Assembly (NCBI RefSeq): GCF_000143415.4
Contig: NW_003314342.1
Coordinates: 581,569 to 645,568, forward strand
Origin: Selaginella moellendorffii
Lineage: Eukaryota; Plantae; Lycopodiophyta
DNA: 64,000 nucleotides
Direction of reading: 5' to 3'
Part shown: positions 1 through 64,000 of the stretch, piece by piece
Position numbering within the stretch: the stretch's first letter is position 1
Layout of the letters: each line of letters begins with the position of its first letter
The notes under the pieces: model-generated
Told to the model about the DNA's origin: nothing
Seen by the model: the letters and a program-made list of their open reading frames with translations, nothing else
Databases searched by the model: none
Position numbers and translations under genes: made by a program

Positions 1-23
1 ACACACACACACACACACACACA
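1..23. repeat. (AC)n microsatellite inside an intron of the histidine kinase gene
   Basis: acacac... run at the window start, next to a minus-strand donor (GTAAGT at 47-52). Confidence 0.9.
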
Positions 24-52
24 AAGCGAAAACTTGGGAGGAGAGAACTTAC

Positions 53-4549
<4,497 letters not shown>

Positions 4550-4865
4550 CCTTCATAGAGAGTCTCCGAAATATCGTAGCTGCGACCTCTTCCGATCCCC
4601 CGAATCAAACCGCGCGGCAGGATCGAGCTCCAGAAATCCGTGGCGCGTACCTGGGAATGCTGCCGATCGATTGGGCGCCGCGGCATTGCTCTCCCTCCTC
4701 TCGAGAGATCTTACCCTAGGAAAACAACGAAGGCCAAGGGACAATCTACCGTTACTACGTCATGTTCGTACACTCTTCTAGTCCGTACATAAACTTTTTT
4801 CGAAAATTAAGGTCAAAGTGGTTGAACAAGGTCAACGTTTTGTTGACCGGCCATATAAGCTCTTT

Positions 4866-7232
4866 CTAGATGTAAGCTACGTTGCCAATCTTTAAGAGCC
4901 TCTCGTGAGGGACTTCGAGGATGAGGCGGCTCTCGCGGAAGTTCTTGCGGAGGATCGCGTAGAGCGTGTTGATGAAGAACTTGGTCATGACGCTGGAATC
5001 CATGCGCGCCACCACCTCGGTGTGGCCCAGCACGTAGACAACGCCGGCTTTCCTCGAGTTCCTCAAGAACTCGATCTCTTCCTCGTCCTCCTCTTGCGGC
5101 GACGAGATTATCTCCTGCTCCACCGCGGATCCACCACCGTTTAGATCTCCACCCACGATTGGGAAAACTTCGATCCTTGTGGTGCCATCACTCTGAGGAT
5201 CATCGCTGCTCAAGTTCGTCGTCTCCTCGACTTCTTCTTGGTGATTTGCTTCTACTGCTGCTGGTGTCGATGATGGTGCTTCATCCAGCCGGATGAATCG
5301 TTCCAGGCTCTGGAACAGTGAGTTCTCAAACTCGTTGTCCCCCCTGTGATGATCCCGGTAGCCATACCTCGCAATGCACCTGTAAATTCGGAGCTCCTTG
5401 CTTCCAACTCGCTTGAAGAGGAAGCGCTCCTCTGGAACGACGCTGCTCACTGGGAGAGTCTTGATCGTCACGAACACGAGCACCGAGTGGATCGCTGGAA
5501 CGTTGCTCACGTAGTGCGAGAGCATGGCCGGGACTCCCTGTGAGAGGCGGGTGTAGATCAATCCCACTCCACGAACTCGCAGAATGCTGTTGTTTGTCAC
5601 GAGACCCGTGATCCACTCCACCGACATCTTGTTCTCGAGCTCGTACTTGTTCCTCCTGGAGCTCCCGAAGAACCATGTGAACATGATGCTCATGAAGATC
5701 GCCGCGAACAGCATCGGAAGCCAGCCACCTTCCGTGAACTTGACGAGCACCGACGAAAAGTATGTGAGCTCCAGCGTCGCGTAGATCGCAAAGTAGGCCA
5801 GGATGAGCAGGATGTTCGTCTTCCACACCAGGAGCATTATGATCGCGGTCAAGAACGTCGTCACCGACATCACCGAGACGACGCAGATGCCGTAGGCGTT
5901 CCCGATGGTGGTCGTATTCTTGAAGATGATGGTGATCACGACGCAGGCCAGCATGAGGAACCAGTTCATCTCAGGGATGTAGACTTGCCCGGGGAAACGC
6001 TTCGAGGTGTGGACAACCTTGACCCGCGGGAAGCAGCTCATCGCCTGCGACTGCTTGATGATCTGAAAAACCGCCGAGATCATGGCCTGGCTCGCGATGA
6101 TCGCAGACAAGACCGCCACCACGAACATCGGCCAGTAGACCGGCGCTGGCACCGACTTGTAGAAAGCGTTGGCAACGTCTTCCGGATGCTTCATCAGGTA
6201 CGCTGCCTGGCCGCAGTAAGCCAGCAAGAGCGTCGGATAAACAAAAGGCACGAAGGCGATCTGGATGGAGCGCGCACTGAAGTGGCCAACGTCCGCAAAC
6301 ATGGCTTCCGTGCCGGTGATGCACAGCACCACCCCTCCCAGCGAGATAAAGCCGTCCAGCTTGCGGAGGAGAAAGTAGTCGAGGATGAACTTCGGGTTGA
6401 AAGCTCTGAGCACGCTCAAGTCGTGAGCTCCGATGTTGTAGAGACCGATGACGCCGATAGCCACGAACCAGACGGTGAGAACCGGCGCGAACATGAAGCC
6501 AACTTTGTCCGTGCCAAACCTCTGGAGGTTGAAGAGCAGCACCAAGATCACGACCGAGATGGCCACGATGACGTTCTGTTCGAGAGAGCTCACCTGGACC
6601 TGGATCCCCTGAACAGCCGAGATCACCGAGATGGCCGGAGTGAGAGTTCCATCGCCAATCACCATGCAAGTCCCCAGCAAAGTCACGAGCAGCAGGATCA
6701 TATGCACTGCCTTGCGACCCTCCATGAAGTTCCGGATCCCTTCTCGAAACCTGCCAGTGATCCTGGGAACGACGTCGTAGCCGGAGAGAGCTCGATCATC
6801 TGGATGAGCCTTTCGACCGAAAACTCCCACGTTGATGCTTCGGCACAGCAAAGTATAGACCGCGAAGGTCCCGCCTTCGTTGTTGTCACTGGCCTGGAGC
6901 ACCACTAGGACGTACTTGAGGAGAGGGCTGAGCGTGAGCGTGTAGATGATGAGCGATAGAACCCCCAAAACATTGGCCTCGACGTGCTGTGGATCGATCC
7001 CATTCGGGAATGTGCTGCTAAACACGTAGAGAGGGCTCGTCCCTAGATCGCCATAGACGACCCCGATCGATTGAAAAGCTAGGCGCAGCAGCAGCGCGGT
7101 GGTCATAACCTTGACATTCGCGAGCCCGGAGACCTTGCTCGCGATGCGCTCCAGAGAATCATACCTGGACAGCGTCCTCTCTCCGGATCGCGATGGCGGC
7201 GCTTCATCGCCTGTTGGATCGCTTTCTTCCAT
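4866..7232 (-). CDS. HAK: HAK/KUP/KT potassium transporter (HAK5-like), single exon, 788 aa
   Basis: GVVYGDLGTSPLY signature, GEG-like NEGGTFA, GDGTLTPAISV, GTEAMFAD, CIARYGYRD; uninterrupted ORF. Confidence 0.96.
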   Translation of the reverse strand: MEESDPTGDEAPPSRSGERTLSRYDSLERIASKVSGLANVKVMTTALLLRLAFQSIGVVYGDLGTSPLYVFSSTFPNGIDPQHVEANVLGVLSLIIYTLTLSPLLKYVLVVLQASDNNEGGTFAVYTLLCRSINVGVFGRKAHPDDRALSGYDVVPRITGRFREGIRNFMEGRKAVHMILLLVTLLGTCMVIGDGTLTPAISVISAVQGIQVQVSSLEQNVIVAISVVILVLLFNLQRFGTDKVGFMFAPVLTVWFVAIGVIGLYNIGAHDLSVLRAFNPKFILDYFLLRKLDGFISLGGVVLCITGTEAMFADVGHFSARSIQIAFVPFVYPTLLLAYCGQAAYLMKHPEDVANAFYKSVPAPVYWPMFVVAVLSAIIASQAMISAVFQIIKQSQAMSCFPRVKVVHTSKRFPGQVYIPEMNWFLMLACVVITIIFKNTTTIGNAYGICVVSVMSVTTFLTAIIMLLVWKTNILLILAYFAIYATLELTYFSSVLVKFTEGGWLPMLFAAIFMSIMFTWFFGSSRRNKYELENKMSVEWITGLVTNNSILRVRGVGLIYTRLSQGVPAMLSHYVSNVPAIHSVLVFVTIKTLPVSSVVPEERFLFKRVGSKELRIYRCIARYGYRDHHRGDNEFENSLFQSLERFIRLDEAPSSTPAAVEANHQEEVEETTNLSSDDPQSDGTTRIEVFPIVGGDLNGGGSAVEQEIISSPQEEDEEEIEFLRNSRKAGVVYVLGHTEVVARMDSSVMTKFFINTLYAILRKNFRESRLILEVPHERLLKIGNVAYI

Positions 7233-7472
7233 CGGCTGTTCTTGGGAGAACCCTAAAACTCCTATTTATATGGCTCTGGAGAGAAAGGGTTTAAGGAAAA
7301 GGATTTCTATGAACCGTCGGATCAAGTGAGACAAACTTGCTATGGACCGTCGGACCGAGGGAGGGATCAAAGCATTTAAAAAAGGAATATCTTGCGCGAT
7401 TTCGGGATTCTAGGGTTCCACGAGAATGCACGCTGGGTTTTCTCTTCTTCTCTTCACTGATCTCATCGATCC

Positions 7473-9498
7473 ATGAGAGAATCGCAAGCAAGGATGGGAA
7501 TTGCGCTCGCGATTCTTCTCACAGCCGCAGCGATCGGCGGCAGGGTAGATTCGGTCACTCTGGATGTCTCTCCAAAGGTTCTTGACCGCTCTGGCGAGAT
7601 TATCACGGTGGAATGGTCGGATCTGGAGTCGCCGTCGCCATTGGACTGGATCGGGATCTACACGCCACCGGACAGTCTCGATGGTAATTTTATCGGGTAT
7701 CTTCTCCTCTCTTCTTCCTCCGCGGCTTGGCGAGAGGACAAAGGATCGCTCCAGCTCCCACTGGTAAACATGCGAGCGGCCTATCAGCTCCGGCTCTTTC
7801 GAGGGATTCCTCCATCCAAGAGCTCGCGATTCGACGAGGATGGAAATCCTCTTCCAAGCACAGATTCCCGACTGGCAGTGTCGGATGATGTCCAGTTCGC
7901 GAGCTTCAACGAGCCAACGCAGATCCATCTCTCTTTGACATCGAATTTCGGGGAAGTTCGTGTGATGTTTGTGACCAGAGACGCGCTAGAGTGTTTTATA
8001 CTCTATGGAACAGAGCAGGACTCTCTGGATTTGACAGTGGCGACGAAGTCGATCACTTACCAGCAAGGTGATATGTGTGACGAGCCGGCAAACACTACTC
8101 TGGGGTGGAGAAATCCTGGATATATTCACGATGGTGTTCTTGGAAAGCTCAAGCCCAGCAAGCGATACTTTTACCAGGTATGTTCGTCAGAAGCTTTCAA
8201 GAAGCTTTAGAACTTAGTTGTTGATCGATCAATTTTTCCAGGTGGGAAGCAAGGAGGGAGGATGGAGCAAAACGTACAGCTTCGTCTCGTCCCCGGAAGA
8301 AGGTGACGAGACAAACGCTCTTCTTTTCGGAGATTTGGGAACCACGGTACCTTACAAAACGTTCCTTTGGACGCAAGCCCAGAGCGCTAGCACTCTCAAG
8401 TGGCTGGAGCGCGAGTTAGACGAACTCGAGGACAAGCCAACGTTTATCTCTCACATTGGAGACATAAGCTACGCTCGAGGATACGCTTGGCTCTGGGACG
8501 AGTTCTTTCACCGCATCCAGCCGGTAGCAGCGAGAGCTCCCTACACCGTTTGCATCGGCAACCACGAGTACGACTGGCCTTTGCAACCCTGGAAGCCGGA
8601 CTGGGCGCTGAGAGTCTATGGAACCGATGGAGGTGGTGAGTGCGGCGTCCCTTACAGTCTCAAGTTCCAGATGCCTGGGAATTCGACGCTCCTGACCGGG
8701 ACAAAGGCACCAGCGACGAAGAACCTCTACTTCTCGCTCGACTTCGGCGTGGTACACTTCCTCTACTTCTCAACCGAGACGGACTTTCTCCCCGGAAGCA
8801 GACAGTACGAGTTCATCGTCCGGGATCTCGAGGCCGTAGACAGGAGCAAGGTGCCGTTCGTGGTGGTGCTCGGTCACAGGCCGATGTACACGAGCAACCA
8901 CGAGGTCCGAGATGGTCCAGTGAGATCGAGAATGCTGGAGCACCTCGAGCCGGTGTTGGTGAAGAACCGAGTGGACGTTGTGCTCTGGGGACACGTCCAC
9001 AAGTATGAGAGGACCTGTGCCGTGAAGAACTTCAGCTGCGCAGCCGCGGATGGATCAAGCTTTGCTCCGGTTCATGTGGTGATTGGGATGGGCGGACAGG
9101 ACTGGCAGCCGCAGTGGGAGCCTCGCAGTGATCATCCAGAGTATCCAATCTTCCCGCAGCCCGAGTGGTCCGTGTTTAGAAGTGAGGAGTTTGGCTACGT
9201 GAGGCTCCACGCCACAAAAGAGCTCCTCCGGCTGTCTTACGTGGGGAATGGCGATGGTGAAGTCCACGACTACGTCGAGATTCCAGCTTCCTCCTCGATG
9301 CTACTGTCTTCGTCCCAGCAAAACGCGGTGAGGTCCATCGATCGCGCCGGGAGTGGTGCGAATTATTTCTTCACTGCGAGCTTGTGGTTTGCTGTGGGAG
9401 GCTTCTTCGCGGCGGCGATTCTTCTGAGTGTGTGGAAGAAGCGCTCGGACTCCAAGGTGGAGTGGAAGCGTTTGGAGATGAGGCCTTTGGAAGTCTAG
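7473..9498 (+). CDS. PAP: Purple acid phosphatase (PAP2/PAP9-like) with signal peptide, FN3-like N-domain and C-terminal TM anchor; intron 8178-8241
   Basis: All metal-ligand motifs present: GDLG, GDISY, GNHE, VVLGH, GHVH; 64-nt GT-AG intron joins YFYQ|VGSK. Confidence 0.93.
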
Positions 9499-9517
9499 AA
9501 GTCAGACATATATATAT

Positions 9518-10374
<857 letters not shown>

Positions 10375-10384
10375 TAATTAGTGT

Positions 10385-10670
10385 CCTCGGGATGCTATAC
10401 GGCGGTACGTTGAGAGGGCGAGGAAGATCACATCGAAAAGTGGCCGCTCGTCTTGTTCAAGCTGGTTGAGCTGCCGATCAACTTGCCAGGGACGATGTTC
10501 CAGATCGATTAAATCGCCCATTGCTTTCAAACACCTACGTTCCATTTAGCGAGGGCCCCGCATTTTTCTATACCACCGTGTCACAAGGTTTGGACGCTAC
10601 TGGATCCAAACGAGGCCATGACCCACTCGCTCTCCCCGTCAATCGCATGGGCGTAAGACTCGGTTCAGTA
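10385..10670 (+). pseudogene. More diverged, heavily deleted third CYP relic
   Basis: Juxtaposed fragments DAIRRYVER, LVELPINLPGTMF, TYVPFSEG and WTLLDPNE that match distant parts of the intact CYP. Confidence 0.7.
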
Positions 10671-10832
10671 AAAATCAGGTTTTGATCGTCATAGTTCGTA
10701 AGAGGAATAAACTCAAGAACAGTCAAGTAAGGTCAAATAAAGATTCGATGCTACAGTCAGAGGCGGCATTGTCTTCTCTTGATCACAGACAACCTCAATT
10801 TCAGGAACAAGGGCTAGAGAAAGAGAGAAAAA

Positions 10833-12395
10833 ATGCTAGAGTTTCCAGGAGGAGTAGTAGCAGTGGTGAGCTTAGTATTAGCCGGCCTATGGATATGGAG
10901 GGCTTTCTCGCAGAAATCCTATGACCCCCCGACGCCTCCGGGGAGTTTTGGGCTCCCATTCCTGGGAGAAACTCTCCATCTCTTGTACAGCATGAAAGCA
11001 AACAGTCTATCGGAATTCTTCGAGTCTCGCGAGCGAAGGTATGGTCCTGTTTTCAAGACACACCTGTTTGGCCGCCCCACGGTGGTCCTAAGCCCTCCTC
11101 TTGGATTCAAGTTTTTGTTCTCCAACCATGGCAAGCTCGTGGAGAGCTCCTGGCCAGCGCCAATGAAGATGATCATGGGTGACAAGAGCTTGTTCTTCAT
11201 GGAGGGCCAGAGAGCCAAGAGCTTCCGTCACATACTTATGGCGTTCCTTGGCCCCGAGGCAATGCGAAGGTATGTCGCAAGGACCAGCTCCATCGCCCAG
11301 GCACACATCGAGAAGTTTTGGCTGGATGGATCGGAAGTTCGAGCATATTTTCTTGTTAAGAAGGCCTTGTTCTCGGTGGTGTTTAACTTGTTCTTGAGCA
11401 TACAAAACGAGGAGGAGGAGAGAGAGCTCTTGGTTCCATTTGAGGAGTTTTTGCACGGCTTACTCGAGCTGCCCATCAACTTTCCCGGGACCAAGTTTCG
11501 GCAGGCAAAGCTTGCGACGGGCAAGATCTTTGGGAAGCTGGACAAGTTTATAAACAAGAGAAAGGTGGAGCTCCAGGAAGGGAAGGCGTCGGCTGAGCAA
11601 GATTTGCTCAGCGTTCTTTTGACAACGAGGGGAGAAGATGGAGAGCTCATGAGCGAAGAAGAGGTAAAGCAAAACATCCTCATGATGGTACTGGCCGGGC
11701 ACGACACCACTGCTAGCACTCTGGCGGTCTCCATGAAATGCATCGCTGAGAATCCCTGGTGCTACGATCGACTTCGACAAGGTTTTTACCATCAACCTCT
11801 ATGATCTAACTCTCAAAGTTTCATGACCAGAACATCTTGCCGTAGCTGCTGCGAAGGATTCGAGCGAGCCACTCCGTCTAGAAGATCTCCAAAAGATGAA
11901 CTACACCTGGAAAGTTGTCCAGGAAGCCATGCGTCTGGTCCCTCCAGCGCTGGGAAACACGCGGATAGCGATCACACACATGACCATCGAGGGCTTCACA
12001 GTTCCAAAAGATTGGCGAGTAAGTTCCTTCACTCGATCATCTCAAGAAATTCTCTTATGATCACGTAAAATCCTTCTTTGATTGATGGCCAGTTCATGTG
12101 GAGCGTCTTCCAGAGCAACAGGAGGAGCGCGTTCTTCCCTGAGCCGGACAAGTTTGATCCGGAGCGATTCAACGGGAGCTCGGGCTTGATCCCATACACG
12201 TACGTTCCATTTGGTGGAGGCCCTCGCATTTGCCCCGGGAATGAGCTCGCAAAGATGCTCCTCCGCGTGTTCTTGCATCATCTACTCACCCAGTTCCAGT
12301 GGTCGCTCCTCGATCCAAACGAGCACATCCAAATGGCTCCACTCGCAGCTCCGGCCAACGGCCTCCACATCAAACTCTCCAAAAATCCAATATAA
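10833..12395 (+). CDS. Cytochrome P450, CYP85 clan (CYP716/CYP725-like); introns 11782-11830 and 12019-12092
   Basis: N-terminal anchor, [14 protein letters not shown]-helix AGHDTT, EAMR (ExxR), PERF, heme motif [11 protein letters not shown]. Confidence 0.93.
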
Positions 12396-12989
12396 TCCCT
12401 TGGATCTTGGAAACCATAAACTATATCACTCGATCTTGGAACCAGAGCATCACACTTTACTACCATTTATAATGTTTTTCCATGAATGTATCTTTCTTAC
12501 GGAAGCTTCAAAATCTTGGAGCTAAATCCAGCCACCTTACATATACGTGTACGCCTACGGTCATACGGATATGAAATCTGCCGCCACTTATTGCCGTCTC
12601 CTGTTTGTTTTTCACATTTGACTGAAGATCTTCTCAAGAAAAGCTCTCTCTCTCTCTCACACAGTAAATTATCCATAAAAATTCTGTCATGCCACAAATT
12701 GCATTTTAAAGTAAGTTTGTTTTACATTTTAATCAAGAAACAGCTGGTTATTGTTCAATATATTTTGATAATAAATATGCACATTTTATTATTACAAAGA
12801 AAATGACTTTATAAAAAGGATCACAAAGCATTAGATTAATTTGATTGGTGCCTACAAAATAACATGCATTTTTCACGTCCAAGCTAATGTCACTAACAAA
12901 CAAGTAGTATTTTTTTAATAAATGGATAATTTCCTGTCAGACAGAAAAAGAATATAATGAAACTTTAAAATAGCACATAGTAGGTGGTA

Positions 12990-13270
12990 GTGAATATACC
13001 TAGAATGTGCTTGGATATTCTAGGATATTCTATTATTTAGATTAATCTTGTATTTAATTTATAAACAAGGTTATAAGTTATAAGCTTTCTTAAACACTTT
13101 CTAGTATATTCTTTTTTATTCTACCATCTAATGGTTGATATGGAACAAGATTAATTTTGTGTTTATAAATTATAAACATGTTTATAATTATAAAATTTTA
13201 TTTTGGATTAATAAGTAAGAAGAATAAGCAAACCAAGTATTGCTACATGCAACCCATAGCAAATAAATTT
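12990..13270 (+). repeat. AT-rich dispersed repeat (non-autonomous TE relic); inverted copy at ~61160-61437
   Basis: Shared collinear blocks: ttggatattctaggatatt, tatttagattaatc, ttctaccatcta, ttggattaataagta, ttgctac..tagcaa. Confidence 0.75.
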
Positions 13271-13534
13271 TAATACAAAGAACAACAATTATTATTGAAT
13301 AAACATATAATCAATATTGTTAATTGATCACATTACACGATCCATCATAGCAAAAAGTATAACTATAAATACAAGCACAACATTAGATAAAGCTAATTTT
13401 CAAATAATTTTTATTAATTGAATTTATCAGCATTCATACTTTTAAAAACCATGCTTTTTGTTCCACCGTTTCTTGTGCACTTTGCAGTTACAAACAGTTC
13501 CATCAATAGATGGGTTTCCAAAAAATCACGATAA

Positions 13535-13645
13535 TTGCCCAGTAAAATTATCATAACGTTACTGTTAAGCTCTCCATTTCTGGAATTTTGCCCAGTAAAA
13601 TTATCATAACTATATTGTTAGGCCATCAGTTTCTGGAATTTTGCA
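13535..13645. repeat. Two-copy ~53-bp tandem repeat
   Basis: ttgcccagtaaaattatcataac...tttctggaattt occurs twice. Confidence 0.8.
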
Positions 13646-13956
13646 AAATTATAATCATTCAAATTTGTTCGGATTGTCGGAACAAATTTAAAAATCCAAC
13701 TCCAAGCCATTGCTGTGGTTTGAGTAAAACCATAGTTCCTAGGCTTGCAAGGAAATCACCATTGACCAGGACAGAGGCACGAAGATTTCCAACGATAACA
13801 TGGTGACTTACAGGATCTCGACGTTCATGACTCTCTTGATCGAAGCTCTTCGTCTAGCACTATGTTGCTCACAAATGAATCGAATCTCATTCCTGAACTT
13901 CAGGACGTAGTTTACTCCAAGCAGAACTCTCCAAAACTGTCACCTAGCAGCCTGCT

Positions 13957-16900
13957 TCAGGCTGTCTTCTGAGCCCGACCGGATCCACTTGCGGCTTCGT
14001 CATTCTTCTGGCCGTCTTCGGGTTTTCTAGCCCACGGAGGAGCTCTATCGGCTTCGTACCTGTAGTCGTAGAACAGTTCCTCACCGGCTGATATACGTTC
14101 CTTTGCAAATATGCCAACTCTGTGATCCCCAGCAACCATTATCACCTACACATTCATGTTGAGTTTCCAGCAGCTTTATGGAGAACACCTCACCTTTGCA
14201 TAGCAGTTTGGATTTGGCGAGTGATTTGCAAATTTAAGCTTGTCACCCTTGCGGCAAGCATCCAGTACGTACTAGAGAAAGAACAGGTAGAAACAGGAAA
14301 CCATGTAAATTCAGATCAACCAAACCATACCTGATCATTCAAATTAAATAAGAAGGACGAGTTCTCGCGGTCGTAAATCTTGCCACGCTTGTCAGCTTCA
14401 CGATGTGATATGAGCTCTCCCGTGTATTCTCCAAGGTAGTCATGCTTATTTACCGGAGTCTAGAAGACAATCAAGCTAATAGCTACTTCTTTCTGTAAGA
14501 GCAACATACTATTACCTTTAAAAATGCACCCCAGCCAGCGACATCAGATCTTCCAAGTAAAACCTGCACAAGTTTGTTTAAGAAAAGCTAAAGGAATGTT
14601 TGAAAGAAGAGATTTTACCCGTTGTTGTTGCTTTAGAAGAAGTTTCATGTTTCGACATTCGTAGCTGTCACCCCGTGCCGGTGGTCCGCCTTGCGATCCA
14701 TCCCCGCACCTGAAACAAAGGCACAAAAGAGGAAAATCACATCAGCACACGAGCTTTGCAATTGTACACCGTTGCATACCCAATCCAGCAATTTCTACAG
14801 ACATCAGGATCACATTCCCGTCCAGCTGCAAAACACGGGCATTGCCGACTGGAACACTGGCTTTTAGCGCAATGGCAGCCCCTGAAGCGGTTTTTGCAGT
14901 TCTTGGAGCACCTGATAAGACAAAAACGTCGCTTTAAGCAAATGTAGCATAACACGTACCCGCAATATTTCTCGCAGCACGTCCCATTTCGATGGCAAGA
15001 ACACTGCTTTCCGCACGACTCCGAGCAAGAGCAGGGTGTGTATTGTCTACAGCCATCCTTCCCATCCACGAGTCTTTTCCTGATAGCTGGATAGCCCACG
15101 GATTTCCATGTGTACTTTAGCCTACGTACACGTCCCCTCCTGCGTCCGTTGTACAACCTGGACCGCGAACGGTCAATCTCCTACAAAAGATCGTTTTAAG
15201 AGAAGAGTCAAAAAACTGTGGAGCCTTACCGTCGCATCCTCAATGACTGTGTTTCCATCCTGTTGGAGCTTTGTTTCTTCATTCAGCTTCCAGTTCACGG
15301 CTGCCTCAAGTTGCATGAATTCCCCAACCTCGGCACAGCTCTTCATTCCCCTTAGCAAATTCCTTGAAATAAGACAGCTGATAAAAATCACACAGAAGCT
15401 TTCAGTGAACTGATAAACAGGCAGGATTTTCCGTACCTGTCTCTACCAAAGATTTGCAGCCCTGTTTCGTAAAGGTCCTTCTCCAAAGTGTTCCAGTTAC
15501 TGTCATATAGCGTAAGGTTCTTGGATATGCTCTGCATCACATCCTCTGGTTCCTTGATTACAGGTGGCGGCCGCTTCACAGTGGTGATCTGGCTTCCTTT
15601 CCATTTTCTCTGAGCGTAAAGCTTCTTGCTAACCAGTTTTTTCAAGTACATGCTGGCCCCAGTATTCTCGCCACGAGTCGCATTGCCACTGCCATCTCCC
15701 ACCTCAGCATGCGATCCCTCCACATGGTGTTTCTTACGCGCCTCATTTGTATCATCGTCTGTATGTCTCGTCGCTTTCCTCTTTAGTAGCAACCTTCTGA
15801 GAGCGGTCACACTTTTATCTTTGAAGCTCTTCTTAGGAGCCTCAGGAGGCTTGTCCACAGTTTTGGCGACTGGTTCCGTAGCGACGCCCTTGTCTTTGGA
15901 ATCCGAAACTTGCCAGCTCTTCTCAATAGCAGGTGCTGTGCTTTCTACAGGAACGGGTTTGGACTCTACGCCTGAAGAAGTGGCATCGTGGTGGCTTGAA
16001 AGGCGTGGCTGCCAAGGCGGCGTAAGAACTATGATGAAATGGCGTCATAGGATATCATACCAAATGGAAACAGCAGGGACCGCATGGTACTGACGGCAGT
16101 TCCCCCGTCTTGTTAAGTGGAGTCTGCTTATCGAACTGCAAGCTTCCATTTCAATCAGTAGCTCATCAAGCACAAGTAAGAAGCTTACAGGAATTATCAC
16201 CGGCTGCGAGCAACCATGAAGCCGACAGTCGAACACCTTTAATAATGCGGGAAGTTTAGTATGAGAATAGAAAGAGCATCCCAGCTTACCAAACAACGTC
16301 GACAGAAAAGATTATCGAAGGAGTCCATTGCAGATAGAAGATCATGCTTTTCCTCGCTTTTGAGTTTGTCCCCGTCCTTCGCTAGTATTTCATACCGTGC
16401 CTGTAGCAGACGTTTGAGTTTGATTCATAATTCTGTAAAGAGCATAACATGAATATGCATATCCACGTTTCCTATCTGTTTTTCCTCTTAAAAAAATCAA
16501 GCAGCCCATCAGGCAAGGCCCGTACCTCTATCTCGCTCGGCTTTGCATCAAGACAGTCAGCCAGCGCCTTAAACATCATTTTACTCAATCCATGTTCTTG
16601 GACAGTGGCTCTACAGGCATTCAATAAGTAAAGAAAAAAAATTAGAATCAGTACTACTAACCTGATGAGAAAATCGTCACCTTTGCTAAAGTCACGTTTC
16701 TCTTCTTCCTCCTCGACTTGTTCTTCCTCACTGTCACTGCATATCAACGCTTCATTTTCAGCAGAGTCATAATAGATCCTTCTTCGACCAACGACGGATT
16801 GATCTTCGGCCATCCGCTGATTCCTGGAAAACCAAAGGTCAGTGAACTAGCACCCGCATCTTTGTTTCTCTACCTGTCCAAGAAGATCCAAGTTGTATAT

Positions 16901-17358
16901 GGCGGCGTCTTTTGCACGGTTTGCAGCCTGACGGGCTTCACAATGCTCTTCCCACCGGAATTGTTGAAAAGAATAGGAGCCGAGGAGTCATCTTGCGAGC
17001 CACACTGCTGATCCGCGGCTGCTGGATCAGTCCCAAGCTTGTTGAGCGCCTTTTGGATCCGTGTGTTGAGCATATCGTTGTCGGCGTGATTCCTGTTATT
17101 CACAGCGCGGGAGCTGGACAGCGCCAGTAAGTGCGTACAAAATCCTTGCAATCTCTCCGAGTTTGCATCCATCCTTGCCTAGAAAATCCGCGAAGAAATC
17201 AGCTCTAGCGCTTGAGAAATCTCCAAAGAGGAGGAAAACAGTACCTTGACATAAGCTTGTCGCTCGAATGCCACTTGCTTCTTAAGCCGGGTGAACGTAG
17301 CCGACAATGCGGCCATGGAAACCTTGCCGGATGCCTCGCCTTCCTCCATAGACTGCAT
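13957..17358 (-). CDS. CLF: Polycomb E(z)-family H3K27 methyltransferase (CURLY LEAF/SWINGER-like), multi-exon; start ATG at 17358 or 17349
   Basis: [51 protein letters not shown] domain [19 protein letters not shown] tail [25 protein letters not shown]. Confidence 0.93.
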
Positions 17359-17553
17359 CGCATCGCCGATCACAAAGCTCCGCTCGAAATCGTTGCCCTC
17401 GATCGGCACAAACCTCGGATCTTAGCTGCCGCCTTCGCGCTCCACCATCGAAAACCCTCGCCCTAAAATCTGGGGTTTGGCGGGAATCGAAACGCAAAAC
17501 TAGACCACACGTTCTTTCGTTTAGGTTTTTGTCGCCACTCAGCGCTGGCAGCT

Positions 17554-18725
17554 ATGGTGTCGACGGGCAATCCAGAGAGGTAATCTCAAGCTCGCGCCAT
17601 CGTTTCCAAGCAATCGATGGATCCTTCTCGTGTTTCTTTCCAGAATGTGGTGGTCCAAGGACACAATCGTGCTCGTCACCGGCGCGAACAAGGGTATTGG
17701 CTTGCAGTTGGTGCGTGAGCTCGCCAGGCGAGGATTGACGACGATACTCACGTCTAGAGACGAATCCAGCGGCAGGAAGGCTATCGAATCGCTGCTGGAA
17801 GAGGGCATTGATCGAGAAAGGCTCGTGTATCACCAGCTCGACATCACTAGCCCCGATTCGGTCGACGCGCTGGCGGATTGGGTCTCTCGCTCCTACGGTA
17901 GCATCGAAATTCTTGTGAGTAGAGATCTAGAGCTCGAATTTCGCTGTTTCTCTAGCCGTCCAGCAGATAGTTCTTTGTTTTCTTCCTTGGTGTTCTTCCA
18001 GATTAACAATGCCGGCGTGAACTCAATTGGAGTGCCGGACTTGGAGCAAGCGAAGTACGTGGTGGAAACGAATTACTACGGCACGAAGAGAGTGATCGAG
18101 GCTATGGTCCCTCTTCTCAAACCTGGAGCTCGAATCGTTAACGTCAGCTCCAAAGCTGGTGATCTCGCGGTAAGTTCCTCGCGAATATCGATGAGAAACC
18201 TTGGAGATTCTTATGGTTTTTGCACCGCAGTATCTAAAGAACGAATGGAATGCAAAGCTGGAAGATATCGCCACTCTCACGCCCAGCAAGATCGACGAGA
18301 TGATCCAGGAGTTCTTCCGAGCAGTGGAAGCCAAAGAGATCAAAGCCCGCGGCTGGCCGTGCATGGGCGAGGAGCTCCCGCTAGCGCCACCAGAGATGCT
18401 CGCCGGCTACTCCCTCTCCAAGATCGCTCTCAACGCCTACGCGAGGATCATCGCGGAGAAGCTCGCGAGGGAGAAGGAGATCTTCCTCAACTCGATGTGT
18501 CCCGGCTCGACCAGCACGGCCATGTCGGGATTCAGGGGTCACTCGGTCGAGATTGGAGCCGACACCGCGGTGTGGATCGCTTTGCTTCCTCCGGGAACTC
18601 CGGAAGAACCACTTCCTCACGGGAGATTCTTCATGGATCGCAAGGACGTGGGATTCTCGCAGATGCCAGTCTTCTACGATGGCCAGTTCTACAAGAGCTT
18701 GGGAGAACTCCCGAAAAGCAAATAA
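17554..18725 (+). CDS. Short-chain dehydrogenase/reductase (carbonyl reductase / neomenthol dehydrogenase-like); introns 17580-17643, 17915-18001, 18170-18230
   Basis: WWSKDTIVLVTGANKGIG Rossmann motif, INNAG, NVSS, catalytic YSLSK, CPG. Confidence 0.9.
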
Positions 18726-18780
18726 ACATTATTTTCAAACTGTCTCTACTGGCGCCAGGAGCTAGGGTTTGATCCAAGCT

Positions 18781-20482
18781 ATGGTGGATCTACTGAGGAG
18801 CCGCTGGCTGATGCTAGTGGCGGGCATTTGGATCCAGATCACGATGGGATCCACCTACGTCTTTGGATTGTACTCGGAGAGCCTCAAGCGCGAGCTGGGA
18901 TTCGATCAATCGCAGCTCGACACGCTAGGGTTCTTCAAGGGGATCGGCGCCAATGTGGGGATTCACACAGGATTGCTGCTCTCGCTGGCGCTGCCGCCGT
19001 GGATTATCCTGGCGCTGGGGGCGGGCCAATGTTTTCTGGGCTATTTCATGATCTGGCTCGCTGGAACGCACAGGATCCGGGGCGTCCAGCTCTGGCAGAT
19101 GTGCGCCTTCATGCTCGTCGCTGCGAATTCGCAGACGTATTCCAACACCGCCGTGGTCGTGACATCTGTGACGAATTTTCCCACCAGTCGTGGCACTGTG
19201 ATTGGCTTGATGAAAGTAAGTTCCATTTGATCAAAGCTCCATCAAAGCTACTCATTGTTCTAGTTCTAAATGCTTGCTCCAGGGATGCTTGGGATTGAGT
19301 GGAGCCATTCTAACTTTCTTCTATCGATCGCTATGCGGGGAAGATGGTGGCAGCCAGATTCACTACACGCTCTTTGCGGCGGTAGTCCCGACAGTGGTAT
19401 GTGTTTTGCTTATGCTTCTCATTAGGCCAGTGGCACCGTCGACCATCACGCATGATCCACACGAGAACACGAACATCTCCAGGATCTCTGGGATCATCGT
19501 GGCACTCGCGTTTGGTCTCATTCCTCTCACGCTTCTCACTCCAGTGGGCCGAGTCGCGAGGATTTTGCTGTGCGTTCTACTGCTTCTAGCGCTCGCATCG
19601 CCACTACTGGTGGCATTCAAGGCAAGCAGGCTCACAAAGACGGTGGATTCCAAAGAACAGGGACAAGAGAACGTCGCGATACTCCTTGGAGAATCTAGCA
19701 GCGGCGCCAACTTTCAGGAAAAGCCCGAGAACGAGAAAAGAGGAACTTTAGTTCTTCGCAGCCAAGACTTTACACTCTCACAGGCTTTTACATCGCTCGA
19801 GTTTTGGCTACTGGTCACAGCAATGGCCTGTGGGATGGGATCGGGAGCCACAGTGATCGACAACGTGAACCAGCTTGGATCCTCACTGGGCTACTCCACA
19901 CATAACATAGCAGTGGTGGTGTCGCTGGTTAGCATCTGGAACTTCCTGGGCCGGTTTGGAGCTGGAGCACTCTCGGACTTCTTCCTCAGGGTGAGGGGTG
20001 TTCCAAGGCCGGTTTTCAACTCGATCACTCTGGGAGTCATGGCAGCCGGGCACCTTGTACTGGCGGCAGCGTTCCCGGGTGCTTTGTACGTGGGAACTCT
20101 CCTCGTTGGGCTGTGCTACGGCTCGCAGTGGTCGCTCATGCCAGCAACAGTGTCGGAGATCTTCGGCATGAAAGAGTTTGGGACGCTCTTCAACACCATC
20201 GCCGTGGCAAGCCCACTGGGAGCTTACATTCTCTCAGTGAGAGTGGCGGGCTACTTCTATGACAGGGAAGCGCAGAGGCAACAAAGCCATAGCCATGGGA
20301 GCTCGATCCATTCTCTGCCAAATTCTTGCCACGGTCCAGCATGTTTCAGGCTCACCTTTCTCGTGCTCGCTGGAGTCTGCCTCTTGGGCTGCGTTTGTAC
20401 GTCACTGCTCGTATCAAGGACGAGGAAGTACTACAAAGAAGCTCACAAGACCCTCTACCATAGCAAAAGCTGGCAAAAGTAA
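18781..20482 (+). CDS. Nodulin-like MFS transporter (NFD4-like); intron 19216-19282
   Basis: RWLMLVAGIWIQ..GSTYVFGLYS, NFPTSRG, EFWLL, SIWNFLGRFGAGALSD, SEIFG, CHGPACFR. Confidence 0.93.
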
Positions 20483-21309
20483 TAGTGCCATTTGATCAAA
20501 GTATAAAGGTATAATTTCTTTTCATATGGTATCAAACGACTCCTGTGTATGTGTATAATAATTTGCTAGCATAATTTGTCTAATGGTACCAGATTATTAT
20601 AACAAGGCCGTGAGTGTTCTCAGCTAATTTACATACTACTATTCGATGTCGTGCCAAACAGCATTGGTTAATGGGACAATCACTGATGCTAGAATTATTG
20701 TAACATATCAAATATAATAGACAATACCTCCTTAAGTTAGTAGTAGGTTGTACTCTTCGTAGTATTTATATTAAATAGCTTTTAATGATTTCCTTTTGAT
20801 TATTCTTGCATCATATAGTATACTCATTTTAATAAAAGTGATAAGCGAGCATATGGTTTCTGTTGGCCATGGCCTTGAAAGTTCTCTGCACGCCGCTGAG
20901 GTGACCGATGTGAGCATGCACCGCCACCATCACGTTCCACGAGAAGATATCCCAGCTCCACAAGATCACGCTCTCGCAAAGTACGTGGACTTGGATCACC
21001 AGGTTCCAGGAGCACGAATCATATTGGGGGGATTCTCGAGAAGACTGCTTCAGCGTTCCTGGCGAGACCATTTTGGCTGCAGGTGCGGAGGAAAGCCATG
21101 GAGTTGAGGTCGGCCATGGTTTTGAAGAAGCGGTCCTCGCAGTCTCTGGTATGCCCATGGAAGAATTATGAGAAAGATAATCCAGCAGCAGCGACAAATA
21201 TTGTAGTTTCTCTTATAACCTTTCAGAGTTAATGGGAACTTGGTTATGATGAATATTTACCTGAAACAATATTTCGCCCTCACCTTGGCATATGAAATGC
21301 TTTGACACT

Positions 21310-22170
21310 TTATTCCAAAGGCCCGCTATACTTTCCGAAAGGCTTGAGGTGATATGTTGCCACACCCTGCACGGCACCGCAGGGGAGGTAAAGCCTGCGA
21401 GCAAACACTTTGGTGCTCGCTCCTCCCCGTTCTACTCTCACCTCTTCTCCGCCATCATCTTCGTCTCGAGCAACGCCAGTGATCGATAGTTCAAAGCCGG
21501 ACTTGTCCTCCACCCAAGCGATGTCTACCGTGGCCGACTGCGCACCGGGCATCTCCGCGACGACGTACGAGCCTGGATGATCCACCAAGGGGGAGATGGT
21601 GATGAAGTCGTCACCACAATCATCTGCGTCGTTGGAGGCGAGAGCTTCAGGCCGAAATTGCCCGGCCGCGTCTGAAATGGTGCACGAGGCCGGAGGAAGA
21701 CGCGGGGCAGGCACCGAAAGGTACTCCTCCTCCACTGTTTGCTCCAGCCCTGGGACAAGCGGCAGCGTCACTCGCAAGAGACTACTGTCAAGCCGGTAGC
21801 TTATCCTTTCCGCGTCCACTGCATCGGGGAGCACAAACTCTCGTGCAAACATCTTGGTGAAGGAGGATGCGACGCTCTTTCGCCTCGTGAGAGATCCCGA
21901 CGATGGTCACGAGTCGACGGAATTGAGAGCCTGAGACCTCCACCTTGACATCGCTCACGCCCGGCATCTCCGAAAGGATGAGATACGAGTGCGGGAGGCA
22001 GCAGCAATGAAGCACTTGTGTGCGCTCATAGCGTGCTCGACCTCAACCGTGCCGTTGGAGGCGGTCCCGCACCCGCGCGCCTGGCGGAGAGAGCAGTAAT
22101 CAGGGCTGCATGCTTGTGCCGCGACAAGCACCAAGAATACCATCGCCACCCTCGCTGCCGCCACCACCAT
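21310..22170 (-). pseudogene. Signal peptide followed by two tandem alpha-crystallin/HSP20-like domains, broken by two frameshifts
   Basis: MVVAAARVAMVFLVLVAAQA signal; domain 1 SYLILSEMPGVSDVKVEV..TKMFAREFVLPDAVDAERISYRLDSSLLRVTLP; domain 2 SYVVAEMPGAQSATVDI..LSITG..TKVFARRLYLP; pieces lie in different frames (~22000 and ~21880). Confidence 0.7.
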
Positions 22171-22646
22171 TCTTCGCCCTTGTAAACAACAAAGAGTCGA
22201 TCAAGGATCAAAAACATCAAGTTAAACTAGAAATAGATCCTCCGGAGCTGAACTCATTATAAGGCGGCATCGATTTGCTTTTTTCCACTCTTTCTGCCCC
22301 CTCTTTGCTTGGCTCACTACCCTGATAATGCAAAGAAGGTTTGGATGGACTTTCCTCGACTGTGCTGGGTTGAAAATTTCCATGCACTTTGTTATCTTCC
22401 TCACGTCTTTATCCAGCACTCCCAACAATTGCTTGAGTCAATTTATTACATTTCCTTTTAGGTTTGGAGGTGGCACATTTTGAGATCATTTCCAATCCGG
22501 ATAGGCTAGATTTATTGTGCTCCTTTTTGTGGAAGATAAAAAATCTCACATGCTTTTCCTTTGGCATGGTGCATTGCATCAGTTTTAACACCAAATTTAC
22601 CCTTGCTACGGATAGGAATATTTAGCCTTTACTCTTTTATGTAAGA

Positions 22647-22674
22647 CTAGTATTTGCCCAGCAAATGCTGGGCA
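22647..22674 (-). mobile_element. Candidate Helitron 3' terminus
   Basis: Perfect 9-bp-stem hairpin TGCCCAGCA-AA-TGCTGGGCA (22655-22674); on the minus strand it is followed by AATA-CTAG|T. Confidence 0.5.
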
Positions 22675-23399
22675 GTGTGTGGCATTCAGCTGCTGTCACT
22701 CAATGAGGTGTTGCTTCCCAACTTCAACCAAGGTAAGGCTTAGCATCCATTAAGTACTTACTAGGTCCAGGCAATATCACATGGAGCACCTATTGTGGAC
22801 AAAGATGTTTCGTTCTTGTGTCAAAAGCAAGAGGCCCATCCTGTGAAGCTCTTTTCAATTTCGCACATAGAGGTAACCTGTTTGTAATTCTGGCGTCTCG
22901 CTACAATGAATCTTAGTGGGGAGTGGATTTTCCCAATCTGACTGTCAAGACTTAAGAGCAGTTCCCCAAGGTATTTACTCCCAGCAGCAATCTAGAGTGA
23001 TACTAGGCCCAGGAATCTGAGCGGTCCATAGGCAAGTCCAAGCCTGTCCCATTCAAGCCAGAGCACCCTCCTCTCCTTACCATTTTACCTTGGTTTGAGC
23101 TGCAGGAAGTGCTATGATCCTAAAATGCTAGCGTGAATATCATCAATGAACATGCCACGTTCATCCTATGTTTGGCCTTCTATTGGGACGAATGTTTCTA
23201 TGGGCAACCAAAGCAATGATGATAGATTTTTGTGTTTAATATTTTGAATACAAAGTTTAACAATGATTTATATTAAACAGGAGGGTTTGCAATGGTTGCT
23301 GAAGCATGGGATGATACTCTAAGTATGAGGATTATGTGAAAATGATAACATGGTTTATGTATCTCAAAGAGTTCAATTGTGTTCATCATGATATATGTA

Positions 23400-23870
23400 A
23401 TATAAAAGGAGATTAACAGAATTCCATGAAGACTTAGAAGCTCGAAGCAAGGGAAGGCAGGTAGCAACTTTGGATCTAGTGTGCCTTTGATTAAATTTGA
23501 ATGGTTGAAGATAGAACAATTGTTTAAGAGAGAGCTCAAGGGAGATTTACTATGGCTTTCTACCAACACTTGGTGAATACAACATGCAAAACAAGTATAC
23601 ATGGGAGAAATTCAAGAACAAGTTTTTGTGAGTGTACTTCACAATCTGATGAGAAGAGGGAAGGGTAATTACAGGTTTGATGGCTCAATTCACGGATTGA
23701 CCTGAAAAAATTGTACATTATCAGTGGAGAGAAGAAAACCTACCTTAAAATCTAAGGCACATGAGAAAGGGATAAGGAGAAACCTTGTGTAAACAAAAGA
23801 AGGGTGGTAGTGACATATGTTTTGGTTGTGGTGATACAAATCACAAAGTGCATGATTGTCCTTTGGTGTA
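23400..23870 (+). mobile_element. Degenerate LTR-retrotransposon gag relic
   Basis: YTWEKFKNKFL* gag-like motif (~23595-23632) and CCHC knuckle CFGCGDTNHKVHDC (23818-23859); many stops. Confidence 0.75.
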
Positions 23871-26106
23871 AAAAGTTGCAAGTTGAATACTGATTCTAAG
23901 AGTGTTTGGTTAATGGACATGTCAAACATGTAAAAAGTAGTTCACTATTGCAAATGATTGAATAGAGCCTGAAAAAATGTTGCAATTGGATATAAACCAT
24001 TCTAGGGGTGAGAGTAGAGTTTGAAGATTTACCTTTTAGTTCAAAGTAAAATCCTTTCCTTGTTTAGTTTGTGCTTGCTTTTTTTTTTCTTCTTTTTTGC
24101 GATCTTTTGTTTTATATTGGTCCTTGACCTCGTGGTCTATAGTAACTGTTCACTTGATAAGCTGGAAAAAATTCTGAAGACGAGTCATCCACCATTTGCA
24201 TGGACATTTCCACTGAGTGTACGGGAATGTGTTCCTGTCCAAATGATGGTGATGCCAATTGAGCTAGCAACTTCTTTTGCCTTTGTTGATGGTAGTGAGA
24301 ACAGTAGCCATCATCTTCGTGATGTCTTGCATGCAGGTTTCCAATGATGATGTCAATTTCTACTGCACTGAGAATGCAAAGGTAGAGGAAGATGATCCCA
24401 TCTCAATCAAGTACTTCCGCCCCTGAGTTTCCTCCTCCAATATTGCAGCCTCCACCATCATACTTCCTTGCGATGTACTTTCCGAGCCAGATCAGGATGC
24501 AACTGTAAGCTCTCACCACCCCTAAACTCGTTGCATCAACACCCTTATCCTTGCATTTAGAACCGCTGGTTGAATTGCCTAAGAGACTCTTGGGGTTGTT
24601 GGCGGATGAGATCAAGCTCCTCCGCCATCACATGATCTTTGCTCTCTAGTATTTCAAAAGAGTGAGGAAAAGCTTTGTGAAAGACTCAAAGTCAACTGCC
24701 TGGTGAGCTGCCACAAGAAAGCCTAACCAGAAAATGACAACCAAAAATATGCCATCTGTGAGTACTTAGGAATCGCCATCGCTGCTAGAAAGGACTTTAC
24801 ACTTTCCACATGCACCAAGTCTCCTCTGAATGTTAGGAGGATTGCTACTATGTGTGCATCAAGAGCATTCCGTTGTCTTGGGGCCAACATCGGTCTTGTG
24901 TTTCGTTTCCTTGCAAGTGGCAAAGAGCAGATTTCTTGAAACGGTCAGTTAGAGATATGGCCAGTTTTGGAGCGAGTTGACACCAGTACAGGAAATCACG
25001 CCCTCCCCCTCAGCGTCCCGTCCCAGGGCAGTTCATGAAGTCCTGTACGCATGCAAGGGCATGCAAGCTCTGATCTATCTTTCAGCCTTTATTCCCGTAC
25101 GTTGTCTTACTCCTCTATCACAACTCGTCCTTGTAGAAACTCACAACTGTAAATACCTCAAACCTAGAGAGTGGCTTGATGAATGGATTGCAATTTAATT
25201 GTGCTTTTCTGCCTCTTCTGCTCAACTCCATTTTGTTCCTCTTTCCTACACTCTAGTGGAAGAGAAAGACTGTCATCACCCTTAAAAGTTTCATGACCAA
25301 TCCTCCTTTTTAGCACGCAAATTTGAGAAGCGAAGTCAAAAGCTTGCCACCGCTCTTGCTCAGATGTTTGCGAGGTGTGAGTGATCACTGCCCAGTGCCG
25401 ATGCTGTCTTTTGGCAAATCCCTCCACTCCACAAGGACGTCCGCTTTCTGTCGACCTCAGCGCTGTCAAGTGTCCAACAAGTTTTGATCCGATTCTTGTG
25501 ACCATTATCTTGGCTTCTTCCAAGTGACTCTCTCTAGACGATCGCAATGGTCGCTTGGAGCTCTGCTCATTCAATGGAAGATAACGATGGCTCCCTGCCA
25601 TTCTTCAAGTCCAAGGCGATCACGATGCCTCGCTGCAGTTCAAGGCGATCTGGACAAGCGATCAAACTTCGGGAGGCCTCAAACCAGCCCAAGAGCGTCG
25701 TGGAGTTTTCAGTCCGCCCTGTGAACGTCGAGGCATGTCGAGTTTCTTGCCTTCTATGTCCATACTTCCGCCCCAGAGCTCGAAATCTTCCTGGAAAAAT
25801 CAGCTTACAAGCCGAAACATCGCCGATCCATCATACCTCGACACCCTTATAATCGTTGATAAGCGAGAAGAAAAAGCTTTTGTTACCTGTATGAACAGTA
25901 GCAGTAGCCTTCTTTATGTTACCAAATCCTTGGCTCTATATTCCTCTTTGTCTTCCAATGACGTTTCATTATCTTGACAAAGGTTTTGGCGACGTCAAGT
26001 TTGACAGTCTTCCTGCTACAGTTCAGAGTAGAGTAATGGAACGCGGATTCTAGAAATGATAGGCACTCACCTCTTCCTTCTTCCTCATCCATTCTCACTC
26101 TTTCCC

Positions 26107-29100
26107 ATGGCAAGAGCTTTGATGTTTGTCGCCTTACAGTGGATGTTCCTGGATTCGCTTCTGGCAGCGTCTACAGCGGAGATCTCGGCTATCAGAGACA
26201 TTGCCTCCGCCCTAGGAGTGCCGGCCACGGTCTGGAACACGAGCACGGATCCCTGCAGTGGAAGATGGAGGGGAATCAGCTGCTGCAACGCACAACGAGT
26301 GAACTCTACCTGCTGTTCCTCCATCTACAGTCCGTTTGAAAGCACCCTTTGTCCAGACTCCTCCTCCGCAAACTCGTCCACCATCGTCGGAGTGTCTCTC
26401 GACTCCAATTCCATCATGCGAGTGTTGAGTGGTTCTCTCCCCGATTCCGTCTGTAATTTGACGTCATTGGTTACTCTGGATCTCAACAACAACAACTTAC
26501 AAGGCCCGATTCCTCGCTGCATCGGAATCCGGCTGACACGGCTCAAGAAGCTCGGGATGGCTGGAGGTGCAGGGAACCTCGGAACCATTCCGGAGGAGCT
26601 CGGGAGCTTGAGCAGCTTGGAGCAGCTTTACCTGGATAACACCAACTTGACCGGGCCAATCCCAAGCTCTTTCGGAGGTATGACAAGCCTGCAGCAGCTG
26701 GATATTAGATACAATAGATTATCAGGAAGGATTCCATTGGAGCTGGGAAGGTTGTCTAACCTCGTGGAGCTGGGAATTCAAGTGAACAGCTTGGAAGGTG
26801 GCATCGAGGCCGTGGCCAGCTTGACACGCCTCGAGACTTTGAGAGCCTTTAACAACCATTTTTCCGGGAACTTGAGCCTGTCCATCTTCCGGAACCTGTC
26901 AAGCCTGAGGGTGTTGAATCTCAAGCTAAACAACTTCACGGGTGGCATACCTGAGCTCGATGAAAGATTTGTCAATCTAACTCATCTCGACTTGAGCTTC
27001 AACCAGTTCTCCGGCGGCATTCCAGGCTCCCTGGTTAGACTCCCTTCTCTCACACATCTCTTCCTCGGCCACAACAATCTTTCGGGAGCCATTCCTTCTT
27101 CACCTCCGCCGGCTCTCCAGGTTCTGGATGTCTCCCACAATTCTCTCAGTGGCTCCTTGCCGAATCTACCACAGCAGCTGCAAGTCGACTTCTCCTTCAA
27201 TTCCCTTAACTCGGTCTCTTCTTCAGCTGGTGGAAACGGGCAAGGATACTTCAACTGCATCGCTCCCGGACTTTCATGCAACCGGTCACTGCCTGGAAGA
27301 TCCACTTCATTCGCGGTTCGCGTAGGTAGCTCCGAGGACTTGACGAACAGGGACGGTACTCTCTTTCGCAGTGACGGTTTTGCACGAAACTCCACAGGTC
27401 TCCACTACTTGGAAGCTGACAGAAACTGGGCGCTGGAACTCTCGAGTGAATTCAGCAGCACGGTGACATTCCCAGCAACGATCAGTGGAGTACCTCCCGA
27501 GGACAATTCCTCTCTCTATCAAACCATGAGGTGGTCATCTTCCTATCTTGCCTACCATGGTGGCAACCTGGCTCCTGGAACTTACAGCGTCTCACTGTAC
27601 TTTTGCGAGACTGTCTTCACCAACGCGAGCTATCGAGCCATGGACGTCGTGGTTCAAGGTGAAGTGATCGCTAGGCAGCTCGACGTTGTGAGAGAAGTTG
27701 GACCCCGGACAGCGTACAAGATCACCAGGAACGCCACGGTCACTGATGGAAGCTTGTCCATCGAGTTCATCTTCACCGGGCCCGACCGCTACATCAATCC
27801 AAACATCTTCCGACTCGCGCCACAATCTGGAGCAATGGTGTCTGCCATCTCGGTAAGATCCTTCGATCACGTAGACTCTCTGGGCAGTAATTCCTCGAGA
27901 ACCTGGAAGGTAGCAGTAGCAGCGTCAGTCTCCGCAGCAGCTGCTGCCATCGCAGTTATCATCATCGTCGCCATCTTCTTTTGCAAGAGATCCAGGAAGA
28001 ACTTTCGGGCAAAGAGTTTTTCTATCTACAGTGACACCGTTGGGATCAAAGTCTACAGCTACAAGGAACTCTACGAGGCAACCGATGGATTCAATCCAAC
28101 GAAGAAGCTCGGGCAAGGAGGATTCGGCAGCGTCTACGTGGGGAACTTGCAAGACCAAACTCTAGTCGCAGTCAAGCAACTCCTCCATCAAACCCAGCAA
28201 GGCCGGGAGGCTTTCCGGAAAGAAATCCGGATTCTAAGCAGCGTCCAGCACAGGAATCTCGTGGCAGTGAGAGGATACTGCCTCGAGGCCGAGCATCCAA
28301 TGCTGGTATGCGACTACATGCGCAACGGAAGCCTAGACCACTTCCTACACGGGAGCAGGGGATTTCTCACCTGGAATCAGCGCCGGAAGATCGCGATCGA
28401 CACCGCATTTGGCCTGGCGTACCTCCACGATGAATCCAAGCACCGGATCATCCACTGCGACCTCAAACCGCCAAACATCCTCCTGGACGACGATCTGATG
28501 CCGCGCATCGCGGATTTCGGCATGGCGCGGCTGTACGAGGAGGGAAAATCGCACGTCACGGCCACAAAAATGGGAGGGACGATCGGCTACCTCGCCCCAG
28601 GTAAGAAGAAAGAACGGATTTCTAGGGTTCTTGATCTAGGGTTTATTGATATTTCTTCTCTCGCAGAGTACGCGATGCACTACCAGCTCTCCGACAAGGC
28701 GGATGTCTACAGCTATGGCGTGGTGCTGCTGGAGATTATCAGCGGCCGGCGGGCGATCGATAGCGCGGCGCCTCGCGAGGAGGTGGTTTTGGTGGATTTT
28801 GCGCAGAGCTTGGCGTCGATCTCGACGCTGGAGCTTGTGACGCTGCTGGATAAGAAGCTGGAGGGGGAGGGAGGGGAGATTAGCGTGGCAGAGGTTGTAG
28901 ATATGGCTAGGGTTGCTGTGCTGTGCACGCTCGAGAATCCATTGCTGCGGCCGAGAATGCGGGCCGTGTGGCTCATGCTCAAGGGTACGATGGAGATTCC
29001 AGACATTCCCGCGATGCTGGACACCAGGTATAACGCCGTCAGGGCGCTCATGAGTGCTTACGAGCGATCGCAAGCAACGAGTGATTGCGCTGAGGCTGTT

Positions 29101-29118
29101 CTTCTCAGCCCGCGATAG
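26107..29118 (+). CDS. LRR-malectin receptor-like kinase 1 (non-RD); intron 28601-28666
   Basis: Signal peptide, Cys-rich cap, ~11 plant LRRs, malectin (LYQTMR, YSVSLYFCE, MDVVVQG, VSAISV), TM, kinase GQGGFG / VAVK / HCDLKPPN / DFG. Confidence 0.93.
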   Translation: MARALMFVALQWMFLDSLLAASTAEISAIRDIASALGVPATVWNTSTDPCSGRWRGISCCNAQRVNSTCCSSIYSPFESTLCPDSSSANSSTIVGVSLDSNSIMRVLSGSLPDSVCNLTSLVTLDLNNNNLQGPIPRCIGIRLTRLKKLGMAGGAGNLGTIPEELGSLSSLEQLYLDNTNLTGPIPSSFGGMTSLQQLDIRYNRLSGRIPLELGRLSNLVELGIQVNSLEGGIEAVASLTRLETLRAFNNHFSGNLSLSIFRNLSSLRVLNLKLNNFTGGIPELDERFVNLTHLDLSFNQFSGGIPGSLVRLPSLTHLFLGHNNLSGAIPSSPPPALQVLDVSHNSLSGSLPNLPQQLQVDFSFNSLNSVSSSAGGNGQGYFNCIAPGLSCNRSLPGRSTSFAVRVGSSEDLTNRDGTLFRSDGFARNSTGLHYLEADRNWALELSSEFSSTVTFPATISGVPPEDNSSLYQTMRWSSSYLAYHGGNLAPGTYSVSLYFCETVFTNASYRAMDVVVQGEVIARQLDVVREVGPRTAYKITRNATVTDGSLSIEFIFTGPDRYINPNIFRLAPQSGAMVSAISVRSFDHVDSLGSNSSRTWKVAVAASVSAAAAAIAVIIIVAIFFCKRSRKNFRAKSFSIYSDTVGIKVYSYKELYEATDGFNPTKKLGQGGFGSVYVGNLQDQTLVAVKQLLHQTQQGREAFRKEIRILSSVQHRNLVAVRGYCLEAEHPMLVCDYMRNGSLDHFLHGSRGFLTWNQRRKIAIDTAFGLAYLHDESKHRIIHCDLKPPNILLDDDLMPRIADFGMARLYEEGKSHVTATKMGGTIGYLAPGKKKERISRVLDLGFIDISSLAEYAMHYQLSDKADVYSYGVVLLEIISGRRAIDSAAPREEVVLVDFAQSLASISTLELVTLLDKKLEGEGGEISVAEVVDMARVAVLCTLENPLLRPRMRAVWLMLKGTMEIPDIPAMLDTRYNAVRALMSAYERSQATSDCAEAVLLSPR

Positions 29119-29485
29119 AAGTGGTATGGATCAAACAGGAGTTCTCACTTACCTTGTTCAGTCTTGAGAAGCGATTTGATTGATAGTTTTTGACACAATC
29201 AAACCAGAAGTTTCGCAAGCTACTGGATGGGAGCTTGCGTAGCTTGAACGATCAGAAGAAGTTTCTAAGCATGACAAGCTATCAACGCTGCCGAAAAGTT
29301 GCAGAAGGTATGAACTAGTTCTACTTAGTGTAGTTGGGACCATCGATTTACTCGACTCTCTTTCAGGAGTTTCCGTGCAACGACGCTGTGGGACTCCGCC
29401 GCAACAGAAGGACATATAGAAAATGGATAAGTTGTCTCAAAGGGACCTGAAAAGGCACTCTTTTTGAGCACAGCAGCCGAATAGA

Positions 29486-29621
29486 AGTCAATCCCGGCGA
29501 GCTCTTCCATTTTCTACTGGTATTCGGAACAGGAACCAGCCAGCAACCTGTGCGCTGTATCAGCCAACCAGGATAAGCAGCGTTTTATTTGCGAGTCAAG
29601 AAATATTGATTTGCGAGTCAA
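29486..29621 (-). promoter_or_regulatory. Three W-boxes (TTGACT) upstream of RLK2; two arise from a local duplication of atttgcgagtcaagaaat
   Basis: AGTCAA at 29486, 29594 and 29616; homologous sites at 33395 and 33503 upstream of RLK3. Confidence 0.5.
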
Positions 29622-29812
29622 GAAATACAGGTGAGTGCTTGGAGTTCTACTCAATCACGTTAATTGATTCGTCTTTCAGGTGGAAATCCGAGTAAGCGAG
29701 CAATGAACGTCACAGGGGCCTTTGCTGACGTACCGCAAAAATTAACAGTAGCAGCAGAGATGAGCGTAAAAAGGAGGAACAACTTAGCAGAAGAAGATGG
29801 ATGTAATCAGCG

Positions 29813-32800
29813 ATGTGGGGAAGCGTATCATGGACGATTGTGTCCATTTGGTTTCTTCGAATCACAGACGCGGCAAGTGTTTTGGAGACTACAAGCTTGA
29901 TTGCAGCAGCTTCAGTGCTGGGCATTGCTCCAGGGACATGGAACTTCTCCACGGATCCGTGTGTAGGGGGATGGACAGGTGTAGGCTGCTGCAGGAACAA
30001 CTCACGGGCTCTGTGCTGCGCATTCCCGCAAATCTATCCAGCGACACCACCGCTGACACCGTGCGAGCGGACAGCAGACGCTCAAGTCTCGACTTTGATC
30101 CTCCGGTCTGATCTCTTCGGCAACCAGCTCCTCAACGGAACACTTCCGGAAGCTCTGTGCAACCTTACGTCTCTGAGGATTCTGGACGTGGGCTTCCAGC
30201 GTCTGCGTGGACAAGTTCCAGGATGCATTGGCAGCAGATTGAGCAGCCTGCAAATCCTCCGTATGGGTGAGAACAGATTCAGTGGCAGCATTCCCGAAGA
30301 GCTAGGCGAATTGAGAAGTCTCCAGCAGCTTTTTTTGGATACAACAAATATCTCGGGTCCCATTCCTGCGTCTCTGGGAAGGCTGAGCAACCTCACCAGT
30401 CTCAGCCTCTGGAGCAATGCGCTTGAAGGTGATCTTCCCGAGGAGATCGGCCAGCTGAGTAACTTAGTCGCGCTCTCGCTTCAGGGAAACAGGCTTACTG
30501 GACGTATTCCTGACAGCTATGGCAACCTTGCCAACTTGCGAATCTTGAGGCTTTTCAACAATGAGCTCTCTGGAGGTATCAGCTCGTCGGTCTTCCAAGG
30601 CATGACTTCTCTCACGTATGTGAGCTTGAGACACAACAGGTTCAGCGGTCCTATCCCGGATTTTGGCGTCGGGTTCAGCTTGAGCACGGTTGACTTGGGA
30701 TTCAATGAATTCTCGGGGCCACTGCCGGGTTCTCTTGGAGGTCTTTCTTCCTTGACAAGCTTGTTCATCGATCACAACAGGCTCAATGGCAGTATTCCGG
30801 ACAGCTTTGGTTCTTTACCTGCGTTGGCCCAACTGGATATCTCACACAACATGCTCGGGGGGTCCTTACAGTCGCTAGGAGGGAACACTCAGCTCATGCA
30901 GTTGGATGTTTCCTTCAACTTTTTCAACATCTCTAGCGCTCCAGCATCCGTCCCGCAGCAGCCAAACCTCAACGCTTACTTCAACTGCGTCCCTTCCGGT
31001 TCTTCTGGCACTTGCTCCAGCTCGCCTCCCGGTGGAAGGCCTTTCTTCGCTGTCAATGCTGGTGGCAATGCTTTAAGCAGCACTACAGGCAGCAGGGTCC
31101 AGGTAGCATTCGATTCGGACGCAAATTCAAACAATCAGAGCGTGGGATTTTTCTATGGATCAGGACCAGGTTTATGGGCTTTAGAAGTTTCGGGCAGTGA
31201 AGGTGGTACACTTGCGTTCCAAGGCTTCATCAATATGACCGGTGCTGGGGGTACGGAGGAGGGGCTCTACCGAAGCATGCGTTGGTCTTCCTCTTACATC
31301 GGATATCACGGTTATTCTCTAAGACCAGGAAACTATACAGTGATGCTCTACTTTGCCGAGCTTGTGTTCACGGAGCCGGGATACAGGATCTTCGACGTTG
31401 TCCTCCAAGGAAGAGTTGTGTGGGAGAACCTGGACATTGCTAGAGAAGCTGGAGCTCAAGCAGCGTACGTGATGAGTCGTAACATCACCATCAACAACAG
31501 TGGCAGCGTTTCGGTCGAGCTGGTTTACAAGGGTCGAGATAGATTCTCATTAAATCTCGGTCCCTGGGCAGTGAGAAACCCCGGCCCGATTGTCTCGGCA
31601 ATCTCAGTCGTTTCAGTCGACTACAGGGGCGAGGGAGGGAACTCGACGTCTTTGAGCTCGGGCCAGATAGCCGGGATAGCACTTGGAAGTGGAGCAGCCT
31701 TGCTCATCCTCGTAGCGTTGCTAGTGTATATATGCAAAGGCAAGCGTGCTGGGGTAGCAGCTTCGACTACAACGAATGGTCCTACAAACCAGCAAGCCTC
31801 TCTCCTGGATGCTGGGGGCATTTTCACATACCAGGAGCTCCATGACGCTACAGGAGGCTTCAATGACAAGCTCGGAGAAGGAGGATTTGGAGCTGTGTAC
31901 AAGGGGACACTCCCAAACGGGACTGTTATCGCTGTGAAACAGCTCGTCAAGCACTCTCAACAGGTTGAGGAGGATTTCAAGCGAGAAATTTCCATCATCA
32001 GCAAAGTCCGCCACCGGAACTTGCTGGCAGTGATTGGCTACTCTCTTGAGTCGGACGTCCCGATGCTCGTCTGCGAGTTTATTCCCAATGGGAGCTTGGA
32101 TAAGTGGCTATTTCGTCGGCGTGAGAGTGCTTTGAGCTGGGAGGCTAGAAGAGCGATCGCGATCGGAGTTTCTTGTGGGCTTGCCTACTTGCATGACGAG
32201 TCCAACCTGAGGATCATACACTGCGATGTGAAGCCCGCCAACATCCTTCTCGACGAGGATTTCAATCCCCGGCTCGCAGACTTTGGGCTGGCAAGGTTGT
32301 ACGACGAGAGGGAGTCTCATGTCACGGCGACGAGATTGAAAGGCACGGCAGGCTATCTAGCACCAGGTAAGCTTGAGTTTCTCTTCTCTTTGGATTGTGC
32401 TTGATTTTTCTCTTTTGATGTTCTCGTAGAATACGCCATGCAACTCCAGCTCTCGGACAAAGTTGACGTATACAGCTTTGGGGTGGTGTTGCTGGAGCTC
32501 TTGAGCGGGAGGCGTGCAGTGGAGCTCTCGGCTCCCTCGGAACAGATCGTTCTTGTGGACTGGGCTCACAAGGAGGCCGAGATCCCAGCGAACTTGCTGG
32601 ACATCGTGGACAGGAAGCTACAGGGGGGCTTTGTGGAGCAGGAGGCCAGGGACATGGCCAGCATCGCCATCCTTTGCACGCAACGCTCGCCGGCGCTGCG
32701 TCCAAAGATGCAGGCAGTGTGGCTCATGCTCACGGGCGCGGTCAAGGTTCCAGAGTTCTTGGAGAACTTGACGGCAGTCATCCCTTCTTCTTCCGGAGGA

Positions 32801-32929
32801 TCGACGAGCCAGACCTTGAGTTCTGGGAACTTGTCGGAGACGTCAATCGCGGCATTTAGATCTTTGCGAGTCTTTGGGAGGGTTGCGAGTCCGGAGAGCT
32901 TTTCTTCCTCGAAGGCCGTGACACAGTAG
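29813..32929 (+). CDS. LRR-malectin receptor-like kinase 2 (non-RD); intron 32367-32429
   Basis: Same architecture; YTVMLYFAE, RIFDVVLQG, HCDVKPAN; splice restores YLAPEYA. Confidence 0.93.
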
Positions 32930-32987
32930 AGGCTACAAGCTAAAACTCCGTGCATGTTTCATGCAAGCTTTCAGTTGTGGCTAAGAG

Positions 32988-33060
32988 CACGATGGGGATT
33001 CCAGACATTCCAGCGATGCTGAAGATCTTCTCCTTAGCCCGCGATAGAAGTCCATGGATC
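32988..33060 (+). pseudogene. Relic of the RLK1 3' end carried in the RLK2/RLK3 duplication unit
   Basis: cgatggggattccagacattccagcgatgctg..cttagcccgcgatagaagt matches 28988-29125 with an internal deletion. Confidence 0.8.
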
Positions 33061-33723
33061 AAGCAGGAAGTGTTATTTCTCACGCCAGTTTCCATGGGAA
33101 GCGATTGATTGGATGGTACAATACTCGCTATCAGCTTGCGATCAGAAGAAGGTTCCAAGCATGAGCAAGCACAAGCTATCAACTCGTCTCTCCTTGCCGA
33201 AAATACGGTGTCAATGCAAAAGGTATGAACTCTTCCTGGCGTAGTTATTCCTGGGGACCATATCTGGTGGACTTCTTTGCAGGCGTTCGCTATGGACTCC
33301 GCCGACAGAAGTTGCTCGTCTCGGGATTTCGAAAGGGACAAGGATATCAATGAAAAGTTTCACTCGTTTTGCGCTCAGCAGCCGAGAACGTGGAAGTCAA
33401 GTCCGTCAGCCAGCCAGAGCTCTTCCAATTTCTACTGGCACTGAGGAAAGGGACCGGCCAACAACGTATAGGATAAGCAGCTCTTGTGGGGTCTGATTTG
33501 CGAGTCAAGAAACACACAGGTCAGTGAGTCCTATTCTATCACGTTAATTGATTGTGTCTTTCCAGTGTAATTCGAGGACGCCAGCGAAGACCGTCACGCG
33601 GGCCCTTGCTGATGTGTATGGAAGACAATGGCAGCGGACAAAAGTACCGTGTAAAGATTGAAGCAGAGATAAGCGCAAGATCGGGATCACCTTAGTAGCA
33701 GAAGAGATGTTCTGCCAACAGCG

Positions 33724-36700
33724 ATGTGGAGAAGCGTATCATGGCTTTCGACGATTCTGCCCATCTGGTTTCTTCGCATCACGGACGGGGCAAGTGTTTT
33801 GGAGACTACAAGCTTGATTGCAGCAGCTTCAGTGCTGGGCATTGCTCCAGGGACATGGAACTTCTCCACGGATCCGTGTGTAGGGGGATGGACAGGTGTA
33901 GGCTGCTGCAGAAACACCTCAGACGCTCTATGCTGCGCATTCCCGCAAATCTATCCGCCGACACCACCGCTGACACCGTGCGAGCGGACAGCAGACGCTC
34001 AAGTCTCGACTTTGATCCTCCGGTCTGATCTCTTTGGCAACCAGCTGCTCAATGGCACTCTTCCGGAAGCTCTGTGCAACCTTACGTCTCTGAGGATTTT
34101 GGACCTGGGCTTGCAGCGTCTGAGTGGTCAAATTCCAGGATGCATTGGCAGCAGATTGAGCGGCCTGCAAATCCTCAGGATTGGCGACAACAGATTCAAC
34201 GGGAGCATTCCGGAAGAGCTAGGCGAATTGAGAAGTCTCCAGCAGCTTTTTTTGGATACCACAAACATCTCGGGTCCCATTCCTGCGTCTCTGGGAAGGC
34301 TGGGCAACCTCACGAATCTCAACCTCCGGAGCAATGCGCTCGAGGGTGATCTTCCCGAAGAGATAGGCCAGCTGAGCAACTTAATCGAGCTCTCGCTTCA
34401 GGTAAACAGGCTTACTGGAAGTATTCCTGATAGCTATGGCAACCTTACCAACTTGCAAACCTTCAGGCTTTTCAACAATGAGCTCTCTGGAGGTGTCAGC
34501 TCGTCAGTCTTGCAAGGCATGGCTTCTCTCACGGATTTGAGCTTGAGGCACAACAGGTTTAGCGGTCCTGTCCCGGACTTTGGCCTCGACTCGAGGTTGA
34601 GCACGGTCGACTTGGGATTCAATGAATTCTCGGGGCCACTGCCGGGTTCTCTTGGAGGTCTTTCTTCCTTGACAAGCTTGTTCATCGGTCACAACAGGCT
34701 CAATGGCAGCATTCCGGACAACTTTGGTTCTTTTCCTGCGTTGACTCAACTGGATATCTCACACAACATGCTCACCGGGTCCTTACAGTCTCTAGGAGGG
34801 AACACTCAGCTCACACAGTTAGATGTTTCCTTCAATTTTTTCAACATCTCTAGCGCTCCAGCATCCGTCCCGCCGCAGCCAAATCTCGGCTCGAACGCTT
34901 ACTTCAACTGCGTCCCTTCTGGTTCGTCTGGGACTTGCTCCAGCTCGCCTCCTGGTGGAAGGCTTTTCTTCGCTGTCAATGCTGGTGGCAATGGTTTAAG
35001 CAGCACTACAGGCAGCACGGTCCAGGTAGCATTCGATTCGGACGCAAATCCAAACATGGGATTTTTCTATGGATCGGGACCAGGTTTATGGGCTTTAGAG
35101 GTTTCCGGAAGTGAAGGTGGTACACTTCCGTTCCAAGGCTTCATCAATATGACCGGTGCTGGGAATACAGAGCAGGAGCTCTACCGAAGCATGCGTTGGT
35201 CTTCCTCGTACATCGCATATCACGGGTATTCTCTAAGACCAGGGAACTATACAGTGATGCTCTACTTTGCCGAGCTCGTGTTCACGGAGCCGGGATACAG
35301 GATCTTCGACGTTGTCCTCCAAGGAAGAGTTGTGTTGGAGAACCTGGACATTGCGAGAGAAGCTGGAGCTCGAGCAGCGTACGTGATGAGTCGTAACATC
35401 ACCATCAACAACAGTGGCAGTGTTTCGGTCGAGCTGGTTTACAGGGGTCGGGACAGGTACTTGGATATTGGTCCATGGACGTTGAGAAACTCCGGCCCGA
35501 TTGTCTCGGCAATCTCAGTCGTTTCGGTCGACTACAGGGGCGAGGTAGGAAACTCAACGTCTTTGAGCTCGGGCCAGATAGCGGGTATAGCACTTGGAAG
35601 TGGAGTAGCCTTACTCGTCCTCATAGGGTTCCTTGTGTATATATCCCGTAGAGGCAAAGGCAAGCGGGCTGGCAGAGCAGCTTCGACTACATCAAGGCGT
35701 TCTACAGACCAGCAAGCCTCTTTCCTGGATGCTGGCATTTTTACGTACCAGGAGCTCCATGATGCTACTCAAGGTTTCAGTGACAAGCTCGGGGAAGGAG
35801 GATTTGGAGCTGTGTACAAGGGGACACTCCCAAGCGGGACTGTTATCGCTGTGAAGCAGCTCGTCAAGCACACTCAACAGATTGAGGATGATTTCAAGCG
35901 AGAGATTTCCATCATCAGCAAAGTCCGTCACCGGAACTTGCTGGCAGTGATTGGCTACTCTCTTGAGTCGGACGTCCCGATGCTCGTCTGCGAGTTTATT
36001 CCCAATGGGAGCTTGGATAAGTGGCTGTTTCGTCGGCGTGAGAATGCTCTGAGCTGGGAGGCTAGAAGAGCAATCGCGATTGGAGTTGCTTGTGGGCTTG
36101 CCTACTTGCACGACGAGTCCAAGCCGAGTATCATACACTTGGACGTGAAGCCCGGCAACATCCTTCTCGACGAGGATTTCAATCCCCGGCTCGCAGACTT
36201 TGGGCTGGCAAGGCTGTACGACGAGAAGGAGTCTCATGTTACGGCAACGAGATTGAAAGGCACGGCCGGATATCTAGCACCAGGTAAGCTTGAGTTTCTC
36301 TTCTCTTCGGATTGTGCTTGATATTTCTGTTTTGATCTTCTTGTAGAATACGCCATGCACCTCCAGCTCTCGGACAAAGTTGACGTATACAGCTTTGGAG
36401 TGGTGTTGCTGGAGCTCTTGAGCGGGAGGCGTGCAGTGGAGCTCTCGGCTCCCTCGGAACAGATCGTTCTTGTGGACTGGGCTCACAAGGAGGCCGAGAT
36501 CCCAGATAACTTGCTGGACATCGTGGACAGGAAGCTACATGGGGACTTTGTGGCGGAGGAAGCCAGGGACATGGCCAGCATCGCCATCCTTTGCACGCAA
36601 CGCTCGGCGGCGCTGCGTCCAAAGATGCAGGCTGTGTGGCTTATGCTCACGGGAGCGGTCAAGGTTCCAGAGTTCTTGGAGAACTTGTCGGCGGTCCTTC

Positions 36701-36849
36701 CTTCTTCTTCCGGAGGATCGACGAGCCAGAGCGTGAGCTCTGGGAACTTGGCGGAGTCCTCAATCAGCGCGGCATTTCGATCTTTGCGAGTCTTTGGGAG
36801 GGTTGTGAGCCCGGACAATTTTTCTTCCTCGAAGGCCGTGACACAGTAG
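33724..36849 (+). CDS. LRR-malectin receptor-like kinase 3 (non-RD, HLD), recent paralog of RLK2; intron 36284-36346
   Basis: Collinear and highly similar to RLK2; catalytic loop HLDVKPGN. Confidence 0.93.
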
Positions 36850-36916
36850 AGGTTACAAGCTAAAGCTCCGTGCGTAAGCTCTTTCCTTTTTTTTTTCTTG
36901 GCTCTTTTTCGGTCTC

Positions 36917-38075
36917 TCATTTCTCGATTCCTCCAGCGATCACGGACAGCAGATTGTTGCCGAAAGGATCACTGAGATGAGTCGTCAAGTTCTCCACGGG
37001 ACCCTCGCCAGTCGCGTAAGCTTGGATGAAAAATCCCAGCATTGCAAACATTGCCAATCTCCCGTTTTTAATCTCCTTTACTTTGAGTAGAGCGAAGTTG
37101 TCTGGGTCCTTTGCGAGGCCCAAAGGATCGAATGGACCTCCCGGGTGGAGCCTGTCCAATCCCTGCCAGGTTCTCCCAAGTTGTTTCAAAATCTTTCTAA
37201 AGAACTTTGGTTTCTTACCAGGTTGTTTATCGATCTGTAGTACTCAGCTCCTCCAACAAGGATCACCTCGGCAAGAACAGCCAGGACGAGGTTGATTGGA
37301 ATGTTTGCTCCGAAGTAATTCAGCGTGCCACCGTCGAGAAGCAGTGCTCCAGTCTAGAGGATAAAAGCAAAGATCTAAAAGCTCTCGAGAAAGTTTGCTA
37401 GAACAAACCTTGAACCACACTGCCTCGGGGCCACACTGTGCTCCAAACTTGTTGAAAGCCTCGGGAATAACAAATCCAGCAGCGCCGAGCATCGCCCATC
37501 GAGCGTGAATGAGTTCGTAGGCTTGATATCTAGAAGAAAAAAGATCAATCGAAAAGAAGGAACGATTTGCATGGATGTTTCTTACTTGTCGAAGTCCGCT
37601 GGCTTCTTGCTCAGTCCAAATGGATCAAAGCCATAGCTGCGAGAAGAAAGAGCTACGTTTGGATCCCAAGCCTTTCGTGGAAAGCAAAGAAGAACTTACT
37701 CTCCAGGAACTTCTCCTGTCAAGTACTCTGGCACGTCCGATCGATCGAGAATTCCCTCGGGGAGATAGATCCTTCTCGACTCCCCTGGAAAATCCAATCC
37801 CAAAGATTTAAATCTCCCAAGAATTGCGATGGACTTGGGCAATGGAGAGAAGAGATTTCCAGCAATGTAGATGCTAGGGCTCTTGGAAGGAACTCACCAT
37901 ACCACTTCGCGAGCTCATCGTTGGCTGGAGCTGGCGCTTTGGCCTTGGGCTTGGCGGCCTTCTTCTTCTTTAGCAGTGCCTGGACTGTGGATGATCTACT
38001 GCTCCTTCCGGCGACTGGCAAGGCGCCCGCTACCACTGCTCGTCCCAGAATCTCGGGCCTCGCCAAAGCCGCCAT
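36917..38075 (-). CDS. LHCB5: Chlorophyll a/b-binding protein CP26, multi-exon
   Basis: Transit peptide, [74 protein letters not shown]. Confidence 0.95.
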
Positions 38076-38482
38076 TGCCAGCTCAAGAAATCAAAGCTTT
38101 GTTTCTCCCCTCTACTACGTCTCTCTCCACAACCCGCGATCTCCACACTCGTATCCCCAATCCGACGGCCCAGATGCGCCGCATCCAACGGCTGGTAGAT
38201 TTTGAGTTTGTGTGGCGGGAATAATTCGTGGAGATTGCAGGCTATCCAAAACCAGCCAATGGGAGGCCAGCACTAGATTATTGGATGAATCATTTTTTTC
38301 TAACACAAATTCAAGGATAGAAAAATTTTCGATCGATCGTTTTTTCTTCCATTTCACTGTCAAGCTTTTCGAACCGATCGATGTTTAGAGCCTGCAAAGC
38401 TCCAAAATATCATGGAGAAGACAAAATAGGAGCTACTCAAAATTGTGAGCTTCCGCCAAAACTTTCGTGCTAAATTCGACGC

Positions 38483-41400
38483 TTACGCTAGGAAGATAAA
38501 CTCTCGCTGACGGAGAGGTGGAAGTGCTTGCCTCGAATCACATCGTATTCCTGCCCGTCGAATCGGACTTGGAGCTGCAGTAACCAGTGACTGATAAGTT
38601 CGCATGGTTTGGAAATCTATTACCTTGCTTTTATTGGCTTGAAGCTCTGCCTTGAGACGAGTCATGTCCCTGGACAACAGCACAGCTTTTACGTTCTCGA
38701 CGAGCTCAGGATTGTCTGCAAAGAAAAGAAATGAGAAGCCCTATAAGCGTGCATCAGTTACCGGAACAAAGTTTCATCAGAGCGGTGTCATCGAATGCCA
38801 ATCTTGTAGTGCAAATGACAAGCTTGAAATCGACATCAGATACACCAGAAAATTCTTCCTCGGCTATGACAACCTGCTTAGAACTCGTTAGCTTATGTTC
38901 AAGTAAGCACCACAAGAATTTGCTTACTGGTTTCGACGGCAGTTGCTCAAAGAATAGCAGAGGAAAGCCCAGTGACTCCTGAATGTAGGAGGCCTGCAAT
39001 ACCGATTTGTTCCCGCAATTGACTTCAAGAATGTGGTAAGAATGAAGCAACAAACCTGAGATTTAACCACTCCACTTAGTGCCGAATCGGCTGCCATCTT
39101 GATAAAAACTTCCACCGCATCAGTCGGCTCCAGTTTTGCTTTCTTTCGCAATTTTTGGATGCGGTTCACAACCTTGCGAAAACATACAATTAAGATATAG
39201 AATTTTATGAAAGCGTGCAATTATTATACCTCTCGAGCAATTCCCTCCTCGTTGAGGGTATCATCACCACGGAGATCCAGAATGACGACAACATCGCCTG
39301 CAGTAAAAGGAAGATCAGAGACAAGCACCAGCCTACTGGAATACGTACCATCTCCACCAGCATCGATATCCTCCTTAGCAATACCATCAGGAAATTTGAA
39401 GTCCCTGACTATCTGCACCGCAGAAACGATAGCTCTAGTAGGCAACGATGCTTCAGATCAACTTTACCTTCAAATCTCCAGTCACAAGAGTCTGACCGGC
39501 CAATACAGCTTCTCCGCGCTTTTCAAATTCGAGAATGTCATCCTGGCTCAAATCTTTTACTGCCGCCGTGATTTCGCCCATGGCTTTTCCAACCCTTTTG
39601 CCAAGAGCACTACAAGAGCGTACACGGCTTCAAGCATCCAGTTCAAACGAATCAACAACAAACCTGAAATTTGGAATTGCTCGCAAGCACGCATACTTGA
39701 AAGGATCATCGCAAGGCTCAAGCTCCTTCACGTTCATTTCCTCGCGCACATACTGCAAGATAAGTTTTAGCATCTAGCACAGAAAGAAATACACCACGTA
39801 CTTCACCCAGCTTCTCTGTCAAGTCCTCAAGGAACTCCCTATCCGGATGCACAATGATCATTTTCCTGGATTCCGGTGTCAGGCGTACAATGTTAAAGTG
39901 GTAGATTACCTGAGAGGGGCCTTCAGAGGTAGCTTGTGTTTCTCGCGTATATTGCGAGCAAGCTCAATAACTGTCATCATACGGGATACACTTTGTTCAA
40001 TGCGCTCATCAGTCTAAAGGATAAGCATAAGCATCATCCAAGTTAAAGTACCACAGATCTGACCTGGCCTTGAACTTGCGGAAAATCACAGTAGTGAATG
40101 CTCTCGCTGGAAACTTCAAGAACTCTTTTCAGATTTTGGTACAAGACTTCAGTAAAAAAAGGAGTAAATGGAGCCATAGCTCTGCATGTTGTCAAAAGAA
40201 CCTGGACAGCTCGAAGTCATTGACCCGATACAACATAGAGAAAAGAGCACTTACACTGTACAGCGTTGACAATGCGACACGACAGTCATGGTCTCCAGTA
40301 CGTCCTTTCAACCTCTTGCGATTAAAACGAACGTAAATGTTTGTAAGATTATCAATAAACTTGAGCAGATAAGGAACCACCTGTTTACAAATAAGAAAAT
40401 ATTAAGTTAACTCCATATATATAAAAATTTACTTACGGTGTATAGTCGATAGGCTCCCATCTCCTCCCTGACGAATTTCACAAGACTTTGAGTAGAAGAA
40501 TTTATCCACCGATCCAGCACATTTGTCGATCCATCCAGTTTACTTTCATCAAGTGGAATAAAAGCATCAAAACCCTCCACTTGCAGTCTTAAGGCGTTTT
40601 GAACAAGGAAACGATATGCGTTGTACCAAGGAAGGAAAACATCTCTCACCTGAAAAATACACGTTTGTTCTTGATGATAGAATCGAAACGATTATCTTAC
40701 CACAGCATGCACCCCCTCCTTTCGGAATTTAAGAGGCTCTGCACGAACTACCGGCGAGTTTATGAGATACAATCGAAGAGCATCCTGAAACATTACGACT
40801 GATAAACCCACACGTACGTTGAAGTAACACTTACTGCTCCATAGTCGTGTACAACGTCCATGGGAGGTGGATAGTTTTTCAACTTTTTACTCATCTTCTT
40901 TCCGTCTTCAGCAAGAACAAGGCCATTGCAAATTAGATTTCTGAAGGCAGGCTTGTCAAACAAAGCAGTCGACAAGACCATTAAGGTGTAAAACCTGCAA
41001 AAAGAAGCAATAATAAGAGATCGGAAGCATATTGTGTATCGACTTGTACCATCCACGAGTTTGATCAAGGCCTTCAGCGACAAAATGACCAGGAAAGTTC
41101 TTATCGAAAAGCTCGCGATTTTCGAAAGGATAATGAATATAAGCGTAAGGCATTGAGCCACTTTCAAACCAGCAGTCAAAAACCTATAAAAGAAGAAAGA
41201 AAATAAAACATTACACAACAGATGGAACTACTCACATCGTCAACTCGGTGCAAAACACCACGGCCAGTTTTAGAAGGAATCGTTATATCATCAATAAAAT
41301 GCCGATGAATATCAGTTGCCTGCTTTGAGAAAAATAAAGCAGAGTAAAAGAAAGATGAAACGGGTATACCTTATGACCGGATAGTTCCTCCAATTCCTTT

Positions 41401-43336
41401 CTGGAACCTACCACCACCAATTCCTCGCCATCGCTGCTAGCCCAAATTGGCAAAGGTGTTCCCCAGAACCTACTCCTGCTGACCGCCCAATCTCTAGCAT
41501 TCTCAAGCCAATTATGAAAACGTTTTTCCTGAAAAGCCAAGGTCAGTAAAAGTTATAAAATCCTAAGGAACTTCTTACTTTCACAAAATCTGGAACCCAG
41601 TACGTTTCAGCAGTATTTTGCAGCAATCGGTCTCTGAGCTCCTCGACCTTCACAAACCTGGAAAATAAAACTCCTTACTTCCGCCACAAATCTATATACG
41701 AACTTTACCAGCTTGGAACAGCTTTGTAAATCAGCGGTGTCTCTGATCGCCAGCAAAAAGGATAAGAGTGCCTTATACTTCCCGAATTTACGAGCCTTCC
41801 CATCGCCTACTCAGCATTAGCAGCATTAGCAGCATTGGAAATTTACAGTGAAAGCACAAGGCAAACATTTTTACCTTGATCATGGCAATGATGTCCTTGT
41901 CAGCAGATTTTACATGACATCCACTAAAATGCGTCACTTTGTCGGTGAAGTTGCCATTCAAATCGACGGGATCTGGCAAGTCGCCCCCCTGAAAACGTAA
42001 GAACGTGAGTATAAAACCAGGATCTAAATCGAAGTCGCAGACCTTGGCTATAATACCAGCCTCCATGCAGACACGGTAATCGTCCTCTCCAAAAGCGGGA
42101 GCACAGTGCACGACGCCTGTGCCACTGCTTGCAGTTACGTAGTCATCTGCAACCACACGGAATGCAGTATCTGACAGCTCCAAAAAATAGTTAAACAAAG
42201 GTTTGTATCTGCATGAAGATTGTGTTCAAGAAACGAGTAAAACTGGGAGAAAAAAAAAAAGGCATACCGTTTTCCAACTAACGCCGATCCTGGGAATTTG
42301 CTCAGAATCTCATAATCGCTTTGACTTTCTTTCTTGCTACCCTTATCCGCTTTAACTTTCACGGTGGGCAGAGAAGAAAGCAGTGGCTCGGCCACTATAT
42401 AGACAGCCGAGGTTGATTTGCTTCTCACCTGGAAAAGCAAGACAAAGAGAATCTAGAACAAGTCAATAACATATAGTCTGGGCTTACTTTGACGTAGTTT
42501 AAGCTTGCATTCACGCAAAGTGCGATGTTACTGGGAAGCGTCCAGGGAGTCGTCGTCCAGGCAACCAAAGCGGCATTCTCGCTATCATCCAGGAGAGGGA
42601 ACGCCACCATGATCGCTGGATCGTCAACTTCCTACCGTGCACCACTAAGTTAGTGACGATCTTAGAAACTTCACTCGACGAACCTTATAGTTTTGGTTTG
42701 CTTCAAAGTTTGATAGCGGGGTCGTGCACGCTGTGCTGTATGGCATCACCTACAAAAGAAATATTAACAACAGAGCAAAGAAAGAGAAATAGTTCTCACC
42801 TTGAAGCCACGATAAACAAGGCCTTTCTCAAACAATTGCTTGAACACCCACCAGACTGACTCCATGAACTCCGGATCCATCGTCTTATAGTCCTTCTCGA
42901 AATCAATCCATCGTCCCATTCTCACCACCGTCTTCTCCCATTCCCTGCTATATCTCATCACGATGCTCCGGCACTGCTCGTTATACTCGGCAATTCCCAT
43001 CCCCTGGATCACATCCTCCCTCCGCTTGATCCCAAGCAAACCATCCACTTCGTGCTCCACAGGCAAACCGTGGCAATCCCATCCAAACCTCCTCGTGACG
43101 TGAAATCCCACAGCGCTCTGGTACCTGGTAACGATGTCCTTGATCGTCCCGGCGAGGATGTGGCCGTAATGCGGCAATCCCGTCGCGAAAGGAGGCCCAT
43201 CGTAGAACACATACTCCGGCCGCCCCTCGCTGCGCTTGAGCTGCGTCTGGAACGCATCGAGCTTGCTCCACAGCTGCAAAATCTCCTCCTCCTTCTTGGG
43301 AAACGAGAAATCCTTGCCCTCCGGCACGGACTCCAT
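38483..43336 (-). CDS. IARS: Cytosolic isoleucyl-tRNA synthetase, many exons; exact stop uncertain
   Basis: [14 protein letters not shown] (HIGH), [61 protein letters not shown]. Confidence 0.95.
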
Positions 43337-43369
43337 CGCGCCGCGCGACGGTGACGACGCAGCCGAGCT

Positions 43370-43392
43370 AAGAACCCTAATTAAAACCCTAG
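43370..43392. promoter_or_regulatory. Telo-box-like motifs in the IleRS leader; similar motifs at 18763, 51323 and 52604-52625
   Basis: agaaccctaa and aaaaccctag just upstream of the ATG; telo-boxes are known near plant translation-related genes. Confidence 0.45.
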
Positions 43393-43805
43393 AAATTCCT
43401 CGCGCTTGCTTGGGGGGATTGTAGCGCCCTGTGTAGTGGTAGATTGATGGCACTGTGATGTGGAGGACGATCATAGCTAGCGATCTTTGGCAAGGCTCCC
43501 TCTTCTTCTTCTTCCAGCCAGCGTTGCTAGCGCTCTCTAGCCCACATTGATAGATAAAAATCCCTGCATTTTTTTCCTTCCATGGAATGGCTATCCATTT
43601 ATCGATCTAAGTTTTCACTCACTAGCTCCTTCTTCCATGATTGAGAGATAGACACGTCCAGCTCTAGCTCTCTCCAGAGATCATAGATTTTCCTTATAGA
43701 ATGGCCATAGGAGCGGGCACAAATCACACCTCTGCTCCAACTTTCCTCGATCGATCGAAAGTTTTGGTTTTTCCGATCGATCGATCGATCCGGGGGCTCT
43801 AGAAT

Positions 43806-44692
43806 CTAGAACTGGCCGCCGCTAAAGGTCTGTCCAAACTGCCAGTAGTCTGGAGCGACATCGTAGGCCGTGATCTTGTTTCCATCGCTGGTGGTGACCT
43901 CGAAGGACAAGCTCTGGCCAGTGAGATCCCCGCCATCTTGCCAGTTTTGGCCCCAGTTCCTCGTCATCGGCCGCCACCCGGTCTTGGATCCCTTGATCGA
44001 CACCGCGCTCACGTCCCCGGTGCCGCCAACGTTCTCGATGAGCACCAGATTGAAGTAGACGTGACCATTGATCGTGAATCGAAGGCCTCCATCGCGCTTG
44101 CAGCTCACTCTGGAAGAAATCGAGACAAGTCAGTGACAAATTCGAGAGAGATCTCGCAAGAATCATGGAGAGGATGGATTGACTACCTCCGGTATTGGAT
44201 TGGGACGTGACCATTGAGAATCACGGCGATGAGAGCGAATGCCGGCTGCGCGAGATCAAAGTGTTGCTTGGGAGAATCACACCATCCTCCATTGCTTCCT
44301 TGCGGGCACAGATTCGTGGCAGTGACAACAATGGAAGGATTCCCGGCGAGGCAGCCAGAGTCGCCCCAAGAACACCTCACTTCGAAGCAAGCTCCGCAAA
44401 CGTGACCATCGTTAAACAGTGGGGCGCTCAAAGCAGTGGTGAGAACTCCATAGCCAGCGCTCAGCTGGTTTCCATAGCCACACGCGCCATCTATCACGGA
44501 AGTAAAAAACGAGAGATCAAAATCATTGGAACCTACTGTTCGTAAGAACTTACTGTTTGTTCCTGATGCATCACTTCCTCCGTAGTAAGTTGCGTGAGCT
44601 CCGTCGGTCCATCCTTCATCGCCACGGATTTGGCGAGCTCCAAGGAAGAAAATGGAGAGAAGAAGGCCAGTGGCCCGGGAAAAAATTTCCAT
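43806..44692 (-). CDS. EXPA: Alpha-expansin with 2 introns
   Basis: [70 protein letters not shown]. Confidence 0.95.
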
Positions 44693-45270
44693 GACCGCTG
44701 ATCACTAGTTTTGAAACAAATAAACGGAAGAAGTGTTCTTCTGTTGGAGCTTCTCCAATCTGGTATCAGTTATTTATACTCGGGAACAAGATCGCAACTT
44801 CCTTGGCCTCAAAGTTACGGACCATATTTCGAGAAAAAAAAGAAAAATCAAATGAGCCGCAGTTTGACACAAGCCGTTTGGAACATGCCGGGTTCCGAGC
44901 TGAAAACTGACGACTTTTCGTCAGATTCCCAGATTTTCAGATTATTTATTTAGTTATTTCGAGAAAAAACGAATAGCTACAGTATTTGACAAGATAAAGC
45001 GCCAAAATAAAATTGAAAAAAAGAATTTCCTGAGCAACTTTTAGCGGAGTTCGGGATGAATGCTACTGTGTTGCTGCTGGGAAGCACAAAACGTCCGTGA
45101 AGCACTTCCACTGCAGCAGCCTTTTCAGACTGAGGAACAGGAGAGAGAAAAGTTGGTACACTTGAAATCATCCCCTCAACCGACGTGAAAGCATGCCTGC
45201 GAGGCAGAGCTTGCTCCTGCTCCCTGACACAGTTTTTGTCGCAACCAACATCCAACGAGACGAGGGAACA

Positions 45271-46105
45271 ACTATTTGCCACTTTCAACAGGTCCTCTTA
45301 ACCAACGGGGGTTGAAACTTTATCACTTTGAAAAGTTCTGTGGGGTTTGTCCCGGAATCGCATGTGGAAGGGTGGGGTCCTTGCTTGTTCCTTTCTTCAT
45401 TGGTAAACATCGCCATGGCTTTTTAAGCAAGTGGATTTTGCGGTGATTCTTGTTGTCTAGCATGTGGTCAAGGGTCAGCGACCCCATTTACTAGTCAACC
45501 CGAGGCACAATTATTTGACTGGAAGTACTGACCACCATTGCACCTTAGCAATCACAGAAGAGCATTCTTTCCAGGCAGAAGGAAGTTTGGCTTATATATA
45601 GTTGAAATTAACCTCATTTGTGATCAAGGTTTAATGGTAATACTCTTACTTGTGCAAGAAGATCTCATGTACACTCTTGCTAAACAAGCAAGAATAAAAT
45701 GCCACTGTCCCAAAGTTGATGGGTGAATTAGAGAATGAGTTAGAGCAACTCCAATATATGAGCAGACCATAACTTGATTATAGGGCGAGAAGCTGGATGG
45801 TGTCTTTTATAAGGTGGTTCACCCTTTGCAACAACCAGCTATAGGTCCATTTTTAAATTTTCAAATCTGCCAAAAAGCAGAACTTAATACTCATTAACTC
45901 TAGCTCTATCAGTGAAAAGCTGGATGGCATGTTTTATAGGGTGATAATCAACCTTCATGACAGTCAACTCTAGATCCATTCCAAAAGCCTCTCCCAAATT
46001 TTAAAATATGAAATAGTCATTCACTTCAACTCCAAATATTGAGGACCCTTATAGAGATTTCATGAAAACTTATTGATTTAACTTTAGGTTAGCTTTAAAT
46101 CATTA
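45271..46105. repeat. ~0.83-kb diverged direct repeat, copy A
   Basis: Collinear with 47590-48437 from actatt..actttcaaca..gtcctcttaaccaacgggggttgaaact to agctttaaatcatt. Confidence 0.85.
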
Positions 46106-46114
46106 ACTCTGTGG

Positions 46115-47587
46115 TGCGGAAAATCACAGTAGTGAATGCTCTTGCTGGAAACTTCAAGAACTTTTGGTACAAGACTTCAGTAAAAAAAAGAGTAAATGGA
46201 GCCATAACACTGCATGTTGTCAAAAGAACCTGGACAGCTCGAAGTCATTGACCCGATACAACATAGAGAAAAGAGCACTTACACTGTACAGCGTTGACAA
46301 TGCGACACAACAGTCATGGTCTCCAGTACGTCCTTTCAACCTCTTGCGATTGAAACGAACGTAAATGTTTGTAAAATTATCAATAAACTTGAGAAGATAA
46401 GGAACCACCTGTTTTAAATAGGTGAACTCCATATATACAAAATTTTACTTACGGTGTATAGTCCCCTGATGAATTCACAAGACTTTGAGTAGAAGAATTT
46501 ATCCACCAATCCAGCGCGTTGTACCACGGAAGGAAAACATCTCTCACCTGAAAAATACACGTTTGTTCTTGATGATAGAAACGAAACCATTATCTTACCA
46601 CAGCATGCACCCCTCCTTACGGAATTTAAGAGGCTCTGAACTAACTACTGGCGAGTTTATGAGATACAATCGAGAAACATTACAACTGATAAACGCTCAC
46701 GTATTAAAGTAACACTTACTGCTCCATAGTCGTGTATAACGTCCATGGGAGGTGGATAGTTTTTCAACTATTTACTCATCTTCTTTCCGCTTCAGCAAGA
46801 ACAAGGCCATTGCAATAAATATATTCTGAGGGCAGGCTTGTCAAACAAAGCAGTCAACAAGACCATTAAGGTGTAAAACCTGCAAAAAGAAGCAATAATA
46901 AGCGATCGGAAGCATATTGTGTAGCGACTTGTACCATCCACGAGTTTGATCAAGGCCTTTAGCAACAAAATGACCAGGAAAGTTTTTATCGAAAAGCTCG
47001 CAATTTTCGAAAGGATAATGCGTATAAGCGTAAGGCATTGAACCGCTTTCAAACCAGCAGTCAAAAACCTATAAAAGAAGAAAGAAAATAAAACATTCCA
47101 CAACAGATTGAACTACTCACATCGTCAACTCGGTGCAAAACACCATAGCCAGTTTTAGAAGGAATAGTTATATCATTAATAAAATGCCAATGAATATCAG
47201 TTGCCTTCTTTGAGAAAAATAATGCAGAGCAAAAAAAAGATGAAATAAGCATACCTTATGACCGGATAGTTCCTCCAATTCCTTTCTGGAACCTACCACC
47301 ATCAATTCCTCACCATCACTGCTAGCCCAAATTGGTAAAGGTGTTCCCCAATCTCTAGCATTCTCAAGCCAATTATGAAAACGTTTTTCCTGAAAAGCCA
47401 AGGACAGTAAAAGTTATACAATCCTAAGGAACTTACTTTCACAAAATCTGGAACCCAGTACGTTTCAGCAGTATTTTGCAGCAATCGGTCTCAGAGCTCC
47501 TCAACCTTCACAAACCTGGAAAATAAAACTCCTTACTTACGCCACAAATTTATATACGAAGTTACCAGCTTGGAACAGCTTTGTAGA
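46115..47587 (-). pseudogene. Intron-retaining duplicate of the middle of IleRS (source ~40077-41728)
   Basis: High identity to the source exons and introns; TAG in KMSK* (46768-46770); 24-bp deletion of AVSRSRFW; other deletions. Confidence 0.93.
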
Positions 47588-47589
47588 GA

Positions 47590-48437
47590 AACTATTCACC
47601 ACTTTCAACATAGTCCTCTTAACCAACGGGGGTTGAAACTGTCACTTTGAAAGTTCTGTGGGGTTTGTCACGGAATCGGAATCGCATGTGGTAGGGTGGG
47701 TCCTTGCTTGTTCCATTCCTTTAGTGGTAAAACATCTCCATGGCTTTTTAAGTAGGTGGATTTTGCGGTGATTCTTGTTGTCTAGAAAATTACAGTTCTC
47801 AAATATTCACTTCTCTTTTTATGAAAGAAGATGGAATATTGGTGTCACCGATCCCATTTACTAGTCAACCCTAGGGATGCGAAGTACTGACCACCATTGC
47901 ACTTTAAGAAGAGAGTTTGGCTTTTATTAGTCAATCTAACAGTTGACTTTGTAATCAAGGTTTAATGGTAATATTCTTACTTTCATATAGCATGTACACT
48001 CTTGCTAAACAAGCAAGAATAGGCCAATCCAAAGCTAATGGATGCATTAGAGATCTAGTTAGAGCAACTCTAATCTTTGCGCAGACCATAACTTAATTAC
48101 AAGGTGAGAAGTTGGATGGAATCTTTTATAGGACCCTTGCAAGAATTATCTCTAGATCAAAACTAAATACTAAATACTCATGTCATTGACTCCAATTCCA
48201 TCAGGGTGAAAAGCTGGATGAGGGTGTTCACAAGGGTGTTCACTATAGTCAGCTCTAGATCCATTCCAAAAGTCTCTCCCAAAATTTAAAATTTAAAATA
48301 GACTCTAACTCCATCTTTGCTGCTTGCGGAATATTGAGGAGCCACCCCCACTCTTATAGAGATTTTATAAGAGAATACATAGAGCATTAACTAATTGATT
48401 TAAGCATGTAAATTTTATATTAGCTTTAAATCATTGA
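47590..48437. repeat. ~0.83-kb diverged direct repeat, copy B; short third piece at ~50605-50640
   Basis: See copy A; gtggtcaagggtcag..cccatttacta recurs at 45465 and 50607. Confidence 0.85.
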
Positions 48438-50026
48438 AGAAATAAAAGAAAAAAAGAAATTAAAAAAATTATTAATAAATAACTAAAGAGAACAATTTAC
48501 CCATAAAGATTTAAATATAAAGGAAAAGGACCTAACAACAAAATGTGTTTTTGGGTTTTAATAGTATTGGGTTGGATAACCTCTTGGAAAGTCCAAATCC
48601 AAGAATTTACAATAGTAATAAAGAAATTAAAATGATAGAGAACTATGTGTATAAAAGTAGAAGTAAATAGATGTAATGAAATAAAAGTGAGAAGAATGAA
48701 AGAGATATAAGAAAATGAGGAGAAATCTCAAAATTACACATGCTTAATTTGATCTACTAACATATTTTACTTCCCAAAAAGCAAGAAGCTCTAGAAAGGA
48801 AGACCAAATTGAGTTAAATGGCTCATGATAAAGACAATATAACTATAATTATCAACATATCCAAATATGCATATCAAAACATTTAGGAAAAGATTCCAAT
48901 TTGCATAAGTGGTTGCATTTAAATTATTATACCACTATAACTATTGTTAAATACCTAACATCCCTATGAATCCCAAGAAAAAATATTTAACTAAGTGTGA
49001 GAATTGATAATAAGAGCAAGACAAGCTTCACCATACATAGTGAATGTGACAATCAATTGAGCCTGATTATTCAATTATAACTATATATTATCAAGTAATT
49101 AAATCAATTGCTATTTTAGAATTAGAGAAAGGAGGATGAAAATACACTGCTCTGCCATAAAAATGAATAAAAAGAATTAAATTTAGATGATGAAAAAGTC
49201 AGATTTAATGCTTGGATTTGTGTTTTTTGTTTCCTCAAAAGACAATCAAAGCTACCTTGCACTGCCATATAGAATAATAACATTAACCCAAAACCTTAAA
49301 TTATATATAGAAGTTGGATTGTATTCAATCTGATAACTCTCGAATCCCACTTTGTTAATATCATATATAGCATTTTACTGAACCTTACACCATAAAATTT
49401 AAAATATGGCAAACCATAATTGTTGTAAAGTAAAATAATTCTTTATGCCTGTTTAAGAAAGATATTTGCTATATAGGTTAGTGAAAGTTCTAAAAATGAT
49501 CACTAAAGATCACTATCAATATTTTTATTTTAAAATGTTTTTCAAGTATACATAGTTGATTCCTTCTTAGAAAATAACTATTAATTATATAATTTATAGG
49601 TGTTATAATATGTTATAACTTGTGCTATTTTATATTACAGTAATTTAATATAAAGTCTGATAAAAAAAAACTTTTACAATTTATAGTCAAGATCAATGTC
49701 AGCTAAGTAAAAATTTAATATATTTTCAACTATAGAGTTTATAATTGGATAAATTTAAGAAAGAAGTACATATGATCAGATTGTTTTTTTTTAATTTGCT
49801 AATTAAAGTATTAGTTTTAGATTTGATGAAAACTCCAATTCCAACATGTAACTAACTTTTAAATGTTTCCAAAACTATTTTCAAGCTTTCAATTCAATTT
49901 AGAATAAAATAAAAGAGAATCTTCAACTATAAAACTTAGGTCTGTCTATACATAAATAAATATTAGAACAGATATTAGAATGACTATAAATTTTACAAAC
50001 ACAATAGCTAAATGCTATAGTAAGGA

Positions 50027-50413
50027 ATGGAGAGTTTAATTATGATACTTTCAACAATTGTTTTGGCTTTACAAATGATTAATGTGGAATCAGTATGATA
50101 TTTATATTTTTACAACTGATGTTCTCTTTTATCTAGGATTGTGGTGGATTAGGAATGTGCAAAAATCTTGATGCACTTGAAGCTGGGTAAATTAAAAATA
50201 GAAACACTAAATGGTTGTATTTCAAATGACGATAACAATCTTGTGGCTGCGAAAAATGGCAATTACCGTGATTCTTGTGGAAAGCCATCAGTTAATGGAA
50301 CCGTTATAAGTGTAGAATGCACCAAAAAAGACGGGACTAAAAACACAGGAACAATTGATTTAAACCAAATTATGACAGCAAATAGTTATTCATTACGCTT
50401 TTGTGACTGCTAA
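50027..50413 (+). pseudogene. Secreted cyanovirin-N homolog (CVNH) lectin, copy 1; intron 50093-50136; apparently frameshifted
   Basis: Signal exon MESLIMILSTIVLALQMINVES; exon 2 DCGGLGMCKN then frameshift into TLNGCISNDDNNL..NGNYRDSC..ISVECTKKDG..TIDLNQIM..SLRFC, a CVNH pattern. Confidence 0.72.
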
Positions 50414-51039
50414 TTAATTTTAATTCTGGAGTTGAAACTGTTCATTAGAAATAAATAAAATTTTGCGTTGAATTTTAAAATTTAATAAAAACTGTTTAAT
50501 ACTGTAAGTTGTTATTAATTTATTAATCTGGACAGTACGAAAGTTCACACCAAAATAAGAAAGAAATGTTGGGTTGGCCATACGAGCACTACTGGGTAAG
50601 GGGCAAGTGGTCAAGGGTCAGAGAACCCATTTACTAAGGTTGCACAAGGAAGATTAAAAACGATGAATGGCTCAGATTTAATTTGAATTACCGCCAGGAT
50701 TTAGGTTATAGGACGTCAAAAACCAGTACCGGTGACTTAAACCAGAAAATGCTCTCGTAAGCAAGTATAATGTGCATTGAAACCAGTTGCAAAATTGTTT
50801 GCTATCTGTGAACAGCGACTAGCGATTGTGTACAAGCATGCGTCAGATCGGTGACACCAACTGCTTGGCAATCTTTTGATCCGTGGTATCTGTGAAACGT
50901 TCTCGCAGAGTCATGGTTTCCTGCCAAAGACATGTTAGCAGCCACTTGTTACCATGAACTTCCGGGTATGAATCAGTTGCTGCGACTATGATCAACGCGA
51001 AGGGATGGATTAGGTCAGTTGGACTTCCTCCGATGGCTA

Positions 51040-51335
51040 TCGTCCATCGCCTCATTCTCACCATTCCCAGCTATATACTCGGCAATTCCCATCCCTTGGA
51101 TCCGTTTGATCCCAAGTATACTATCCAGTTCGTGCTCCACAGGCAAACCGTGGCAATCCCCACAGCGCTCTGGTACCTGGTAACGATGTGGCCGTAATGC
51201 GGCAATCCAGTCGCCAAAGGAGCTTGAAACACTCGAGCTTGCATCGAGCTTGCATCGAGCTTGCTCCACAGCAAAATCCCCTCCTCCGGCGCGCGACAAT
51301 GACGAGCTAAGCACCCTCATTAGAACCCTAGAAAT
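51040..51335 (-). pseudogene. Degenerate copy of IleRS exon 1 and leader
   Basis: [19 protein letters not shown] and QGMGIAEY fragments with deletions; matches ~42910-43396. Confidence 0.88.
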
Positions 51336-51352
51336 TTTGTGGGCGTTTGGCT

Positions 51353-51659
51353 ATGGCGTCGGGTTTTGGGATCCGTGGTTTTCGTGGGCGTTGCTACGAT
51401 CTCTTCATGGATTTTCGAGAGTGTATGACGCATTGCACGATCCCGCAAGACTGCACGGAGCTCCGCGAGGATTACTACGAGTGCCTGCACCACGCCAAGG
51501 AGGTCCGTGCCCCTGCTCTAGATTTTTAGGGCTCTTGCCATTGAATTGTTCTTCCAGCTCAAGCGCTGGTACCGGATCGACAAGGAGCGGCAGCGCCAGG
51601 AGAAAGAAGCAGCGGCCAAGGGAGCAGGCGGCAAGGAGGAGGAGGAGCACAAATCGTGA
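51353..51659 (+). CDS. NDUFS5: Mitochondrial complex I 15-kDa subunit (iron-sulfur protein 5); intron 51503-51557
   Basis: MASGFGIRGFRGRCYDLFMDFRECM..C..LREDYYECLHHAKE|LKRWYRIDKERQRQ; twin CX9C. Confidence 0.9.
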
Positions 51660-51737
51660 AGAACAATAAACCCGTGTGAGATTGATCCACCGAACGATCT
51701 TCTAGCAAGAACAAAATTTCGAGCTTGTGTTTGATCT

Positions 51738-52583
51738 TCATTCGTGCTTGGCGACCTTGCGCACAGACTTGCCATGGAGCGAGAACTTCTTGGTGGAAGC
51801 GAGGTAATTCTCCAGCAGTGGCTTGAGCACGGTAGCGTCGGCTTCCATCCCCGCCGCCTTGACCACATCGATTGCCGCGGGGATCACTGCCTTCTCCAGC
51901 TTCCTCCTCTTCACGCTTCCATCCGAGCTCTTCTTGATCTCCCGAGAGATGAGCTTCCGCCACCTCACAACCTTCGAGAAATCCATGGAAATCTTGCCCT
52001 CTTCTTTCACTGGCTCCTTGGGTTCTTGTTTGATCGCGCCATTCTCCCTGGAAGAATTCTCATTCTCCTTGCCCTCCCTCTCGCGCTTCTTCCTCGCTGG
52101 CATCTCTGCCGGATCTTTCGAGAGTTCTTGCTGGATCGGGCGCTCCTCCTCTGGATCCTTGGACTCTTGCTCGATTACGGCCTGGGCGGCGGGGGGGTTC
52201 CTGGCGGCGATGGCGGCCCTGGCCTTGGATCCATGGCGCTTGCTCTGGCCATGGACGAGCAAAACTTCCCTACCTGTGGCCTTGATGTGACACAAGCTAC
52301 ACGACCATGGCGGCCGGGTTGACAGCCCCATGTTGACAATCTCCTCCGCCACTGCTCCGCCATCCCTGTTCTTCCCATTCTTCTTCGCCGCCGCCGCCAC
52401 GCCCTTGGGACCGTATTTTTCTACCTCACTCACGCATTGTGTGTGCTGCTGGACCGATTGGCGATCGAATTTTGCCCCGCAGTCAATGCAAGAGAATCCG
52501 GAGGCGCGGCAGCGTCGAAAGTGATTGGGGAGGCTGGGCTTCTTGAGATTGTCGTCGCAATCGTCACACTGGAACCACACCAT
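51738..52583 (-). CDS. LYAR-type C2HC zinc-finger nucleolar protein with U1-like zinc finger, single exon
   Basis: MVWFQCDDCDDNLKKP..HFRRC..FSCIDCG..HTQCVSEVEKY; WSCSLC..HGQSKRH; RWRKLI C-terminal domain. Confidence 0.9.
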   Translation of the reverse strand: MVWFQCDDCDDNLKKPSLPNHFRRCRASGFSCIDCGAKFDRQSVQQHTQCVSEVEKYGPKGVAAAAKKNGKNRDGGAVAEEIVNMGLSTRPPWSCSLCHIKATGREVLLVHGQSKRHGSKARAAIAARNPPAAQAVIEQESKDPEEERPIQQELSKDPAEMPARKKREREGKENENSSRENGAIKQEPKEPVKEEGKISMDFSKVVRWRKLISREIKKSSDGSVKRRKLEKAVIPAAIDVVKAAGMEADATVLKPLLENYLASTKKFSLHGKSVRKVAKHE

Positions 52584-52784
52584 GCTCCCACACAACAAGA
52601 AAAGCCCTAAACCCGTGAACCCTAAAACCTGCCTAAGGATTTATTAAAATAAAAAATACTTAAACACAATTTATTTATTTTATTTTAGTTTAAGAATTTA
52701 TAATCCAAACATTTAGCTTCAAATTCAGAACTATGGAAGCACAAGATTTTGAATGCAAAATGTCTAAAGAGAAGAAAATCAATA

Positions 52785-53184
52785 AGTGCATTGGAATAAA
52801 TATTTGCTATCATAGTTTGGTTTAAATTCACTGTTCAAGTGTTTTTAGTTTTATCATTTTTGGTGCATTCTACATTTACAACAGTTCTATCAACAGATGG
52901 TTTTCTTAAGAAGCATTTAACCACTAATTTAATTTCCCTTTTTAACCACTATAAAATTGCTATCATCATTTGCAATCATTTAGTGTTTGTGTAGTTGCCT
53001 CAAACCTATCATCCTACTAAGTATTCATTCTAATATTTATGCATATTCCAAGTCCACCACAATTCTAGATAAAAGAAAACATTAGCTATAAAAGTATAAG
53101 TAAAATTTAAAATCCTATTCCTTCCACATTGATCAATTGTAAAGCCAAGAAAGCTATCATAAATATTGCTATTAAGCTCTCCAT
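52785..53184 (-). pseudogene. CVNH copy 2 (not in ORF track)
   Basis: Reverse strand reads MESLIAIFMIAFLALQLINVEG, same acceptor cttttatctag, NCGGLGICIN..TLNDC..KPSVDRTVVNVECTKNDKTKNT*TVNLNQTMIAN; stops and mutated donor. Confidence 0.8.
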
Positions 53185-54519
53185 TCCTACTATAACATCA
53201 AATTATTGTGTTTGCAATATTTAGAATCATTTTAATGACTTTCGAAGCATGTCCACTAGTTTTGTAAGAATTTGAAAGGGCTAAACTTTAGGTAATTATA
53301 ACATGGAATTTTGTTCAAATTTAAAACTATTACTTTATTTGGGAATTTTTAAAAGGCTTGAATTGCTGGTCTAATGAAGACATTGATATTGCATTTACTT
53401 CTTATTGTTGTTTCTAATTATAAATTTTACATGTGAAATCATATTAAAGTATGTTAAGACCTAAACAATAAAAGTTAATGCTACCAACATTATATATAAA
53501 TAAGTCTTAAAGATAAACCTATTTGTATGTAGGAATATTTTTGGAGAAAATCAGGTCAAAATAATTAACATAATATCAATCTTAATCTATACTACTGTTA
53601 TATGGATGCTATATGTATAGATTGTTTTGTTTTAGATCATTTAGATCATTGTTAGATATCACATAATTATATACCTAGAAAATTATCATTACCATCAATT
53701 ATGATTTTTTTGTTAATTATGTAATTTTATCATGTTTATATATATAGAGAGTAGTTGGACATTTGTGGAATAATGCATTGTGAGACATCCAGATTTCAGT
53801 GGAAGACATAGTCAATTATCTAGTGGTGGGCCATTTGGATCTTGGTACTACAACTCTCAAAGACCCATCATCCTTGGACATTTGTGGCAACAATTATATA
53901 TGGATGACAAAGGAGAAGTAACAAAGTTACAATCTTGAATGTGATTGATGTTGGTCAAAACTTGAGTGAAGTGGTGGCTATGGCTCAACTGGATCCTGGT
54001 GCTCTATGAGCTCAAGAGCCACTTCTTTTACTGGAAAACTCATATGGATATCAATAGAGTTATATAGAATTTTTGAGCTAGAAAGAACTGGATTTGGCAT
54101 CTTTAGTTGTGTGAGGAGGAATTGTAGAGCATTCTTTTGTGTCCCTTCACTATAAGCAATTGAAAGAAAGCCATTCTCAAAGGTACTATAAAAACTATAT
54201 TCTCTTCCAAATTGGACATTTTAAAGATCTTGAGAATTTCACCTAGATCAATTACCTCCTTAATAAACATAATAATGCACAATAGATAAAGGAAAAGTTG
54301 GGGGCAAAATTATCCAATCTGTGTGAATAAAAATGATTATATTACATTGCAAAGGCTAAGACTCCTCTGTTGTGTAAGACTACAGAGGCAGCCAGTGAGC
54401 TTATGGACCCTTGCTCATTTTTCCTTATTACAAACCCTAAATTTGCTTTTTATATGATTGTATTAAATGATGACTTTAACCTTTTCATGATCTATAAACT
54501 CTGCAAACCCTAAATTTGC

Positions 54520-55740
54520 TTACGTTCGATCAACGTCTGCCACATTCAAGCTAGGATGTCTAAACCCATACATCTCCAACACCTGGTTGTCTCCAAAATT
54601 AAAAGCCCTCTCCATTTGCCTGCGGCAATCTTGTGGCGAGTAATTTGCCCATCCCTCACAAAACTCACACCCAGCAAAATGCGTCACAAATGGCCACCGA
54701 TCGTCGCCCAGCCCAGGCTCAAATCTTCGCATCTTGTCCTCCAACTCCCTCACCAGAGGCACCCAAAACCCACTCAATGCGTACGAGTGCTCGAGAAAAA
54801 TCTTCGCGCCCCATCTCTCCCTCTCGGCGTTCATCAGCCACAGCAGCGCGCCCTGGTCGTCGGATTCCAGATCTGGACGGCCAAAGAGCGTCACGTGGAG
54901 GATCTTCCCAATTCCGACACTGCCGGGACCGTCGGATCCCATCTGTGCCAGAATGTCCAGCAGATCGAGCGACCACTGGCAATTCCGGATCAGAAAGATG
55001 CCCATGTTGAGCCCCGTCCAGCTGCGGTTGCCGTACACGAGGTGATCCCAGCCGTTCATCACCAGGTTGTAGCCCTCGTACTTCCGGATCGGAATCCGGA
55101 AAGTCATGTCCGTGAAGAGCGCATCGCCGTCCATCCACAGGATCCACTCGAATTCCGGATGGGAAAGCATCACCGCCCTCAAGAGCGGGATTTTGATCCA
55201 GAATCCCGGCAGGGAACGCTCGAGCTTTGCAACGTTGTAGAACATGTCTATGCCGTGGAGCCGGCAGTAGTCCATCTTGTTCTTGGCGGACTTGAGCATG
55301 ATGTGATCGCCCAAAGGATTCTCACACGGCTTTGGATGCGAGCTCGTCACCAACATCATCCTCTTCTCACACTGCTTGATCTTCCTCCTCCGTGAGCTCC
55401 TCCGCGAGTCCCAGTCGCTGATCTTCGGACCCAAGCTCATTGTCCTGTTCATCAGCGCTTCCATCCTCGGCTTGGACTGCTCGATCGGATCCATCGAGCC
55501 TGGATCGAAGCTAAAGATCTCTGGCTGTTGCTGCTGCTGCTGCTCGGCAGAGAGAGGCCTCCTGGTAGCACGAACTTGAGAAGAACTCGCTGCTACTACC
55601 GGACTGCTGCTATACAGCGCTCGGATCGTCCCAAGGATGAACAAGAGGACTAGAGCCATCCCGGTTATCCAAGAAACATGACCATCGAGAGCACGCTTAC
55701 TTGTTATCGCTGCTAGAGAGCTTCTCATCGTCCTCGACAT
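54520..55740 (-). CDS. GT34 glycosyltransferase (xyloglucan xylosyltransferase / galactomannan galactosyltransferase-like), single exon
   Basis: Type II TM, LGPKISDWD, KNKMDYCRLHG, FWIKIPL, WMDGDA (DxD), DDQGAL, WPFVTHFAGC, AFNFGDNQ. Confidence 0.95.
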   Translation of the reverse strand: MSRTMRSSLAAITSKRALDGHVSWITGMALVLLFILGTIRALYSSSPVVAASSSQVRATRRPLSAEQQQQQQPEIFSFDPGSMDPIEQSKPRMEALMNRTMSLGPKISDWDSRRSSRRRKIKQCEKRMMLVTSSHPKPCENPLGDHIMLKSAKNKMDYCRLHGIDMFYNVAKLERSLPGFWIKIPLLRAVMLSHPEFEWILWMDGDALFTDMTFRIPIRKYEGYNLVMNGWDHLVYGNRSWTGLNMGIFLIRNCQWSLDLLDILAQMGSDGPGSVGIGKILHVTLFGRPDLESDDQGALLWLMNAERERWGAKIFLEHSYALSGFWVPLVRELEDKMRRFEPGLGDDRWPFVTHFAGCEFCEGWANYSPQDCRRQMERAFNFGDNQVLEMYGFRHPSLNVADVDRT

Positions 55741-57003
55741 TGCTTCTTAGTCTTGTGTGTGCGTGCACGAATAAATCTTTTAAACGGCTGGAGCGTTGAG
55801 TAAATCGCTTCAGCTCAAATCGCGCTGGCCACGAGAATTAAAATGGAGGTGGACAATTTGTCCTGCTCCAGGCATAGAAATCTTCCTCACACGGATTAAA
55901 CTGGCCTAGGAGAAAATCGATCGAGAATGAGAGCATACCTTGTGAATTACCTATAGTTTCTGGAAAACAAAAGCGGAATGCGTTACAAATATTGGATCCT
56001 GCTTCATACATAAAAACTAAAACCATTAACGTAAGGGGCCCAATTACTGGCTGGGGTCTTATTAGAGGTCAGTTATGTATCAATTAGAGTTCCCCCATTT
56101 TGCCTGCTCTTTTTCCATTTCCAGTTGTATGTCTAGGGATTGTCTATTATTATTGATCTTTATTCTAGAAAATCTTCAAATCTAGAGTTAGGAGAACTTG
56201 TTCCATTGCTTCAATTGCATTCTCAATTTTCATCGATAACTTAAGAGTAGAGTGGATGGACAAGAGCTGCTTTCCAGCATAGGAAAAAACCTTGCAAAGT
56301 TTGGTCTTCTAAGATTAGCTTTTTGATCAAAACCAAGAAGGTTTTTAGGTACAGAAAAGCTTAGAGAGGTCATTTTTCTTTACTTTGCTTTACTTGAAGT
56401 TACAAAAGAGGACCATATCCAAGCAGGAAATTGAAAAGGAACTTGCACAGCACTTCATGTGATGGTCAGCAACGTACCGCAACCTGCTAGCATACCAGAG
56501 GGCTTCAGAATTCAAAGAGCAGCTTAGAGAGCACTCACTACATTTCCATACTGGATGGTCATTGTTGGAAGAGATATAAAAGAATTCCCTGTAAAAGAAA
56601 CAGTGTTAGTTACAACTATACATGCAGCCAGAAGGGTTGTCTAGAGCAACAGTACAAGTCACTAGACAGTCTGCTCGTCTCAAAGCCAAGATCCAAGAGG
56701 TAGAGTTGAAGATTCTATAATGGTTCTTATTTTTATTTGACAATGTATAGCAAAGCCCTACCACAAAGTACCAAGCAAGGAGTAAAGAGAAAGGCTGCCA
56801 CTCAATGTACCTATAATGCTAGGGTATTATCAAAGTTACAATTAAAAGCAATTGAACTTACACTTCTTTTACTTATAGCATGTATGCATGGCTCCTAGTT
56901 GCAACGTCAAGATGTTCCCAACAATGAGGATCAATCTGAACATGAAGAACAAGAGCAGCCTGAAACTGAGAGTAGACCAACAGTCCTGAAGCAAAAGTGA
57001 GTA

Positions 57004-57595
57004 ATGTCTAGAAAGGGTACAGATGTACGAACATGGACCAACACACAGCTTTGTGAAGCCATGAAAGCTATAAACAGTGGTCAGCTATCAGAGAGAAAGG
57101 CTGCTATAGACTTTGGGATACCTCTTTCTACACCAAATGCTTGGGTGGCTGAGAAGAGGAAGGGTATGAGACCTAGTCCATCAACAATACTCTCTGCATC
57201 TGAAGAAGAGACACTCATTGTTGTGTTGAAAGTTTGAGCAAAAGTTGGCTACCCTATAATGCAAAGTGAGCTCAAAGATGCAACAGCAAGCATTGTATCA
57301 GCAAGAGATATCACCTAGAATCCTGGTTGTAAATGGTGCAGACTGTTCATGAGGAGGCATTCAGACATAAAATTTAAAATTGCTCAGGCTTTGGAACTAC
57401 AACAAGTTAAGAATCTAAGTCAACCTGTTGTTCAATGTTTCTACAATCAACTTGAAGTTACTTGCCTTGTGAACAAGTACAAAGCCAGCAACATTTGGAA
57501 TGCCAATGAAATTGGTGTTCATGCTAGTCAAAATGGATGTGCCAAAGTCTTGGCAACAAGTGGAATGCAGAGCTGCTATTGTGTTATTCCAAGTA
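57004..57595 (+). mobile_element. pogo/Tigger/Fot1-like (Tc1-mariner superfamily) transposase relic
   Basis: HTH_psq-like WTNTQLCEAMKAINSGQLSERKAAIDFGIPLST, LSASEEETL, CENP-B-like FMRRH, IWNANEIG (degenerate IWNxDETG); stops. Confidence 0.75.
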
Positions 57596-58682
57596 ATAGG
57601 TTTTCTCTGCTTTATTTTTTCTAATTGTGAATTTGTTATATAATTATGATTTATTAGTTGGTGGAGGAAAGCTAACATTGCAGTTTATAGAAGAAGCATT
57701 TACCTTGTAAAATAAATAGATAGGTGTGAAATGTTAAATCTGGAATAACAATTTACTTATATTTATCACTTTGTCACAACCCCAACTGCATTCATATCCT
57801 TTGGCTCTCCTTCTTTGACAAAAGTGAAAACCTAATAGAAAAAGTCATGACCTTTATGTTTTAACTCTCAATTAACTACTTCTTATCTATTCCTCAAATT
57901 TATCTAAATAAATGAAAGCTAGAGGCAAACATCTTAACAAAATAGCAAACTCATTCAGCTATAGGATGAGATTATTATATTTAAAAGGGTGTAGAATCTA
58001 GGATTATCCAACATTCATACCCTAAACTTTTTTTTTCCATCTGTAGGATATGTTTGTTTTGGTCTTGGACTAGTTATACCAAATAAATATTGAAAAGTTT
58101 GTTTACTCAACAAGTGTGTTTTTTACTATACTTTTTTAGTCTTGGCATTGTTTTCTTTTCTGTAATCTAGACATAAAATTCCTTTTTGTAACAATAAAGC
58201 TTGAGACAACAGGAAAATAAGTGGTATTCCTATATAGACGAGTAAAAGTCATTACAGTAAAAAGGAGGTAATTCTTTACTCTTTCTTCACTCTTTTTTTC
58301 TTTCTTTTTTGTTAGATATACACACTAGGTGGTCATTATTTTTGTTGTAATTATTTTCTAGAAATTTTTTAATCATTTTATATAGGTTATTTGGTCAGTC
58401 TAAAAATCTTTTTTATGATATCTTTAATGTTTGCTATTGTGCTCGAGCAACCCATTGTTTGACAAGAACTAATAACCTCTTCAGCCTTTGGATTTATAGT
58501 AACAATAAATTCCACTTATAAAAAATAATTGAGTCCAAGAGGGATAGAAAGAAATAGAGTACAGTTTTTTGTGTTTTGGGCAACCTTTATTTTTTCTTCC
58601 ATAAGAAAAAATAAAGTTCTATTATTAAAATAATAATAGAAAAAATGGCAAATATCAGTAGAATATTTCCATATCAGAAAGA

Positions 58683-58866
58683 CTAAATTATTGGATTGCA
58701 AATTAAGATGATAATCTTGTGATTGTCAAAGATGGAAATTACAGTAAATTTTGTGAAATATTATCTATTGATGAAACTGTTGTGAGTGTACAATGTAGAA
58801 GATATAATTAAAAATATATAAAAACTTTATTTAATCCAGATAGATAGCTACTTTTGTGACTACTAA
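58683..58866 (+). pseudogene. CVNH copy 3, 3' part only (not in ORF track)
   Basis: LNYWIAN*DDNLVIVKDGNYSKFCEILSIDETVVSVQCRR aligns without gaps to copy 1 LNGCISNDDNNLVAAKNGNYRDSCGKPSVNGTVISVECTK; shares the ttttgtgact-ctaatt end. Confidence 0.78.
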
Positions 58867-59641
58867 TTGATTTTATTTTTAAAATTGAAGCAAAATATAA
58901 AATAAATAAAAGTGGAATCATTTTTTAATAACAAAGAGTATTATAACATACTAGAGTTGTTGGCTAAAACATACTATATCTAATACCCATATTTGTGAGG
59001 TGATAAAAACTTTCCTTTTGTTAAGTTTTTCCACCCAATATCATTTCATGGCTACCAGACATAGAAGGCCATTTAATTTTCCATCTCAAAAGTTTCGGGG
59101 AGAAAGAGATGAACTTGTTGAGGGATTGCCAAGCTACACACTACCTAATGCTCGTGAAGGACGACGGAAACAAATTGTTTTATTAATATAATTATACTAC
59201 TAAGAAAACTTAAGTACATAATACAAAAAATTTAATAAAGTAAAAATACTGGAAATCACAGTTGGTGAAAAGTAATATTTTAAAATTTAATTATGACAAT
59301 TTTCTAAATAGAAAATATTAAGATCTAAAAAATAAAATGAAAGTTTCTCATGTCACATTGTATCCATATCAATAGATATTTTATAATATTACATTATTTT
59401 AATAGATTAAGGTTTCTATATTTAAACTTTTAAAATTTAATATTTAAACACGTCAGCTATGATAAAGTTTAATAATTTCACCATTATTGATGTTTTGCTA
59501 GTGTATAAACCACAAAACTACACCAAACATGCGATCCCACCCAAGAGAAAATGGCCGGATCCTCATTGCGTCTAAGTGATCCAAGTGCCAGCTCCAAATA
59601 TAAACCAGAAAGAAAATTCCTCCTCACATAGGTTACTTGCA

Positions 59642-61071
59642 ATGGCCAAGCACATCGTTGCGCTCCCATTCCCAGGCGAAGGCCATGTCTCTCCCATGAT
59701 GCATCTCTCCATCTTTCTCGCCCAGCAAGGCTTCTCGATCACCTTGGCAGCCATGACAATCGGCCCATTCGATTGTTACAGCTTCATCAAGAACAAAGGA
59801 ACTTGGCCGCCTCCAGGCACCACCAACATCAGCGTCAAGGAGCTCACCTCCACAGTCCCATTCCCTGCCGAGGCCATAGCAGAGAACCGAGCGGACATGA
59901 CGCAAATCTTGCGGTACGCTCAAACTTACCTGGCCTTGATGGAGGAGCTCGTCCGAGCCATCCCGGACGAGGTGTGCTGCATCATCTCGGACTATCTCTT
60001 CGACTGGTGTCCAAAGCTGGCCGCGAAGCTGGGAGTTCTCGGGGTCGTGCTCATTCCAGCATCCGCCACTGTCACTTGGTGTGAGCTTAGTATCGCTCGC
60101 CTTGCTGCTGCTGGAATGGTGCCATCGCAACCAGGTAAGCTCCAAGAGAATGAGCTAGCCTTTCTTTTCTTGCCTGTTCTTTGCTTATAGGCGAGCTAGC
60201 CGACGATGACGACGCAGTGATCCTCACAGATCCTGAAATACGAAGGTCGGAGATACCGTGGCATTTTTGCAACGACAAAGCTTACCAGGATCACATCGCC
60301 AAGTTTAACAGCCAAGCTCTCAAGGCTGCCGATCTCGCTATCGTGAACACCTGCATGGAGCTCGAGGGCCAGATCGTGAGTGACATATCGCAGCAAATGG
60401 ATGACAAGTTCTTACCAGTCGGTCCTCTCTTTCTTCTCAACGACGAGCCACACACTGTCGGATTTGGCGTCTGCGATACCGATTGTCTCAAATGGCTCGA
60501 CGAGCAGCCGCCATCTTCCGTGCTCTACATCTCTTTCGGGAGCTTTGCGGTCATGACTGGCGACCAGATGGAAGAAATCGTGCGAGGACTGGAAGCCAGC
60601 AGCAAGAAATTCCTGTGGGTGATCCGACCCGAGCAGCCAGAGATCTCAAAGGTCCGATTTCCAAGCACGGATCAAGGAATGGTCGTCCCGTGGTCGCCCC
60701 AGACGAAAGTACTCTCTCATCCATCGGTTGGAGCTTTTCTTTCTCACTGCGGCTGGAATTCTACCGTGGAGGCCGTCGCCAGCGGCAAACCCGTCCTCTG
60801 CTGGCCGCTGCTGTTCGAGCAGAACACGAATTCCATCTCGCTGGTGAGAAAGTGGAAGGTAGGCATAAGATTTGCGAAAGGAAGAGATGGGATGGTGAGC
60901 CGTGACGAAGTGGAGAGGATCATCCGCCTGGCAATGGACGGCGAGCAGGGACGGCAGATCCGAGAGCGCGCCGAGGAGCTGGGTGAGAAGATCCGATCGA
61001 AGAATGTACCTGGCAGCGGCCTGGAGAGATTTGTCACCGCCCTCTCTGTCCGAGCTCCTGCCCTACAATAA
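59642..61071 (+). CDS. UGT: UDP-glycosyltransferase (GT1); intron 60135-60190
   Basis: HIVALPFPGEGHVSPM, CIISD, PSPG box WSPQTKVLSHPSVGAFLSHCGWNSTVE..PVLCWPLLFEQ. Confidence 0.95.
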
Positions 61072-61159
61072 AATTCATTGGGCAAGAATAACTTAAAATT
61101 ACTATCCTTTTTTGGGCTTGCAAGAAAATGTTTCAATCTTTTCAAAAATTTAAATTATA

Positions 61160-61437
61160 AATAATTTGCTACGTGTAGCAATGTTTAGTTTGTTTAATAA
61201 TTTCTACTTATTAATCCAATTGATCAAATAAAAATGTATAATTTTAAGCATGTTTGTATTTTATAAACATAATTGCATAGATGGTAGAATTAAAAAAAAA
61301 CACTATAAGTGTTTTAAAAAGTTTATAAATTATAAACATATTTATAAATTATAAATACATGATTAATCTAAATAAATAACAACCATTAGATGGTAAAATA
61401 TCCTAGAATATCCAAATATATTCCCGATATGTTCATC
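61160..61437 (-). repeat. Inverted copy of the AT-rich repeat at 12990-13270
   Basis: Reverse complement collinear with 12990-13270; terminal palindrome TTGCTAC-GT-GTAGCAA. Confidence 0.75.
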
Positions 61438-61749
61438 AATCCCTTTATCGGTTTACTTAAACAAATTAAAAACCTTTGTGACTTTTTAAATTTTGCAAAC
61501 TACAATTTTGCAAACCCTAACTTAAATACAGGAGTGAGTAGTTTAGATTGAAACTAATCCAACATCTACCAAAATCCCACTATACTAATATTAATATATG
61601 ACATTATAGCTGTACACGTGAACCTCATATCATCCCTTTTTGGAATAATGGAAGACCATCAAGGTTCTTTTGTAGATGGGCCAAAATTTGGAGAAACATT
61701 AGGAGGAGGCATCAATGGATCTGTATGTGGTATTAATTGTTCTTAATCC

Positions 61750-63330
61750 CTTTGTACGAAACATTTCAACCGTTGCATATACATAATTTATAGAGGATCA
61801 GTCTACTGGACATCATATTGAACCTCATAAACTTGCAAGCTAACTTGCCACAACATCTGATATAATTCTTTCTATTGAGCAAAGAGCCCTTTACATAAAC
61901 CATATATCATAAGATAGGGAAAATGAGCTAACACCAAGTCATCCACTTTGTACTCTATAGGTGGACAATGATGAGAGTTGTAATGCCATTGTTGTCCCAC
62001 TTGTATGTGCTCAGGTGTTCAGTAGTCTCTACTCAGACAAGTGGAAGAATGCTCGTCAAATACGAATCCTATAACTTAGTATCAGTAGCTCATGGTAATC
62101 ATGAAGGTAAACCCAACTCCATTGGTAGTATTGGATTATGATCATATAAGAGTTTATAGAGTGAAGCACCAATAAAACTTTGCACCTTTGTGACATATGC
62201 ATACCGAAAAGACAATAAATAATCATCTCAATCCAAATCTTAAAAATTCACATACTTTGCAATCATCCCTTTGAATGTTCAAATGAGCTGTTTCACCAAA
62301 CCATCTAATTGTGGATGATAAGCACTCATGAAAGTTATCCCCAACCGAGATATCAAAACATGAAATGCCTCAACAATAAATGTAGACCATTATCCAAAAA
62401 AAAACCGCTCCAGACAAGAATGCTAGAATACCACTCAATTGAGGAGGAAGTATCTAACAGTAGTGGCAAAGGTGCTAGTAAGAGCACTAACTTCCACCCA
62501 GTGAGTCAAATAATTAGAAGTAGTAATAACATATTTATTGCCAGCGGTCAATCATGAAAAAAGTCCCATAAGATCAAATGCCACCAACTCAAACAAATGA
62601 AAAACTGCAATTGACTTTAACTGTCCTTCTACAATATGAGGGGGAGTATTACAAGCTTAGCACTAAACACAACTATGCATATACCGGATAATATCATTTT
62701 ACATCTCTGGCTAATAGAAAGACCTGCACAGCTTCTCGGTCATATGACAATGTCCTATATACTCGCCTAGAATAGGGAATCATGGTAAGCATGGAGAAAC
62801 TATGAAATAAATATTGAAGGCACCACCAACTATAAATGATCATCAAAATCCGTCCCCACAAAATAAAGAAGCCCGTTTTTAAGGTGATATTGAGAATGTA
62901 AATGCTGGAATGGCAAGTCATCAATAAGTGATGTAGGATTTTTAAACCCATTTCGAAGCCTTTGAATCCATGGCTCAATCTTTTAAGCTTCGTAAACCTC
63001 ATCAAAAGAGGGTAAATCTTACTTTGCACTTTGTGAACATTGAACGTTAAGTATAACAACCGCTAATGGCATAGAATTCTCATCTAGAAAATCCACAAAT
63101 ACTGGAATAATGGGCTCATCAGAAACATGAGAAAAGAATGAAGGAGGAAGAGGAGCTCGAGAAAGGGCATTAGCATTAGCCATAGAACTCCATGTGCGAT
63201 GAACAACATCAAAATCATATATCTGAAGCTTCAAAGCCTACTGAGCAATATGACCAACCAGGTTTTTCTACTTTAATAATGAAGTAACAATAGCATGATC
63301 ACCTTCTAATAACATTCAAAAACCATATAG
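61750..63330 (-). mobile_element. Ty3/gypsy pol relic (end of RNase H plus integrase)
   Basis: LQIYDFDVVHR..ANANALSR, GNKYVITTSNYLTHWVE, LDNGLH, SAYHPQLDGLV; RNaseH-then-integrase order; many stops. Confidence 0.85.
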
Positions 63331-64000
63331 ATATGCATGTCCTAAATTTCAGTTAAGTACCACCTCAAAATAGTACTAAGTGTGAATCAGCATTATTCTA
63401 GTGAAAATAACTTAAATTTAAGTTATCCTAACTTTAGGACTAAGTACAAAGTAAAAAAGTCCAGGATAAAGAGCATGTATGAATTGGCTCAATCTTGTCT
63501 AGAATATAGCTAACCCAACTTATCACTTAGTTTATTTGAGCACTAACATAGTTGCTAACTAGCTAAATGAACGAATGTTAATAACACAAAGGTATGACTA
63601 AATTATCAATACCATTATTATCAAAACTAGTGAAATAAAATTTCTATCTTTATGGGCCCTCATCAATCACCAATTATCTGAATTACCACAAATGAAAAAT
63701 CCAACCTTTCAACTATGCCTATGAAGAAAACACTTCATCTCATTTCAATCTTAACTTCAATAATGTCAATATTAAAGTATCAATTCAGTGCCATTAACAC
63801 AAAAATAAAGCTAAAAGAAAGCTAAAATGAATCACCACTCAAAGCTTTTTAGCAACCAAGCTAACCAAGATTAAAGATATATTTATTTAATATCTGACTT
63901 CAACAATACTCACTATAAATAACACATCATCAATGAATGAAATATTATGTCTAAGACACCAAGACTAACTCAAAGATCAGTAAGATCTCACTATAAAGTA

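What the first reader, a model, noticed from the sequence alone, without database searches (positions are those of the whole stretch)
26107..36849. Tandem array of three non-RD LRR-malectin receptor kinases: candidate lineage-specific immune receptor family
Seen: all three kinases lack the Arg before the catalytic Asp (HCD, HCD, HLD), and each gene has a single intron in the kinase domain. Established: non-RD kinases are strongly associated with pattern-recognition receptors (FLS2, EFR, XA21), whereas angiosperm LRR-malectin kinases (LRR-VIII-2) are typically RD and very intron-rich. Inference: this may be an independently assembled class that joins an LRR plus carbohydrate-binding ectodomain to a non-RD kinase and may sense glycans or microbes.
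Basis: partly seen in the sequence, partly recalled or inferred. Interest (0 to 1): 0.75.

Follow-up and report, generated by a model that had tools for sequence, protein, structure and literature searches.

The report
Selaginella non-RD LRR-malectin receptor kinases
Three neighbouring spikemoss genes encode intact cell-surface receptors of the LRR-malectin kind known from flowering plants (where some sense cell-wall sugars), but with an altered kinase catalytic loop and a stripped-down gene structure; a published survey had reported this receptor family absent from this plant.

Summary
The window is Selaginella moellendorffii. It carries three tandem + strand genes, each encoding signal peptide, about 12 LRRs, a malectin domain, a transmembrane helix and a kinase. 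Catalytic loops read HCD, HCD and HLD. Each gene has one 63-66 nt phase-1 intron at GYLAP|EYAM.

The "independently assembled class" reading is not supported.
- The proteins align colinearly over their whole length with angiosperm LRR-VIII-2 receptors (32% identity, E 2e-125).
- Their malectin part finds only LRR-VIII-2 relatives among plant proteins.
- Kinase identity is highest to LRR-VIII-2 (44-50%, against 35-41% for LRR-XII).
- They share the VIII-2 APE-YAM motif.

They are still aberrant members.
- All 60 sampled angiosperm VIII-2 kinases are HRD.
- VIII-2 genes have about 23 introns, none at AP|E.
- The single Selaginella intron sits exactly where the LRR-XI/XII kinase intron lies.
- Kinase trees cannot place the clade: AU tests reject neither VIII-2 nor XII.

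Both haplotypes keep the non-RD residues. dN/dS between genes 2 and 3 is 0.33, so the genes are under constraint. Liu et al. 2017 reported VIII-2 absent from Selaginella, and the 2011 gene models were kinase fragments only.

Verdict: a new variant of a known kind, of moderate interest. An immune role is untested. The scan had not noted this family on other DNA.

The parts
26107..29118 (+). Gene 1, LRR-malectin receptor kinase, 981 aa (NCBI XP_024517011.1 = P0003). Exon 1 26107-28600, intron 28601-28666 (66 nt, phase 1), exon 2 28667-29118 including the stop.
   Evidence: The open frame starts upstream at 26056; NCBI starts at the Met of MARALMF.
29813..32929 (+). Gene 2, LRR-malectin receptor kinase, 1017 aa (XP_024517010.1 = P0001). 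Exon 1 29813-32366, intron 32367-32429 (63 nt, phase 1), exon 2 32430-32929.
33724..36849 (+). Gene 3, LRR-malectin receptor kinase, 1020 aa (XP_024517009.1 = P0002). Exon 1 33724-36283, intron 36284-36346 (63 nt, phase 1), exon 2 36347-36849.
28453..28461 (+). Gene 1 catalytic-loop codons His-Cys-Asp (CAC TGC GAC): non-RD.
   Evidence: The allele P0461 has the same residues.
32219..32227 (+). Gene 2 catalytic-loop codons His-Cys-Asp (CAC TGC GAT): non-RD.
   Evidence: The allele P0454 has the same residues.
36136..36144 (+). Gene 3 catalytic-loop codons His-Leu-Asp (CAC TTG GAC): non-RD, two base changes away from the Cys codon.
   Evidence: The allele P0456 has the same residues.
27310..27771 (+). 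Gene 1 malectin domain (Pfam PF11721 best stretch).
   Evidence: residues 419-572 of the frame that starts at 26056, E 5.3e-21.
31046..31498 (+). Gene 2 malectin domain (PF11721 best stretch).
   Evidence: residues 412-562, E 3.1e-22. The best solved relative is the IGP1 ectodomain 9hhu/9hhx.
35110..35412 (+). Gene 3 malectin domain (PF11721 best stretch, core part).
   Evidence: residues 463-563, E 3.7e-22.

Best explanation
These are the Selaginella representatives of the LRR-malectin receptor kinase family (LRR-VIII-2, the family of Arabidopsis IGP1/CORK1, LMK1 and LIK1). The whole architecture was inherited: signal peptide, N-cap, about 12 LRRs, one malectin domain, transmembrane helix and kinase. 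In the lycophyte line the kinase diverged strongly. It lost the Arg of HRD once (to Cys, later Cys to Leu in gene 3). The gene also lost all of the roughly 23 ancestral introns, perhaps through a processed copy. It now carries a single short intron at a CAG|A site inside the APE codons, which happens to be the LRR-XI/XII intron site. An old duplication gave gene 1 versus the ancestor of genes 2 and 3 (59% kinase identity). A recent tandem duplication gave genes 2 and 3 (dS 0.16). Shown: the architecture, full-length homology, intact catalytic motifs, purifying selection and presence in both haplotypes. Inferred: the proteins are plasma-membrane receptors whose LRR-malectin ectodomain binds an extracellular ligand, most plausibly a glycan. 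As non-RD kinases they probably do not depend on activation-loop phosphorylation and signal together with partner kinases.
For: Architecture. The organism and NCBI's At1g56130/At1g56140-like names. One colinear full-length alignment to Nymphaea VIII-2, 32% identity, E 2e-125. The malectin-only search returns only LRR-VIII-2 among plant proteins. The only solved structure that aligns across both LRR and malectin is IGP1 (9hhu/9hhx). Among 646 kinase domains, the best single-domain relatives are VIII-2 at 44-50% identity, against 35-41% for LRR-XII, non-seed XII-like kinases included. FastTree places the clade as sister to VIII-2 plus Sphagnum (support 87). The AU test does not reject window plus VIII-2 (p 0.40). 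The Gly-loop region, activation segment and C-lobe are distinctly VIII-2-like, and nothing around the intron is XII-like. APE-YAM occurs in 46 of 53 VIII-2 kinases and in all three window genes. GxGxxG, the VAIK Lys, HxD, DFG and APE are intact. dN/dS is 0.33 between genes 2 and 3. Alleles on the second haplotype contig keep HCD/HLD/HCD at about 98% identity.
Against: The careful mixture-model tree does not put the clade with VIII-2. It joins it weakly (UFBoot 74, SH-aLRT 37) to a non-RD SD-2b/LRK10L-like group. With the catalytic-loop columns removed, the clade sits on the branch between the two RLK superclades, outside a VIII-2+SD-1+CRK split supported at 99/89. Family HMM scores do not discriminate. 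The single intron is not one of the four kinase introns shared by Nymphaea, Pistacia and Sphagnum VIII-type genes. It matches the LRR-XI/XII intron in both position and phase. My explanation therefore needs complete intron loss plus a coincident gain. No other lycophyte, fern or bryophyte LRR-malectin kinase could be sampled to break the long stem branch (0.5 changes per site).
Confidence: 0.62

Rival explanations
1. An old, separate receptor lineage. On this view the clade split off before LRR-VIII-2, SD-1 and CRK kinases diverged. It keeps an ancestral RLK gene structure (one AP|E phase-1 intron, as in LRR-XI/XII) and perhaps an ancestral LRR-malectin ectodomain. It would be a sister of VIII-2, not a degenerate member.
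For: Trees place the clade at the base, between the superclades, and outside the 99/89-supported VIII-2+SD-1+CRK split. The intron position and phase are identical to LRR-XI and LRR-XII. Moss VIII-type genes already have the four VIII-type kinase introns and none at AP|E. Liu et al. found no VIII-2 in Selaginella by kinase classification.
Against: A long stem branch drifting towards the base is a familiar artefact. The AU test allows a VIII-2 grouping. Pairwise identity, APE-YAM and C-lobe similarity point specifically to VIII-2, not equally to SD-1 or CRK. No member outside Selaginella was found, though my searches could not have found distant ones reliably.
Confidence: 0.22
2. A chimera. On this view an LRR-malectin ectodomain of VIII-2 type was joined by recombination or exon shuffling to the kinase, or the 3' gene body, of a non-RD LRR-XII-like or LRR-XI-like gene.
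For: The genes are non-RD with Cys, as in most LRR-XII. They have the two-exon structure with the kinase intron at AP|E phase 1, exactly as in Capsicum and Hevea LRR-XII and Lotus LRR-XI. The AU test does not reject window plus LRR-XII (p 0.21).
Against: Kinase identity to LRR-XII is the lowest of all families compared (35-41%), lycophyte, fern and liverwort XII-like kinases included. The LRR-XII family HMM gives the lowest score. Segments on both sides of the intron are VIII-2-like, not XII-like. The residues after APE are YAM as in VIII-2, not YG as in XI/XII. The juxtamembrane region and kinase continue the same colinear alignment with VIII-2.
Confidence: 0.08
3. Decaying or inactive duplicates whose non-RD state only reflects relaxed constraint.
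For: Gene 3 changed Cys to Leu by two base changes. The transmembrane/juxtamembrane stretch has dN/dS of about 1.15.
Against: All three reading frames are intact in both haplotypes. All catalytic motifs other than the Arg are kept. dN/dS is 0.24-0.43 in every domain of genes 2 and 3. The non-RD state predates the old split of gene 1 from genes 2 and 3, so it has been kept for a long time.
Confidence: 0.05

Closest known systems
LRR-VIII-2 / LRR-malectin receptor kinases of seed plants (Arabidopsis IGP1/CORK1 At1g56145, IGP3 At1g56130, IGP4 At1g56140, LMK1 At1g07650, LIK1 At3g14840)
   Same: They share the domain order, with the malectin domain between the LRRs and the membrane. They have about 12 LRRs and no LRRNT_2 match. 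The full length aligns colinearly. They give the highest kinase identity (44-50%) and share the APE-YAM motif. The IGP1 ectodomain is the best solved relative spanning both domains.
   Different: The catalytic loop is HCD/HLD instead of HRD (0 of 60 angiosperm members are non-RD). There is one intron instead of about 23, and it is at a site where VIII-2 has none. The kinase is too diverged to be placed in the family by phylogeny. Whether the aromatic clamps of the IGP1 cellotriose pocket are kept could not be checked.
LRR-XII receptor kinases (FLS2, EFR, XA21 type)
   Same: They are non-RD, mostly with Cys. They have a large first exon and one phase-1 intron exactly at GYxAP|EY in the kinase.
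   Different: They have no malectin domain, many more LRRs and an LRRNT_2 cap (Pfam lists). Kinase identity is only 35-41%. The residues after APE are YG, not YAM.
Atypical grass CRKs with an exchanged kinase domain (Vaattovaara et al. 2019, PMC6368629)
   Same: This is a precedent for members of an intron-rich RLK family (five kinase exons) that occur as one- or two-exon genes with a different kinase character.
   Different: In the grass CRKs the kinase is demonstrably that of another family (L-type lectin kinases). Here the kinase remains most similar to the family that matches its ectodomain.

Membership tests
LRR-VIII-2 (LRR-malectin RLK) | Domain order: signal peptide, LRRs, single malectin domain next to the membrane, transmembrane helix, kinase | tested here: met
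   Pfam on exons by reference; colinear alignment with Nymphaea VIII-2 over residues 25-938
LRR-VIII-2 (LRR-malectin RLK) | Malectin domain homologous to that of VIII-2 members | tested here: met
   Among plant proteins the malectin-only search returns only LRR-VIII-2, at about 30% identity; two kinase-less malectin proteins from metagenome sources also scored. IGP1 9hhu is the best PDB match, E 5e-10.
LRR-VIII-2 (LRR-malectin RLK) | Kinase domain groups with VIII-2 in kinase phylogeny (the basis of Shiu-type classification) | tested here: inconclusive
   FastTree gives a sister position (87). The careful IQ-TREE run does not group them. AU p 0.40 does not reject the grouping. Family HMM scores are nearly equal.
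LRR-VIII-2 (LRR-malectin RLK) | Family gene structure: one LRR per exon, four conserved kinase introns (VYK|G phase 0, LF|G phase 1, GT|xGY phase 2, LLxW|A phase 0) | tested here: not met
   Nymphaea P0279 has 23 introns. Pistacia and Sphagnum relatives share the four kinase introns. The window genes have none of them and one at AP|E.
LRR-VIII-2 (LRR-malectin RLK) | RD catalytic loop (typical of the family, not formally defining) | tested here: not met
   HCD, HCD and HLD here, against HRD in 60 of 60 angiosperm members
LRR-XII (FLS2/EFR/XA21 type) | Non-RD kinase with a single phase-1 intron at GYxAP|EY | tested here: met
LRR-XII (FLS2/EFR/XA21 type) | Long LRR ectodomain with LRRNT_2 cap and no other ectodomain module; kinase groups with XII | tested here: not met
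   A malectin domain is present and there is no PF08263 match. Identity is 35-41% and the family HMM score is the lowest. AU p 0.21 means a grouping is not formally excluded.
Pattern-recognition receptors signalling through non-RD kinases (Dardick and Ronald class) | Non-RD IRAK/Pelle-type kinase on a surface receptor | tested here: met
Pattern-recognition receptors signalling through non-RD kinases (Dardick and Ronald class) | Demonstrated perception of a microbial or damage signal and a defence output | not testable with these tools
   No expression or binding data are available here. The RD relatives IGP1/CORK1, IGP3 and IGP4 do this for beta-glucan and xylan oligosaccharides.

The most novel reading that the evidence does not exclude
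The trio is a relic of an old land-plant receptor lineage that combines an LRR-malectin ectodomain with a non-RD kinase and the LRR-XI/XII-type gene structure. That would imply one of two things. Either the LRR-malectin ectodomain predates the split of the VIII-2/SD-1/CRK kinases, or it was coupled to a different kinase early in vascular plants. In both cases non-RD glycan-type receptors existed in lycophytes independently of the LRR-XII immune receptors.
Probability: 0.25. Interest if true: 0.7.

Novelty: new variant of a known kind. Interest (0 to 1): 0.45.

Why it matters
LRR-malectin kinases have recently been shown to be receptors for cell-wall-derived glycans in Arabidopsis (IGP1/CORK1, with a solved ectodomain). 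Their history outside flowering plants is poorly known. One systematic survey stated that the subfamily is missing from Selaginella (PMC5296948). This locus shows that the architecture is present in a lycophyte and conserved under selection. It comes in a form that breaks two family regularities at once: the RD loop and the intron pattern. That bears on three matters. It shows how kinase-based classification can miss diverged receptors. It gives a natural test of whether the RD to non-RD switch matters for a glycan-type receptor. It offers a clean case of near-total intron loss with an intron at a site used by another RLK clade.

Tried and rejected
1. The whole exon 1 search and the kinase-region search were swamped, the first by LRR-rich proteins and the second by mis-fused multi-kinase proteins. 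They gave the organism but no neighbours.
2. The exhaustive profile search with the kinase part of exon 1 listed only multi-kinase proteins in its top 150. It shows only that no single-kinase protein other than P0001 and P0003 scores above about 275 bits. I re-ranked by single-domain score locally.
3. An all-against-all BLAST for clustering timed out. I replaced it with identities taken from an hmmalign alignment.
4. Family HMM scoring did not discriminate.
5. Foldseek and VIA-align on the AlphaFold model of the gene 2 ectodomain (pLDDT 71.8) returned only LRR ectodomains. The IGP1 entries did not appear, so the LRR-malectin arrangement was not tested structurally.
6. The IGP1 pocket residues (Trp146, Tyr196) could not be checked, because the IGP1 alignment over the LRRs was never printed and no IGP1-group full-length protein was in my sample.
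7. Dardick and Ronald 2006 is not held in the library. The supplement of the fern receptor paper was cut before the Selaginella rows.
8. The LRR-XII origin of the kinase was considered and disfavoured.
9. Gene conversion around the intron was considered and found no support.

On spliced models: window exons were searched separately by reference. The full-length proteins I used were NCBI's own records P0001-P0003, taken by id. I did not submit a joined model of my own to any search. One local script concatenated exon coordinates, only to count codon changes.
Full report
**What is there.**
The window is from Selaginella moellendorffii, scaffold GL377646.1 of GCA_000143415.2. Between 26.1 and 36.9 kb lie three + strand genes, separated by only about 0.7-0.8 kb. 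Each has a large first exon and a short second exon. The introns are GT..AG at 28601-28666, 32367-32429 and 36284-36346. My splice sites reproduce NCBI's proteins P0003 (981 aa), P0001 (1017 aa) and P0002 (1020 aa) exactly.

Pfam, run on the exons by reference, finds LRR families, one Malectin domain (PF11721) and a protein kinase in each gene. The catalytic loops are HCD, HCD and HLD. GxGxxG, the VAIK lysine, DFG and APE are all intact. No other copy or fragment lies in the window.

**Are they real, working genes?**
A second scaffold (1.66 Mb) carries near-identical proteins for all three genes (P0461, P0454, P0456; about 98% identity). I read these as the other haplotype, which is an inference. 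They have the same HCD/HCD/HLD, so the non-RD residues are not sequencing errors.

Genes 2 and 3 differ at dS 0.16 with dN/dS 0.33. Every domain lies at 0.24-0.43 except the short transmembrane/juxtamembrane stretch. Gene 1 is an old paralogue, with 59% kinase identity and saturated dS. It shares both the Cys and the intron, so both features predate that duplication and have been kept since. Gene 3's Leu (TTG) is two base changes from Cys (TGC).

**What family?**
Three independent lines tie the whole protein to LRR-VIII-2, the LRR-malectin receptor kinases.
- A search with the malectin part alone returned, apart from the Selaginella proteins and two kinase-less malectin proteins from metagenome sources, only LRR-VIII-2 (At1g07650/LMK1-like and At3g14840/LIK1-like, about 30% identity). 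The best solved relative of that part is the Arabidopsis IGP1/CORK1 ectodomain (9hhu/9hhx), ahead of animal malectins. It is also the only solved chain that aligns across both LRR and malectin.
- Gene 1's protein aligns with a Nymphaea VIII-2 receptor in one colinear stretch, 25-938 against 51-957, at 32% identity and E 2e-125. The stretch runs from the "E-x-x-A-x-R-x-IA...WN-x-S-x-DPCS" cap to the end of the kinase.
- I extracted 646 kinase domains from all proteins fetched, and the best single-domain relatives are VIII-2 kinases (44-50% identity). The VIII-2 set had been fetched through its malectin domain, so this is not circular. LRR-XII kinases reach only 35-41%, including lycophyte, fern and liverwort XII-like ones. 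A sliding comparison shows that the Gly-loop region, the activation segment and the C-lobe are distinctly VIII-2-like. APE-YAM is shared with 46 of 53 VIII-2 kinases.

**Where they break the family rules.**
All 60 angiosperm VIII-2 kinases in the sample that showed a catalytic-loop motif are HRD. I fetched genomic loci and mapped introns by exact spliced matching.
- Nymphaea VIII-2 has 23 introns, with one LRR per exon at phase 2.
- Its four kinase introns are at VYK|G (phase 0), LF|G (phase 1), GT|xGY (phase 2) and LLDW|A (phase 0).
- The same four occur in a Pistacia At1g56140-like gene and in a Sphagnum LRR kinase of the neighbouring clade. None of these genes has an intron at AP|E.
- The Selaginella genes have none of those four introns. 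Their one intron, phase 1 between GYLAP and EYAM, coincides in position and phase with the kinase intron of two LRR-XII genes (Capsicum, Hevea) and an LRR-XI gene (Lotus).
- An SD-2b-type gene has no kinase intron.

**Kinase phylogeny.**
- FastTree on 390 domains puts the trio as sister to a VIII-2 plus Sphagnum clade (support 87).
- A careful IQ-TREE run (LG+C20 PMSF, 75 rows) joins it weakly (UFBoot 74, SH-aLRT 37) to a non-RD SD-2b/LRK10L-like group.
- When the 13 catalytic-loop columns and four long rows are removed, that link disappears. The trio then sits on the branch between the two large RLK superclades.
- AU tests reject neither trio plus VIII-2 (p 0.40) nor trio plus LRR-XII (p 0.21).

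The stem branch is long (0.5 changes per site).

**Reading.**
The most economical account is inheritance of the whole LRR-malectin-kinase gene. After that came fast kinase divergence, including the loss of Arg, then loss of all ancestral introns and appearance of one intron at a CAG|A site in the APE codons. The intron-loss and intron-gain steps are inferred. The coincidence with the XI/XII intron site is the weakest point and keeps two rivals alive. One is an old separate lineage that retains an ancestral structure. The other is a chimera with an XI/XII-type kinase, which the sequence comparisons disfavour.

**Function.**
Arabidopsis IGP1/CORK1, IGP3 and IGP4 are needed for responses to cellulose-, mixed-linkage-glucan- and xylan-derived oligosaccharides (PMC9563578, PMC11004201). 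The IGP1 structure shows cellotriose bound in the LRR groove, with the malectin domain shaping the pocket. Pocket residues vary widely among family members (bioRxiv 10.1101/2025.09.28.679030).

By analogy, the Selaginella proteins are surface receptors for an extracellular ligand, quite possibly a glycan. This is inference only. The known glycan receptors of the family are RD kinases, so the non-RD state is not needed for that role. Its link with immune receptors is a correlation that I cite from memory of Dardick and Ronald; that paper is not held in the library.

**Novelty.**
NCBI already names the genes At1g56130/At1g56140-like. Liu et al. 2017 state that subfamily VIII-2 is not present in S. 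moellendorffii (PMC5296948). The 2011 JGI models of these genes were 287-318 aa kinase fragments, which may explain that result. My literature searches found no description of non-RD LRR-malectin kinases. I rate this as a new variant of a known kind, of moderate interest.

**Method note.**
Window exons were searched separately, by reference. The spliced full-length proteins used were the database's own records, taken by id. A local script joined exon coordinates only for the codon counts.

Noticed in passing
window 28601-28666: The 66-nt intron of gene 1 is in frame and has no stop, so the mechanical ORF 26056-29118 reads straight through it. Intron retention would insert 22 residues inside the APE motif.
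   Followed up: partly
L001 10001-17034 (window 29813-36846): NCBI isoform X2 (XP_002987408.2, P0455) is a hybrid model. It takes gene 2 up to residue 452, within the malectin domain, and splices it across 3914 nt to the matching point of gene 3. NCBI's gene ranges for the three genes also overlap. This is either read-through transcription of the array or an artefact of paralogue alignment.
   Followed up: partly
window 26107-36849: The original 2011 annotation held only kinase fragments of these genes (EFJ11494.1 and EFJ11495.1, 287-318 aa). Surveys built on it would not have seen the LRR or malectin parts.
   Followed up: partly
window 4866-7232 (-), 8218-9498 (+), 10833-11804 (+), 17630-18772 (+), 19274-20482 (+): The upstream neighbours are ordinary plant genes: a KUP/HAK potassium transporter, a purple acid phosphatase, a cytochrome P450, a short-chain dehydrogenase and a nodulin-like MFS transporter (Pfam).
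   Followed up: partly
window about 36917-38075 (-) and 38488 onwards (-): Directly downstream lie a chlorophyll a/b-binding protein gene and a class I aminoacyl-tRNA synthetase gene (called genes with Pfam in L001). Further on are a GT34 glycosyltransferase (54520-55740, -) and a UDP-glycosyltransferase (60181-61071, +).
   Followed up: no
window 46001-50000 and 56001-64000: These are AT-rich islands (GC down to 0.27) in an otherwise roughly 50% GC window.
   Followed up: no
L003 (Sphagnum compactum OZ234497.1): Many of the top kinase hits in the public protein sets are gene models that fuse two or more tandem kinase genes. One example is the 55-kb Sphagnum model P0126, which has introns of 28.5 and 11.9 kb. 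Such models inflate summed scores and distort rankings in kinase searches.
   Followed up: partly
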